Shown piece after piece: positions 1-64,000 of a stretch of DNA of 64,000 nt. The notes beneath the pieces are model-generated. The model had not been told where the DNA came from. It searched no databases and saw only the letters and a list, made by a program, of their open reading frames with translations. The stretch's first letter is position 1. The number at the start of each line of letters is the position of its first letter. Source of the stretch: Terriglobia bacterium. GTDB lineage: Bacteria; Acidobacteriota; Terriglobia; JAJPHL01; JAPKYU01. Position numbers and translations under genes: made by a program. Location of the stretch: positions 704,001-768,000 of the forward strand of contig CBDCVK010000010.1 of assembly GCA_965223005.1 (NCBI GenBank), given 5' to 3'.

Positions 1-4
1 CGTG

Positions 5-169
5 TCAGGCGCTGAGGTTCTTGAACGACTCCTTCATCTTGCGAAACTCAGCTAGGATACCCTTGAATTGCTTCTTATGCGCTTTCATCTGCAAGCCACG
101 CTCCCGATTTTGGTCGTCGGTCCATTCAACGAGAATGAGGTGCTGACGCGATTTGTGGAGGATTCCGAC
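5..169 (-). pseudogene. 3' remnant (54 codons) of a hypothetical protein gene, 5' part missing
   Basis: Minus-strand frame reads VGILHKSRQHLILVEWTDDQNRERGLQMKAHKKQFKGILAEFRKMKESFKNLSA-stop. An in-frame TAA lies directly upstream (170-172) and there is no start at its beginning. The composition is protein-like. Confidence 0.45.
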
Positions 170-171
170 TT

Positions 172-660
172 AGCCAATTCGCAATTCAGAATCCGCAATC
201 GCAAGTCCTGGTAAGGTTCCTCACCCCGACCGATCTGGTTTTCGAGGAGAAGCAGGTGCGCGAGCCCGAGTTCCATCACCTCGTGCGTCGCCTGCGGGAC
301 CGGTTGAACGCGCTGGCTACTTTTTACTGCGGCGGTCCGTTGCAGTTGGACTTCCAGGGTCTGGCTAAGCGCGCCCGGGATGTGGGCTGCCTTCGCCGGG
401 ACTTGCACTGGGAGGAGCGCCAGCGCCGCTCGGCCCGCACCGGCCGCCGCCACTCAATCGGCGGCTTCCTCGGCGAATCCCTCTTCGGCGCCCCGACCGC
501 CGACGCCTTTGCCGAATTCCTTCCTCTGCTCCACCTCGGCCAGTACCTCCACGTGGGCAAACATGCGGTGTGGGGCAACGGCTGGTACGAAATACAGGGT
601 AGAGAATTCTCGACCGAAGCCCAGCCGGAAACTCAACGCAAGGCCGCGCTGAGGGTATAA
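172..660 (+). pseudogene. cas6: Cas6 (RAMP endoribonuclease) C-terminal half; N-terminal half absent
   Basis: Frame 1 reads VLVRFLTPTDL...EPEFHHLVRRLRDRL...HWEERQRRSARTGRRHSIGGFLG...LGQYLHVGKHAVWGNGWY, i.e. the FLTP motif and the Cas6 Gly-rich loop. In-frame stops at 13, 22, 64 and 136 show the truncation is not caused by the window edge. Confidence 0.8.
175..204 (+). repeat. Degenerate heptamer tandem tract (CAATTCG/CAATTCA/GAATCCG/CAATCG)
   Basis: caattcgcaattcagaatccgcaatcgcaa, translated in-frame with cas6 as FAIQNPQSQ; a related tract is at ~39777-39795. Confidence 0.55.
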
Positions 661-661
661 T
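656..661 (+). promoter_or_regulatory. Perfect sigma70 -10 hexamer (TATAAT) overlapping the cas6 stop codon
   Basis: TATAAT in a GC-rich context directly upstream of a structured region; no clear -35. Confidence 0.45.
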
Positions 662-664
662 AGT

Positions 665-855
665 GCCCGAAGAAGAGGGGACTGAACTTGCCGGGAATGT
701 GTTGTACTGACTTTGGATTGTTTCCAACGCGCGGACGGCTCAGGCAGCTGACAGCTGACAGGTGAAGACGCGCGTTGGACGCAATCCATCCTCTCCCAGA
801 GAACGCCCACTCCAAGGTTTACAGTTGCAATGAGGAAGTCGGCCCCTGCCGCGGG
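665..855 (+). ncRNA. Candidate rod-shaped structured RNA (6S-like architecture)
   Basis: 20-bp inverted repeat 714-733/769-788, internal bubble 704-713/789-801, further pairing 699-703/802-806, 681-690/813-825 and 676-680/843-847. G-U pairs favour the + strand. Confidence 0.5.
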
Positions 856-918
856 ATGGCCTGCCGCGCGCCTGGCACAAGCAAGAGCGGGTGAAGGGGA
901 CTACCAGACTGGACAGGG

Positions 919-2622
<1,704 letters not shown>

Positions 2623-2691
2623 AACCTGCCAACTCCTCTCCAGAACGCCGCCGGCCAGGGGTGGGCTGGCACAGACACACTTCAGCCCTTT

Positions 2692-2724
2692 AGATTAGAC
2701 GACTTAACCCCCATCAGAGTTTCA
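2692..2724 (-). promoter_or_regulatory. ECF-sigma-type promoter upstream of rpoD (TGAAAC-N17-CGTCTAAT)
   Basis: AAC-type -35 and CGT-type -10. The 11-mer covering the -10 is identical to that at 7132-7142. Confidence 0.6.
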
Positions 2725-2743
2725 AAAAGGAAGAGAATCCCCT

Positions 2744-2773
2744 ATAATAATCACAAAGGAACCATTTTGTCAA
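2744..2773 (-). promoter_or_regulatory. sigma70 promoter for rpoD (TTGACA-N18-TATTAT)
   Basis: Perfect -35 and near-consensus -10 in the AT-rich dnaG-rpoD spacer. Confidence 0.65.
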
Positions 2774-2883
2774 CAGATTCCGGGAAAACATCATGCTCTG
2801 GCGGGCGGTTCAGGAGGGACACGCCAGCCTGTTGGGCCAGGCTTGGCCTTGGGGGAGCAACCAAAGCTTAGCCTTGGCCAGCC

Positions 2884-4668
2884 TTAGCCTTGGCGAAGCA
2901 AATGGTGAGGAGCATTCAATTCGGCGTCAATCTGGCTAATTTCCAACGCAATTTGGGCTTGAGCCCGCGCCTCCTCCGCACTGCGCGGGGAACCAGCAGT
3001 CGCCAGCTGTCGACGCTTCTGCTCCCGGACCCGCCGCAATTGACCTAACCGGCGAAGTTCCTCAACATACTGCTGCGCCTTGTCCGGCGCGATCAGTTCC
3101 ACTGCCTCCTGATGGACGATCCCGGCCAGACGCGCGCGATCCGGCGGCTCCAGCCGGTCGAACAGGGCTGTCACGTCCAAAGCTTCTCCCGAGGGCAAGT
3201 CCAGGGCCGAGAGGGCGGCAAAGATGGGCCGGGTGACCCAATCGGCCCACAGGTCGGCCTCGGATAAAACCTGCAACAGGCTTGACCGCGCCGCCGGGTT
3301 CTCCAGAATCACTCGCAGCAATTCCTTCTCGTACTGGGAAGCATTGGGCGCCGCAGCTCCGGACCAGGGACGCCGATCGGCGGCAGCGGCAGACAACTCG
3401 CGGCCGACCACTTGCCGGTCCAGACCCAGCCGATCCGCCAGGTCTTTGGCCAGCTCGGCTCGCTCCATGGAGTCCGGCAATTTATTGATGTACTGCAGAA
3501 TATGACGTGCGGCGGCGGCCCGTCCCGCGGCGCTGCCCAGATCGAACAGCGTACGCGCCCGCTCCACCAGAAAGGCGAAGAAAGAAGGGGCAGCCTCCAG
3601 TTGCGCGCGGTAGGCTTCCGGCCCCTGGGAACGGATGAACTGGTCGGGGTCCTGGCCGGTGGGCAGCGCCAGCACGCTGACTTTCAGGCCCTCTTCCAGC
3701 AGCGTGGACAATGACCGCTCGGTGGCCGCCGACCCAGCCGCGTCCGGGTCGTAGTTGACCACTACCGTCTTGACCAGCGGCGCCAGCGCCTTGACCTGGA
3801 GCAGCGTCAGGCTGGTGCCGCAACTGGCAACCACATTGCTAACCCCGGCGGAGAAGACGGCCAGGGCGTCCATGTACCCCTCCACCAGCACCACCAGCTC
3901 CTGGCGGCGCATCCCTTCCCGGGCGCGGTGGAAGTTGAACAGCACGCGACTCTTGCGATAGATGAGGGTTTCCGGAGAATTCAGATACTTCGGTTGATCT
4001 TCCTTGCGCAGCGCGCGGCCACCGAATGCGATCACCTTGCCTGCTTCGTTGCCGATAGGAAACATGAGGCGCCCGCGAAAGCGGTCGAAGTGGCCGCCAG
4101 AGTCGCGCTTCAGAACCAGCCCGCTGGCCTCCAGCACCTCCGTGCCACAGCTCGGACCAAGCTGGCGGAGCAGAGCGCTGCCGGAAGCGGGCGCATAACC
4201 CAGTCGGAACTCGGCCGCCATCTCGGGGGACACCCCGCGCCGCTCCAGGTATTGCCGGACGGCTGCCCCTTCAGCCGATTGGAGCCGCCGTTGGAAGAAG
4301 GCAGCCGCTGTCTCGTGCATCTCCAGCAGCGCAGCCCGCAGGCGAACTTCGGCGTCGGCCTCCGGACCCCGCGCCCGAGGCAGCGGGATGCCAGCCCGCT
4401 CGGCCAGCCGGCGCACGGCTTCCGGGAAGGTGAGTCGTTCTGTCTCCATGACGAATTTAAAGACGTCGCCGGAAGCGCCGCAGCCGAAGCAGTGGTAAAA
4501 CTGCAGCCCGCCGTGGACGGAAAATGAGGGGGTCTTCTCCTGATGGAAGGGGCATAGGCCCATATAGCGCGCCCCGCCGCTCCGCTTCAGCCGCACGTGC
4601 TCGCCGACCAGCCGCACAATTTCGGTCGACTGCTTGACCTGGTAGGCGAAGTCCCCGGGCTGGGCCAT
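2884..4668 (-). CDS. dnaG: DNA primase
   Basis: CHC2 zinc finger (LCPFHQEKTPSF...YHCFGC), FRGRLMFPI, PKYLNSPET, TOPRIM VEGYMD and YDPDAAG. Start placed at MAQPGDF (4668). Confidence 0.98.
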   Translation of the reverse strand: MAQPGDFAYQVKQSTEIVRLVGEHVRLKRSGGARYMGLCPFHQEKTPSFSVHGGLQFYHCFGCGASGDVFKFVMETERLTFPEAVRRLAERAGIPLPRARGPEADAEVRLRAALLEMHETAAAFFQRRLQSAEGAAVRQYLERRGVSPEMAAEFRLGYAPASGSALLRQLGPSCGTEVLEASGLVLKRDSGGHFDRFRGRLMFPIGNEAGKVIAFGGRALRKEDQPKYLNSPETLIYRKSRVLFNFHRAREGMRRQELVVLVEGYMDALAVFSAGVSNVVASCGTSLTLLQVKALAPLVKTVVVNYDPDAAGSAATERSLSTLLEEGLKVSVLALPTGQDPDQFIRSQGPEAYRAQLEAAPSFFAFLVERARTLFDLGSAAGRAAAARHILQYINKLPDSMERAELAKDLADRLGLDRQVVGRELSAAAADRRPWSGAAAPNASQYEKELLRVILENPAARSSLLQVLSEADLWADWVTRPIFAALSALDLPSGEALDVTALFDRLEPPDRARLAGIVHQEAVELIAPDKAQQYVEELRRLGQLRRVREQKRRQLATAGSPRSAEEARAQAQIALEISQIDAELNAPHHLLRQG

Positions 4669-4747
4669 GCCGCGCGTAATAGTAAACCAGTGCGGGCTCC
4701 AGAACAACGCCAGCACAATGTGGGTGGGCGGGTCGCTGCGCGAGAAA

Positions 4748-5491
4748 CTATCTGGTTCGTTCGTCGCTGGCGACTCTGCCGTCTCGAATGTGAATGACTC
4801 GATGTGCGCAGGCACCGATGTCGTGCTCGTGCGTCACCAACACGATGGTGTTTCCCTGGGCATGCAGACGGTCGAACAGTTCCATGATTTCCCGGCTGGT
4901 GGCCGAGTCCAGGTTGCCGGTGGGCTCATCAGCCAGCAGGATCGAGGGATGGTTGACCAGGGCCCGGGCGATGGCCACTCGCTGACGCTCGCCGCCCGAC
5001 AGCTCGCTGGGCCTGTGGCGCATGCGGTCCTCCAGGTCCACCAGCCGCAGAGTCTCCTGGGCTCGGAGCAGCCGCTCCTGAGCCGGCGTCCCGTTGTAAA
5101 TCAGGGGCAGCTCCACATTGTGCAGCGCGGAGGCTCGCCCCAGCAGGTTGAAGGTTTGGAAGACGAAGCCGATTTCCTTGTTGCGGATGAAGGCCAGCTG
5201 GTCGTCACTCAGGTCGCTAACCAGCCGCCCGTTGAGCCAGTAGCGGCCGCCGGAAGCCGTATCCAGGCACCCGATCAGGTTCATCAGGGTGGATTTGCCC
5301 GAACCGGAGGGCCCCATGACCGCCACGTATTCGTTGCGCTGGATTTCCAAGGTCACGGCGCAGACCGCCTGGATTTCGACCGAGCCCATCAGGTAGGTCT
5401 TGTACAAATCCTCGGTTTTGATCAATACGCTGTCGGGGGGTGGGTTGGGCTGCTGGCCAGCGGAGTCTAGTTCCGCTCTAGAAGACGCCAT
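4748..5491 (-). CDS. ABC transporter ATP-binding protein (MacB/LolD-type)
   Basis: Walker [10 protein letters not shown], signature [31 protein letters not shown]. Confidence 0.95.
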
Positions 5492-5556
5492 TCCTCGCTT
5501 GCTCCGTTGCTTCGGTGGCTGGCAATGCGGTGATCCGGTCTTGTTGTGTCCTAGGG

Positions 5557-6987
5557 TTATTCTTCCTTTTTGGGCGCTTTGTTGTCCACCCGGACCCTGG
5601 CATGGCTGCGGATGGTGCGCAACACCTTGTAGCTGCCGGTGACGATTTCCTCGCCGTCGCTTAGGCCGCTAGTGACCTCAATGTCGGTTGTGCCGATGAT
5701 GCCAGTCTCGACCGGCACAAACTCCACTCGTTTGTCGCGCGCCACAAAGACACCCTGAATCTCCTTCTTCCCGTCTTTCTCCCTCCGCCGGGCCTCGGGA
5801 CCGGCGGCCAGGGCGGCCCCGGCCTTCGAGTCCTCTTCCTCATCTTCTTCCAAGTCTGACTTCTGGCGGATGGTGAGCGCCTGGATGGGAATCGCCAGGA
5901 CGCCCTTCTTGCTCGCCGTCCGGATTCTCGCCGTGGTGGAGAGCCCCGGGCGCAGGTTGTCGGGAGGCGACTCCAGGGTCACCACCACCCTAAAGTCCTT
6001 GGCTTCCTGGCTGGCAACATTGGACTGAGCGGCGGCCATGCCTGTGGAACGGATGATGGCGGTGGTACCAATCTCGGTCACTTTCCCCTGGAAGGTCTGG
6101 TTGGGGAAGGCGTCCACGGAGACCTCGCCGGACTGACCCAGGTGCACGTTGACGATGTCGGTCTCATCCACCTTCACCTCAGCGGTGATCACCGACAGCT
6201 CGGCGATGGTCATCAGCAGGCTCCCCGGCGAGTTCTGGATACCCCTGACGACACTCTCACCGACGTGTACGGGCAGGTCGGTCACCACCCCGTCCAGTGG
6301 GGCGTAAAAGCTGTGTTGGTGTAGGACGTCGGAGGCGCGTGTCAGGCCAGCCCTGGACTGCCCAATGCGAGTCCTTGCCGTCTGCCGCTGTGATCGGGCC
6401 TGCTCCAACAGGGCACGAGTCTGCGCCACGCGGGCCTCCGTCTGGGCCACAACCGCCAACGCCACCTCATAGGCCGCGCTGGCCGCATCATATTGCGCCT
6501 TGCTGATCAGCTCGTCGCCGAACAACGCCTCGGCGCGTTGGAACTCCAACCGGGCCTTCTCCAGTTCTGCCTGGCTCCGCAACAGGTCGGCCTCCGCCGT
6601 GCGCTGGGCGGCCTTCGCTGAGCCGACAGAAGCTCCGGCAGCGGCGGCGTCCGCCTCAGAAGCCCGCAGCGCAGCCCGCTGGGCCTCGACGTCGGCTGAG
6701 GGTTGGACCGATTCCAGACGCGCCAGCAACTGGCCCTTTTGGACCGCATCTCCCTCCCGGATCAGAATTTCGGTAATCCGGCCGAAGGCGGTAGCGTTAA
6801 TGTTGACGTAGTTCAGCGGCTTGATCTCGCCGGAGGCGGTCACCACGGAGACCAAGTCCTGGCGGACGACTCTGCCAGTCTGTACGGTCACCACTTCCCT
6901 GCGGTTGATTTTAATGCCGACGACGACGAGGATGGCCACCAGCAACGCAGCCCCGGTAGTTAACGCGATCTTTTTCCGCTTAGTCAC
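5557..6987 (-). CDS. Efflux periplasmic adaptor subunit (MacA/HlyD family)
   Basis: N-terminal TM anchor, lipoyl halves ([14 protein letters not shown]; APLDGVV), coiled-coil hairpin, VDETDI, LRPGLS, IEVTSGL. Confidence 0.93.
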
Positions 6988-7090
6988 AAGGCCTTCCCGT
7001 CAGTGCCGCACCGGGCGCAAATCCACACGGTCCCCCTTGTTTCCCCTTTACGCCGGACGAGCCGCTGGCGATCTTAAGGTCCCAATTCGA

Positions 7091-7163
7091 TAATACGCAA
7101 AACCCCACCCAAGGTTCCAGTAGTCCTTTTCAGATTAGACGATCAGAGCCGGGCAAGGTTGCC
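7091..7163 (-). promoter_or_regulatory. Two tandem ECF-sigma-type promoters (GGCAAC-N16-CGTCTAAT and TGGAAC-N16-CGTATTA)
   Basis: Motifs at 7163-7132 and 7119-7091, both AAC/CGT with 16-nt spacers, upstream of the adaptor gene. Confidence 0.65.
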
Positions 7164-7391
7164 AAGAATCCGAAGGGTGTCCTGGATGGCGGGTACTCAC
7201 AAGACACTAAGCCCAAGCACCTCAGCAGGTCTGCCGGAGCGGTCAACTATCGCATTGGCCGAGGGCCCACCGAGCCAAGCCAGGCAATATTGCCAGGCAG
7301 TATTGAATGCCGCCTACCAGACACTTCCGGGCCACTTCCTCAACCGGAGGCAGCCCAGGAGCGCAAAGACTCCTTGACAGCGACAGATTGC

Positions 7392-7421
7392 TTGACGAAC
7401 GGGAGGCAAGGCTCTTAGAAT
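7392..7421 (+). promoter_or_regulatory. sigma70 promoter (TTGACG-N18-TAGAAT) for the GWxTD operon
   Basis: Near-consensus hexamers ~50 nt upstream of ATG 7470. Confidence 0.55.
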
Positions 7422-7469
7422 TGAGGGTGTTGTAGTGTCGGCTGTGTGTTGCCGAAGGCGAGGTTTGCT

Positions 7470-9122
7470 ATGAAACTCAAGGCTTGGGTCCCCTTCCTAT
7501 TGTTTGCCGTTTTCCTCTTTTTGCTGGCCGGGCCCGTTGCGGCTAAAGACAAGGACAAGGACGGCCGGTCACGGCTCAGCAACAAAGAGCGCGAGCGCCG
7601 GCGGCGCTCCCTGGAAAAGGAGCTAAATCGGCCCTTTCAAAGGTGGCTCAAAGAAGACGTCGCCTATATCATCACCGAAGAGGAGCGGAAAACTTTCAAG
7701 CGCCTTCAGAACGCGGAAGAACGGGAGCAGTTTATCGAGCAGTTCTGGCTGCGCCGTGATCCGACGCCGGACAGCGTAGAGAACGAGTACAAAGAAGAGA
7801 TGTACCGGCGTATTGCGTATGCCAATCAATACTTCGGCTCGGGATTTGCGGGCTGGAGAAGCGACCGGGGCCGCATCTACATCACCTTCGGCCCGCCCGA
7901 CGAAAGAGAAGAGAACGTCGGGGGCGGCATGTACCAAAGGCCTATGGACGAAGGCGGAGGCTTTACCCAAACCTACCCGTTCGAGAGATGGCGGTATCGC
8001 TACCTCGAGGAAATCGGCACCAACATAGAGATCGAGTTTGTGGATAAGAGCTTGACCGGGGAGTTCCGCATGGCGATGGATCCCTCGGAGAAGGACGCGC
8101 TTATAAATATACCTGGCGCCGGGCTGACCCATCTGGAGGCGATGGGCATGGCCAGCAAGGTCGATCGCGTTTTGGGCATCGAACACCAACAAATCGGCCA
8201 GGGCTCGACCATGAGGCCCTACAGCCCCAGCAAAAGCAGGTTCGAGCGCATGGACCAGTTCGTCAAGTTGCAGAGACCCCCGCCGGTCAAGTTTAAGGAC
8301 CTGGAGGAAGTGGTCGGAACCAGGATCAGCTACAACCTGTTCCCTTTCGAGGTCCGCACCGATTTCGTTCGTGTTACCTCCAGCACGGTGCTGGCGGCGC
8401 TGACCGTGCAAGTCAATGTCAAGGACATGACCTTCGAGGACATGGAGGGGATCCAGCGGGGGCTGGTGAACGTCTTCGGGCGGGTCACCACGCTGACCGG
8501 GCGCGTCGTACAAACCTTTGAGGATGTCATACATGTAGATGTGCCGGCCGAGCAGTTGGAGCTGTATCTAAACCAGAAGCGCGTCTACTGGCAGGGGATG
8601 CCGCTGCGGTCCGGCTTGTACCGGCTGGATCTGGTGCTGAAGGACATTCATAGCGGCAACATGGGAACCAGCCGGATGGCCCTGCGCGTGCCCCGCTACT
8701 ATGAGGATACGCTGGCCGCCTCCAGCCTGATTCTGGCCGATCGGCTGGAAAGGGTTTCCACCAGGCAGATCGGCAAGGGACAGTTTGTCATTGGTTCTAC
8801 GAAAGTGCGGCCCAGCGTCGAGGAAAAGTTTAGCCGCAACCAGCGCTTGGGCATCTACCTCCAAGTCTACAATCTGGCCACCGACGAGAAGACTCGCAAG
8901 CCTTCGGCCACCGTCGAGTACGCTTTGCAGAAGAATGGCCAGACCCTGTTCCAGCTCACCGAGAACAGCGACCAGATCAAGGGCGCCTTCCAGCAGATAA
9001 CGGTGGAGAAGTTGCTCCCGCTGGAGAGCCTGGAACCGGGCCGGTACAAGTTGCAGGTAAAAGTGACGGATCGGATCAAAAAGCAATCCATCACCCCTAC
9101 CGCGACGTTTACGATACAATAG
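7470..9122 (+). CDS. GWxTD domain-containing secreted protein
   Basis: Signal peptide MKLKAWVPFLLFAVFLFLLAGPVAA; WLKEDVAYIITEEE...EREQFIEQFWLRRDPTP...RRIAYAN...GWRSDRGRIYITFGPPDE; C-terminal Ig-like beta domains. Confidence 0.92.
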   Translation: MKLKAWVPFLLFAVFLFLLAGPVAAKDKDKDGRSRLSNKERERRRRSLEKELNRPFQRWLKEDVAYIITEEERKTFKRLQNAEEREQFIEQFWLRRDPTPDSVENEYKEEMYRRIAYANQYFGSGFAGWRSDRGRIYITFGPPDEREENVGGGMYQRPMDEGGGFTQTYPFERWRYRYLEEIGTNIEIEFVDKSLTGEFRMAMDPSEKDALINIPGAGLTHLEAMGMASKVDRVLGIEHQQIGQGSTMRPYSPSKSRFERMDQFVKLQRPPPVKFKDLEEVVGTRISYNLFPFEVRTDFVRVTSSTVLAALTVQVNVKDMTFEDMEGIQRGLVNVFGRVTTLTGRVVQTFEDVIHVDVPAEQLELYLNQKRVYWQGMPLRSGLYRLDLVLKDIHSGNMGTSRMALRVPRYYEDTLAASSLILADRLERVSTRQIGKGQFVIGSTKVRPSVEEKFSRNQRLGIYLQVYNLATDEKTRKPSATVEYALQKNGQTLFQLTENSDQIKGAFQQITVEKLLPLESLEPGRYKLQVKVTDRIKKQSITPTATFTIQ

Positions 9123-9136
9123 TGTCAGCGGTACCT

Positions 9137-9162
9137 AACTCGGCCTGGGAACAGGCCGAGTT
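9137..9162 (+). other. Perfect 11-bp intercistronic hairpin with GGAA tetraloop
   Basis: aactcggcctg-ggaa-caggccgagtt. No U-tract follows, so an mRNA stabiliser or processing site is more likely than an intrinsic terminator. Confidence 0.5.
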
Positions 9163-9178
9163 GCACGAGGAGGTCAGA

Positions 9179-10933
9179 TTGGGCAGGGATAGAAGAGGCA
9201 AACTCGTTGCCGCTTTGGGAGTATGGCTGCTCGCGGCATTTTGCCTATCTTCTCTGTGGGCCGCCCCCCGCAGTGTCTCGCCTTTGGGAACGCTCGCCGG
9301 GGTGGTCACGAACCGCCGGGGCATCCCGCAGATGGGAGCCGCCATCGCCCTCATCAGCGGAGACGGCCGCATCCTCCAGCACGCCTACACCAACGAGAAG
9401 GGAGCGTTCCTGCTGGAACGGGTCAAGCCTGGGCTGTATTCCCTCCGCGTCACCTTGACCAGCTTCCTGCCTTTTCTGAAACAGGAGATCCGAATCCAAC
9501 CCGGCGTCCGCTTCTTTCTTTCGGTCAACTTGGCCTCATTGCTGGAAACCGTAGACATTTTGCGGGGCCGACGCAGCCGCCCGGACAGTGACGAGGACTG
9601 GGCTTGGGTGTTGCGCAGTTCAGGTGTCTTCCGTCCAGTGCTGCGCTACCTGCCCGAGCAAAACGGCGACAGGTTGCCCACCCTGCGCGACCTCGAGAAC
9701 CGAACGCTGCTGCAGTTCAGCGGAGGCATGGGGCGCTCCTCGATCGCCGGCAGTGAGGCCGACTTCAATACCTCGTTCACCGTTGCCAACAACCCGTTCC
9801 AGAACACCAGTGTGTTGTTGAGTGGCAATCTGGGCTTTGAGCGGCACACGCCGGCGGCGGCTTTCCGCGGCGCGTTGCGGCGGGAGTTGGCCAGCGGTTC
9901 GACCCCTGAAGTCTCACTGACGCTGCGTCAAATTTTCCTGCCCGGCGCGTCTTCGGGACATGGAAGCGCGGAGAATTTACAGAGCATGACGCTGGCTGCC
10001 AGCAATCAGTTGCAGTTTGCTGACAGTCTCCGCCTCGAGTATGGCTTCCTCTATGACTCGGTCCGTTTCCTGAACCGGCTGAACACTTTTAGCCCCTACG
10101 GGCGAGTGATTTACCAGTCCAGCGAGTCTTCCTCGATTCAGGTCTACTACACCGAAGCGACGCCCCGGGTGCACCGTCCGGGCGCGGATCCGTTGCGCCA
10201 AGTGGCCTCGCAATTGGCTGTGTTCCCGCGTTTGTCGGTGCGCAATGGCTCTCCTACGGTGCAACGCAGCCGGCACATAGAAGCCAGCTTCCAACGAAAG
10301 CTGGGTGCCCGCACAGCGGCGGAAGTCGGCGCCTACCGGGACGAAATCAGCGATCTGACCTTGAACGCTATTGTTAACGGCGAGCCCTTCTGGGCCGATT
10401 TGTTTCCGGATGTGTTCACCCAGCAGTATTCCTTCAACAGCGGCAATTATCACACCAGCGGCGTGCGCGCCTCGGTGCGGCAAACCTTCTCCGAGCGACT
10501 GCAAAGCACTTTCGCCTACAGCTACGTCGGCGTGCTGGCGCCGGAGCGGATGTTCCTGCACACGCAAGACCCGGAGGAGTTGCGGAGCATTCTGAGAATG
10601 CAACGCCGGCATGCGCTTGCCGTCAAGCTGAAGGCCGATGTCCCGGCGACCCGAACACGGGTCCTGGCCGGGTATAAGTGGGTGTTGGGCCCCTCGGTGA
10701 CTCCCGGCGACTTTTACGACGAAAGCCTGGGGTATGCCGAGCCCCACCTGAACATCCTGGTGCGACAGCCGCTGCCTTCTTTGGTTGTTCTACCCGGCCG
10801 CGTGGAGGCGTTGGCCGATTTCCGCAACCTGCTGGCTCAAGGCTACGTGCCCATCATTACCGCCGATGGGAAACGCCTCCTGCTGGTCCAGAACTACCGC
10901 AGCTTCCGCGGCGGCTTTAGCTTCATCTTCTGA
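9179..10933 (+). CDS. Carboxypeptidase-regulatory-like domain plus putative outer-membrane beta-barrel protein
   Basis: GTLAGVVTN..G.PQMGAAI...TNEKGAF...PGLYSLRV prealbumin-like domain, amphipathic beta strands, C-terminal GGFSFIF; TTG start with GAGGAGG RBS. Confidence 0.8.
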   Translation: MGRDRRGKLVAALGVWLLAAFCLSSLWAAPRSVSPLGTLAGVVTNRRGIPQMGAAIALISGDGRILQHAYTNEKGAFLLERVKPGLYSLRVTLTSFLPFLKQEIRIQPGVRFFLSVNLASLLETVDILRGRRSRPDSDEDWAWVLRSSGVFRPVLRYLPEQNGDRLPTLRDLENRTLLQFSGGMGRSSIAGSEADFNTSFTVANNPFQNTSVLLSGNLGFERHTPAAAFRGALRRELASGSTPEVSLTLRQIFLPGASSGHGSAENLQSMTLAASNQLQFADSLRLEYGFLYDSVRFLNRLNTFSPYGRVIYQSSESSSIQVYYTEATPRVHRPGADPLRQVASQLAVFPRLSVRNGSPTVQRSRHIEASFQRKLGARTAAEVGAYRDEISDLTLNAIVNGEPFWADLFPDVFTQQYSFNSGNYHTSGVRASVRQTFSERLQSTFAYSYVGVLAPERMFLHTQDPEELRSILRMQRRHALAVKLKADVPATRTRVLAGYKWVLGPSVTPGDFYDESLGYAEPHLNILVRQPLPSLVVLPGRVEALADFRNLLAQGYVPIITADGKRLLLVQNYRSFRGGFSFIF

Positions 10934-11139
10934 TCAGTAATCCCCTCTTCGGCTAAACACCACTTCAGGCTGGCCGCGTGGCCTGTCCTCGAAACCCAGC
11001 GCCTCGCCTCAACACGGACTAGCTAGCCCGATCCCATTGTGATATGAAGCAGGTACAAGAAACAGGCAGGGCCATGTGGAAAATAGTAGTCATTATACTA
11101 TATTTGGTATTTCAGCCAGGGCCTGCTTACGCTAAAATG

Positions 11140-11152
11140 CAAGTAGTTGATA
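11140..11152 (-). promoter_or_regulatory. IHF consensus site (TATCAACTACTTG)
   Basis: Exact match to WATCAANNNNTTR, ~37 bp upstream of a sigma54 element. Confidence 0.55.
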
Positions 11153-11188
11153 CTCAATCAATTGTATTCTGGAAAGGGCGTTGGTTAT

Positions 11189-11204
11189 TGGAAACAGAGT
11201 TGCT
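11189..11204 (+). promoter_or_regulatory. sigma54 -24/-12 promoter (TGGAAACAGAGTTGCT)
   Basis: GG-N10-GC spacing with TTGCT -12 element, upstream of the kinase/sigma54-activator genes. Confidence 0.6.
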
Positions 11205-11326
11205 AAGGTGAGAGAGTCAGTGCTGGGTGTTGAGGTGTCTATCCACCTTGATGCCGGTTACAGTGGAGATGGCCCCAGGGGCCTGCGCCCAATGGGCAAG
11301 TTAGAAGAAAGCTTGGTGAGGAAGCC

Positions 11327-14224
11327 TTGATAGGGGAATTCCGGTTACGGTTCACGTCCATACTCGTGGGATTACTCACGATCTCCCTGGGCGTGTTGGC
11401 ATGGATCAACCTCGACCAGCAGCGCAAATTCCACCCTCCCCATGACGGGGCGACCTGGCAGGACAGCGCGGCAGGTGTCGTTGCCCGGTACGTGGAGCCC
11501 GGCGGGCCGGCAGCGCGGGCCGGAATTCAGGAAGGCGACCTACTGCGCAGCATCAATAGCGGCCCCATTCCCCGGGCCGCCCGCGTTACAAGGCTGCTCT
11601 ACCAGCTGGGCAACTGGGGCAGTGCGGAATATGAGCTGAGCCGCAGCGGGCGCCCCGTCGTCGCCTCCGTCATTCCGGAGCCGCGACAGACCAGCAGTCC
11701 CCTCCAACGCTACCTGCAGGTGGTGGCGCTGCTGTATTTGGCCATAGGCTTGTATGTCGTGCTGCGGCGCGGGCAAGCCGCGCGAGCCCTCCACTTTTAT
11801 CTGTTCTGCCTGGCTTCGTTTGTCCTGTATTTCTACCGCTACACCGGCAAGCTGGACGGTTTGGACTGGACTGTTTACTGGTCGAATGTTGTGGCCACCC
11901 TCCTGCAGCCGGCCCTGTTTCTCCATTTTGCCCTGGCGTTTCCAGAGCCGCGGGAATGGCTGAGGCGCCGCTCGTTCCTACTCCCGCTGGCCTACGCCCC
12001 GGCGGCGGTGTTGCTGCTGGTCCATCTAGGGGTCGTATCTCGCGTGCTGGAAATCGGCCTGCCGATCGGGACCGTGAGCTGGTGGCTGGATCGCATCGCC
12101 TACGCCCACCTGGCGGCGTGGTTTCTGGGGGGCACGGCTGTCCTGTACCAGGCTTATCGTCGAGCGCAGACACCGCTGCTGCGCCAGCAGATGAAGTGGA
12201 TTACTCGCGGCGTGACCCTCGGCATTGTCCCCTTTGCCGCTTTCTACATCCTGCCTTTCCTGTCGGGCGCGGTGCCAGCCGTTTGGATGCAGCTGTCGGC
12301 GCTTTCCCTGGTGTTGATCCCCCTGACCTTCGGCTACGCGATTCTGCGCTACCGGCTCATGGATGTGGACATTCTGTTCCGCCGCGGCGCCGCCTATACG
12401 CTGGCCACCCTGACGCTGGTAGCGCTGTACTTCACGGTGGTGGCGGTGGCTGGACTGGTGTTTCACTCCAGCCTGCCGGCTACCGGGACAGCGGGGCTTG
12501 TGATCGCGGTGGTGGTCAGCGCCCTTCTGTTCCATCCGCTGCGCGCCCGCATTCAGGAGCGCCTGGACCGCTACTTCTACCGTGAGCGCTACGACTACAG
12601 AAAAACGTTGGTGGATTTCGGCCGCGAGCTGAGCACCGAAACTGACCTTGCGCGCCTGCTGGGAGCGGTGTCCGAGCGGTTGTCTCACACGCTCAACGTG
12701 GAGCGGGTAGCCGTCTTCCTGCCAGATGAAAAGCCCAATGAGCAGGACGATGAGCAGGGCCAAATGCGGCTGGCGCACTCACGGGGACTGTCACTAGACG
12801 AGGAACCTGATCTGGGCTTCTTGGATGCCGCTCGGGCTGAATCCGCGCGAGGCTATCTGTTCTTTGAGAACACGAGGCTGGCGCCAGGCGAGGCGGAGCC
12901 GGCGCGCCGCGCGATCGCCACCCTGGACCTGCAGTATTACCTCGCTTGCCGGGCCCAGGGGCGCATCGTGGGATTCCTGGGGTTGGGCCAGACCAGTGAG
13001 AACAACTTCCTGTCCAGTGAGGACGTGGCGTTGTTGGAGGCGCTGTCGGGGCATCTGGGTGCGGCGGTCGAGAACGCAAGGCTCTACCGGCGCCTCGAGC
13101 GAAAGGCAGCCGAGTACGAACGCCTGAAGGAGTTCAACGAGAACATTGTCGAGTCGCTCAGCGTAGGCATCCTGGTGCTGGATCTGGACGACCGGGTCGA
13201 AAGCTGGAACACGCAACTGGAGCTGATGTACGGTCTGTCGCGCGAGCGAACTCGCGGTCAGCCAGTGGACAAAGTCCTCCCCGCGGAACTGGTGGCCGAG
13301 TTGCTGCGCTTCCGCAGCGACAGCGGGATTCATAACCTGTATCAGCACCGGGTGCGCACGCCGTCGGGCAGCGAGCGGGCTCTGAACATCGCGGTGGCCC
13401 CCTTGGTGAGCAAGAGGTTTGAACCGATTGGCCGGCTGCTCATCTTCGACGACGTCAGCGAGCGGGTGGAGCTGGAGCAGCAACTGGCCGAGGCGGAAAA
13501 GCTGAGCTCGGTCGGACTGCTGGCCGCCGGCGTGGCCCACGAGGTGAACACGCCGCTGACGGTCATCTCCAGCTACGCCCAAATGCTTTCCAAGCAGCTC
13601 CCAAACGAGGACGCGCGCGGAAAGCTGCTGGAGAAGATCATCAAGTCCACCTTCCGGGCCTCGGAAATCGTCAATAACCTTCTGAACTTTTCCCGAACCG
13701 GCAGCGCCCAGATGGCGCCAGTGGACTTGCACCGCGTGGTGCGCGACACACTAGCCTTGTTGGAGCACCCACTGAGAACCAGCCACGTGGAGGTGGAAAC
13801 CCGCTTCGCCCAGCAGCCGCCCCTCGTGCAGGGCAACGCCGGCAAGCTCCAGCAGGTGTTTCTCAATCTGTTCCTGAACGCCCGAGACGCCATGCCAGAA
13901 GGAGGCCGTCTGCGGGTCCATACGGAAACCAGTGAAGGTGCAGTTCAGGTGCAGGTGTCGGATAGCGGCCAGGGCATATCCCAGAAGCACATCCACCGCA
14001 TCTACGATCCCTTCTTCACCACCAAGGCCGCCCGCCCCGGCAACGGGGATATTTTGCGCTCCGGCGTTGGCCTGGGCCTCTCGGTCACCTACGGGATCGT
14101 CAAAGAGCATGCCGGCACCATCCGAGTGGAAAGCTCTCAGAGCCAGGGGACCGCCTTCTTGCTGGAGTTTCCCCGGTTGCCAGACAAGTTGAGAGCGACG
14201 TTGCCAGAAACCGTGAGCGTCTGA
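11327..14224 (+). CDS. Membrane sensor histidine kinase (PDZ - multi-TM - GAF - PAS - HisKA - HATPase)
   Basis: PDZ VEPGGPAARAGIQEGD, multiple TM helices, H-box AGVAHEVNTPL, N-box QQVFLNLFLNARDAM, G1 DSGQGI, DPFFTTK, G2 GVGLGL. Confidence 0.95.
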   Translation: MIGEFRLRFTSILVGLLTISLGVLAWINLDQQRKFHPPHDGATWQDSAAGVVARYVEPGGPAARAGIQEGDLLRSINSGPIPRAARVTRLLYQLGNWGSAEYELSRSGRPVVASVIPEPRQTSSPLQRYLQVVALLYLAIGLYVVLRRGQAARALHFYLFCLASFVLYFYRYTGKLDGLDWTVYWSNVVATLLQPALFLHFALAFPEPREWLRRRSFLLPLAYAPAAVLLLVHLGVVSRVLEIGLPIGTVSWWLDRIAYAHLAAWFLGGTAVLYQAYRRAQTPLLRQQMKWITRGVTLGIVPFAAFYILPFLSGAVPAVWMQLSALSLVLIPLTFGYAILRYRLMDVDILFRRGAAYTLATLTLVALYFTVVAVAGLVFHSSLPATGTAGLVIAVVVSALLFHPLRARIQERLDRYFYRERYDYRKTLVDFGRELSTETDLARLLGAVSERLSHTLNVERVAVFLPDEKPNEQDDEQGQMRLAHSRGLSLDEEPDLGFLDAARAESARGYLFFENTRLAPGEAEPARRAIATLDLQYYLACRAQGRIVGFLGLGQTSENNFLSSEDVALLEALSGHLGAAVENARLYRRLERKAAEYERLKEFNENIVESLSVGILVLDLDDRVESWNTQLELMYGLSRERTRGQPVDKVLPAELVAELLRFRSDSGIHNLYQHRVRTPSGSERALNIAVAPLVSKRFEPIGRLLIFDDVSERVELEQQLAEAEKLSSVGLLAAGVAHEVNTPLTVISSYAQMLSKQLPNEDARGKLLEKIIKSTFRASEIVNNLLNFSRTGSAQMAPVDLHRVVRDTLALLEHPLRTSHVEVETRFAQQPPLVQGNAGKLQQVFLNLFLNARDAMPEGGRLRVHTETSEGAVQVQVSDSGQGISQKHIHRIYDPFFTTKAARPGNGDILRSGVGLGLSVTYGIVKEHAGTIRVESSQSQGTAFLLEFPRLPDKLRATLPETVSV

Positions 14225-14226
14225 TC

Positions 14227-15681
14227 ATGGCTGAAGGAAGAATTCTGATTGTTGATGATGAGGCAGAAGTCCGGGAAAGCCTGGAGACCTTGCTTGGCCT
14301 GGAAGGTTTCGAGGCGCTCTCGGCCGAGAGCGCCGAAGCTGGCCTGCAACTGCTGGGGCGCCGGGTCTTCGACCTGGTGCTGCTGGATGTGGCTCTGCCC
14401 GGCCGCAGCGGCCTCGAGGCGCTCGAAGAGATTCGTCGTCTGGACCCGAACCTGCCAGTGCTGATGATCACCGCTTACGCCTCGGTGGAGAACGCGGTGG
14501 CCGCCATGCACGCCGGAGCCCGCAACTACCTGACCAAGCCCTGGGATAACGAGAAGCTCGTGCTGGAAATCCGCAACACGGTGAGCACCCGCCGATTGGA
14601 AGCGGAAAACGTGCAGCTTCGGCGGGCATTGAAGCAGCGCTACTGCCTCCCCAATATCGTGGGCAAAGGCGAGCCCATGCTGAAGATTCTCGACCTGGTG
14701 GAGCAGATTGCGCCCAGCCGTTCGACGGTCTTGCTGAGCGGGGAAAGCGGGACCGGCAAGGAGCTGATCGCCAAAGCCATCCACGCCCACTCGCCGCGCG
14801 CCGACCGCCCCTTCGTGCCGGTCAATACCGGCAGCATGCCGGTGGATCTGCTGGAAAGCCTGCTGTTCGGCCATGTCAAGGGAGCCTTCACGAGCGCGGT
14901 CGCTTCTAAGAAGGGCTTCTTCGAGGTAGCCGACCGAGGCACCCTGTTCTTCGATGAAATCGGCACCATCGGCCTGGAAACGCAGGCCAAGCTGTTGCGG
15001 GTGATTCAGGAGCGCGAGTTCACACCGCTTGGCTCGACTGAGCTGGTCAAGGTGGACGTCCGTATTATTGCCGCCACCAACGTGGACTTGCACCGTCTGA
15101 TGGCCGAAGCCAAGTTCCGCGAGGACCTATACTACCGTCTGAACGTGATCTCGCTGCCGTTGCCGCCCCTGCGCGAACGAAAAGAGGATATCCCGCTGCT
15201 GGTGGACCATTTTCTGAAGAAGTATTGCGAGGAAAATCAGAAACCGCTGCGCCGTTTTTCGACGCCAGCCATGCGGCACCTGATGGATTACCACTGGCCG
15301 GGCAACGTGCGCGAACTGGAGAACGCCGTCGAACGGGCGGTCGTGCTTTCCCGGGAGCCCCTGGTGGATCCTTTGCTGTTGCCGGAATCCCTGCGGGAGC
15401 GAGCCGGCAAGGGTTCGGGCCTGCTGTCGGTTGTGGAGGAGCGCCCCGGCGCCTCCTTGTTCGAGATCCTGGACGAGTGCGAGCGCAGAGTCATTGTGGA
15501 CATGCTGGAGAAAACGAACTGGAGCCAGACCGAAGCCGCCGAGCGCTTTCAGATTCCCCTCTCAACGCTAAATCAGAAAATCAAGCGGCTGAACATCGAG
15601 ATCAAGCGGAAAAGTCGCAACTCGCACGCGCGGGAACGGGAGGAAGTGGCTACGCCCGAACGCGCGCATGCTCGCAGTTGA
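14227..15681 (+). CDS. sigma54-dependent response regulator (NtrC/AtoC family)
   Basis: REC (ILIVDDE, LLDV), GESGTGKEL, GAFTSA, FFDEIG, FREDLYYRLNV, WPGNVRELEN, C-terminal HTH. Confidence 0.96.
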   Translation: MAEGRILIVDDEAEVRESLETLLGLEGFEALSAESAEAGLQLLGRRVFDLVLLDVALPGRSGLEALEEIRRLDPNLPVLMITAYASVENAVAAMHAGARNYLTKPWDNEKLVLEIRNTVSTRRLEAENVQLRRALKQRYCLPNIVGKGEPMLKILDLVEQIAPSRSTVLLSGESGTGKELIAKAIHAHSPRADRPFVPVNTGSMPVDLLESLLFGHVKGAFTSAVASKKGFFEVADRGTLFFDEIGTIGLETQAKLLRVIQEREFTPLGSTELVKVDVRIIAATNVDLHRLMAEAKFREDLYYRLNVISLPLPPLRERKEDIPLLVDHFLKKYCEENQKPLRRFSTPAMRHLMDYHWPGNVRELENAVERAVVLSREPLVDPLLLPESLRERAGKGSGLLSVVEERPGASLFEILDECERRVIVDMLEKTNWSQTEAAERFQIPLSTLNQKIKRLNIEIKRKSRNSHAREREEVATPERAHARS

Positions 15682-15815
15682 ATTTTCCTGCACAACTGGC
15701 TTCGTCACACCCTCATTTCTGCCTGCTGTCGCCTGCGGGTTGCAGGTCGCTGAGCTGAGATATGTTGCTGATATCCAAGAACGTAAATCTTTTTCAAGAA
15801 ACCCAATCATTTTCG

Positions 15816-15844
15816 TTGACAATCAGTAATTTTCCTTTTAAATT
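15816..15844 (+). promoter_or_regulatory. sigma70 promoter (TTGACA-N17-TAAATT), near-leaderless transcript
   Basis: Perfect -35 and 17-nt spacer. ATG 15854 is only 9 nt past the -10 and there is no SD. Confidence 0.7.
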
Positions 15845-15853
15845 CCACCGCCT

Positions 15854-16197
15854 ATGAATGTTCAGAGAATCCTACAATCACTTCGTCGGGAACAAGGACA
15901 ACTGGAGGAAGCGATTTCCGCGCTGGAACGTCTGGCGGCGCTGGGCCGCCGCGGCCGCCCGCCGGGGCGTCGCGGCCCAGGGAGGCCGCCCAAACGTCGC
16001 GGTCCGGGACGACCACCCAAGCGTCGCGGTCCGGGACGACCACCCAAGCGTCGCGGTCCGGGACGCCCAAACGTCGCGGTCCGGGACGACCGCCCAAACG
16101 TCGCGGTCCGGGACGACCGCCCAAACGTCGCGGTCCGGGGAGGCCGCGGAAGCGCCGCGGACCGGGCCGACCTCCCGTGACGGAGCAACCGAGCTAG
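15854..16197 (+). CDS. Small coiled-coil plus multiple AT-hook-like (RRGPGRPPK)n protein, frameshifted by a 4-nt deletion
   Basis: MNVQRILQSLRREQGQLEEAISALERL then RRGRPP and tandem RRGPGRPPK. As assembled it ends at TGA 16180; the repeat frame continues to TAG 16197. Confidence 0.75.
15968..16179 (+). repeat. Tandem array of eight 27-nt coding repeats (unit 4 is 23 nt)
   Basis: Consensus cgtcgcggtccgggacgaccgcccaaa; units start at 15968, 15995, 16022, 16049 (23 nt), 16072, 16099, 16126 and 16153. Confidence 0.95.
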
Positions 16198-16559
16198 CAG
16201 GCTGCGCAGCCACGCACCGCTTCAGGCGGCGAGAACCGCTTGCTGGAGTTTGGCTCTGCAAATTCGGCCAATCTGCAGAGATGTCAGCGGGAGCCAGCGG
16301 TCGCTCCGAAGGTTTACTCAGTAGCCTACCAGAGAATTTCTTGGGGGAGTCGTAGTGTGGGTCAAGCTCGTCCCGCGCATTTTTCCGCTATCTCCGAGTT
16401 GTGCTATCTTGATTTCCCTTCTGAAGAGGGACAAATCTCAACACTGCGTCTTTTTCCTTTCGTAATCACCTCCTCCAAACGTTATGTGTCCGCGCGCCTT
16501 TTCCGGGCCAGTTTCGCTCGCGATCGGCGTCGCCCGCTGTGGTATCATAGAGACAGGAC

Positions 16560-17282
16560 ATGAAATTCGCGGTAGTCGTCTTTCCAGGCAGCAACTGTGA
16601 CGACGACGCCTACCAGGCGATCCGAGTGCAGTTGCGCCAGCCCGTGAGCTTCATCTGGCACCGGTCGCAGGATCTGGAAAACGCCGATGCGGTGATCCTG
16701 CCCGGTGGCTTTTCCTACGGCGACTACCTTCGGACGGGCGCCATCGCGCGCTTCTCTCCGGTGCTGGCGGCGGTGAAGCTCTTTGCGGACGGAGGGGGGT
16801 TGGTGCTGGGCATCTGCAACGGCTTCCAGATTCTTCTCGAGACTGGCCTGCTACCCGGAGCCATGCTGCGTAACCGCAGCCTGCGGTTCATTTGTCGACC
16901 CGTTCACCTCCGTGTGGAGAACACTTCGTTGCCCTTTACGCTTGCTTGCGAGCCCTGGCAGGTCCTGCGCGTTCCTATCGCCCACGCCGAGGGCAATTAT
17001 TTCGCCGAGCCTGAGGCGCTGGCCGAACTGGAGCGCAACGGCCGGGTAGCGTTCCGCTACTCGACCGCGGAGGGCGCCGTCACGCCGGAAGCGAATCCGA
17101 ACGGCTCGTTGCACAATATCGCCGGGATCGTCAACGAAGCCGGCAATGTCCTGGGGGTGATGCCCCACCCGGAACGCGCCAGCGATGCGCGCCTGGGTTC
17201 CACTGATGGGCTGTTCCTGTTCCGCTCGATGGTGGAGTGGACCGCCCGGCGCGCTTCCTTCGCAGTCCAAGCTTTGCGCTGA
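16560..17282 (+). CDS. purQ: Phosphoribosylformylglycinamidine synthase I
   Basis: [44 protein letters not shown]. Confidence 0.98.
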
Positions 17283-17287
17283 CCCGT

Positions 17288-19543
17288 GTGAGCACGATTA
17301 CTCCCGACGTAGTCACGCAACACCAGATCACCGCCGCAGAATACGCCCGGATCCTCGAACTGCTGGGGCGAGAGCCGAACCTGACCGAGCTGGGCATCTT
17401 CAGCGTGATGTGGAGCGAGCACTGCAGCTACAAGAGTTCGCGACTGCTGCTAAAGAACCTGCCCACCGAGGGCCCGTGCGTGCTGCAGGGCCCCGGCGAG
17501 AACGCCGGCGTCATTGACATTGGCGACGGCTGGGCTTGCGTCTTCAAGATCGAATCGCATAACCACCCCAGTTTTGTCGAGCCCTTCCAGGGCGCAGCCA
17601 CCGGGGTAGGCGGCATCCTGCGCGACATCTTCACCATGGGCGCCCGGCCCATTGCGGTGCTGGATTCGCTGCGATTTGGGCCCGTGCAGACAGACGCCCA
17701 AGCGGCGCGGAACCGGCGCATCCTGGACGGGGTGGTCCGGGGCATCGCCCACTACGGCAACTGTTTCGGGGTGCCGACGGTGGGAGGGGAGGCCGTCTTC
17801 GAGCCGTGCTACAGCTCCAACCCGCTGGTCAACGTATTTGCCCTGGGCGTGGCTCCCGCTGAGCAGCTGTTCTTTGCGCGTGCCGGCGGGCCGGGAAACA
17901 CAGTCATCTACGTGGGGGCCAAGACCGGCCGGGACGGCATTCACGGGGCGTCCTTGCTGGCCTCGGCCGAGTTTACGGAGGAATCCCGGCAGAAACGCCC
18001 CAACGTCCAGGTGGGCGACCCTTTCCTGGAGAAACTGCTGCTGGAGGCGTGCCTGGAAGCAATGCAGACCGGGGCGGTGGTGGGCATCCAGGACATGGGC
18101 GCCGCCGGACTCACTTGCTCCAACTGCGAAATGGGCGCGCGGGCCGGCACGGGAATCGAGATCGAACTGGACCGGGTCCCGCAGCGCGAGACGGGAATGT
18201 CTCCCTACGAAATCATGCTCAGCGAGTCGCAGGAGCGGATGCTGCTGGTGGCCGAACGCGGGCGGGAGCAAGAAATTTCTGCGGTCTTCCACAAGTGGGG
18301 CCTGGACGCGGTGGCCATCGGCGTAGTCACCGACGACCAACGGCTGCGCGTGCGCCACGACGGCCGGGTGGTGGCTGACATTCCCAACGCCGCCCTGGCG
18401 CGGGAGGCCCCGGCTTACCTGCGCCCGCGCAAGCCAGCTCCCCGGCCCGTTCCGCTGGAGCCCCCCTTGGAATTCGCCCACGGCTTCGGGGCGCGCAACT
18501 TGACCGCCGACTGCAAACAGCTGCTGGCCTCGCCCACCATCGCCGGCAAGCGCTGGATCTGGGAGCAGTACGACTCGATGGTGCGCACCAACACGGTCGC
18601 GGGGCCGGGCAGCGATGCGGCAGTCCTCCGCCTGAAAGAAACAGGCCAGGGTCTGGCCATCAGCCTGGACGGCAACGGACGTTACGCCTGGCTGGAACCG
18701 CGCCTGGGCGCGCGCCTGGCGGTCGCCGAAGCCAGTCGCAACGTGAGTTGCACTGGGGCGCGGCCCATCGCCGCCACGAACTGCCTGAACTTCGGCAATC
18801 CGGAAAAACCCGAAGTCATGTGGCAGTTCGCTGAGGCCGTGGAAGGCGTGGCGGAAGCCTGCCGCGCCCTCCAGACCCCGGTCACCGGCGGCAACGTCAG
18901 CTTCTACAATGAGACACTGGGCCAGAGTATTTACCCCACACCTGTGGTCGGCATCGTGGGCCTGCTGGAAAAGGACGCCACGCCACTCGGGTACTGTTTC
19001 CGCGCAGCCAGCCGCCGCGTCGTGTTGCTAGGAGGCATCCCCGACGGCGACGTCAACGAGGCGGCGGTGCGCTTCGGTTCCACCGAATATGCCCGCAGCG
19101 TGCTGGGGTGTGTCTGGGGGTTGCCGCCCACGCTGGATCTGGAGTATGAAGCCCGGGTTCAGGCCTGCTGCCGTGAGCTGGCCCGCCAGGGCGTGATTGA
19201 ATCGGCCCACGACGTCAGCGATGGGGGTCTGGTCGTGACGCTGGCCGAATCTTGCCTTTCCGGCATGGGGCTGGAGGCCGACCTGGATTCCGCGCTCGGT
19301 CCGCAACTGGCCCTGTTCGCTGAATTTTCCTCCCGCATTGTGGTGTCGGTGGCGGAGAATCGCCTTGCCGCGCTGGATTCGATTGCGGCACAATATGAGG
19401 TCAGCACCGACGAGCTAGGCGTGACCCGACCGGGACGTTTCTCGTTAAGTGTGAACGGAAACCCAGCGGTCCAGAGTACCGTCGAAGAATTGCAAGTGAT
19501 CTGGGAACAGGCCTTGCCAAACAACCTAAAGCTGAAAAACTGA
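17288..19543 (+). CDS. purL: Phosphoribosylformylglycinamidine synthase II
   Basis: [64 protein letters not shown]; GTG start placed at 17288. Confidence 0.98.
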
Positions 19544-19573
19544 AGTCCGCGAAGGGAAGCACCGGGAGCAATA

Positions 19574-20989
19574 ATGGCCGCAGTGATCAGGCCGGACAAG
19601 TTCCGCGACGAATGTGGTGTGATGGGAGTCTGTGGCCACCCGGAAGCGGCCAAGCTGGTTTACCTGGGGCTGCATGCGCTCCAGCACCGTGGCCAAGAAA
19701 GCGCGGGGATCGTGGCCAGCGACGGCCTCCAGTTGCGCGCGCACAAGGGTATGGGAGAGGTGTCGGAAGTCTTCAGCGAGCCCGCACTGGCGTCACTCCA
19801 CGGACAGTTCGCGGTCGGCCATACGCGCTACTCGACGGCCGGCGACACCTCGCTGAACAACGCCCAGCCGTTAACCGTGGACTGCAATAAAGGCTTGCTG
19901 GCTCTGGCGCACAACGGCAACCTGGTGAACGCGCGGCAAGTCCGCCGGCGCCTGGAACAGCGGGGCTCCATCTTCCAGACCACTAGCGACAGCGAAGTCA
20001 TCCTGCACCTTATCGCCCACTCGCGCCAGAAGCTGCTGATCGACGCCCTTGCGGAGGCACTGCACCAGGTGGAAGGTGCTTATTCCCTGGTGCTGCTGAC
20101 TCGCGACCGGCTCATCGCCGTGCGGGACCCGCGCGGCTTCCGGCCCCTCTGCCTGGGCCAGCTGGATGGCGCCGTGGTCGTTGCCTCAGAAACCTGCGCC
20201 TTCGATCTGCTAGGCGCTCGCTACGATGGGGAAATCGAGCCGGGCGAGTTGGTGGTGGCCGAGGCCGGAAGCTCTACCCGGACGCGGTTCAGCGCGCCGA
20301 TGCCGCACCACTATTGCATTTTTGAGCACGTTTATTTCTCCCGTCCGGACAGCATCGTCTTCGGGCGCCCCGTGCACGAGTCCCGCGAGATGCTGGGACG
20401 GTTGCTGGCGCGCGAGGCTCCGGCCGACGCCGACATTGTGGTTCCCGTGCCCGATTCCGGCGTCCCTGCCGCGGCCGGCTACGCCAACGAATCCGGCCTT
20501 CCGCTGAAACTTGGCTTGATCCGCAACCACTACGTGGGCCGTACTTTTATCGAGCCAGAACAGACCATCCGCGATTTTGGCGTCAAGCTGAAGCTGAATC
20601 CGGTGCGTACCCTGCTGGAAGGGCAGCGGGTGGTATTGGTGGACGATTCCATCGTGCGCGGCACCACCAGTCGAAAAATCGTACGCATGATCCGTGAGGC
20701 CGGGGCCCGCGAAGTCCACATGCGCATCTCCTGCCCCCCCACCATTTCTCCCTGCTACTACGGCGTGGACACTCCCAACGAAAAGGAACTGATCGCCGCC
20801 AACTGCTCGATCGAGCAGATCCGCGAGTACACCAACGCCGACTCGCTGGCCTACCTCTCCTTGGAGAGCCTGCGGCGGGCGGTGGAGGATCAGGACAGCC
20901 GCTATTGTACTGCCTGCTACACTCGTAAGTATCCTACCGAGTTGCCGAACGCCGAGCTGGAGGCTGGCCTTGCAGGACGAGGCACGTGA
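19574..20989 (+). CDS. purF: Amidophosphoribosyltransferase
   Basis: Propeptide-DECGV, LQHRGQESAGI, GHTRYST, VLVDDSIVRGTTS, YCTAC. Confidence 0.98.
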   Translation: MAAVIRPDKFRDECGVMGVCGHPEAAKLVYLGLHALQHRGQESAGIVASDGLQLRAHKGMGEVSEVFSEPALASLHGQFAVGHTRYSTAGDTSLNNAQPLTVDCNKGLLALAHNGNLVNARQVRRRLEQRGSIFQTTSDSEVILHLIAHSRQKLLIDALAEALHQVEGAYSLVLLTRDRLIAVRDPRGFRPLCLGQLDGAVVVASETCAFDLLGARYDGEIEPGELVVAEAGSSTRTRFSAPMPHHYCIFEHVYFSRPDSIVFGRPVHESREMLGRLLAREAPADADIVVPVPDSGVPAAAGYANESGLPLKLGLIRNHYVGRTFIEPEQTIRDFGVKLKLNPVRTLLEGQRVVLVDDSIVRGTTSRKIVRMIREAGAREVHMRISCPPTISPCYYGVDTPNEKELIAANCSIEQIREYTNADSLAYLSLESLRRAVEDQDSRYCTACYTRKYPTELPNAELEAGLAGRGT

Positions 20990-21776
20990 ACAGACCGGCG
21001 CGGCTCTCCTGCATACCGCTGGAGAAGGCTCGTGCGGCCAAGGGGTGGCTGCAGAGCCGGTCGAGACCATTTCCGAGGAGACAACGGAGGGCGCTGCTCC
21101 GGCAGCTCCGCCCGGGGCCACCCGGTTTGGTCGCTCGGCGGTGTTAGCCCATATCCGCTGGCTGGCCAGCATCGTGGTCCTTGTGTTCCTGATTCGCACC
21201 TTCGTCGGTGAGGCAACGATCATCCCCACCGCCTCCATGGAAAACACGATCCTGGTGGGGGACCATGTATTCTTGACCAAGCTCCTCTACGGGCCACGCA
21301 TCCCGTTCACCGACTGGAGGCTGCCGGCTGTGCGCCACGTGAAGGGTCAGGACATTGTGGCCTTCCGCTATCCCCGCGACCCCTCCTTGATCTACGTGAA
21401 GCGCGTCATCGGGGTGCCGGGCGACCGGGTGGAAGTGCTCGGCCACCAGGTCTTGATCAACGGGCAAAGGTTGAAGGAGCCCTACGTCGTGCACACCCAC
21501 CCAAGACGGCGCGAGAACTACGGGCCGACCACGGTCCCGGCCGGGCACCTGTTTGTCATGGGCGACAATCGTGACAATTCCAACGATAGCCGCTTCTGGG
21601 GTTCGGTGCCGTTGGAGAACGTGGTCGGCAAACCGCTGCTGGTGTACTGGTCCTACGAAGCACCCACGGATGACTGGCTTCAGGAAGGCGTCCTGAATCG
21701 GGCTCGCTTCTACGCCACCGTGGCCATGAACTTCTTTTCCAAAACCCGCTGGGCACGCACAGGGCTGCTGCTTTGA
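20970..21776 (+). CDS. lepB: Signal peptidase I (start uncertain)
   Basis: IPTASMENTILVGD (catalytic Ser), YVKRVIGVPGD (Lys), FVMGDNRDNSNDSRFWG. Confidence 0.93.
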   Translation: MQDEAREQTGAALLHTAGEGSCGQGVAAEPVETISEETTEGAAPAAPPGATRFGRSAVLAHIRWLASIVVLVFLIRTFVGEATIIPTASMENTILVGDHVFLTKLLYGPRIPFTDWRLPAVRHVKGQDIVAFRYPRDPSLIYVKRVIGVPGDRVEVLGHQVLINGQRLKEPYVVHTHPRRRENYGPTTVPAGHLFVMGDNRDNSNDSRFWGSVPLENVVGKPLLVYWSYEAPTDDWLQEGVLNRARFYATVAMNFFSKTRWARTGLLL

Positions 21777-22804
21777 AGCCCGTCAGCTACGCCGACGCCG
21801 GTGTAGACCGTGCGACGGCCCGCAGCACCCGCTCCCAAATCCGTTTGCTGGCCCGCAAGACTTTTACCCGAGATGTTCTGACGGAAATTGGAGGCTTTGG
21901 GGGGCTGTTCCGCATGCCCAAGCACCGGTGGCGAGACCCGGTCCTGGTGTCCAGTTGTGACGGCGTTGGCACGAAACTTAAGTTGGCGTTCCTGACGGGC
22001 AACCATCGGACCGTGGGCACTGACCTGGTCAATCACTGCGTCAACGACATCGCCGTCGGGGGTGCAGAGCCGCTGTTCTTCCTCGACTATCTGGCCACCG
22101 GGCGCCTGGAGCAGACCGTCGCCGAGCAGATCATCTCCGGCGTGGCCGAAGCGTGCCGCGCCAACGGCTGTGCCCTGGTAGGTGGGGAGACCGCCGAGAT
22201 GCCCGGGTTTTACGCCGACGGGGAGTACGACCTGGCCGGCTTCATCGTGGGTGCGGTCGAACGTCGCAAGATTCTGGACCCCAGCCGCGTGCGCGCGGGT
22301 CATCTGCTGCTCGGCATTCCATCGACCGGGCTGCACACCAACGGCTACTCGCTGGCCCGCAAGCTGCTGTTCGAGCAAGCGGGGTTACGGGTGGACTCGC
22401 GTGTTTCGGAGCTGAAGGGAACCGTGGGTGAGGAGCTGCTGCGGGTGCACCGCAGCTACCTCCAGGTGCTGCGGAGTCTCCAGCAGGAAGGCGCGCTGGC
22501 CGCTGCCGCCCACATCACCGGCGGCGGCCTCACCGAAAATGTCCCGCGCGTCTTGCCCCACAAGCTGCGCGCGCGAATTCGACTGGATTCCTGGCCCGTT
22601 CCGCCAGTTTTCCGCTATCTTCAGAAGTTGGGAGCGATTGCCGCCGCCGAAATGCTCCGCACTTTCAATATGGGCGTCGGCCTGGTCCTGATCGTTCCCC
22701 CGACGCGCCATCGTCGGGCGGCCGCGCTGCTGGACCGGCTGAAGGAACAACATTACCTGATCGGCCGGGTCGTCCCTGGCAAGGGCCGGGTAGAGTACGT
22801 GTAA
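21773..22804 (+). CDS. purM: Phosphoribosylformylglycinamidine cyclo-ligase
   Basis: YADAGVD, DGVGTKL, GAEPLFFLDY, GGETAEMPG, GLHTNGYSL, HITGGG, RTFNMG. Confidence 0.98.
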   Translation: MKPVSYADAGVDRATARSTRSQIRLLARKTFTRDVLTEIGGFGGLFRMPKHRWRDPVLVSSCDGVGTKLKLAFLTGNHRTVGTDLVNHCVNDIAVGGAEPLFFLDYLATGRLEQTVAEQIISGVAEACRANGCALVGGETAEMPGFYADGEYDLAGFIVGAVERRKILDPSRVRAGHLLLGIPSTGLHTNGYSLARKLLFEQAGLRVDSRVSELKGTVGEELLRVHRSYLQVLRSLQQEGALAAAAHITGGGLTENVPRVLPHKLRARIRLDSWPVPPVFRYLQKLGAIAAAEMLRTFNMGVGLVLIVPPTRHRRAAALLDRLKEQHYLIGRVVPGKGRVEYV

Positions 22805-22854
22805 GGCCAAGGCCTCCGGTCGGAGCGATAAGCAACTGCAGGAGGGTTGTCGGG

Positions 22855-23457
22855 ATGAAGAAGCGAATCGCGGTCCTGCTCAGCGGCCGCGGCTCGAATT
22901 TTGAAGCGATCGCCGACAATGTCGCCGCCGGCCGCATCAACGCCGAGATCGCTGTCGTGCTCAGTAACCGCCCCGACGCTTTGGGCCTGGAGCGGGCCCG
23001 GCAGCGCGGCCTGCCCACCGTCGTTCTCCCTTCCAAGGGTCTGGAGCGGGAGGCCTACGACCGCCAGGTGGTGGCGGCGCTCCGAGAAAAACAGGTGGAC
23101 CTGGTGTGCCTGGCTGGGTTCATGCGCGTGCTCAGCCCCCATCTTGTCCGGGAATTTCGCGACCGAATCTTGAACATTCATCCCGGGCTGTTGCCTGCCT
23201 TCTCAGGCCTGGAAGCGCAGCGCCAGGCCTTAGAATACGGTGTTAAGGTGAGCGGCTGCACGGTGCACTTTGTGGACGAGTTCGTGGACCACGGACCGAT
23301 CATCCTGCAGGCCTGCGTCCCAGTGCTCAATGATGATACGCCGGAAACGCTGTCTGCACGCATCCTGAGTGAAGAGCACCGGATCTACTCAGAGGCCATT
23401 AACCTGGTACTGAATGACCGCATCCGTGTTGAGGGCCGCCGTGTCGTGGCCAAGTAA
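22855..23457 (+). CDS. purN: Phosphoribosylglycinamide formyltransferase
   Basis: LLSGRGSNFEAI, LAGFMRVL, LNIHPGLLP, GCTVHFVD...DHGPII. Confidence 0.98.
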   Translation: MKKRIAVLLSGRGSNFEAIADNVAAGRINAEIAVVLSNRPDALGLERARQRGLPTVVLPSKGLEREAYDRQVVAALREKQVDLVCLAGFMRVLSPHLVREFRDRILNIHPGLLPAFSGLEAQRQALEYGVKVSGCTVHFVDEFVDHGPIILQACVPVLNDDTPETLSARILSEEHRIYSEAINLVLNDRIRVEGRRVVAK

Positions 23458-23461
23458 AGCC

Positions 23462-25179
<1,718 letters not shown>

Positions 25180-25188
25180 AATAATTCC

Positions 25189-25262
25189 TCCGCAGATTAG
25201 GCAGATTTCGTCATCCACTGTTTAGATTGTTCCATTCTGCGAAAATCTGTGTAATCCGCGGA
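25189..25262. repeat. Imperfect palindromic (REP-like) element
   Basis: tccgcagattaggcagatttcg (25189-25210) ... cgaaaatctgtgtaatccgcgga (25240-25262), with an internal 9-nt GCAGATT periodicity. Confidence 0.65.
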
Positions 25263-25278
25263 TTCGTTTTTCTGTGAA

Positions 25279-26166
25279 ATGAAAACCCTGGTGTTGGTGA
25301 ATACCGCGGCCGGACGCGGTCACTATCGAAAAAGCCTGGAGCGGGTGCGTCGACTGTGCCGTGAGTTGGGCGCCGAAGTGGCCGAGACCAGATCGCCCGA
25401 GGAAGCTTTCGAGCGAGCCCGCGCCGCTGCCGATGCGGGCTACGGGCGCGTAGTCGCCGTGGGTGGCGACGGCACCGCCCATCACGTGCTGAACGGCCTG
25501 GCCGGGGCGGGCACAGTCCCCTCAGAAAACAGCGCGGCCCTGGGCATTGTTCCGCTGGGCAGCGCAAACGACCTGGCGCGAAACCTTGGCCTGCCGCGGG
25601 ATACGGAGGCAGCGACGCGCCTGGCCCTCACCGGCCCGCTGCGTCGGGTAGACCTGGCGCGGGTGGCGGGCCGCTGGTTCGGCTGCATCGCCAGCTTCGG
25701 GCTGGACTCCCACGCCAACCGCATCGCTAACCGCCACCGCCGCCTGAGGGGCACCGCCATCTACGTCTACGCCCTGCTGCGCACCTTGGTGGAGTGGCGC
25801 GTCCCGGTGGTCCGCATTCAAAGCGACAGCGGCGAACTTCGAGGACCCATGATGCTGTTTGCCGTCGGTAATGCCTCCAGCTACGGCGGAGGCATGCGGA
25901 TTGCCCCCCGCGCCGACATGGCCGATGGGCGGCTCGACCTGTGTTTGGTCCGCGACATGTCCCGGCTGAAGCTGCTTTTTCGCTTCCCTGGGGTGTTTTC
26001 CGGCACCCACCTGCGCTACCCCGAAGTGACCTACTTGCAAGCCTCGCGCGTTCGGGTGGAAGCCGATCGCCCGCTGGACATTTTTGCTGATGGGGAATTT
26101 GTCGGCCACACCCCGGCCGAAGTGGAACTATTCCCCGGCGCGCTCAAAGTGGTGGCGCCTTCGTAG
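25279..26166 (+). CDS. Diacylglycerol kinase family (YegS/BmrU) lipid kinase
   Basis: VNTAAG, VGGDGT, PLGSANDLARNLG, YGGGM.IAP.A...DG.LD, ADGE. Confidence 0.93.
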   Translation: MKTLVLVNTAAGRGHYRKSLERVRRLCRELGAEVAETRSPEEAFERARAAADAGYGRVVAVGGDGTAHHVLNGLAGAGTVPSENSAALGIVPLGSANDLARNLGLPRDTEAATRLALTGPLRRVDLARVAGRWFGCIASFGLDSHANRIANRHRRLRGTAIYVYALLRTLVEWRVPVVRIQSDSGELRGPMMLFAVGNASSYGGGMRIAPRADMADGRLDLCLVRDMSRLKLLFRFPGVFSGTHLRYPEVTYLQASRVRVEADRPLDIFADGEFVGHTPAEVELFPGALKVVAPS

Positions 26167-26227
26167 AGTCGCGCTCCAGGCCGAAACCGCTGATGCAAGA
26201 GTGTCGTTTGCGATATAGTTCTCGACC

Positions 26228-27442
26228 ATGGGCGCGAGGCAAAAGCGGCGTTTGCCGTCGATCGAAGAGCTGGAAAAGAAGCACCTGATTCAGACCTATG
26301 CCCGCTACCCGCTGGTGATTGAGCGCGGGCGCGGCTGCTGGGTGTACGACACCGAAGGGCGCAAATACCTGGATTTTCTCAGCGGCCTGGGGGTGAACGC
26401 GCTGGGTCACGCGCACCCCCGCATCGTGAAGGTGATGCGGGAGCAGGCGGGCCGGGCCATCCACGTATCCAACCTGTACTACCACGCCTACCAAGCGCCC
26501 CTGGCGGCGCGCCTGGCCAAGCTCTCCGGCCTGGACCGCGTCTTTCTGTGCAACAGCGGGACCGAGGCGGTCGAGGGTGCGCTCAAATTGGCCCGGGCCC
26601 ACTGCGCCAAGACGCAGAACAAGTTTCACCTGGTGGCGCTGGATAACTCTTTCCACGGACGCACGTTGGGCGCCCTGGCCGCTACCGGGCAAAAGAAGTA
26701 CCGCCTGCCGTTCCGCCCCTTGCTGCCCGGTGTGGAGTTCGTCAGGTTCAATGACGTGGCCGACCTGCGGGCCCGAGTCAACGAGCATACGGCGGCGATT
26801 CTGCTGGAACCCATCCAGGGGGAGGGCGGCATCTTCGAGTTGGACCTGGAATTCCTGCGCGCGGCCGCGCAACTGGCGCGCCAGTATGACGCCCTGCTCA
26901 TCCTGGACGAGATTCAGTGCGGGTTGGGGCGGACGGGCGACTACTTCGCTTTTCGCCGCCTTGGGGTGAAACCGGACATCGTGGTGGCGGCCAAGCCACT
27001 GGCCGCGGGCTTACCGCTGGGCGCCATCATCGCCCGCGAGCCGGTGGCGGCAGCGCTCGGCACCGGCATGCATGGAAGCACCTTTGGAGGCGGGCCGCTG
27101 GCCTGCCGCGTGGCCCTGGAATTCCTGGATATCCTGGAGCAGGAGAAGTTGCTTAAGAACGTCCGGCGCGTGGGCGCCTACTTCCAGCGTCGCCTGCGCC
27201 AACTCCAGCGCCGGTTTCCCTTTATCAAAGCTGTGCGCGGCCGCGGGCTGATGCTAGCCGCTGACCTGGATTTCGACGCCCGCCCCATTGTCCACGAAGC
27301 GATGCAGGCCGGACTGCTCGTGAACAGCACACACGACACCGTGCTCCGCTTCCTTCCGCCCTACATCATCGGCGAAGAGCATGTGGACCGGGCCCTGGGG
27401 GTCCTAGAGCGCATTCTCAGCAAAGGACGCTTCCCCAAGTGA
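26228..27442 (+). CDS. argD: Acetylornithine aminotransferase (class III PLP)
   Basis: YLDFLSGLGVNALGH, CNSGTEAVEGALK, FHGRT, EPIQGEGG, DEIQCGLGRTG, AKPL, HGSTFGG. Confidence 0.88.
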   Translation: MGARQKRRLPSIEELEKKHLIQTYARYPLVIERGRGCWVYDTEGRKYLDFLSGLGVNALGHAHPRIVKVMREQAGRAIHVSNLYYHAYQAPLAARLAKLSGLDRVFLCNSGTEAVEGALKLARAHCAKTQNKFHLVALDNSFHGRTLGALAATGQKKYRLPFRPLLPGVEFVRFNDVADLRARVNEHTAAILLEPIQGEGGIFELDLEFLRAAAQLARQYDALLILDEIQCGLGRTGDYFAFRRLGVKPDIVVAAKPLAAGLPLGAIIAREPVAAALGTGMHGSTFGGGPLACRVALEFLDILEQEKLLKNVRRVGAYFQRRLRQLQRRFPFIKAVRGRGLMLAADLDFDARPIVHEAMQAGLLVNSTHDTVLRFLPPYIIGEEHVDRALGVLERILSKGRFPK

Positions 27443-27529
27443 AACGGCCCGTCTAGTAATGGGAAGTAGCGCCCTGCCTGGCCGCTTGTCGGGCTCGGGG
27501 CGGCCGAAGCCAGAGCCCAGAACGAGCAG

Positions 27530-30500
27530 TTATATGCGCGGACGCTCCTCGTCCGCTTCGTCAATGAAAAACTCCGCCGGAGTGGGCCGCGCTTCCTCAG
27601 CCACGACCTCTTCCACCGGCAGCAGTTCAGCTTCGGCGTCGGTGGAGAGCCGGACCCGGCGGTAATAGTCCAAACCGGTGCCGGCCGGAATCAGCCTGCC
27701 CATGATCACGTTTTCCTTCAGGCCGCGCAGGTAGTCCACCTTCCCGGAGATGGCCGCCTCGGTCAGCACGCGGGTGGTCTCCTGGAAGGAGGCCGCCGAG
27801 ATAAAGGAATCTGTGGAGAGCGAGGCTTTGGTGATGCCCATCAGCAAGGGCCGCCCGACCGCCGGCTTGCTTCCACGGGCGAGAACCAGTTCATTTTCCT
27901 CGGCAAACCGGAAGCGGTCCACCACTTCTTCCAGCAGGAACTCAGTGTCGCCTACCTCCTCCAACTTCACCCAACGCATCATCTGCCGGACGATGACCTC
28001 AATGTGCTTGTCGTTGACGGTGACCCCCTGAAGGCGGTACACCTCCTGGATTTCTTTGACCAGATAGTCCTGGGTTTTTCTCTCGCCCAACACCGCTAGG
28101 ATGTCATGGGGGTTCAACGGCCCGTCCATCAAGGGCTCGCCGGCCCGGACACGCTCCCCCTCCTGAACCCGGACGTGCACACCTCGCGGGAGGGAATACT
28201 CATGCTCGATGCCGTCGTCGGCGGCCACCAAGATCTTGCGCAGGCCTTTGGAAATGTCGCCATGCTTCACCACGCCGTCCACTTCACTGATCACGGCCGG
28301 GTCTTTCGGGTTCCGAGCCTCGAACAGTTCCACGACCCGCGGCAGACCCCCGGTAATGTCCTTGGTCTTTGTGGTTTCGCGCGGGATCTTGGCCAGCACA
28401 TCGCCGGGATGCACCTCGTCGCGGTCGCTCACCATCAGGTGGGCCCGGGTGGGCATCAGGTACTGCTTGATGGACTTGTGTTTGTCGCTGCGGATGATCA
28501 CGGTGGGCTGCAACTTCTCGTCCGCCGCATCGGTCACCACCGAGCGCGACAGCCCGGTGATCTCATCCACTTCCTCGTGCAGAGTGACGCCTTCCAACAG
28601 GTCCTTAAACTGGATCGTGCCCCCCACCTCGGTGAGGATGGAGAAGGTATAGGGATCCCACTCCACCAGGGTCTGGCCGAGAGTGACCGGCTGGCCGTCC
28701 TCAACCAGCAACTTGGCGCCGTAGACCACCAAGTAGTGTTCCTTCTCCCGCCCCTTCTCGTCCACGATGGTGATAGCGCCGCTGCGGTTCATCGCCACCA
28801 GCCGTTTTTCCTTGGAGCGCACGGTGGTCAGGTTCGTGAAGCGCACGAAGCCGTTGTTCTTGGCCTCCAGGGTGGACTGCTCGCTGATCCGGGTAGCCGT
28901 GCCCCCGATGTGGAAGGTGCGCATGGTGAGCTGGGTGCCGGGCTCGCCGATGGACTGGGCGGCAATAATGCCCACCGCTTCGCCCAATTCTGCCAGCCGA
29001 CCGCTGGCCAGGTTCCGTCCGTAGCACATGATACAAACACCGCGCCGGGCCTCGCATGTCAGCACCGAACGAATCTTGACCCGCTCGATGCCGGCCGCCT
29101 GGATCGCGTTGGCTAGCTCCTCGTCGATCTGTTGGTTGACATCGGCGATGACGTTGCCCTCGTAGTCCTTGACCTTCTCCAGCGAGATGCGCCCTACGAT
29201 GCGGTCCCGCAACGGCTCGATGATCTCGCCCGACTCCACGATGGGCTCGGCATAAATCCCGTCGGCGGTGCCGCAGTCCTCCATGCTGATGGTGGCGTCC
29301 TGGGCCACATCCACCAGGCGGCGCGTCAGGTAGCCGGAGTCAGCCGTCTTTAGCGCCGTGTCGGCCAGTCCCTTGCGGGCCCCGTGCGTGGAGATGAAGT
29401 ATTGCAGCACGGTGAGACCCTCGCGGAAGTTGGCGGTGATGGGCGTTTCAATGATTTCCCCCGAGGGTTTGGCCATCAGACCGCGCATGCCCGAAAGCTG
29501 CCGGATCTGCTGCTTGGATCCGCGGGCCCCGGAGTCAGCCATGATGTAGATGGGGTTGAAGTGCTCCCCTTTCTGGTCCTCCGCCTCCATGGCGTTGAAC
29601 ATCTCGTCGGCCACCCGCTCGGTGATGTTCGACCAGATGGCGATCACTTTGTTGTAGCGCTCGCCGTTGGTGATGGCTCCGTCCATGTACTGCTGCTGCA
29701 CGGCGATCACTTCCTTCTCGGCTTGCCTCACCAGCGCCTGCTTGTTGATCGGGATGACCATGTCGTCGATGCCGATCGAGATGCCGGCTTTCGTGGCGTA
29801 AAGAAAGCCCAGGGTCTTGATCTCGTCCAGTATCTTCACCGTGGCTTCCAGGCCAAACTGCAGGTAGCAGTACTGGACCAGTTGGCCGACGCCCTTCTTC
29901 TTGAGTAGGCCGTTGATGAAGGGCATCGTTTTGGACAGGTGGTCGTTCAGGATGACTCGTCCAACCGTGGTTTCCAGATATTGGTTCTGGAAGTTGACGG
30001 GCTCGGTGTGCAGGATATCCTGGTTGTCGTAGGCGCGGGTCAGGTCGATCACCTTGCCAGAATAACGGAGGCGGATCGGCGTCAGAGTCTCCACCTCGCC
30101 CATTTCCAGGGCTAGCAGCACTTCCTCCGCGTTGGCGAACGTGCGACCTTCTCCCTTCGTGGTATGGCGTGCCTTGGTCAGATAGTAGAGGCCGAGCACC
30201 ATATCCTGGGTAGGCACGGCCAGGGGCTGCCCATTGGCCGGCGACAGGATGTTGTTGGAGCTCAGCATCAGCACGCTGGCCTCGATCTGCGCCTCCGGCG
30301 ACAGCGGGATGTGCACCGCCATCTGGTCTCCGTCGAAGTCGGCGTTGAACGCGGTGCAGACCAGCGGGTGAATCTGAATGGCTTTGCCTTCCACCAGGAC
30401 CGGCTCAAACGCCTGGATGCCCAGGCGGTGCAAGGTGGGGGCCCGGTTGAGCAGCACCGGATGGTCGCGGATGACCTCCTCCAGGATGTCCCAGACCAGG

Positions 30501-31714
30501 GGTTCCTTCTGTTCGACCAGTTCCTTGGCCTGCTTGATGGTGGTGCAGTAGCCCCTCTGTTCCAGGCGGTGATAGATAAAGGGCTTGAACAGTTCCAGGG
30601 CCATCTGTTTGGGGAGGCCGCACTGGTGCAATTTCAGCTCCGGGCCAACGACGATGACCGAGCGCCCGGAATAATCCACGCGTTTCCCTAACAGGTTCTG
30701 GCGGAAGCGGCCTTGTTTTCCCTTCAGGGTGTCGGAGAGAGATTTCAGCGGTCGGTTATTCGCGCCGCGCAGGATGCGGCCGCGGCGCCCGTTGTCAAAC
30801 AACGCATCTACCGCTTCCTGCAACATTCTCTTTTCATTCCTCACGATCACGTCCGGGGCGTGCAGCTCCATGAGCTTCTTCAGCCGGTTATTGCGGTTGA
30901 TGACCCGGCGATAGAGATCGTTCAGGTCGGAAGTGGCAAAGCGGCCACCGTCGAGTGGCACTAGCGGACGCAGTTCCGGGGGAATCACCGGGAGCACATT
31001 CAGGATCATCCACTCCGGCCGGTTGCCCGACTTGCGGAAGGCGTCCACCACCTTCAGCCGCTTGGCATACTTGATCCGCTTCTGTGTGCTGGGCTCGTTC
31101 TTCATCTTGTCGCGCAACTCTTCGGCCATCGCTTCCACGTCCACCCGCTTCAGCAGCTCCTTGATGGCCTCGCCGCCCATCATGGCCACGAACTTGCCCG
31201 GGTATTCCTGCTGCGGTTGCCGGAACTCCTCTTCGCTCAGGATCTGACGCTCTTTCACCGGAGCCTCACCCGGATCCACCACGACGTAGGCCTCAAAGTA
31301 GAGCACCCGCTCCAGATCCCGCAGGGTGATGTCCAGCAGGTAGCCGATGCGGCTGGGCAGGCCCTTGAAGAACCAGACGTGAGAGCAGGGGGAGGCCAGC
31401 TCGATGTGCCCCAACCGCTCTCGCCGCACACGCGACAGGGTGACTTCCACTCCGCACTTGTCGCAGACGACTCCCCGGTGTTTCATCCGCTTGTACTTGC
31501 CACAGAGGCACTCCCAGTCCTGTGTCGGGCCAAAGATGCGGGCGCAGAACAGGCCGTCGCGTTCCGGCTTAAAGGTGCGATAGTTGATCGTCTCCGGCTT
31601 GGTCACCTCCCCGTGTGACCAGCTGCGGATCTTCTCCGGCGAAGCCAGGCTGATCCGGATGGAGTCGAAGTCGGCAATCAGATTCGCTCGGTCGTAGGGA
31701 CTGCTTCGATACAA
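27530..31714 (-). CDS. rpoC: RNA polymerase beta' subunit
   Basis: [12 protein letters not shown] catalytic motif, both zinc-binding motifs; TTG start at 31714 with GGAGG RBS. Confidence 0.99.
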
Positions 31715-31847
31715 GGCATCCTCCACTGGGCATTCGCCCCAAGGCTAAGAAACCAGAATTTACCCATCCAGACGCCAACTGCTCGCGCAGCGGGTCTGTT
31801 GGTGTCCTTTGCGTGCATCCAGATTCCTCTTGTCAACCGCCACAGCG

Positions 31848-34800
31848 CTAATCGGCTGCAGCCGCCGCTGTGTCCAATAGCTCTTTCTTGCGCTTCATCA
31901 GTTCCACGTCCAGGCACAGCGACTGAAGTTCGCGAATCAAAACGTTGAAGGATTCCGGCACTCCCGGCTCCATTGCCGCTTCGCCCTTGACGATGGCTTC
32001 GTAGATCTTGGCGCGGCCATAGACGTCGTCGGACTTGGCGGTGAGCAGCTCCTGCAGGATGTGGGCGGCGCCATAGGCCTCCAGAGCCCACACCTCCATT
32101 TCGCCGAAGCGCTGCCCGCCAAACTGGGCCTTGCCCCCCAGTGGCTGCTGGGTGATCAGCGAGTAGGGACCGATCGAGCGGGCGTGGATCTTGTCGTCCA
32201 CCAGGTGCGAGAGCTTGAACATGTAGATGTAGCCCACCGTCACCGGCTGCTCGAACGGCTCACCGTTCATCCCGTCGTACAGCACGGTCTTGCCGGACAG
32301 GGGTAGGTTTGCCTGTTTCAGCATCTTCTTGATCTCGGTCTCGGTGGCGCCGTCGAAGACAGGGGAAGCGAAATGCAACCCCAGCACCTGGCCCGCCCAG
32401 CCCAGGTGCGTCTCCAGGATCTGGCCCACGTTCATGCGCGAAGGCACCCCGAGCGGGTTCAGCACAATCTCCACCGGTTTGCCGTCGGGCAGGTGGGGCA
32501 TGTCCTCTTCGGGCACGATCCGGGCGATGACGCCCTTGTTGCCGTGCCGGCCGGCCATTTTGTCGCCCACCGAGAGCTTCCGCTTCATGGCGATGTAGAC
32601 CTTCACCAGCTTGATCACGCCCGGCGGCAGCTCATCGCCCTTCTTCAGCTTTTCCTCCTTCTCCTTGGTGATCTTCTGCAGCACGTCAATCTGCCGCGAC
32701 GTCATCTCTTCAATCTCGTCGACCTCTTCGTTGAGCCGCGGGTCGCGGTCGGCAAACTTCATGCGCTTGAGGTCTCGCGACTTGATGTGGGCAATCAAAT
32801 CTGGCGTCAGCACCGTGCCCTTGCTCAGCAGGCGCTTATTGGTGCGCTCATCATGCAGGTCGGCCAGCAGCCTCTTCGCACCCAGCAGGGCCATCAAGCG
32901 GTTCCGCCGCTCGTCGGTAAGGATCTTGATCTGGTCAGCCAAGTTCTTTTCCAGGAGCGTGACCTCGGCGGCTTCAATGGCCTTGGCGCGCTCGTCTTTC
33001 TCCTGGCCCTTGCGGGAGAAAATTTTCACATCCACGACAATGCCCTCAATGCCCGGGGGACAGTAGAGCGAGGCGTCGCGCACGTCGCCAGCCTTCTCGC
33101 CGAAGATGGCGCGCAGCAGTTTCTCCTCGGGGGTCAGCTGGGTTTCCCCCTTGGGGGTTACCTTGCCCACGAAGATGTCGCCTGGCCTGATGGTGGCGCC
33201 GGTGCGAATGATCCCGCTCTCGTCCAGGTCGCGCAGAAAGGTCTCCGCGATGTTGGGGATGTCGCGGGTGATATCTTCGGGGCCCAGCTTGGTATCCCGC
33301 GCCTCGATCTCGTACTCCTCGATGTGGATCGAGGTGAAGCTGTCTTCCTTGACCAGCCTCTCGCTGACCACGATCGCGTCTTCGAAGTTGTAGCCGCGCC
33401 AGGGCATGAAGGCCACCAGGATGTTGCGGCCCAGGGCCAGCTCGCCGCGGTGCGTGCAGGGGCCGTCGGCCAGCACCTGTCCCCTGCCGACGCGCTCGCC
33501 CCGGCGCACCACGGGCTTCTGGTTGATGCAGGTGTTCTGGTTGGAGCGCCTGAACTTGGTGAGTCGGTAGACGTCGGCGTGGATGGCGGCCGACATGGTG
33601 CCCGGTTCCCCTTCCCCTTCGGCGCGCACGATGATCCGTTCGCTGTCCACCGTCTCCACGGTCCCGTCGCGCCGGCACAGCACCACTGCGCCGGAATCGC
33701 GGGCGGTGACGTATTCCATCCCCGTACCCACCAGCGGCGCATCGGCCCGCAGCAGTGGCACGGCCTGGCGCTGCATGTTGGAACCCATCAGGGCACGGTT
33801 GGCGTCGTCGTTCTCCAGGAAGGGGACCAGCGAGGCCGCCACCGAAACCAGTTGCTTCGGGCTGATGTCAATGAAGTCGATTTCGTCGCGGCTCTTCAGC
33901 ACGAAATTGCCCGCTTGGCGCGCGTTCACCAGTTCGGGCACGATGCGTCCGTTCTCGTCCAACTCCACGTTGGCCTGGGCGATCACATACTTGTCCTCCT
34001 CCCAGGCGGAGAGGTAGAAGCAGTACGGCTCATACTCGGCCACCCGCTTGTGCCGCGCCTTCGTCTCGCGGTTGCTCTCTTCAAGCCTGCGCTTCTCGAC
34101 GTGCTCAGCCACCTTCAAGCCGGTATCGCCCCCGTTGATGATGGTGACGTAATCCACTGCTCGCCCCTTCTCCACCTTGCGGTAGGGGCTCTCAATAAAA
34201 CCAAACTCGTTGATCTGCGCATAGCAGGACAGCGAGGAGATCAATCCAATGTTGGGGCCTTCCGGGGTTTCGATGGGGCAAATGCGGCCGTAGTGGGTGG
34301 GATGCACGTCCCGCACCTCGAAGCCCGCGCGCTCGCGACTCAAGCCCCCCGGGCCCAGCGCTGACAGGCGCCTCTTGTGGGTGATTTCCGACAGCGGGTT
34401 CGTCTGGTCCATGAACTGAGAGAGCTGGCTGGAGCCAAAGAACTCCCGGATGGCGGCCATCACCGGCTTGGCGTTGACCAGGTCGTGAGGCATCGCGGTG
34501 GAGATCTCCTGGTAGACGGACATCTTTTCCTTGATGGCCCGCTCCATGCGCACCAGCCCGATGCGGAACTGGTTTTCCAGCAGTTCACCCACCGCCCGCA
34601 CGCGTCGGTTGCCCAGATGGTCAATGTCATCCACACTACCGATATTGCGGCGCAGCTTGAGCTGGTAGCGGATGGTGGCGAAGAAGTCCTCCTGCTCCAG
34701 GGTGCGGTTGTCCAGGGAGCTATCTGCACCCAACTTGATGTTCAACTTCAACCGCCCGACCCGCGAAAAGTCATACTTGCGCGGGTCAAAGAACATCCCT

Positions 34801-36146
34801 TGGAACAGCGAGGTGGCTGTTTCCAGAGTGGGCGGATCTCCCGGGCGCAGCTTCCGGTAGATCTCGATCAGAGCCTCCTGCGAAGTCTTGATGCTGTCCC
34901 GCCTCAGGGTCTGGCTGATGACCGGACCCACCTCGTCGCGTTCAGGGAACAAGACGCTGAACTCCGAAATCTTGGCATCTTGCAGAATGGAGAGCAAATT
35001 GGAAGTCAGCTCGCTGTTGGCTTCCGCCAGGACTTCGCCCGACTCCTGGTTCACGACGTCGGCCACCGTGAACGCCCCTTCCAGATCGTGGAGGGAAATC
35101 TCCACCTGCTGCACTCGGCCCTTCTGCAGTTCCTTGAGTACCTGCGGCGTGATTTTCTTGCCAGCGTGCATCAGGACTTCCCCGCTGCGGGGCTGCAGGA
35201 CCTGATGAGAAAGCTTCATACCCAACAGACCTTCCGAAACCTGCCAGTATAGCTTCTTGTCCTCGAGCCGGATCCGCTCCACCTGGTAGAAGCAGCGCAG
35301 GATCTCCTCGTCGTTCTTCAGGCCCAGGGCGCGCAGGAAGATCGTTCCCAGGAACTTACGCTTGCGGTCAATGCGTACGTAGAGCAGGTTCTTGGCGTCG
35401 TATTCAAATTCCACCCATGAGCCCCGGTAAGGAATAATCTTGCCCAGAAAGTAGGTGCGTTGGTTGGCAACATCAAAAAAGACTCCGGGAGAGCGGTGCA
35501 GCTGGTTGACGATGACGCGCTCGGTTCCGGTGATGATGAAGGTCCCGTTTTCGGTCATCAGCGGGACCTCGCCGAAAAACACTTCCTGCTCTTTGATGTC
35601 GCGGATGCTCTTCGCGCCGGTATCAGGGGCCTTTTCATAAATGGTGAGCCGGATGGTGACCTTGAGCGGTGCCGAGTAAGTCATGCCCCGTTCCTGGCAT
35701 TCGGCCACGTCGTATTTCAACTGCAACCCGACCGGATCCCCGCACTTGTTGCAGAAGGCGACCACGTTGGTGTTGAAGGTGCCACAGCGAGAGCACAGCA
35801 CTTCTTGCCCAATGGCAAACGGATTGGTGATGATGGTGGCCGCGCAGTTCTGGCAGGTGGAGCGCAGGTGGTGAAGGCCCTTGAGGTTGCCGCACTTGCA
35901 CTCCCAGTTGCCGATCGAGTATTCCACGAACTCCAGCGACGAGATGCCGCGGAAATCGGTGATGGGAAAGACGGAATTGAACACCGACTGCAACCCGAGG
36001 TCCTCCCGCTCGCTGGGAAGTCGGTCCATCTGCAGGAAGCGGTCGTAGGACTTCTTCTGGACCTCGATCAGGTTCGGGATGGGAACCGTGGTGCCGATCT
36101 TGGAAAACTCAATCCGCTCGTGCGGGCCGTGCAAGCTAGTTTGCAT
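31848..36146 (-). CDS. rpoB: RNA polymerase beta subunit with N-terminal Cys-rich insertion
   Basis: [51 protein letters not shown]. Confidence 0.99.
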
Positions 36147-36391
36147 AGTTCAAATCTCCTCCGCCGCCGAAGCTGGGGCGCCACCACGACCGGAACCGGG
36201 CAAGGGAAGGGAACACTCCTCCCCCGGATATGCTCGTCGCGCAAATGGGAAATACGCCACAGCAAATTGCCAGCCAACTACCAGTCAACTATTAGTCGAA
36301 CCCTGTCGCCTCTGCAGCGCCGGGCACCTCCCAGCGCTGCGGTCACACAGTCGACCGCAACCGTGGACGAAACCTTTTACTTGACCTCAGC

Positions 36392-36793
36392 TTACTTGAC
36401 TTCAACAGTGGCCCCAGCTTCGGTGAACTTCTTCTTCAGGCCCTCAGCCTCTTCTTTCGTAACCTCTTCCTTGATGGGCTTGGGAGCATTGTCCACCAGG
36501 TCCTTGGCTTCCTTCAGACCCAGGCTGGTGACTTCGCGCACCGCTTTAATGACGCCGATCTTGTTGGCTCCCACCGCGGTCAGGATGACGTTGAACTCGG
36601 TCTGCTCTTCGACCGCAGGCGTCGCCGAGGGACCTCCCGGGCCGACCCCGGGTACTACAACCTGAGCGGCGGCGGCCGAGACGCCAAACGTCTCTTCCAA
36701 ATGCTTCACCAACTGCGAGGCCTCCAGCAAGGAAAGGGCTTTGACCTGTTCTACGATGTTGTCAATCTTCTCGTTTTCAATCTTCTCCGGCAT
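36392..36793 (-). CDS. rplL: 50S ribosomal protein L7/L12
   Basis: [41 protein letters not shown]. Confidence 0.98.
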
Positions 36794-36856
36794 CTCTTCT
36801 CCTCAAAAGGTGCATGGTCGCAAGTGCGACCAAATCACTGCGTTGGAACTGCCTAG

Positions 36857-37384
36857 TTATTCGGCAAACTTGTTGGCCTCGACAGCCTGATTAACCACCG
36901 ACGCCAGACTGCGGGCGACCGCTGTGACTGCAGACGCCACTCCCCGGGCCGGTGCGTTCAACATGTAGAGCACTCGTAGGATTAGCTCTTCCCTGCCCGG
37001 AAGAGCGGCCAGCTCGGCAATTTCCTGAATCGAGATCGCACGGCCCTCTACCACACCGGCCTTGAAGACGAATGAGGGATTCGCTTTGGCGTAGGCGACC
37101 AGGATTTTGGCCAGCGCCACCGGATCCTTCTCGGTGTATGCCACAGCGGTGGGGCCCACCAGGTTCTTCAGAGCGCTTTCGGCAGAAGTCCCGCGCGCCG
37201 CCAGCTCGGCCACTGTGTTCTTGACCACCCGGTATCTGCCCCCCGCCGTGCGCACCTGCTTGCGCAATTCGTACTCCTGAGCAACGGTGATCTTGGAAAA
37301 CTCAGAGACCAGGACGTTGGGCACGTGTTCCAGATCCGCCCTCAGCCCTTCCACTTCCTTCCGTTTCTGCTCGCGGTTCTTCAT
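36857..37384 (-). CDS. rplJ: 50S ribosomal protein L10
   Basis: YRVVKNTV, LVGPTAVA, FKAGVVEG, LAALPGREEL; synteny. Confidence 0.97.
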   Translation of the reverse strand: MKNREQKRKEVEGLRADLEHVPNVLVSEFSKITVAQEYELRKQVRTAGGRYRVVKNTVAELAARGTSAESALKNLVGPTAVAYTEKDPVALAKILVAYAKANPSFVFKAGVVEGRAISIQEIAELAALPGREELILRVLYMLNAPARGVASAVTAVARSLASVVNQAVEANKFAE

Positions 37385-37498
37385 TGTTGAGGCTGCTCGA
37401 TCAACTCCGACTCTTCAGGGCCACTCGCCCCACCTTCATCCACGACCGGTCTTCTGCAAGGCCTCTGGAAACCCACCGGGTTGCGAGACCGCGCAGCG

Positions 37499-38203
37499 CT
37501 AAGGCCCAGCTTCCAGTACCGCTACGTCAAGCGAAATCCCAGGAGTCATCGTCGCCGACAGGGTGACGCTGCGCACGTACTTACCTTTGGCCGCAGCCGG
37601 CTTGGCTTTGATGACGCTGCTAATCAGGGTGCCAGCATTTTCTACCAGTTTGTCTGTCTCGAACGAGATCTTGCCGACCGGCGCGTGGATGACACCGGTT
37701 TTGTCGGTGCGGAATTCCACCTTGCCGGCCTTGATCTCACGAACGGCGCGCGCCACCTCGAAGGTCACCGTGCCGGTCTTCGGGTTGGGCATCAGGCCGC
37801 GGGGTCCGAGCAGCTTGCCCAGCTTGCCGACCGACTTCATCATGTCCGGGGTGGCGACGACCGCCTCAAACCCTAGCCAGCCTTGCTGGATCTTGGTGAC
37901 CACATCATCGCCCCCCACCCAGTCGGCGCCGGCTTCCTCAGCTTCGCGTACTTTCTCGCCGGAGGCGATCGCCAGCACGCGCTTGGACTTTCCCAGCCCG
38001 TGCGGCAATACCACCGTTCCCCGCACCATCTGGTCGGCGTGCTTGGGATCGACTCCCAGCCGCAACGCCACCTCCACGGTTTCGTCGAACTTGGCGTACC
38101 GGATCTTCTTCAGCAACGGAACAGCTTCTTCCAGCTTGTACGTTCGAGCTTCCACCTGCTGGCGGGCCTTCACGTAGTTCTTGCCTTGGCGATGGTTGGG
38201 CAT
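37499..38203 (-). CDS. rplA: 50S ribosomal protein L1
   Basis: [39 protein letters not shown]. Confidence 0.99.
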
Positions 38204-38223
38204 AAGCGATTCTTTACTCAGCG

Positions 38224-38670
38224 CTACTCGATCTCGATGCCCATGCTGCGCGCGGTCCCTTTGACGCTGCGAATGGCTGCTTCCAACGAAGCCGCGTTCA
38301 GGTCCGGGAGCTTAGCGCGCGCAATCTCCTCTACGTCCTTCTCCGTCACCTGGCCCACCTTGTTCCGGTTGGGTTCGCCGGAGCCCTTGGCGATTCCGGC
38401 TGCGCGCTTCAACAACACCGAGGCCGGCGGCGTTTTGGTCACAAACGTGTACGAGCGGTCCCCGTACACCGTCATGACCACGGGGATGATCAGACCCTCC
38501 ATCTCCTTGGCCGAAGTCTTGGCGTTGAACGCCTTGCAGAAATCCATAATGTTGACCCCGTGCTGGCCCAGGGCCGGCCCCACCGGCGGGGCCGGCGTCG
38601 CTTTGCCGGCCGGAATCAGGACTTTTATTCGCGCCGCAACCCTCTTACCTCTGGGTGTCGCCACTGCCAT
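38224..38670 (-). CDS. rplK: 50S ribosomal protein L11
   Basis: [37 protein letters not shown]. Confidence 0.99.
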
Positions 38671-38691
38671 GTCTCACCACCAGTCCCGCTT

Positions 38692-39306
38692 CTATAGTTT
38701 CTCCACGTGCAAGAATTCCAGCTCGACGGGCGTCGCGCGGCCAAAGATGGTGACCAGCACCCGCACCGTGTTGCGGTCCGCGTTGATCTCATCCACCACC
38801 CCGGTGAAGTTGGAAAACGGCCCCTCCGTGATCCTCACCGTTTCGTTCTTCTCAAAGCTAAGTTTCGGCTGCGGCTTCTCAGCCGAGATAGCGGCCCGGT
38901 TCAGAATCTGGTCCACTTCCTCCGGGGACAGCGGAGTCGGCGTCTGGCCCGTGCCGACAAACCCGGTCACCCGGGGGGTCGCCTTCACCAGGTGCCAGAG
39001 GTCGTCGCTCATTTCCATTTCCACCAGCACGTAGCCCGGGTAAAACAAGCGCTGCGTCTGCACCGTTTTTCCCGCGCGGCGCTCGGCCACTGTTTCCATC
39101 GGAATCTCGATCCGCCCGATCTGCTCATCCAACCCGAAGGCCTGCACGCGACTGCGCAGGCTCTCGGCCACCTTGCGCTCAAAGCCCGAGTAGCTGTGGA
39201 TGATGAACCACTGCTTGTTGCCGGTCGGCACAGCCGAGACCGGCTGGCGCGCCTGCTCCTCTTGCGGTTCCTGCGACTGTACCTGCTCTTGCTCTGGCTC
39301 GCCCAC
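38692..39306 (-). CDS. nusG: Transcription factor NusG
   Basis: [52 protein letters not shown]. Confidence 0.98.
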
Positions 39307-39308
39307 GT

Positions 39309-39599
39309 CTACCCTTGGAACCTCTGGAATACCTGCCTAATCAAGCGATCAAAAACAATGTCAGCCAAAAACAGATAAAAGCCGAAGAAAAACACGGTCA
39401 CGATCACCACAATGGTGGTGGCCTGCACCTGCTTGCGCTCCGGCCAGGTGACTCGTTTCAACTCCAGGCGCGTGTCATGGATGAAACTCGAAATCCGACC
39501 AGGCCAGGACTGCACGGTGTCCAAGACGCCCATAATGCCTCCCTCGTGGCGGACTTCCCGGACGACCCCGGTCCCCGTACGCATCTTGGTTTGCTTCAT
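39309..39599 (-). CDS. secE: Preprotein translocase SecE (alternative start 39533)
   Basis: ELKRVTWP followed by one TM helix; lies between tRNA-Trp and nusG. Confidence 0.95.
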
Positions 39600-39663
39600 C
39601 TGCCTTCCGCGTCAGCGCGCCCGAAACCGACGCTGGTGGATTACATCAAGCCCCCTGCAAAAC

Positions 39664-39738
39664 TGGCAGGGGCGGAGGGATTCGAACCCCCACAACCGGT
39701 TTTGGAGACCGGCGGTCTACCGTTGAACCTACGCCCCT
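39664..39738 (-). tRNA. tRNA-Trp(CCA)
   Basis: AGGGGCG acceptor stem, CTCCAAA anticodon loop, GTTCGAATC T-loop, encoded CCA end. Confidence 0.97.
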
Positions 39739-39795
39739 GTTTCCATCGCGGATCTATTCGCGCGCTTCCTCGATCTGCAATCCGAAACCCGAAAC

Positions 39796-39948
39796 CTATT
39801 TGACTTCCCTGTGCGCCGTGTGGTGCCGGCACGTGCGACAGAACTTCTTGAACTGCAACCGATCAGGGGTCTTCTTCTTATTCTTGGTTGTCGTGTAGTT
39901 GCGATTCTTGCAATCCATGCACTGCAAGGTGACAATGTCGCGCGGCAT
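39796..39948 (-). CDS. rpmG: 50S ribosomal protein L33 (Zn-binding type), missed by the ORF track
   Basis: [50 protein letters not shown]; AAGGAG RBS. Confidence 0.97.
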
Positions 39949-39957
39949 GGCAGCTCC

Positions 39958-41145
<1,188 letters not shown>

Positions 41146-41243
41146 CGTCGCCTCGACTCCTCGTTCCTAGGACTTGCCGCCTGGAACAATAAAGTTTCAG
41201 GGGTTAACCCTGCGCCCGAACCGCAGAAAGAACCGCATCAAAA

Positions 41244-41288
41244 AACTTGCACTCCGCGAACTCGCACTCCACGAACTTGCACACCACC
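41244..41288. repeat. Three imperfect 15-nt tandem repeats between tRNA-Tyr and tuf
   Basis: aacttgcactccgcg / aactcgcactccacg / aacttgcacaccacc. Confidence 0.7.
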
Positions 41289-41364
41289 AGTAGGTTTGCC
41301 TCGGCACTGCACCGACATCGGTAGCAGCCACAAAGGAATCAGCTTGGCACCTGAGTCAGCAAGC

Positions 41365-41453
41365 TGGTGGACAGGGGAGGATTCGAACCTCCGTAGCCCG
41401 CAAGGGGCGGCAGATTTACAGCCTGCTGCCTTTAACCACTCGGCCACCTGTCC
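41365..41453 (-). tRNA. tRNA-Tyr(GTA)
   Basis: GGACAGG stem, CTGTAAA loop, long variable arm, CCA end. Confidence 0.97.
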
Positions 41454-41497
41454 GTGTACTAAGATTGCTGTCGTGGTTCGCCCCTCTCGTTAGAACC

Positions 41498-41573
<76 letters not shown>

Positions 41574-41605
41574 CGACCCCACCTTCCGGCACAAACGGGA
41601 ATCGT

Positions 41606-41680
41606 TGGAGCGGGAGACGGGGATCGAACCCGCGACCAACAGCTTGGAAGGCTGTGACTCTACCACTGAGTTACTCCCGC
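41606..41680 (-). tRNA. tRNA-Gly(TCC)
   Basis: GCGGGAG stem, CTTCCAA loop, CCA end. Confidence 0.97.
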
Positions 41681-41792
41681 CCAGCTACCCCTCTTTGCTC
41701 TCTCCGCTCAATGCTCCCACAGCCAATCGACAGCCCTGCCTCCGCCGAGCAACAAGCCTGCTGCGGTCTGCTGGCCTCCACGGCCTGGCGCA

Positions 41793-41868
41793 TGGAGCTG
41801 GCGAAGGGATTCGAACCCCCGACCCTCTGATTACAAATCAGATGCTCTACCAACTGAGCTACGCCAGC
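41793..41868 (-). tRNA. tRNA-Thr(TGT)
   Basis: GCTGGCG stem, TTTGTAA loop, CCA end. Confidence 0.97.
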
Positions 41869-42062
41869 CCGTGGAAACTCGATACGTTACCAAAACGGCT
41901 TTCCATTGCCGCAGCCACACTTCTGTGGCGCCCGGATTGCTTACCTTTGTGCTGGAAGCCGTAGGCCCCCTTTGGCACGAAACCCTCCCAGGCGGGGTAG
42001 CCTGGTCCATCGGGTTCAGGTAGAATTCTACCGCAAGATTCCGGAAAGAGGGAAGCTTTTTT

Positions 42063-43109
42063 TTGCCGCTGCCCCGCAGAGCGTTGGTGGGCCTGTTGCC
42101 CGCAGCCATTGTCGTAGCCGGTGCCGCAGCCGCGGCCCTGGTCTGGTGGTACATAGAGGCGGGTAGCCAGAAAGCCTTGAGTTCCTTCCGCTATCTTCCA
42201 CCGGGTTCGACAATCGCCATCAACCTGGACCTAGCCGGGCTCCGGAACAACCCGTTGGTCCGCCGGCTGCTTGAGGGCCAAGAGCCGCCACAACTGGAAC
42301 GGGAATACTCGGAATTCGTGCGAGCTACCGGGTTTGACTTCGAGCGTGATCTGGACTCGGTCTCGCTAGGAATTTCCGGCCCAGAGGGGGCGCGCGTAGT
42401 TCATGCCATCCTGCAGGGCCGCTTCAACCGGCAAAAGGTGGAGCACTACAGCCGCAAACGCCGGCAGAGCACCATCGCCCACCTGGGGCACAGCATAAAC
42501 TTGTTCACTGGCCCCTCGGGAAGAACATTTCGCTTGGCCTTCCTGGCTCCGGGACGACTTGCTTTTTCCAATGCCCCCGACCAGTGGCCCATTAGGAAGA
42601 TGGTCGAGCTGGCCGAACGGAAGGCGCCAGACCTGGAAGATCGCCTTCAAGAACTCCGGGTGCTGGACCACCTGCCGGCGGGAACCCAGGTGTGGGTGGC
42701 CGCGGATTTGAAACGGTTCGGGCAGTGGAGGATGCCCGTCGGAGTTGGCTCCCCCGGGACCAGTCTAGGCATCGAGTTGCTTCGTGGCAGCCGGATGGGC
42801 TTGCTGGCTGTGCGCGTTGGAGAGCAACAGGTGAATTTCCATATGGTGGCCGAATGTGATTCCGGCGAGTGCGCACAGGAGGTGGCCAGGTCCCTTTTGG
42901 GTCTGCGGAGCCTGCTGGTGGCGCTCGCTGGACGCGAAGATGAAAGTGGGCGGGGAGCGGAACTAGCAAGCGCCCTTGAGCGCATCTCCATTGCGGTGGA
43001 GAAAAATGCGGCCGTGGTGCGCTGGGACTTGGAGGCGGAATCGCTGGAGCGGCTGCTGCGGGAGTCGGGTTCGCCGCGGCCGGCCTCCCATGCCGTTCCT
43101 GCAAGATAG
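42063..43109 (+). CDS. Hypothetical N-terminally anchored periplasmic protein
   Basis: N-terminal TM segment; 348-aa ORF with FVRATGFDFERDLD segment; no recognisable catalytic motif. Confidence 0.75.
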   Translation: MPLPRRALVGLLPAAIVVAGAAAAALVWWYIEAGSQKALSSFRYLPPGSTIAINLDLAGLRNNPLVRRLLEGQEPPQLEREYSEFVRATGFDFERDLDSVSLGISGPEGARVVHAILQGRFNRQKVEHYSRKRRQSTIAHLGHSINLFTGPSGRTFRLAFLAPGRLAFSNAPDQWPIRKMVELAERKAPDLEDRLQELRVLDHLPAGTQVWVAADLKRFGQWRMPVGVGSPGTSLGIELLRGSRMGLLAVRVGEQQVNFHMVAECDSGECAQEVARSLLGLRSLLVALAGREDESGRGAELASALERISIAVEKNAAVVRWDLEAESLERLLRESGSPRPASHAVPAR

Positions 43110-43192
43110 ACCTACGGGGAGGTCACCTTCGAAGGAGGATTCCAGGGGAGTTGGCGCTGCTGGTCGAACGGTCAGAAAAGCTGGGACCGAGT

Positions 43193-44041
43193 CTAGTCCC
43201 CAAGGAACCGCGTGGGATTCACCGGAGTATCCTGAATCCGCACTTCGTAATGGAGGTGGGGGCCGGTGGAACGACCGCTACGTCCCACAAAGCCAATGGT
43301 ATCGCCCGCTAGCACCACCTGTCCCGAGGCGACATTGAACCCCGCCAAGTGCGCATACATAGTGCGTACGCCGCGGCCGTGAGCTAGCATGACTGCCCTG
43401 CCGTACCCAGATTCCCAAGAGGTCTTCAGTACGACACCGTCGGCGGCGGCCTGGACCGGCGCCCCATAAGAGGTGGCTATGTCTACCCCGGCGTGGAACG
43501 ACCCTTCTCCATTGAAGGGATCCAACCGATCCCCGAAGCTTCCCGTTAGCCTGCCCTTCAAAGGCCAGTCCAGCGGCAAGCCGGTAGTCACGGTGCGCCC
43601 TTGTAAAAACTCATGTCGGTAGGGGAGTACAAAGTAGGAGGCACGTAACAGGAACTGGTAGTGCTTTGCCGTCGCTCCAAAAGTCTTCTCTGCCTCAGCG
43701 GCACCCGGTAGACTTCCATTGCCCGCTCGCCGGATGCCATAGGCAACCGAGACTTCGCCGGCAAGGTCTTGGAGGGAGGTTAGCTGAACTTGAGTCTGGT
43801 CCATCTTGGCCTGGAGGTTGTTGAATTTCTGTCTAAGCGCCTCCATCTCCATACGCATGTGGTTGTAGCTGACCACCTTCAGCAGCATTCGTGTGTAAGA
43901 GCCGACGGCAGCCAGCACGGTGAACAGGCCGACCAGCGCAAGCAGGCCGCAGAAGTACGCGAAGTAATGTGGGATATGGATGCGCCGGATCCGACCACGA
44001 ATGCTGTGCGCTACTACAAAGATATAATAAGTATTTCGCAA
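43193..44041 (-). CDS. M23 family metallopeptidase
   Basis: TM plus coiled coil; HAGVD (HxxxD), YAHL, GRSTGPHLHYEV (HxH); TTG start with AGGAG RBS. Confidence 0.94.
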   Translation of the reverse strand: MRNTYYIFVVAHSIRGRIRRIHIPHYFAYFCGLLALVGLFTVLAAVGSYTRMLLKVVSYNHMRMEMEALRQKFNNLQAKMDQTQVQLTSLQDLAGEVSVAYGIRRAGNGSLPGAAEAEKTFGATAKHYQFLLRASYFVLPYRHEFLQGRTVTTGLPLDWPLKGRLTGSFGDRLDPFNGEGSFHAGVDIATSYGAPVQAAADGVVLKTSWESGYGRAVMLAHGRGVRTMYAHLAGFNVASGQVVLAGDTIGFVGRSGRSTGPHLHYEVRIQDTPVNPTRFLGD

Positions 44042-44211
44042 ATCAGCGCTCCTGGGGGAAGTCGCGCAGATGCTCCTTAATAGCGCACGTGCTCTCGAAC
44101 CCAGGCCTTCTTCCGCTAAAAGTGGCGCCAATCTAGCAAAGCGCCCAGAAGTGTGTCAACACGGAATTTTCACAACGGGACGTGTGGCCGCCAATTAAGT
44201 TGGCAGTTCAG

Positions 44212-45138
44212 ATGCGGACTGAGCAACAAATCATTGCCCTTCTGCGACGCCTCAGAACCGGGAGCCCCGCAGTGGGAAATACCATCGTGGGTATTGGTGA
44301 CGATGCCGCCGTGTTGCGTCTTTCCCGCGACCGGGATCTGATTGTGACCACAGATCTGTTCGTCGAGGGAGTGCATTTCCAAAGCGATTGGCTATCGGCG
44401 TATGCAGCGGGTCGGCGGGCGCTAGGGCGTGCGCTCAGTGACATCTCGGCCATGGGTGGCCGACCTCATTGGGCTTTTCTCTCTTTGGGGCTGCCCCAAG
44501 AATTTGATTCGGCCTGGGCACGCAAGTTCCTGCGAGGGTTTGCCGCGGCGGCGCGCCAGTATCGGGTGCTTTTGGTCGGGGGAGATACCGGTTCCTCCGG
44601 CTCGCCAGTCTTCCTGGCAGACGCGATCCTCTGCGGAAGCGTGCCGCGAGGCACGGCGGTCTTGCGCTCCGGCGCACGGCCCGGCGATGTCCTGTTTGTT
44701 TCCGGGCGGCTGGGAGCCACAGCACGCGCGATCGACTCGGGGCTGCCGTTGCCACCCATCCGTCCACGCCTCTTGTTGGGCGAGTACCTTCGCCGCCGCC
44801 GCTTGGCTTCTGCCATGATTGACCTCAGCGATGGCCTCTCGACCGACCTGAGCCACTTGGCCAAGGAAAGCGGCACGGGAGCGGAAGTTGAGTTGATACG
44901 TCTGCCACGTTCCGGATCCGTAAAGCAGGCTCTCCACGGTGGTGAAGACTACGAGCTTCTGTTCTCTATGGCCCCCCACCGGGCGGCTAAGGTACCTCGC
45001 ACTTTGGCGGGCATTCCCCTGACCCATATCGGCCGCATTACTAAAACAACTGGAATCTCGCTTTTGCACCCAGACGGTCGCAGGGAAAAATTGTCACCGC
45101 AGGGTTGGGAGCACTTACGCCGGTCAAGCAGATCTTGA
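44212..45138 (+). CDS. thiL: Thiamine-monophosphate kinase
   Basis: GIGDDAA, TTDLFVEGVHF, LSDISAMGG, VGGDT, RSGARPGD, MIDLSDGL, GGEDYELLF. Confidence 0.95.
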   Translation: MRTEQQIIALLRRLRTGSPAVGNTIVGIGDDAAVLRLSRDRDLIVTTDLFVEGVHFQSDWLSAYAAGRRALGRALSDISAMGGRPHWAFLSLGLPQEFDSAWARKFLRGFAAAARQYRVLLVGGDTGSSGSPVFLADAILCGSVPRGTAVLRSGARPGDVLFVSGRLGATARAIDSGLPLPPIRPRLLLGEYLRRRRLASAMIDLSDGLSTDLSHLAKESGTGAEVELIRLPRSGSVKQALHGGEDYELLFSMAPHRAAKVPRTLAGIPLTHIGRITKTTGISLLHPDGRREKLSPQGWEHLRRSSRS

Positions 45139-45308
45139 GTGGGGGCGGCAAGGCACGTCTTGAGGGTGTTTCCAAACCGGGCTTGCCACTTCGGCCGGGG
45201 TTTGCTACCTCGGGAAAAAGTCGTATTGCGAGGACATATCTGACAGTGACTTTATACAAGTAACTAATATATATGTAAGTTATTGTAAAAAAATATTTAA
45301 TCAAGCAC

Positions 45309-45337
45309 TTGACAGTGGTTTACGCATATATTATACT
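45309..45337 (+). promoter_or_regulatory. sigma70 promoter of the dnaK operon (TTGACA-N17-TATACT)
   Basis: Near-perfect consensus, preceded by an AT-rich tract (45251-45300). Confidence 0.85.
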
Positions 45338-45385
45338 GTGGCGTTGCTAAGTAGCCCAGCCCTTAGCTTGGCGGCCAGTACCACT

Positions 45386-45422
45386 GCTAGATTTGAAACA
45401 AGGCTAGGCTAGATTTGAAACA
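45386..45422 (+). repeat. Perfect 15-bp direct repeat (GCTAGATTTGAAACA x2, 22-bp period) in the dnaK leader
   Basis: Copies at 45386-45400 and 45408-45422, ending just before the AGGAG RBS. Confidence 0.85.
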
Positions 45423-45434
45423 CAGGAGAAACCA

Positions 45435-47348
45435 ATGAGCAAGATCATCGGAATTGACTTGGGTACGACCAACTCGGCAGTGGCGGTTACAGAAGGTGGC
45501 GAGCCAGCTGTGATCGCTAACCAGGAAGGGACCCGCACAACCCCTTCGGTGGTCGCCTTCGCCAAGACCGGAGAGCAGTTGGCGGGTCAAGTGGCTAAGC
45601 GGCAATCCATTACCAACCCGGAGAACACGGTCTATTCCATCAAGCGCTTCATGGGCCGCCGCCTCGAAGAGGTGACCGAAGAAATGAAGATGGTGCCTTA
45701 CAAGGTGGAGCAGAGCCCAAACGGCGCCGCCCGGGTTTCGGCCGGCGGCAAAGAATGGACCCCACCGGAAATCTCGGCCATGATCTTGCGCAAGCTGAAG
45801 GAGGCCGCCGAGGCTCATCTGGGCACCAAGGTGACCGACGCCGTCATCACCGTTCCCGCCTATTTCAACGACTCGCAACGTCAGGCCACCAAAGATGCGG
45901 GGCAGATCGCGGGCCTCGACGTGAAGCGCATCATCAACGAGCCGACGGCGGCCGCCTTGGCCTACGGGCTGGATAAAAAGCAAGACCAGATCATCGCCGT
46001 CTACGACTTCGGTGGTGGCACCTTCGACATCTCCATCCTGGAGGTGGGCGAAGGTGTGGTGGAAGTGAAGTCCACCAACGGCGACACGCACCTGGGCGGC
46101 GACAACATTGACCAGGTGGTCATTGATTGGATCGTCGACGAGTTCCGCCGGGACCAGGGAATTGACCTTTCCAAGGACAAGATGGCTCTGCAGCGGCTGA
46201 AGGAAGCAGCCGAGAAGGCCAAGGTCGAGCTGAGTTCGGTGCTGGAGACCGAGGTCAATCTGCCCTTCATCACTGCTGACGCCAGCGGGCCAAAGCACCT
46301 GGTGCTGAAACTGACCCGGGCTCGGCTGGAGCAGATGGTCGAGCCCCTGATCCAGCGCTCGATGGAGCCCTGCAAAACCGCGCTCGACGACGCCGGCTTG
46401 ACGCCCGACAAGATTGACCAAGTGGTGCTGGTGGGTGGCCAGACCCGCATGCCCCGCGTCCAGCAGCTGGTGAAGGAAGTTTTCGGACGAGAGCCGCACA
46501 AGGGGGTCAATCCCGACGAAGTCGTCGCAGTGGGAGCCGCCGTGCAGGGAGGCGTGCTGGGCGGCGAGGTCAAGGACGTGCTGTTGCTCGACGTGACTCC
46601 ACTGACCCTGGGCGTCGAGACGCTGGGTGGGGTCATGACCAAGATGATTGAGCGCAACACCACCATCCCCACCCGCAAGACCGAAATCTTCTCCACCGCC
46701 TCGGACAACCAGGGTTCGGTGGAAATCCGCGTCCACCAAGGCGAGCGAGCTATGTCCCGCGACAACCGCCTGCTGGGCGTATTCCAGCTAGTGGGAATTC
46801 CGGCAGCCCCGCGCGGCATTCCGCAAATCGAAGTGACCTTCGATATTGACGTCAACGGCATTCTCAACGTGCAGGCGAAAGACCTGGGTACGGGCAAGGA
46901 GCAGAAGATCACCATCACCTCCTCGAGCGGCTTGAGTAAAGAGGAAGTCGCGAAGATGGCGCGCGAAGCCGAAGCGCACACCGCAGAGGACGCCCAGCAC
47001 CGTGAGGAGGTCGAAGCCCGCAACCGCGCTGACGCGCTCGTCTATTCCACTGAGAAGGTGATGAACGAGAACCGCGACAAGATCAGCGAAGCCGACGCCC
47101 GCAACATTGAGGCCGCGCTGGCTGAGACCAAGAAAGTGATGCAATCCGGCAGCGTGGACGAAATCCATCGGGCTGTGGACGGGCTGACAACCGCTACTCA
47201 CAAGCTAGCGGAAGCTTTGTACGTGCAGCAAACACCAACCGAGACCGCGCCCGGCGGCTCCGAGGAAAAGACCGAGGGCCAAGACAAGAAAAAGGACGGT
47301 GAAGTCATTGACGCCGAGTTTGTCGATGTAGACGATGAGAAAAAATAA
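45435..47348 (+). CDS. dnaK: Chaperone DnaK
   Basis: [49 protein letters not shown]. Confidence 0.99.
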
Positions 47349-47486
47349 CCATCCGGCGTCAGCTTCCAGACGTTCGCCCTGAAGAGCCTCTTGCGGCGAT
47401 AGGAACCCTAGAGTGGCTTAGCCTATAGGCACCCTCGGACACTGGGCCCGCGGCCAGGCCACCTAGCCTAGGACCGTTTGTTGGAA

Positions 47487-48674
47487 ATGGCTACCACGAC
47501 CAAACAGGATTACTACGAGACGCTCGGCGTCGGGCGGAAAGCCAGCGTTCAAGAGCTTCGCAAGGCTTACAAGCGGCTGGCCCGGAAACACCATCCTGAC
47601 CTGAACCCTGGTGACAAGGTGGCCGAGGAGCGCTTTAAGCGTATCCAGGAAGCCTACGATGTGCTGAGCGACCCCAAGAAGCGGCGAATGTACGACCAGG
47701 TCGGCTTCTACTCCGAGCAAGGCATGCCGCCCCGGTGGGGTTCTCGCCCGGGACAGGCGCCACCCGACTTCGATTTCTCCGGCTACGATTTTTCCAACAT
47801 CTTCAGGGGAGGCGCGGCGCGAGGGGGGCGCTCGGCCGGCACGGCAGGCGTCGGCGAAGGCCTGCGGGATTTGTTTTCGCAGTTTTTCTCGCCCCGTGCC
47901 GCCGGCGTCCCGGAACCTGCCCCGGCTCGCGGGGAAGATCTGGAATACGAAGTTCCGGTGGGCTTCTGGGAGGCGATCCGCGGTACCGTAACGCGACTGT
48001 ACGTGCCTCGCCACCAGACCTGCCAGGCGTGTGGCGGGAGCGGGACCCCCGGGGGGGGGACCGCGGCGGCCATCTGCCCGGAATGCCGGGGTAGCGGCCA
48101 GGTCACCCAGGCCGCCGGCGCCATGCGCTTTCAGTTGGGCTGCCCTCGCTGCCGGGGAACAGGCAAACTGCCGGACACCTGCCCAGCCTGTCACGGGGAA
48201 GGTCGCACTCCCCAATCCGACTCCCTGGAGGTGCGCATCGCGGCCGGCACCCAGAGCGGCAGCCGACTGCGCGTCGGCGCCAAGGGGAATGCTGGCGTTG
48301 GAGGCGGTCCGCCAGGCGACTTGTTCATCGTCGTGCGCATCGAGCCGCATTCCTACTTTCGCCGCGAGGGAGACGACATCCATATCACCGTCCCCATCAC
48401 GGTCAGCGAGGCGGCGCTGGGCGCCAAGATCGAGGTGCCCACCATTGACGGACGGGCGCTGTTGCGGGTCGCGCCCGGCACCCAGAGCGGGCAGAAGTTC
48501 CGCCTCCGCGAGCGCGGTGTGCTGTCGGCGCGCACCCGCCGGCGTGGCGATCAATACGTGGAGGTGCGAGTCCAGGTCCCTCGCATCCGCGACGAGCGCT
48601 CCAAGGAGATTCTGCGCGAACTGTCCCGGTTGAATCCGGAGGACCCGCGCGCCAGCCTCTTCACTCAGGAATAG
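47487..48674 (+). CDS. dnaJ: Chaperone DnaJ-family protein
   Basis: J domain with HPD, G/F region, four CxxCxGxG repeats, C-terminal domain. Confidence 0.93.
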
Positions 48675-48677
48675 GCG

Positions 48678-49067
48678 ATGCCCCGAGCACGACGCGACCG
48701 AGCGGCCTACATGATTTCGGCAGTGGCTAAGCAGTACGACATCCACCCACAAACCCTGCGCCTGTACGAGCGCGAAGGGCTCTTGAAACCCTCCCGCACT
48801 GAGGGCAACACCCGCCTGTACACGAATGAGGATCTGGAGCAGCTGGAAACCATCCTGGCGCTGACTCGTGACCTGGGAGTGAATCTGGCCGGAGTGGAGA
48901 TCATCCTGGACATGCGGGAGAAGATGATGGAGATGCAGCGACAGACCCAGGAGTTCGTCGAGTTTGTGCGCCGCGAATGGTTCGACCGCGGCGCCGAGAA
49001 CGAGCAGCGTCTCAAGAACGCCCTGGTGCGGGTCAGCTCCCCAAAGGTTATCCCTACCAAGAAGTAG
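48678..49067 (+). CDS. hspR: MerR-family heat-shock repressor (HspR-like)
   Basis: YMISAVA...IHPQTLRLYEREGLLKPSRTEGNTRLY...LGVNLAGV; directly after dnaJ. Confidence 0.88.
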   Translation: MPRARRDRAAYMISAVAKQYDIHPQTLRLYEREGLLKPSRTEGNTRLYTNEDLEQLETILALTRDLGVNLAGVEIILDMREKMMEMQRQTQEFVEFVRREWFDRGAENEQRLKNALVRVSSPKVIPTKK

Positions 49068-49192
49068 CGCCCTGCCCTCGCGCCAGACACCGGTCATGTC
49101 GGCAGCAAGGGCCGAGGGGACGCGTATTTGACTCACTGCCTGTTTCCGCATACCATCTCGGTTTCCCAGACCGCGCAGCCAAGGAGCCAGCG

Positions 49193-50131
49193 ATGCCCGC
49201 AAATATCCTGGTGGTGGACGAAGACGAACTGATCCTCCAGATGCTGGACAAGGCCTTGCGGAAGAGCGGCTACGAGACTTTCACCACCACCGACCCCTTT
49301 CAGGCGCTGCAGAGGCTCGATGAAACCAGCTTTGACGCCGCCATTTTGGACGTCAAGCTGGAGCGCATCAGCGGGCTGAAGGTGTTGGAGCGCATCAAAG
49401 CCCATGATGAAACCATCCAGGTGATCATTTTAGCCGGGGCCGAGAAGGAGCGCTTTGAAACGGCGCTGGCGGCGCTTCGCATGGGCGCTCACGACTTCCT
49501 GATGAAACCCATGCGCAATATCCAGGACTTGCTGGCTTCGGTAGATCGGGCGGTGGAAAAGCGGCGGCTGGCCTACAACCTCAAGGAACTGGCCCACGGC
49601 CTGGAGCAGATGAGCAATACCGACACTCTGACCGGGCTGAGCAATCGGCGCCACTTCTTCGACTGGCTGTCACATGAGTTCCTGCGAACCAAGCGCTACT
49701 TGCGCCCGATCGGGTGCATGCTGATTGCCATTGACCACTTTGATGAGCTACGGCGAGACCGCGGGCCGCAGTGCGCCGATTACGTCGTTTCCGAGGTTGC
49801 CCGGCTGCTTTCCCGCATCAGCCGCGGCACCGACAAGCTGGGCCGCTATGGCGGCAATGAGTTCATCATGGCCCTCCCCGAGACTGAGAAAAGCACCGTA
49901 CTGGCGGCCGCCGAAAAGGTACGCCGGGCCGTGGAAAACCACTCCTTCGCCTTTGGCGGGAAGAAACTTTCCGTTACCGCCGGCATCGGCGTCTCCCACA
50001 CGAAAACCTTCATTTCCATCGGCACTCTGACCGGGCTGGCCATGAGCGCTCTGGAGAAAGCTCAGCAGGCGGGCGGAAACAGCGTTCACCTTGAGATGGG
50101 GGAGCCGGCCTCAGGCAAAGCCCCCCATTAG
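49193..50131 (+). CDS. Response regulator with degenerate GGDEF domain (GGNEF)
   Basis: REC (ILVVDED, ILDVKL), TDTLTGLSNRR, RGTD I-site, RYGGNEF. Confidence 0.9.
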   Translation: MPANILVVDEDELILQMLDKALRKSGYETFTTTDPFQALQRLDETSFDAAILDVKLERISGLKVLERIKAHDETIQVIILAGAEKERFETALAALRMGAHDFLMKPMRNIQDLLASVDRAVEKRRLAYNLKELAHGLEQMSNTDTLTGLSNRRHFFDWLSHEFLRTKRYLRPIGCMLIAIDHFDELRRDRGPQCADYVVSEVARLLSRISRGTDKLGRYGGNEFIMALPETEKSTVLAAAEKVRRAVENHSFAFGGKKLSVTAGIGVSHTKTFISIGTLTGLAMSALEKAQQAGGNSVHLEMGEPASGKAPH

Positions 50132-50279
50132 CCCGCAGTGAAAGATCAGAACTGCTCTCTGGAAAAAGAGCGCCTTCGCTGGATCAGGGGTTTCGAACAA
50201 ATTCGAACAAAGATGAGAGGGTCTCTCAGGGGGCAGGATTGTACGGCAACGACCTGCGGGTAACGAGGTGGGGAGCCGA

Positions 50280-50612
50280 CTAGGAGGGTGAGCCTTCTTC
50301 CGGGGTCCGGACGAATTCGTAATTTTCGATGACCGCGCCCACGCCGACCCTGTTCTCTCCTTCCTCGATCACTCGCACTACTCTGGAAAGGCAACGCAGC
50401 AGCACCGGCTTGCCGGTGACTTCGGAGGGTAACTGCAGCGTCAGATTCATCCGCGTTCCCTCATCCAGCGGCTGGTCCAGCTCCAGGAAGAGCCCTTTGG
50501 AGCTGACATCGCGTGTCCAGGTCTCAATTGGGCCGGGTAGCTCGTCAGCGCCCATGGAGTCCACCTGGGCTTTCATCCGGAATGAATATCGGTTCGCTCG
50601 CCTTTTGTCCAT
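50280..50612 (-). CDS. Single-domain PilZ protein
   Basis: RRANR (RxxxR) and DVSSKG (DxSxxG) motifs; GGAGGAG RBS. Confidence 0.9.
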   Translation of the reverse strand: MDKRRANRYSFRMKAQVDSMGADELPGPIETWTRDVSSKGLFLELDQPLDEGTRMNLTLQLPSEVTGKPVLLRCLSRVVRVIEEGENRVGVGAVIENYEFVRTPEEGSPS

Positions 50613-50958
50613 CCTCTCCTCCCGAGGGGAAATCCGCCTAGTCCTGCGGAAACTGCTCTTGAGTGCCCCACTGGCGACAGGGGAAGCCCGAGCATATCGG
50701 CTTTCTCGGACTGGCGCAAGAGCCGGGAAGGACCATTTGGGGGGGGGTACGAAAGTCCTTGTAGTAATGGGGCGACAACTTTATTGGCGGTCTGCACTCC
50801 ACCCTTTCCAAGCACTGCAGCCCGAGCCTTATAGCGGCGAAATGAGTTGCGGTTTCAATTTTTGTCTGCGTGCTTCTGTGCTACTCTCTGCTCCAGCGGC
50901 CTGCTCCAGCGGCAGGTCGTGGTTGCAACCGTAGGGCAGGAGAGGCGAGGAGGACGCC

Positions 50959-51507
50959 ATGGCGTTTTGCAGCAATTGTGGAAACGAGGTTACTGCCGCC
51001 GGAGGCTTTTGTCCGAAGTGCGGGCAGCAGGTGAGCGCGAGCGCGCCCGGCACCACCCAACCAGCAGCCCAACCCGGACCGTCCGGCACGACCCAGCAGG
51101 CAGCCCAACCGGGTACCCCGAGCACGACCCAGCCGACGGCGCAAGCAGGTGCGGGCGGTGGCCAGCTCACGAGCAACGTCGCTGGCCTGTTGTGCTACGT
51201 GTTGTCACCGATCACCGGAATCCTGTTCCTGGTCCTCGAACCTTACAATCGGGACCCCTTTGTCCGCTTCCATGCCTTCCAATCCCTCTTCTTCTTAGCT
51301 GCAATCATAGTTCTGATCATTGCAGCTGGAGTGCTGAGCGCTGTGTTGTCCGTAATTCCCGTTTTAGGGTGGATTCTGGGGTTGGTCCTGTTCTTGGTTC
51401 TTCCGTTGGGGCTTATGGTCCTGTGGGTGGTGCTGATGGTCCAGGCATATCAAAACAAGAAGTGGAAGCTTCCCGTGGTCGGTGACCTGGCCGAAAAGCA
51501 GGTCTGA
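50959..51507 (+). CDS. Zinc-ribbon plus DUF4870-like membrane protein
   Basis: FCSNCG...FCPKCG, a linker of ~three 12-aa repeats (51049-51144), NVAGLLCY, FVRFHAFQS, WKLPVVGDLA. Confidence 0.88.
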   Translation: MAFCSNCGNEVTAAGGFCPKCGQQVSASAPGTTQPAAQPGPSGTTQQAAQPGTPSTTQPTAQAGAGGGQLTSNVAGLLCYVLSPITGILFLVLEPYNRDPFVRFHAFQSLFFLAAIIVLIIAAGVLSAVLSVIPVLGWILGLVLFLVLPLGLMVLWVVLMVQAYQNKKWKLPVVGDLAEKQV

Positions 51508-51647
51508 GCCGCTAGAACATCCTTCACTCTGTGCCGCCAGCCAGTTTTGTGCTTGCACGCCAGCCGCGGATCAGTTATGACTAGGTGCTTTTCGCTCCGC
51601 ATGTCGTGCGCGCGGAGCTGGGGGCGCCGCCCGAGCGCCTGTCGGCC

Positions 51648-52607
51648 ATGAGGCTGCGGGTTTTCTTTCACGATCGCTGTTTTGATGGAGCGGCGTCAGC
51701 CGCTGTGTTCAGTCGCTTCTACGCCACCAAGATTCACCCCGACGCGGAATTTGTCTATACCGGCCTGGCACACCGGGCTTCGCAGCTGTTCGACGAAGCC
51801 AAGTTTAATGGGGACGAGAACGCCATTGTGGACTTCAAGTATTGCAGCTCACCCCGGCTCACCTGGTGGTTTGACCACCATCAAAGCGCCTTCCTGACTC
51901 CCGAAGACGCCCAGCACTTCCAGCAGGACCGCAGCGGAAAGAAATTCTATGACCCCAGCTACAAGTCCTGCACGAAGTTTGTCGCCGCGGTGGCCGAGGA
52001 GCGGTTCGGTTTCCAGGCGCCCGAGCTGGCTGAGCTGATCCAGTGGGCCGACGTCATTGATGGAGCACAATATTCGGATTCTGCCGCGGCTGTGAAGCTG
52101 GAAACACCAGCCATGCAATTGTCGTTGGTCATCGAAAACAGCCCGGACAACGCTCTGCCCTCCCGCCTGATCCCCATGATGGCCTCCCACAGCTTGCAAG
52201 ACATCATACAGAACCCGGAGATTGCCAACCTGTTCCGGCCCCTGTACCGTCGCCACCTGGATTCCATGGAAGTGATTCGGCAGCACGCTCGTTGCGATCG
52301 CGGCGTGGTGTTTTTCGATGTCAGCGGCCTGAAGATGGAAGGCTACAGCAAGTTCATTCCCTACCACCTGTTCCCCGAGGCGGTTTACAGCGTCAGTATC
52401 AGCCCCTCCTCGTTCCGCACGAAAATCTCGGTGGGTTCCAATCCCTGGAACACCCCGCCGCGGATGCACAACCTGGCCACGATCTGTGAGCGCTACGGAG
52501 GCGGTGGCCATGCCCGGGTGGGAGCCATCAGCTTCGAGCCGGGGGCTCTGGAGCGTGCGCGCCAGGCGGCCCAGGAGATTGTCGAGGAGTTACAGAAACC
52601 AGCCTAA
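51648..52607 (+). CDS. DHH/DHHA1 family phosphoesterase
   Basis: HDRCFDG, IVDF, WWFDHH, GGGGHARVG. Confidence 0.9.
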   Translation: MRLRVFFHDRCFDGAASAAVFSRFYATKIHPDAEFVYTGLAHRASQLFDEAKFNGDENAIVDFKYCSSPRLTWWFDHHQSAFLTPEDAQHFQQDRSGKKFYDPSYKSCTKFVAAVAEERFGFQAPELAELIQWADVIDGAQYSDSAAAVKLETPAMQLSLVIENSPDNALPSRLIPMMASHSLQDIIQNPEIANLFRPLYRRHLDSMEVIRQHARCDRGVVFFDVSGLKMEGYSKFIPYHLFPEAVYSVSISPSSFRTKISVGSNPWNTPPRMHNLATICERYGGGGHARVGAISFEPGALERARQAAQEIVEELQKPA

Positions 52608-52608
52608 G

Positions 52609-53430
52609 CTACGTTCCAGGCGGCATCCATTGTAATTTGGCAGACTGAACACCCACCCATGAGACATAGGGGAACAGCGCGCTCCAGTGAACAACACTGA
52701 CGGTTCCTTCACTTTCTCCTGCCGCATCCCTGGACTTTACCGAGAGCACACCGGACAGCGTCGAGCCAGGACGAAAAGAAATCCACTGACCTTCACTGGT
52801 AGCGTTCCACTCGATTGCACCCTCGCGTCTCACTTCGCCCGCCTGAAAACTGAACCGTAAGTCAGAACGGTTCAGCCACAAGGTCCGATCGCTTCTGTTG
52901 TGTAGGACGACCGAGAAAGTCAAGTTTGTCAACGTGCCAGTCCTCATCACCTTAATCGTCAGCCCTTTCCTGCTCTCCTCGCTGAGCCGGCGAAGAAAGT
53001 CCGAAAAGGATGACAGGGAGAAGTCGTCCAGAGTGCGTTCCTCGATAAAGAGATTCAATCTGCCCGCGTCCAGACTACTCCAGCGAGCTTTCTGGAAATA
53101 TTCGTGTCCCGCGGGCAGTCGCTGCAGCAGGACGATTCTGCGCTCGCCCGCTCGATAGGAAGGCCCCACCCACGCGCTCGCTCCAAAGCGGATGACCCGT
53201 CCGAGGTTGAGGCTCCCTTTCACAGACTTGAGCACCTTGGCCTCGGCGTACATGGGACCATCCGCAGCCGTTGCAGTGTAGTCAGTTGAAACAATCTCCA
53301 CCGTGACGATCTCGTCAGCTTGTTTGACAAGTTCCTCTGGCGAGAAGCTACGTGCTGCTGCAGCTCCTGAGCCGCAAGCAAGCATCCCGAGCAACGCGGC
53401 AGTCGCTGCCTTGGACTTCCTGTTTCTCAT
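52609..53430 (-). CDS. Hypothetical secreted protein
   Basis: Signal-peptide-like N-terminus; EELVKQADEIV...AKVLKSVKG segment; codon usage appears less GC-biased. Confidence 0.65.
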   Translation of the reverse strand: MRNRKSKAATAALLGMLACGSGAAAARSFSPEELVKQADEIVTVEIVSTDYTATAADGPMYAEAKVLKSVKGSLNLGRVIRFGASAWVGPSYRAGERRIVLLQRLPAGHEYFQKARWSSLDAGRLNLFIEERTLDDFSLSSFSDFLRRLSEESRKGLTIKVMRTGTLTNLTFSVVLHNRSDRTLWLNRSDLRFSFQAGEVRREGAIEWNATSEGQWISFRPGSTLSGVLSVKSRDAAGESEGTVSVVHWSALFPYVSWVGVQSAKLQWMPPGT

Positions 53431-53575
53431 TCGTTGCAGATACAGCAGGGCTGGGGGCCCGGCCGGGGAGGACCGCTTGCTGACGCGCACGGCTCTGTAT
53501 TTTCAACGCGCTTCCCGAGCCACGAGCGTGAGCGAGTGGTCATGAACTTTTGTAGCGAATTTCTGGGACGCGACG

Positions 53576-53914
53576 CTACTTAGGAGGGGTTCCTGAAGAG
53601 TCCTTCGTTTTGCTCTCCGATTTAGGGGTCGTCTTGCTGTCCGCGGCCTCGCTCTTGCTGCTCTTGTCGTCCTTGCTCTTCTTGCCCTCCTTGGCGTCGC
53701 CGTCGCCCGAGGAGGAGGCCTCCTTTCCGCTCGACTTGCGAGCGTAATCGGTGACGTACCACCCGGTGCCCTTGAACTGAAAGGCAGACGCGGAGATCAG
53801 ACGGCTGACCGTTCCACCGCAAGACCGGCAGGTCTCAGCCGGCGGGTCGCTGAACTTTTGCATCAGCTCAAACCGCCGCTTGCACTGGTGGCATTCATAT
53901 TCGTACAGCGGCAT
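53576..53914 (-). CDS. FmdB-family zinc ribbon protein
   Basis: MPLYEYECHQC...CRSCGG...FKGTGWYVTDY plus Lys/Ser-rich tail. Confidence 0.93.
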   Translation of the reverse strand: MPLYEYECHQCKRRFELMQKFSDPPAETCRSCGGTVSRLISASAFQFKGTGWYVTDYARKSSGKEASSSGDGDAKEGKKSKDDKSSKSEAADSKTTPKSESKTKDSSGTPPK

Positions 53915-54016
53915 TCTTCAATTCTACCATGCGGGTGCGAGATCTTTACCGGTAGGGTGAGCGCGTGTAAGCTTGCCAGCAGCCCCCCGGCCACAAACGG
54001 CAGAGGAGATTTCCTA

Positions 54017-55633
54017 ATGACGGTAGCAGAAGCAATCATGGTTGAAGCATATGACCGAGGGTTACGTCACTTCTTCGGCATCCCCGGAGGTGGCGCGCCT
54101 TTGGATTTGATCGAGGCTGGGCGAAAGAAGGGCGTGAAGTTTGTCAATGTCAGCCACGAATCGTCTGCTGCAATTGCAGCAGCGTACAACGGTTCGCTGA
54201 AAAACAGTGCCGGTCTGGCAATGACCATTCGAGGGGTGGGAGCCGCGAATCTAGCTGGCGGGGTGGCCAACGTTTATTTTGAACGATTACCCGTCGTCGC
54301 CGTTTGCGAGGCTGCACCGAGATCGATGGCGCGGCGTGAAAGCGTACAGCATTGTGACCAGAAAATGCTGTTCGATGGAATTGGGAAATATCAGTCTGCC
54401 CTGACTCCCGAGACCGCTCGGGGAGCGATTCGGCAAGCTTTCTTTCAAGCTGGAGAGGGAAGGCCGGGCGCTGCCATTCTCCACCTTCCCTCAGACCTCG
54501 CTGGACACTTGGTTGAGGCAGAGCCTGCGGTGAGCAGTGCGGAGCCGGTGGCAGCGCCGAACTCGGCTGACTTGGCCAGGCTGGGAGAATTGCTCGGAAA
54601 GAAGCGTCGGTCCGTGGTCATGGCTGGGGCCGACGTTGCACGAGCCGGAGCGAGTGCGGAATTGCTGGATCTGGTTCAGACCATCGGTGCGGCTGTCCTG
54701 GTCACTATGGACGCGCGGGGAGTGTTTCCGGAATCCCATCCTCGCTGGGCCGGAGTCTTTGTGGGATCCCCCAACCCCAACGTGATCGAGACCCGAGTCC
54801 TGGATCAGGCAGATGTCGTCCTGCTCGCCGGCGTGGACGCCATGATGACCCATGGGCTCTGGAAGAGTGGTCTGCCAACCTGTGAGCTGGTGGCTCGACC
54901 CGAATACTCGACGCTGTCGGACTCCCCGGTCCTCCGTGTCAACGGCGATCTGAAATCCAGTCTCCGGGGACTGTCACTGTCCCCACAAGCTGGGTTTTCG
55001 GAAGATGAAGTGCAAGCGCTGCGGCGAGGAATCCTGGAGTACTTTAAAAGACCTTCCCAGGCCCGCTTTGCGGCACAAGACGTCATTGAGATCACCCGGG
55101 AGGTCCTGCCGCAGGATGGGGTTCTGTTGTCTGAGACCGGGGCCTTCCTCCCCATGCTCGAGCATCTTTGGCCCGTGGAGCGGTTGGGGACCTACTATGG
55201 AACATCCGGTGGACGAACCATGGGGCTCATGATCCCCGCAGTTCTCGGAGCGTGCCTGTCTGACCCCGAGCGGCCCATGATCGGACTTGGCGCGGATGGG
55301 AGCGCGTTAATGCGGCTGGGCGAGTTGGAGGTTTTTGCCAGAACAGGCGCGGCAGCACCGCTTGTTGTGATCAACGACAGGGCGCTGGGCACAATGAAGT
55401 CGAGGCAGCGCTCTCGCGGACTTCCTGATTTTGGCCTTGATCTCCACGGGGTGGACCTGGGAGGTGTCGCCGACGCGTGTGGCTTGCTGGGTGTAAAGGT
55501 AGAAACTCCCGAGGCATTCCGCAAGGAGTTGCGTCGGGCCATGAAGGCTGGGCGGACCACTTTGATCGACGCAAGGGTTGATCCGGGCCCATACCAGGAC
55601 AGCTTTGGCCCATCGATCGGAGTGCTGAACTAG
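54017..55633 (+). CDS. Thiamine pyrophosphate-binding protein (acetolactate synthase-like)
   Basis: FGIPGG, HESSA (catalytic Glu), GRPG...LPSD, GADGS...N ThDP motif; AGAGGAG RBS. Confidence 0.88.
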   Translation: MTVAEAIMVEAYDRGLRHFFGIPGGGAPLDLIEAGRKKGVKFVNVSHESSAAIAAAYNGSLKNSAGLAMTIRGVGAANLAGGVANVYFERLPVVAVCEAAPRSMARRESVQHCDQKMLFDGIGKYQSALTPETARGAIRQAFFQAGEGRPGAAILHLPSDLAGHLVEAEPAVSSAEPVAAPNSADLARLGELLGKKRRSVVMAGADVARAGASAELLDLVQTIGAAVLVTMDARGVFPESHPRWAGVFVGSPNPNVIETRVLDQADVVLLAGVDAMMTHGLWKSGLPTCELVARPEYSTLSDSPVLRVNGDLKSSLRGLSLSPQAGFSEDEVQALRRGILEYFKRPSQARFAAQDVIEITREVLPQDGVLLSETGAFLPMLEHLWPVERLGTYYGTSGGRTMGLMIPAVLGACLSDPERPMIGLGADGSALMRLGELEVFARTGAAAPLVVINDRALGTMKSRQRSRGLPDFGLDLHGVDLGGVADACGLLGVKVETPEAFRKELRRAMKAGRTTLIDARVDPGPYQDSFGPSIGVLN

Positions 55634-55742
55634 CCAATCCCGCCGTCAGCTTCCGGAGTGGTTCGCAGGTCGCCCGGACAATGAGGTGGCTTACATCGCA
55701 GATCCGGATTAAGATGGCCTCCCGAGGGCAACTCCTTTCCCG

Positions 55743-58070
55743 ATGGACAGCAGAACAGTTTCGCACTACCGGATTCTGGAAAAGCTCGGCGGCGGCGGCA
55801 TGGGGGTGGTGTACAAGGCCGAGGATACCCGCCTGGGCCGTATGGTCGCCCTCAAGTTCCTACCCCCGGAGCTTTCCCGCGACCCTCAGGCCCTGGAGCG
55901 CTTCCGGCGTGAAGCCCGAGCCGCCTCCGCCCTGAACCACCCCAATATCTGCACCATCCACGACATTGATGAGTCCGAAGGTCAGCAGTTCATTGTTATG
56001 GAGCTGCTGGAGGGGTGGACGCTGAAGCATCGCATTGCGGGCAAGCCGATGGAGACGGAGCAGGTGCTGGAACTAGCTATCCAGATCGTCGATGCCCTGG
56101 AGGCGGCGCACTCCAAAAGAATCGTGCATCGGGACATCAAGCCGGCAAACTTGTACGTGACCTGGCGCGGCCAGGCCAAGGTCCTCGACTTCGGCTTGGC
56201 CAAGCTCGCGCCGGAACAGCCCGACGCGGAGCTACCTGGGCTCTCGAGTCTCCCGACAGCCTCGGTCGATGAACTAGTCACCATGCCAGGCGTGGCCATC
56301 GGGACGCTCGCCTACATGTCGCCGGAGCAGGCGCGGGGAGAGGAACTCGACGCCCGCACCGACCTGTTCTCCTTCGGCGCCGTGCTCTACGAAATGACCA
56401 CCGGCCGGCAAGCCTTTCCCGGCAACACTTCCGGGGCCCTGTTGGAGGCAGTTCTGAGCCGGGCCCCAAGCTCTGCCGCCCGCTTGAACCCGGAGTTGCC
56501 CCCAGAGCTGGAACGGATCCTCCAAAAGGCGCTGGAAAAAGACCGCAAGCTGCGGTACCAAACTGCCTCTGACCTGCTAGCTGACCTGAGGCGCTTGAAA
56601 CGCGATACGGACTCGGGACGGCTATCCACGTCCGGCGGACCGCCGGCCGCAGCACGCGCGCGGCCGCGACGGCGTGGCCGGGCGATCGATTCTCTGGCGA
56701 TCTTGCCCTTCCAGAATGCAAGTGGCGATCCAGACACCGAATATCTCAGTGATGGCATCACAGAAACCATCATCAACAGTCTCTCGCAACTTCCCAAGCT
56801 GCGCGTGGTGCCGCGGCCCACGGTCTTTCGCTACAAGGGCCGGGAGGTGGACCTACAAGCTGTTGGCCGCGAACTCGACACCCGGGCGGTGGTCGCCGGC
56901 AGGGTGCTTCAGCGGGGCGATACCCTGATCATCCGCGCGGAGCTGGTGGACGTGGCGAACGAGTCGCAGATCTGGGGCGCGCAATACAACCGAAAACTCT
57001 CCGACATCTTTTCCGTGCAGGAAGAGATTGCGAAAGAAATCTCTGAGAAATTGCGGCTCCGATTGACCAGCCACGAGAGGAAGCGACTCACAAAACGCTA
57101 CACGCAAAACGCCGAGGCCTACCAGTTCTACCTGAAGGGTCGCTACCACTGGAATCGGAGGACCGAAGAAGGCTTAAAGAAAGGTATTCAGTACTTCGAG
57201 CAAGCAATTGCCAAAGACCCGGGTTACGCTTTGGCCTACGCGGGGTTGGCCGACTGCAATGCCTTGTTTGGATGCGGCGGGTACGCCGGACTAGCTGAAA
57301 AGGAGGCAATGTCAAAAGCCAGCGCCGCCGCGGGGACGGCGCGTGAAATAGATGACACGCTCGCCGAAGCCCACACTTCGGTGGCCTTTGTGAAGTTTCG
57401 TTTCGAATGGGACTGGCCGGAAGCCGAAAGAGAGTTCAAGCGAGCCATTGAGCTCAACCCAAAGTATCCGACCGCCCGCCACTGGTATGCCACGTACTTG
57501 ATGGCGATGGGGCGCTCGGAGGAAGCCTTCGCAGAGATTAAACGGGCGCAAGAACTCGATCCTCTCTCCCTTACCATTAGCGCGGGTGTGGGACGGCTTT
57601 TGGGCGTTGCGCGCCAGTACGACAGAGCCATAGAGCAACTCCAAAAGACGATCGAGATGGACCCAAATTTCGTCCGTGCGCGTTTTGACCTGGGATTAAT
57701 GTACGCGGAAAGCGGCAGGTATGACGAGGCCTTTGCCGAGTTTCAAAGTGCGATAAACATTTCAGGGAGTACCATAGAAATTTTACCGGCGCTCGGATTC
57801 GCGTATGGCCTGGCAGGCAGAAGAACCGAGGCGTTGAAGGTATTGGAAGAGCTGAACGAGCAATCAAAGCGGAGGCATGTCTCCGCGTTTCTCATTGCCG
57901 TTGTTTATATTGGCCTCGGCGAGAAGAATCAGGCGCTAGACTGGCTGGAAAAGGCCCGTGAGGAGCATAATAACTCCCTCCCCTTTCTCAATGTGGACCC
58001 ACTTTTCGACAGCCTGCGCTCCGACCCGCGCTTCCAGGACCTGCTGCGACGCATAGGCCTGCCACCGTAG
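55743..58070 (+). CDS. Hanks-type Ser/Thr kinase with TolB-like and TPR domains
   Basis: [33 protein letters not shown]; SLAILPFQN...EYLSDGITE; TPRs; [13 protein letters not shown]. Confidence 0.95.
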
Positions 58071-58156
58071 GCTCCTGGCTTGCCTCGCTCCTCCGTTCCG
58101 CCTAAGGGTTTCCTAGCTTCGCGGGTGTTCGACTGAGTTTATGAAGAGAGTCATCC

Positions 58157-60040
58157 ATGCCTGATAAACCCATGCCCGATAAACGGCGGCGATATCGTTT
58201 CCTGACGATAGCGGTCCTTGCCTTCCTGGGCTTGCTGACGGCAGCCTGGCTCGCGCGCATGTCGCATGCCGAGGAAAAGCCCACGGCCAGCGAGGCCCAG
58301 GCGTTCCTCGAGCAGGCGGAAGGTCGCCTACTCGAGCTCTGGGTCAAAGCCTCGCGAGCCTCCTGGGTGCAGGCCAACTTCATCACCGAGGACACCGAGC
58401 GGTTGGCCGCCGCCGCTCACAAGGACGTCCTCGCCGCCACCACTGAACTGGCCCATGCCGCCACTCGCTTCGACGGATTGGCGCATTCTCAAAGTGTGGC
58501 CGACGACGTGGCCCGCAGGTTGAAACTGCTCAAGCTGTCACTGACGCTGATGGCCCCCAACGTCCCGGCCCAGCAGAAGGAGCTGACTGACATCGCTGCC
58601 TCGCTGGAGAGCGATTACGGAAAAGGGCGCTATTGCCCGGATGGGAAACAAGGCGAGTGCCTCGACCTGAGCCAGATGCGACGCATCCTGGCCAACAGCC
58701 GCGACGCGGAGAAGCTGCGCAAGGTCTGGGTCGGCTGGCGGACCGTCTCACCGCCGATGCGTCCCCGCTACCAGCGCCTGGCGGAACTGGCCAACCAGGG
58801 CGCGCGTGAACTGGGCTTCGCCGACCTGGGCGTGCTCTGGCGCTCCAAGTACGACATGCCCCCGGACGAGTTTACCGCGGAGGTTGAGCGGCTTTGGCAG
58901 CAGGTCCGGCCCCTCTATGAAGCGCTGCATGCCCACGTCCGCGCCTCGCTGGCTAGCCAGTATGGCAGTGACCTGGTTCCCGAGGATGGCCTGATCCCGG
59001 CGCACCTGCTCGGCAACATGTGGAGCCAGGAATGGAGCAACATCTACCCGCTGGTGGCCCCCAAGCAGAGTGACCCTGGCTTCGACCTCACGGCCCTGCT
59101 GCGCGCCAAGAAAGTGGACGAGCGGGAGATGGTCCGCTACGGCGAGCGTTTCTTCCTTTCGCTGGGCTTTGAGCCGCTGCCCGAGACCTTCTGGCAGCGC
59201 TCGCTGTTCACCAAGCCGGCCGACCGCGACGTGGTCTGCCATGCCAGCGCCTGGGACATTGACTTCGACCAGGACCTGCGCATCAAGATGTGCATCGAGA
59301 TTGTCGCCGAGGATTTCTACACCATCCATCACGAGCTGGGACACAACTTCTACCAGCGCGCCTACCGGCAGCTGCCGATGCTCTACCGCGACGGCGCCCA
59401 CGACGGCTTCCACGAAGCCGTCGGCGACGCCATCTCCCTGTCCATCACACCGTCGTACCTGAAACAGATTGGGTTGCTGGATAAGGTGCCAGACCAGCGC
59501 GCTGACCTTGGACTGCTAACGAAGCTGGCCCTGGAGAAGATTGCCTTCCTCCCCTTCGGCCTGCTGATAGACCAGTGGCGCTGGAAGGTTTTCTCGGGCG
59601 ACATCCGCCCCGCTGACTACAACACTGCCTGGTGGGAGCTAAGGAAACGCTACCAGGGCATCGCGCCCCCGGTACCACGCAGCGAGGCCAACTTTGACCC
59701 CGGAGCCAAGTATCACATTCCCGCCAACGTTCCCTACACCCGCTACTTTCTGGCCACCATCCTTCAGTTCCAGTTCCATCGCGCACTGTGCCGCGAGGCC
59801 GGCTACGAGGGGCCCCTGCACCGCTGCTCCATCTACAACAACAAGGCAGCGGGCCAGAAGCTCCGCAACATGCTCGCCCTGGGCCAGAGCCGTCGCTGGC
59901 CCGACGCCCTCGAAGCGCTCACCGGCCAACGCCAGATGGACGCCACGGCCATCCTTGATTACTTCGCCCCGCTGAAACGCTGGCTCGACCAACAGAACAA
60001 GGCGCGAAAAGTCGGATACCGCCAGCAGGGCGCTTCTTGA
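58157..60040 (+). CDS. M2 family metallopeptidase (peptidyl-dipeptidase A / ACE-like)
   Basis: [45 protein letters not shown]; signal peptide. Confidence 0.95.
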
Positions 60041-60073
60041 GGAGGAAGCAGCGCGGCGCGCCGCTTCCACCGT

Positions 60074-60538
60074 TCAGCACCCTTCCAGCGCCGCATATTT
60101 GTCGAACGTGCTGGTCCAGCCCTCGACGTGCCGGTCGCGCTGCTCGGCGCTTGCGAATCGCGTGTGCGTGAGCACCACCTCGGTCGCGCCGCCAAGATCG
60201 CGGAACTCCACCGTCACCAGGGTCTCGGTGGGATCCATCTCCTTGCCCTCCCACGCCCAGGTAAATACCAGCCTTTCCGGCGCAGCGACTTCCCGGTAGG
60301 TTCCGCCCACGTGGAAGACTTCACCGTCCGGAACCTTCTTCATGCCGATGCGATAGTGGCCGCCGACGCGCAGGTCCACTTCGGCGATGACCGCCACGTG
60401 CCCCACCGGCCCAAACCACTTCTTCAGTTCTTCCGGCTCCGTCCAGGACCGGAACACCACATCGCGCGGTGCAGAGAATCTTCGGTTCAGGCGCAGACTC
60501 GTTTCTTCGGCTTGCTGCTGTGCTGTCGCTTTCGTCAT
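60074..60538 (-). CDS. SRPBCC/AHSA1 domain protein
   Basis: RRFSAPRDVVFRSWTEPE...KWFG, DLRVGG.Y, PERLVFTW, GW. Confidence 0.93.
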   Translation of the reverse strand: MTKATAQQQAEETSLRLNRRFSAPRDVVFRSWTEPEELKKWFGPVGHVAVIAEVDLRVGGHYRIGMKKVPDGEVFHVGGTYREVAAPERLVFTWAWEGKEMDPTETLVTVEFRDLGGATEVVLTHTRFASAEQRDRHVEGWTSTFDKYAALEGC

Positions 60539-60894
60539 CTTTGCTCCTCCTGTTTCGATGGGACTTCCTTATGCTTCTCTTCCAAGTGTGCCGCCAGCCG
60601 GTCAAGCTGTCCCTCCCAAAAGCGCTTGTGGCGGCCGGTCCATTCGGCGGCTTCCTTGAGGGGGTCGGCCACAAACTGGCACCGTTGGTTCCGGCCCTCC
60701 TTTCGCCGCACGACGAGTCCCGCCCTTTCCAGCACGCGAATGTGTTTGGAGATTGCGGGAAGCGAGATCGGGAACGGCTCGGCAAGCTCGCTCACGTAGC
60801 AGTCGCCCCCGGCCAGACGAAGCAGGATCGCGCGTCGGGTCGAGTCGGCAAGGGCACCGAAGGTTTGATCGAGGGAGGCCAAATGCTTAACCAT
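60535..60894 (-). CDS. ArsR/SmtB family transcriptional regulator
   Basis: FGALADSTRRAIL, VSELA, SLPAISKHIRVLERAGLV, GR; start placed at ATG 60894. Confidence 0.93.
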   Translation of the reverse strand: MVKHLASLDQTFGALADSTRRAILLRLAGGDCYVSELAEPFPISLPAISKHIRVLERAGLVVRRKEGRNQRCQFVADPLKEAAEWTGRHKRFWEGQLDRLAAHLEEKHKEVPSKQEEQR

Positions 60895-60902
60895 ATGGTT
60901 AA
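60887..60902. promoter_or_regulatory. Perfect 16-bp palindromic operator TTAACCATATGGTTAA
   Basis: Overlaps the ArsR start codon and the predicted +1. Confidence 0.8.
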
Positions 60903-60929
60903 CTATAGCATGCTTCCTCCACCTGTCAA
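60902..60929 (-). promoter_or_regulatory. sigma70 promoter (TTGACA-N16-TATAGT, extended -10 TG), leaderless
   Basis: ATG begins 7 nt after the -10 hexamer. Confidence 0.75.
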
Positions 60930-61024
60930 GACTCTGCATGCGGTAATAAAGAGGGGTTGCTTTTGACTCGCAGGGGGGTGCCAGCTGAAGCTGCTAAGTG
61001 TTTACAGGGGGCGAGGCACAACTA

Positions 61025-61978
61025 CTACGAACGTAGTATAACGTCGTAGAGATGCATCAATTCTTTCGCGGAGTGGTACTCAATCAGCAGGGCCCCCTTG
61101 TTGGGTGTGCCAGAGAGGCGGACGCGGGTGCCCAGGGCGCGCTCCAGTTCCAGCAGCGCGGCGCGGGTGTTGGCGTCCCACTGCTTTGCTTTGGGCGGCT
61201 TGGGTGGAGCAACACCTCCGCGTTTCGAGAACTTCGCGACTAGTTTTTCCGCCATCCGAACCGAGAGGTCGCGGGAGGCGATCTGATCCGCCAGCCAGCA
61301 CTGGGTATCAGCCGACGCTAGCCCGAGCAGCGCCTTGGCATGGCCCACCGACAGCTTACCTTCGGCCAGCAGTTCCTGCACCTCGGCGGGAAGCTTCAGC
61401 AGGCGAATATGATTGGTGATGGTGGCGCGATCCTTGCCGGTGCGCCGGGCCACTTCCTCGTGCTTCAGGCCGAACTCGCGGGTCAGGCGCTCGAAAGCAG
61501 TGGCGGCCTCAAGCGGGTTCAGGTCTTCGCGCTGCAGGTTCTCGACGAGGGCCAGCTCCAGCGACTGCTCCTTCCGGACTTCCTCGACCAGCGCCGGTAC
61601 CATGTGCAGTCCCGCCAGTTGTGCCGCGCGCCAGCGCCGCTCCCCGGCCACCAGTTGAAACTTGCCCCGCCCCGAGGTGGAAGTGCCGGTGGGAGTGACA
61701 ATGATGGGTTGGAGCAGACCGTGAGCGCGGATGGATTCCGCCAGCTCCTCCAGGCTGCTTTTTGGAAACTTCTTGCGCGGCTGGTTGGGGTTGGGCTCGA
61801 TGGCTTCCAGCGGAATCTGGCGCAGGTTGGGTCCCGCACCTGCGGCTGGGCCGGGAACGATCCCCGGAGGCGTAGGCGGCCCGCCGGTCGTCGTGCGCGA
61901 CTCCAGCAGCGCGCCCAGCCCGCGCCCCAAAACCTTACGCCGTTGCCGATCGCTGACCGTCAATTCCAGGTTGGCCAT
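61025..61978 (-). CDS. parB: Chromosome partitioning protein ParB
   Basis: LGRGLGALL, PNPNQPRKKF, GLLQPI, VAGERRWRAA, ENLQREDLNPLE, HTH. Confidence 0.97.
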   Translation of the reverse strand: MANLELTVSDRQRRKVLGRGLGALLESRTTTGGPPTPPGIVPGPAAGAGPNLRQIPLEAIEPNPNQPRKKFPKSSLEELAESIRAHGLLQPIIVTPTGTSTSGRGKFQLVAGERRWRAAQLAGLHMVPALVEEVRKEQSLELALVENLQREDLNPLEAATAFERLTREFGLKHEEVARRTGKDRATITNHIRLLKLPAEVQELLAEGKLSVGHAKALLGLASADTQCWLADQIASRDLSVRMAEKLVAKFSKRGGVAPPKPPKAKQWDANTRAALLELERALGTRVRLSGTPNKGALLIEYHSAKELMHLYDVILRS

Positions 61979-62732
61979 GAGCGATGATCTCCTTTGCCAG
62001 GCGGATGTAGCTTTCGGCTCCGCGCGAGCGCACGTCGTAAAGCAAGATCGGCTTGCCGAAGCTGGGGGCTTCGGCCAAACGCACATTTCGCGGGATGGTG
62101 GTCGTGAATATCTTGTCGCCGAAGTATCCGCGCAGATCCTCAGCTACCTGCCGCGAGAGGTTGGTGCGCTCGTCGTACATGGTGAGCAGCACCCCCTCGA
62201 GCGCCAGCGCGGGGTTGAAGGCCTGCCGGATGCGCTCCACCGTATCCAACAGCTCCGCGACTCCTTCGAGCGCGAAGTACTCGCATTGGATGGGAGCCAG
62301 CACCGCATCGGCTGCCACCAGGGCGTTCAGGGTCAGCAGATCCAGGGCCGGCGGGCAGTCAATCACAATGTAGTGGTATTCGGAGCGGAGCGGGCCCAGC
62401 AGACGGGCCATCTGGTGCTCACGGGCTTCCTCGTCGATCAGCTCCAGATTGGCCCCGATCAGGTTCTTGTCGGACGGCACCAGCCAAAGGCCCTGCAGCT
62501 CGGTCTCGAGCACCACCTCGTCGAGCGAAGCCTTGCCCAGCAGCGCGTCGTAGAGGGTGAGGCGCTTCTGATTCTTGCGAAAGCCCAGCCCGCCCGTCGT
62601 GTTGGCCTGGGGGTCACAGTCCACCAGCAGGACGCGGCACTCGGCCGCGGCCAGCGAAGCGGCTAGGTTGATGGCGGTGGTGGTCTTGCCAACGCCGCCC
62701 TTCTGGTTAGCAATCGCGATCACGCGGGCCAT
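61935..62732 (-). CDS. parA: Chromosome partitioning ATPase ParA/Soj
   Basis: NQKGGVGKTTT, DCDPQAN, IDCPP, QCEYFALEG, IPRNVRLAEAPS. Confidence 0.98.
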   Translation of the reverse strand: MARVIAIANQKGGVGKTTTAINLAASLAAAECRVLLVDCDPQANTTGGLGFRKNQKRLTLYDALLGKASLDEVVLETELQGLWLVPSDKNLIGANLELIDEEAREHQMARLLGPLRSEYHYIVIDCPPALDLLTLNALVAADAVLAPIQCEYFALEGVAELLDTVERIRQAFNPALALEGVLLTMYDERTNLSRQVAEDLRGYFGDKIFTTTIPRNVRLAEAPSFGKPILLYDVRSRGAESYIRLAKEIIAHGQPGIDGQRSATA

Positions 62733-62844
62733 GGAATCTCGGACTAGGCCAATCTCAGGATTGAATGTTTAAAACAAATTCATTAACTAATGTAGCACCT
62801 TGCCATGCCGATTGCAAGCAGCAACCCTGCCGCAACCTCAATAA

Positions 62845-62860
62845 TGTTCCACGTGGAACT
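62845..62860. promoter_or_regulatory. parS centromere site (TGTTCCACGTGGAACT)
   Basis: Matches the conserved TGTTNCACGTGNAACA palindrome; directly upstream of parA. Confidence 0.9.
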
Positions 62861-63531
62861 TATCGGGCCTGGGCCTGAGCCTGGCCCACCAGAATCACCC
62901 GACGCTGCGAACCGGGTACTGTCACAGGCTCCCTCCACGCAAAGCTGCTTACCTTGCTGGCCCGCTCCGCATCGGCTGCTCCCAAAAACAACGCCACCTG
63001 ACCCTTGGGGAGAAGAAGCTGTCGCAGCAGTGGCAGCAACCGGTCAAGACGCCCCACGGCCCGCATGGTAAGCCAGCGGCCCAATTCGCGGTCCGGGCGG
63101 CGCGCCAGCTCCTCGGCGCGCGCCGCTTCGACGCGGACCTCCTGCAAGTCAGCCGTGCGAACTACCTCCTTCAAGAACGCCGCCTTTTTCTGCACCGATT
63201 CCATCAGGACCACTTGCATCTCGGGATGAGCGGCCTTCAGTGGCAGCCCGGGAAACCCGGCTCCCGAGCCAACGTCGTAGAGTAGCCCGCGTCCCAGTGG
63301 CATCACTGTGGTGAGGAATAGTGATTCGACAAAGTGTCGGCGCAGAATTTGCCTGGGGTCACGAACGCCGGTCAGGTTGACCCTGCGGTTCCAGCGAATC
63401 AGTAGTTCAAAGTGAGTGCGAAGAACTCGAAGCGCAGGCTCGTCGAGGGTGACGCCAACCTCGGCCAACATGGTGGGAAGCTCTCGCAGCGCGGCGCCTT
63501 CGGAGCCCTCAGGCGGCTGAGTGCGTGCCAT
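62860..63531 (-). CDS. rsmG: 16S rRNA m7G527 methyltransferase
   Basis: WNRRVNLT, HFVESL, DVGSGAGFPGLPL, KKAAFL, RAEE, MRAV. Confidence 0.95.
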   Translation of the reverse strand: MARTQPPEGSEGAALRELPTMLAEVGVTLDEPALRVLRTHFELLIRWNRRVNLTGVRDPRQILRRHFVESLFLTTVMPLGRGLLYDVGSGAGFPGLPLKAAHPEMQVVLMESVQKKAAFLKEVVRTADLQEVRVEAARAEELARRPDRELGRWLTMRAVGRLDRLLPLLRQLLLPKGQVALFLGAADAERASKVSSFAWREPVTVPGSQRRVILVGQAQAQAR

Positions 63532-64000
63532 CGGGCTTGCCGCGCGCCGCGCCTTCCAGGCACACGTTGAGGATGGCGAGGGCGGCTGGGGTGATGCCAG
63601 GAATGCGACCAGCCTGTCCCAGCGTCAGCGGTCGGACGCGCGTCAGCTTCTCGGACACCTCGCGAGAGATGCCGGGAATCCCGCCGTAGTCGAAGCTTTC
63701 CGGGATGCGCCGTCCCTCGCCTCTCTTCAGGCGCTCCATCTGCCGCTGTTGCTGGTTCAGGTATCCCTCGTACTTCACATCAATCTCGGCGCACTTCAAT
63801 TCCAGTTGGGCGACGGGCTCGCCCAGGGCGCGGCGCAGCATCTCGGCCATGTCTTCGATCGAGACCTCGGGGCGCCGCAGCAACTGCGCCAGCGTGGGCC
63901 GCTCGGCCCAGGCCGCAGCGCCGTCCAGCTTGGCCAGTAGCCGGGCGCAGAGAGCATCGCGCGGGTCGGCCCGCAGCTCGCTGAGCAAACCGATGGCACG
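63509..64000 (-). CDS. mnmG: tRNA modification enzyme MnmG (GidA), C-terminal part running off the window
   Basis: LLRRPE, EIDVKYEGY, GISREV.EKL..VRP.TLGQAGRIPGITPA. Confidence 0.95.
   Translation of the reverse strand, partial: RAIGLLSELRADPRDALCARLLAKLDGAAAWAERPTLAQLLRRPEVSIEDMAEMLRRALGEPVAQLELKCAEIDVKYEGYLNQQQRQMERLKRGEGRRIPESFDYGGIPGISREVSEKLTRVRPLTLGQAGRIPGITPAALAILNVCLEGAARGKPDGTHSAA

Follow-up and report, generated by a model that had tools for sequence, protein, structure and literature searches.

The DNA stretch analysed here (the window, 64,000 nt of assembly GCA_965223005.1, contig CBDCVK010000010.1, positions 704,001-768,000, forward strand) carries on its forward strand a small gene with an internal tandem array, called the hook gene in the following. 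Upstream of it, Pfam identified a PDZ/7TM/GAF/PAS histidine kinase (11327-14224) and a sigma-54 NtrC-type response regulator (14227-15681), both encoded on the same strand. Downstream and likewise on the forward strand are purQ-, purL- and purF-like genes (16560-20989), which were named from their sequences, with the Pfam match GATase_5 supporting purQ.

According to frame translation, the intact frame of the hook gene starts at the ATG at 15854. It opens with an amphipathic helix of 31 aa (15854-15946), which is the region defining the family described below and, judged by the AF2 model, the heptads and the orthologue L001, a putative coiled coil. Hook 1, RRGRPPG (15947-15967), is the sole canonical RGRP and homologous to the first hook of the family; it is followed by a 27-nt tandem array (15968-16176) of eight RRGPGRP(P/R)K-type units, which contain PGRP hooks and are predicted to be disordered. 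The C-terminal TEQPS and the TAG stop of this frame (16180-16197) are common to L001. In the assembly, frame 0 comprises the N-terminus, hook 1 and three complete RRGPGRPPK units, then the 23-nt unit 5 (16049-16071), in which a 4-nt deletion near 16064-16066 shifts the frame; the assembled ORF of 108 aa and 5 GRP motifs then runs through an out-of-frame tail to a TGA stop (16178-16180), and the last four units sit in frame +2 with the terminus PVTEQPS-TAG at 16197. Unit 5 equals unit 6 minus 4 nt, missing at unit position 16-18. With the 4 nt restored, the protein has 115 aa and contains one RGRP and eight PGRP motifs. Frame reading and L001 thus confirm the anatomy described in a sequence-only reading of this DNA (an N-terminus, RRGRPP and eight units that read PGRP and not canonical RGRP, about 115 aa if repaired), except that the N-terminal region, given there as about 28 aa, is 31 aa long. 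TRF reported the array with a period of 27, 7.9 copies and a score of 262; the three TRF rows for the array score 262-298 versus at most 105 for the other six rows of the window. One of these other repeats, a 36-nt unit in 2.5 copies (score 105), is located at 51046-51133.

Transcription of the hook gene may start at a sigma-70-type promoter (15816-15844, forward strand) composed of TTGACA (15816-15821), a spacer of 17 nt and TAAATT (15839-15844), which is identical in L001. This site has 10 of 12 consensus matches and is the single match between 15600 and 16600, a region for which shuffled sequences averaged 0.2. The ATG begins 9 nt past the -10 element, and the leader would be only about 2-3 nt long, in agreement with the near-leaderless sigma70 promoter proposed from the sequence alone. 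A Shine-Dalgarno-like motif was found ahead of the ATG neither in the window nor in L001, and one is present in 77 of 80 family loci (best 80 of 90). The promoter lies in an AT-rich island with several A/T tracts (15771-15870, 32% GC, the second-lowest 100-bp segment of the 64 kb), which is a possible autoregulatory binding surface. The most AT-rich 100 bp of the window (45241-45340, 26% GC), with TTGACA at 45309 followed by TATTATACT, also form a promoter-like island. At the hook-gene locus no intrinsic terminator-like site was found after the gene, no unusual fold was detected (z=0.6) and the Rfam scan gave no match.

A functional tie to the adjacent NtrC system or to the pur genes is unsupported: only L001 has the same neighbourhood, purQ/L/F being present in none of the 79 other loci (best 80 of 90 loci), and the kinase/NtrC neighbours are not kept beside other family genes. 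Further downstream, ORFs of 1398, 1432 and 395 aa together with five tRNAs (Trp, Tyr, Thr, Gly, Thr) on the reverse strand (27530-41868) look like an rpoBC/tuf cluster, from size and position.

An intact orthologue and selection on the repeat

A single GTDB scan with the pattern QLEEAIx[SA]LE matched 163 stretches, 90 of which were confirmed and the best 80 kept. One of them, L001 (JAKZXP010000248.1, from a Terriglobia MAG), is syntenic with the window and 94% identical to it across 15.9 kb. The ORF of L001 is unbroken and lies behind the promoter also found in the window. Its 100 aa (32 K+R, 5 D+E, pI 12) include seven GRP motifs and end in the 11 residues that close the intact frame of the window gene. 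The number of motifs is nine in the window and seven in L001, showing that the repeat number varies between close relatives.

The promoter region (15760-15853) is identical between window and L001 at 92 of 94 nt, compared with 321 of 362 downstream. Codons 1-38 differ by one synonymous change and the encoded protein is identical, while codon differences amount to 9-13% in purQ, purL and purF and to 8% in the NtrC gene. Within the array, the variant codons of the 11 full units (6 from the window, 5 from L001) are synonymous versus non-synonymous at 10:2 in the hook frame, versus 1:10 and 1:11 in the other forward frames and 2:10, 0:11 and 6:6 in the reverse frames; the units are not independent of each other, and the direction is clear. 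Because the synonymous bias holds in the hook frame, the other frames of the array were discarded as readings. Since the array varies synonymously in this frame, the locus is almost certainly a real gene, and the codon comparison shows it, as far as sequence can, to be coding and under selection for the RRGPGRPPK peptide.

The helix and AT-hook family

On sequence comparison the window gene is a derived, repeat-expanded and lineage-specific paralogue in a large unannotated Acidobacteriota family of helix and AT-hook proteins. A word-based search gave 85 relatives at E<=0.01 among 8000 candidates scored, and a profile of 30 sequences matched 2895 clusters of 50% identity at E<=1e-3, or 852 with the threshold set to E<=1e-10, counts that may take in unrelated GRP-repeat proteins such as P0152, which is among the best 150. 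Of 329 proteins, 299 (295 distinct) were accepted by an HMM built from the helix only; eight frameshifted or truncated names were left out of the patterns given below. Homologues, whose existence the sequence-only reading had left to be checked, thus do exist, mostly with two hooks each. Exactly two GRP motifs are present in 140 of 149 new representatives. Among 76 complete locus ORFs, with four cut by contig ends left out, 66 have two, nine have one and only L001 has seven. The nine hooks of the window gene, which had been called unusually many, are indeed far above the usual two of the family, but other long PGRP arrays exist. P0152 (883 aa), apparently a partial RpoD-like protein, has 30 GRP motifs in an N-terminal extension before sigma-70 regions 1.1/1.2; PGRP accounts for 27 of these, as an amplification of the unit also seen in the window gene.

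The family consensus is MDVxKILxELRxEREQxEEAILSLERLAxGxGKRRGRPPAW...KRRGRPPGSKNK. Residues 1-47 of the window protein are 52-69% identical to two-hook members (E 5e-4 to 1e-2), and the helix-only HMM, in which the window sequence was included, scores the protein at 48.7 bits. The window protein has the family helix of about 30 aa with L10, A20, I21, E25, R26 and L27, and a GRP hook comes directly after it. The heptad core of this one helix is L7/L10, Q14/L17, I21/L24 and A28, and AF2 predicts a helix at residues 3-33 (block-mean pLDDT 91-97) and a low-confidence tail; the model of a typical member likewise shows one confident helix, and its low-confidence tail includes a helix of four residues at the Trp. 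Features of the typical form that are absent from both window and L001 are the two hooks, the Trp behind hook 1, the GSKNK behind hook 2, the paired boxes described below and the Shine-Dalgarno motif.

Neither Pfam nor NCBIfam assigned a family at cut-off to the window or L001 protein; weak TPR matches (E 0.01-0.3) were rejected as generic helix matches. PHROGs matched none of eight proteins, and all ESM Atlas clusters matched are labelled 'hypothetical protein', with Acidobacteriota as the commonest phylum. PDB sequence searches yielded nothing significant (best E 0.13 and 0.12). The top match of the family profile was weak (E=0.12) and connects the second hook of the family, RGRPxGSKNK, with the HMG-I(Y) peptide KRPRGRPKGSKNK (PDB 2EZD). 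Among 912 candidates for longer fused forms (176-2000 aa) none was found at E<=0.1, which is weak evidence. A description of the family was not found in the open full-text literature. Many entries between P0088 and P0234 have unrelated N-terminal extensions of 20-70 aa before the conserved MD[VI] start, which are probable wrong start calls.

AT-hooks are described as a GRP core with Lys/Arg and Pro flanks (PMC11354804, PMC4615771). All nine GRP cores of the window gene have basic flanks, and one of the nine is a canonical RGRP. Pfam AT_hook (PF02178) matched neither the window nor the L001 protein; at E<=0.1 it matched 8 of 72 members of the family, and its cut-off was passed by the relative P0074 (23.4 versus 17.4 bits). 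G-R-P itself is invariant at both hook positions (59 of 59 members). With R or P denoting the residue before GRP, the 261 two-hook members comprise 193 RR, 41 RP, 21 PR, 6 other and no PP. The lack of PP is weakly significant (Fisher p=0.03) in a query-biased sample of related rows. Members with three or more motifs (n=11) are dominated by Pro before GRP. The Trp after the hook is kept by 271 of the 281 members that have fewer than three hooks, versus 1 of the 14 that have at least three. The second hook follows GRPxGS[KR][NST] in 230 of 295 members, with the HMGA-like form RGRPxGSKNK, which presumably resembles plant AHL type-I hooks. Across the alignments, PGRP naturally takes the place of RGRP at homologous positions. 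The greater copy number that accompanies it suggests that weaker hooks are offset by avidity. Replacement of the Arg before GRP is reported to leave 89% of repression in SufR (R75M), and Met, Leu or Pro is often found ahead of GRP in cyanobacterial SufR homologues, according to a preprint (10.64898/2025.12.26.696629). For an HMGA2 hook-3 peptide, the corresponding R4A change is described to lower DNA affinity (PMC6050235).

Several groups of hook proteins were noted besides the typical members. The proteins P0001, P0002, P0003, P0005, P0006, P0007, P0011, P0021 and P0060 make up another unannotated family: their N-terminal helix is unrelated, they have 4-7 [KR]RGPGRPPK units, and the hooks alone align with the family of the window. 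A related family (P0058, P0064, P0070, P0071, P0079, P0080, P0020, P0039, P0082, P0066 and P0077; hhalign probability 98% against the two-hook profile) has a similar helix, 2-3 hooks and then a basic segment with the consensus SEEGRQRIAEAxRxRWAAKK, which we take to resemble NUMOD3-type motifs. Two Trp-less subfamilies, P0008/P0009/P0010/P0019/P0025 and P0004/P0036/P0037/P0044/P0072/P0084, each have 2-5 mostly PGRP hooks and are possibly independent hook expansions. A tree built from 29 columns of the helix left 30 of its 49 inner branches unresolved and so does not fix the number of such expansions.

Typical members are not mobile and occupy conserved chromosomal loci. Of the 80 loci (best 80 of 90), 60 contain amino-acid permease genes and 53 a beta-lactamase/NamZ gene. 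A second locus group (10 of 80, best 80 of 90) shares an upstream gene without Pfam match, with RsmD-like genes downstream in seven cases and RecG in five. More than one locus was found in 5 of 74 genomes, several of which have both locus types. By title, 78 of the 80 loci belong to Acidobacteriota and two to Gammaproteobacteria (best 80 of 90). The latter two are L021 (CAWCZA010000011.1) and L029 (NZ_CAJCHS010000256.1), whose records bear the titles Gammaproteobacteria / Nevskia soli. In both, the typical gene is present together with the boxes and permease neighbours as in Bryobacterales loci, and these assemblies are probably mislabelled.

Candidate function and rival readings

We propose that the product of the hook gene is a nucleoid-associated protein, small and very basic, whose single helix is followed by a disordered tail with 7-9 GRP motifs. 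The heptads and the conservation of the helix suggest that it self-associates as a coiled coil, which would bring 14-18 hooks together per oligomer. By analogy with AT-hook chemistry, each Gly-Arg-Pro would enter the narrow minor groove of A/T DNA, with the flanking Arg/Lys gripping the phosphates; PGRP, which does not have the first Arg, would probably bind more weakly, and the number of repeats could compensate for this by avidity. Such multivalent binding might coat or bridge AT-rich DNA, for example at promoters or in foreign DNA, within a genome whose GC content is about 62%. Coating or bridging might in turn compact the DNA and damp transcription, much like H-NS or Lsr2 do, without homology to them. 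The steps of this proposal differ in strength. The protein very probably binds nucleic acid, and a preference for AT-rich DNA's minor groove is fairly likely. Whether the whole chain holds, from oligomerisation to many weaker minor-groove hooks acting by avidity in a nucleoid protein, we consider evenly balanced, and we would put a global architectural or silencing role slightly below that. Several points count against this chain. Besides the missing Pfam AT_hook match, the effect of R4A in HMGA2 and the frameshifted alleles described below, there is no match to the family on plasmids or phages (with one typical member as query) or in PHROGs, whereas H-NS is common on plasmids; and the single helix would offer one interface, whereas H-NS-like bridgers have two dimerisation sites.

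Known systems resemble the hook protein in parts. HMGA1 and HMGA2 are likewise small, basic and largely disordered with several GRP-core hooks, but the window-type protein is bacterial, has an N-terminal helix and lacks an acidic C-terminal tail, and it has 7-9 hooks, all PGRP but the first, where HMGA has three. HMGA2 is described with three AT-hooks and an acidic C-terminal tail (PMC4482583). With 7-9 motifs, no acidic tail and 5 D+E in 100 aa, the protein was not assigned to HMGA; the label HMGA-like of the sequence-only reading holds at the level of the motif and does not extend to the acidic tail or to a Pfam AT_hook match. H-NS, Bv3F, Lsr2, MvaT and Rok share the combination of an N-terminal helical, putatively oligomerising part with a basic, hook-like C-terminal part, and H-NS in addition the GRxPxW seen in the first hook of the typical family member. 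They differ in having a folded C-terminal DNA-binding domain, a second dimerisation site where a single helix with heptads is predicted here, and one hook where several are present here; for H-NS-like bridgers, a folded domain that binds DNA is described alongside the two dimerisation sites (PMC6936261). Membership in H-NS (PF00816, marked by a folded C-terminal domain with the signature TW.G.GR.P.W) was rejected, as the window protein has no Pfam match and no such folded domain in AF2, and Lsr2, MvaT and Rok gave no match in Pfam, NCBIfam and PHROGs scans. CarD of Myxococcus xanthus is also bacterial and has four RGRP hooks in a disordered tail (PMC4374960), but possesses an RNAP/CarG-binding N-terminal domain of about 180 aa and an acidic segment; the window protein has neither, and the CarD_CdnL_TRCF domain was not found in it. 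WhiB7 and SufR (COG2345) have bacterial GRP-core hooks as well, with Pro possible before GRP in SufR homologues, but each has one hook, attached to a folded regulator of the Fe-S or winged-helix type, whereas here the hooks are the sole candidate DNA-binding part.

The protein could instead be an RNA-binding or polycationic condensing protein of the protamine, H1 or RGG kind, in which the PGRP units act by charge. The pI of 12, the disordered Arg/Pro/Gly tail and units without the first Arg of RGR would suit this reading, and variant AT-hooks may bind RNA about ten-fold better than DNA (PMC4615771). However, the strict conservation of G-R-P and the GSKNK extension argue for a shaped motif and not for bulk charge, and we regard this alternative as unlikely.

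The upstream regions of typical members would also allow a reading of the family as a dimeric, site-specific (auto)repressor. Two 16-bp boxes GTTCYR-N4-YRGAAC (GTTC-N8-GAAC) occur within 250 bp upstream in 68 of 80 loci (best 80 of 90), one box in eight and none in four (best 80 of 90). In 51 of the 68 pairs the spacing is 85-87 bp, typically about 86 bp (for example at -141 and -54 in L019). In 61 of 68 loci, box 1 precedes by 4-9 nt the TTG -35-like element of a promoter-like TTGCA-17-TAAAA, and in those loci box 2 is 22-73 nt ahead of the ATG. Only 10 stray sites were found in about 1.05 Mb. The palindrome has an A/T centre and is flanked by A/T tracts. Two boxes flanking a promoter at such spacing resemble looped repression. 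In this alternative the zipper would set two hook pairs symmetrically on the palindrome, the DNA would be looped between boxes about eight helical turns apart on either side of the family's own promoter, and the window paralogue would have lost the conserved Trp together with the two boxes, turning into a non-specific binder. The distribution of the Trp fits this, as does the window sequence, where, as in L001, no box is present (best PWM score in the window 2.3 bits versus at least 11.9 for real sites). On the other side, the half-sites are invariant and contain G:C pairs, which is commoner with major-groove readout by a helix-turn-helix regulator. Such a regulator is not apparent in the conserved neighbour clusters (eight neighbour proteins run through Pfam). 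The repressor reading has no direct bearing on the window allele, and the box pattern was counted in the same upstream regions from which it was derived. Rfam gave nothing in the 15 of 80 loci scanned, so the boxes are not a catalogued RNA, and no paper on the GTTC-N8-GAAC motif was found in the open full-text literature. All in all, this repressor is an improbable account of the family.

The frameshift raises the question of whether the window holds a decaying paralogue or an unstable contingency locus, in which the array slips and the number of hooks is drift and not a tuned valency. The alleles P0235 and P0236 (on contigs of 1.55 and 0.55 Mb) are 98% identical to L001 over residues 1-47 and leave the hook frame within the array, at differing places and into another frame than the window. 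Reading both frames, they would hold about 6-7 and 9 motif positions. Thus three of four alleles are broken (window, P0235 and P0236), each at a different place, and the window is not generally error-rich, since its flanking genes show no net frameshift against L001. Against decay, the helix, the promoter and the C-terminus are conserved over a background divergence of about 5-6%, the units past the break retain the synonymous bias, and the broken alleles keep the helix and 3-5 hooks. P0236, as read from the protein, appears to bear several independent indels inside the array, as consensus noise would give. The frameshifts could stem from true slippage as well as from errors in the consensus of a GC-rich repeat; for the 4-nt break of the window an error is somewhat likelier than a real lesion. 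Even if real, the break spares the helix and five hooks, which is above the usual two of the family. Decay or contingency is given as little weight as the repressor.

Finally, it is very improbable that the family is a degenerate H-NS homologue that has retained its N-terminal helix and a GRxPxW loop. In favour of it, GRxPxW can be lined up with the G, P and W that are invariant in short H-NS proteins, and six of the 72 members have a Pfam Histone_HNS match below threshold (the best at 21.4 versus 25.6 bits, E=2e-4). Against it, profile-profile comparison with nine short H-NS proteins gave 14 columns at a probability of 15% with the helix outside the alignment, E. coli H-NS scored 1.3%, the family has no TW.G core and no folded C-terminal domain in AF2, and the window protein has no Trp.

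Meaning for the Acidobacteriota

The bacterial AT-hook proteins named in a 2025 preprint are WhiB7, CarD and SufR-like proteins only (10.64898/2025.12.26.696629), and the main text of a review on xenogeneic silencers mentions Acidobacteria zero times (PMC8476142). The window allele is the least typical member of the family and may be mis-assembled. The natural forms with 1, 2, 3-5, 7 and 9 hooks offer a series relating hook number to affinity, the RGRP/PGRP swaps at one position a series relating hook sequence to affinity, and the paired palindromes define a putative operator. It is conceivable, but rather doubtful, that the Acidobacteriota have a chromatin or silencer class of their own, in which a minimal leucine-zipper-like helix bears disordered AT-hooks of eukaryotic style, with conserved chromosomal paralogues whose promoters are governed by a DNA loop between the two palindromes and, in this lineage, a valency of 3-9 hooks set by slippage as a heritable and rapidly varying silencing strength. 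With its hundreds of clusters and fixed loci in Terriglobia, the hook-on-helix family would be a candidate for organising or silencing AT-rich DNA in an abundant soil phylum.
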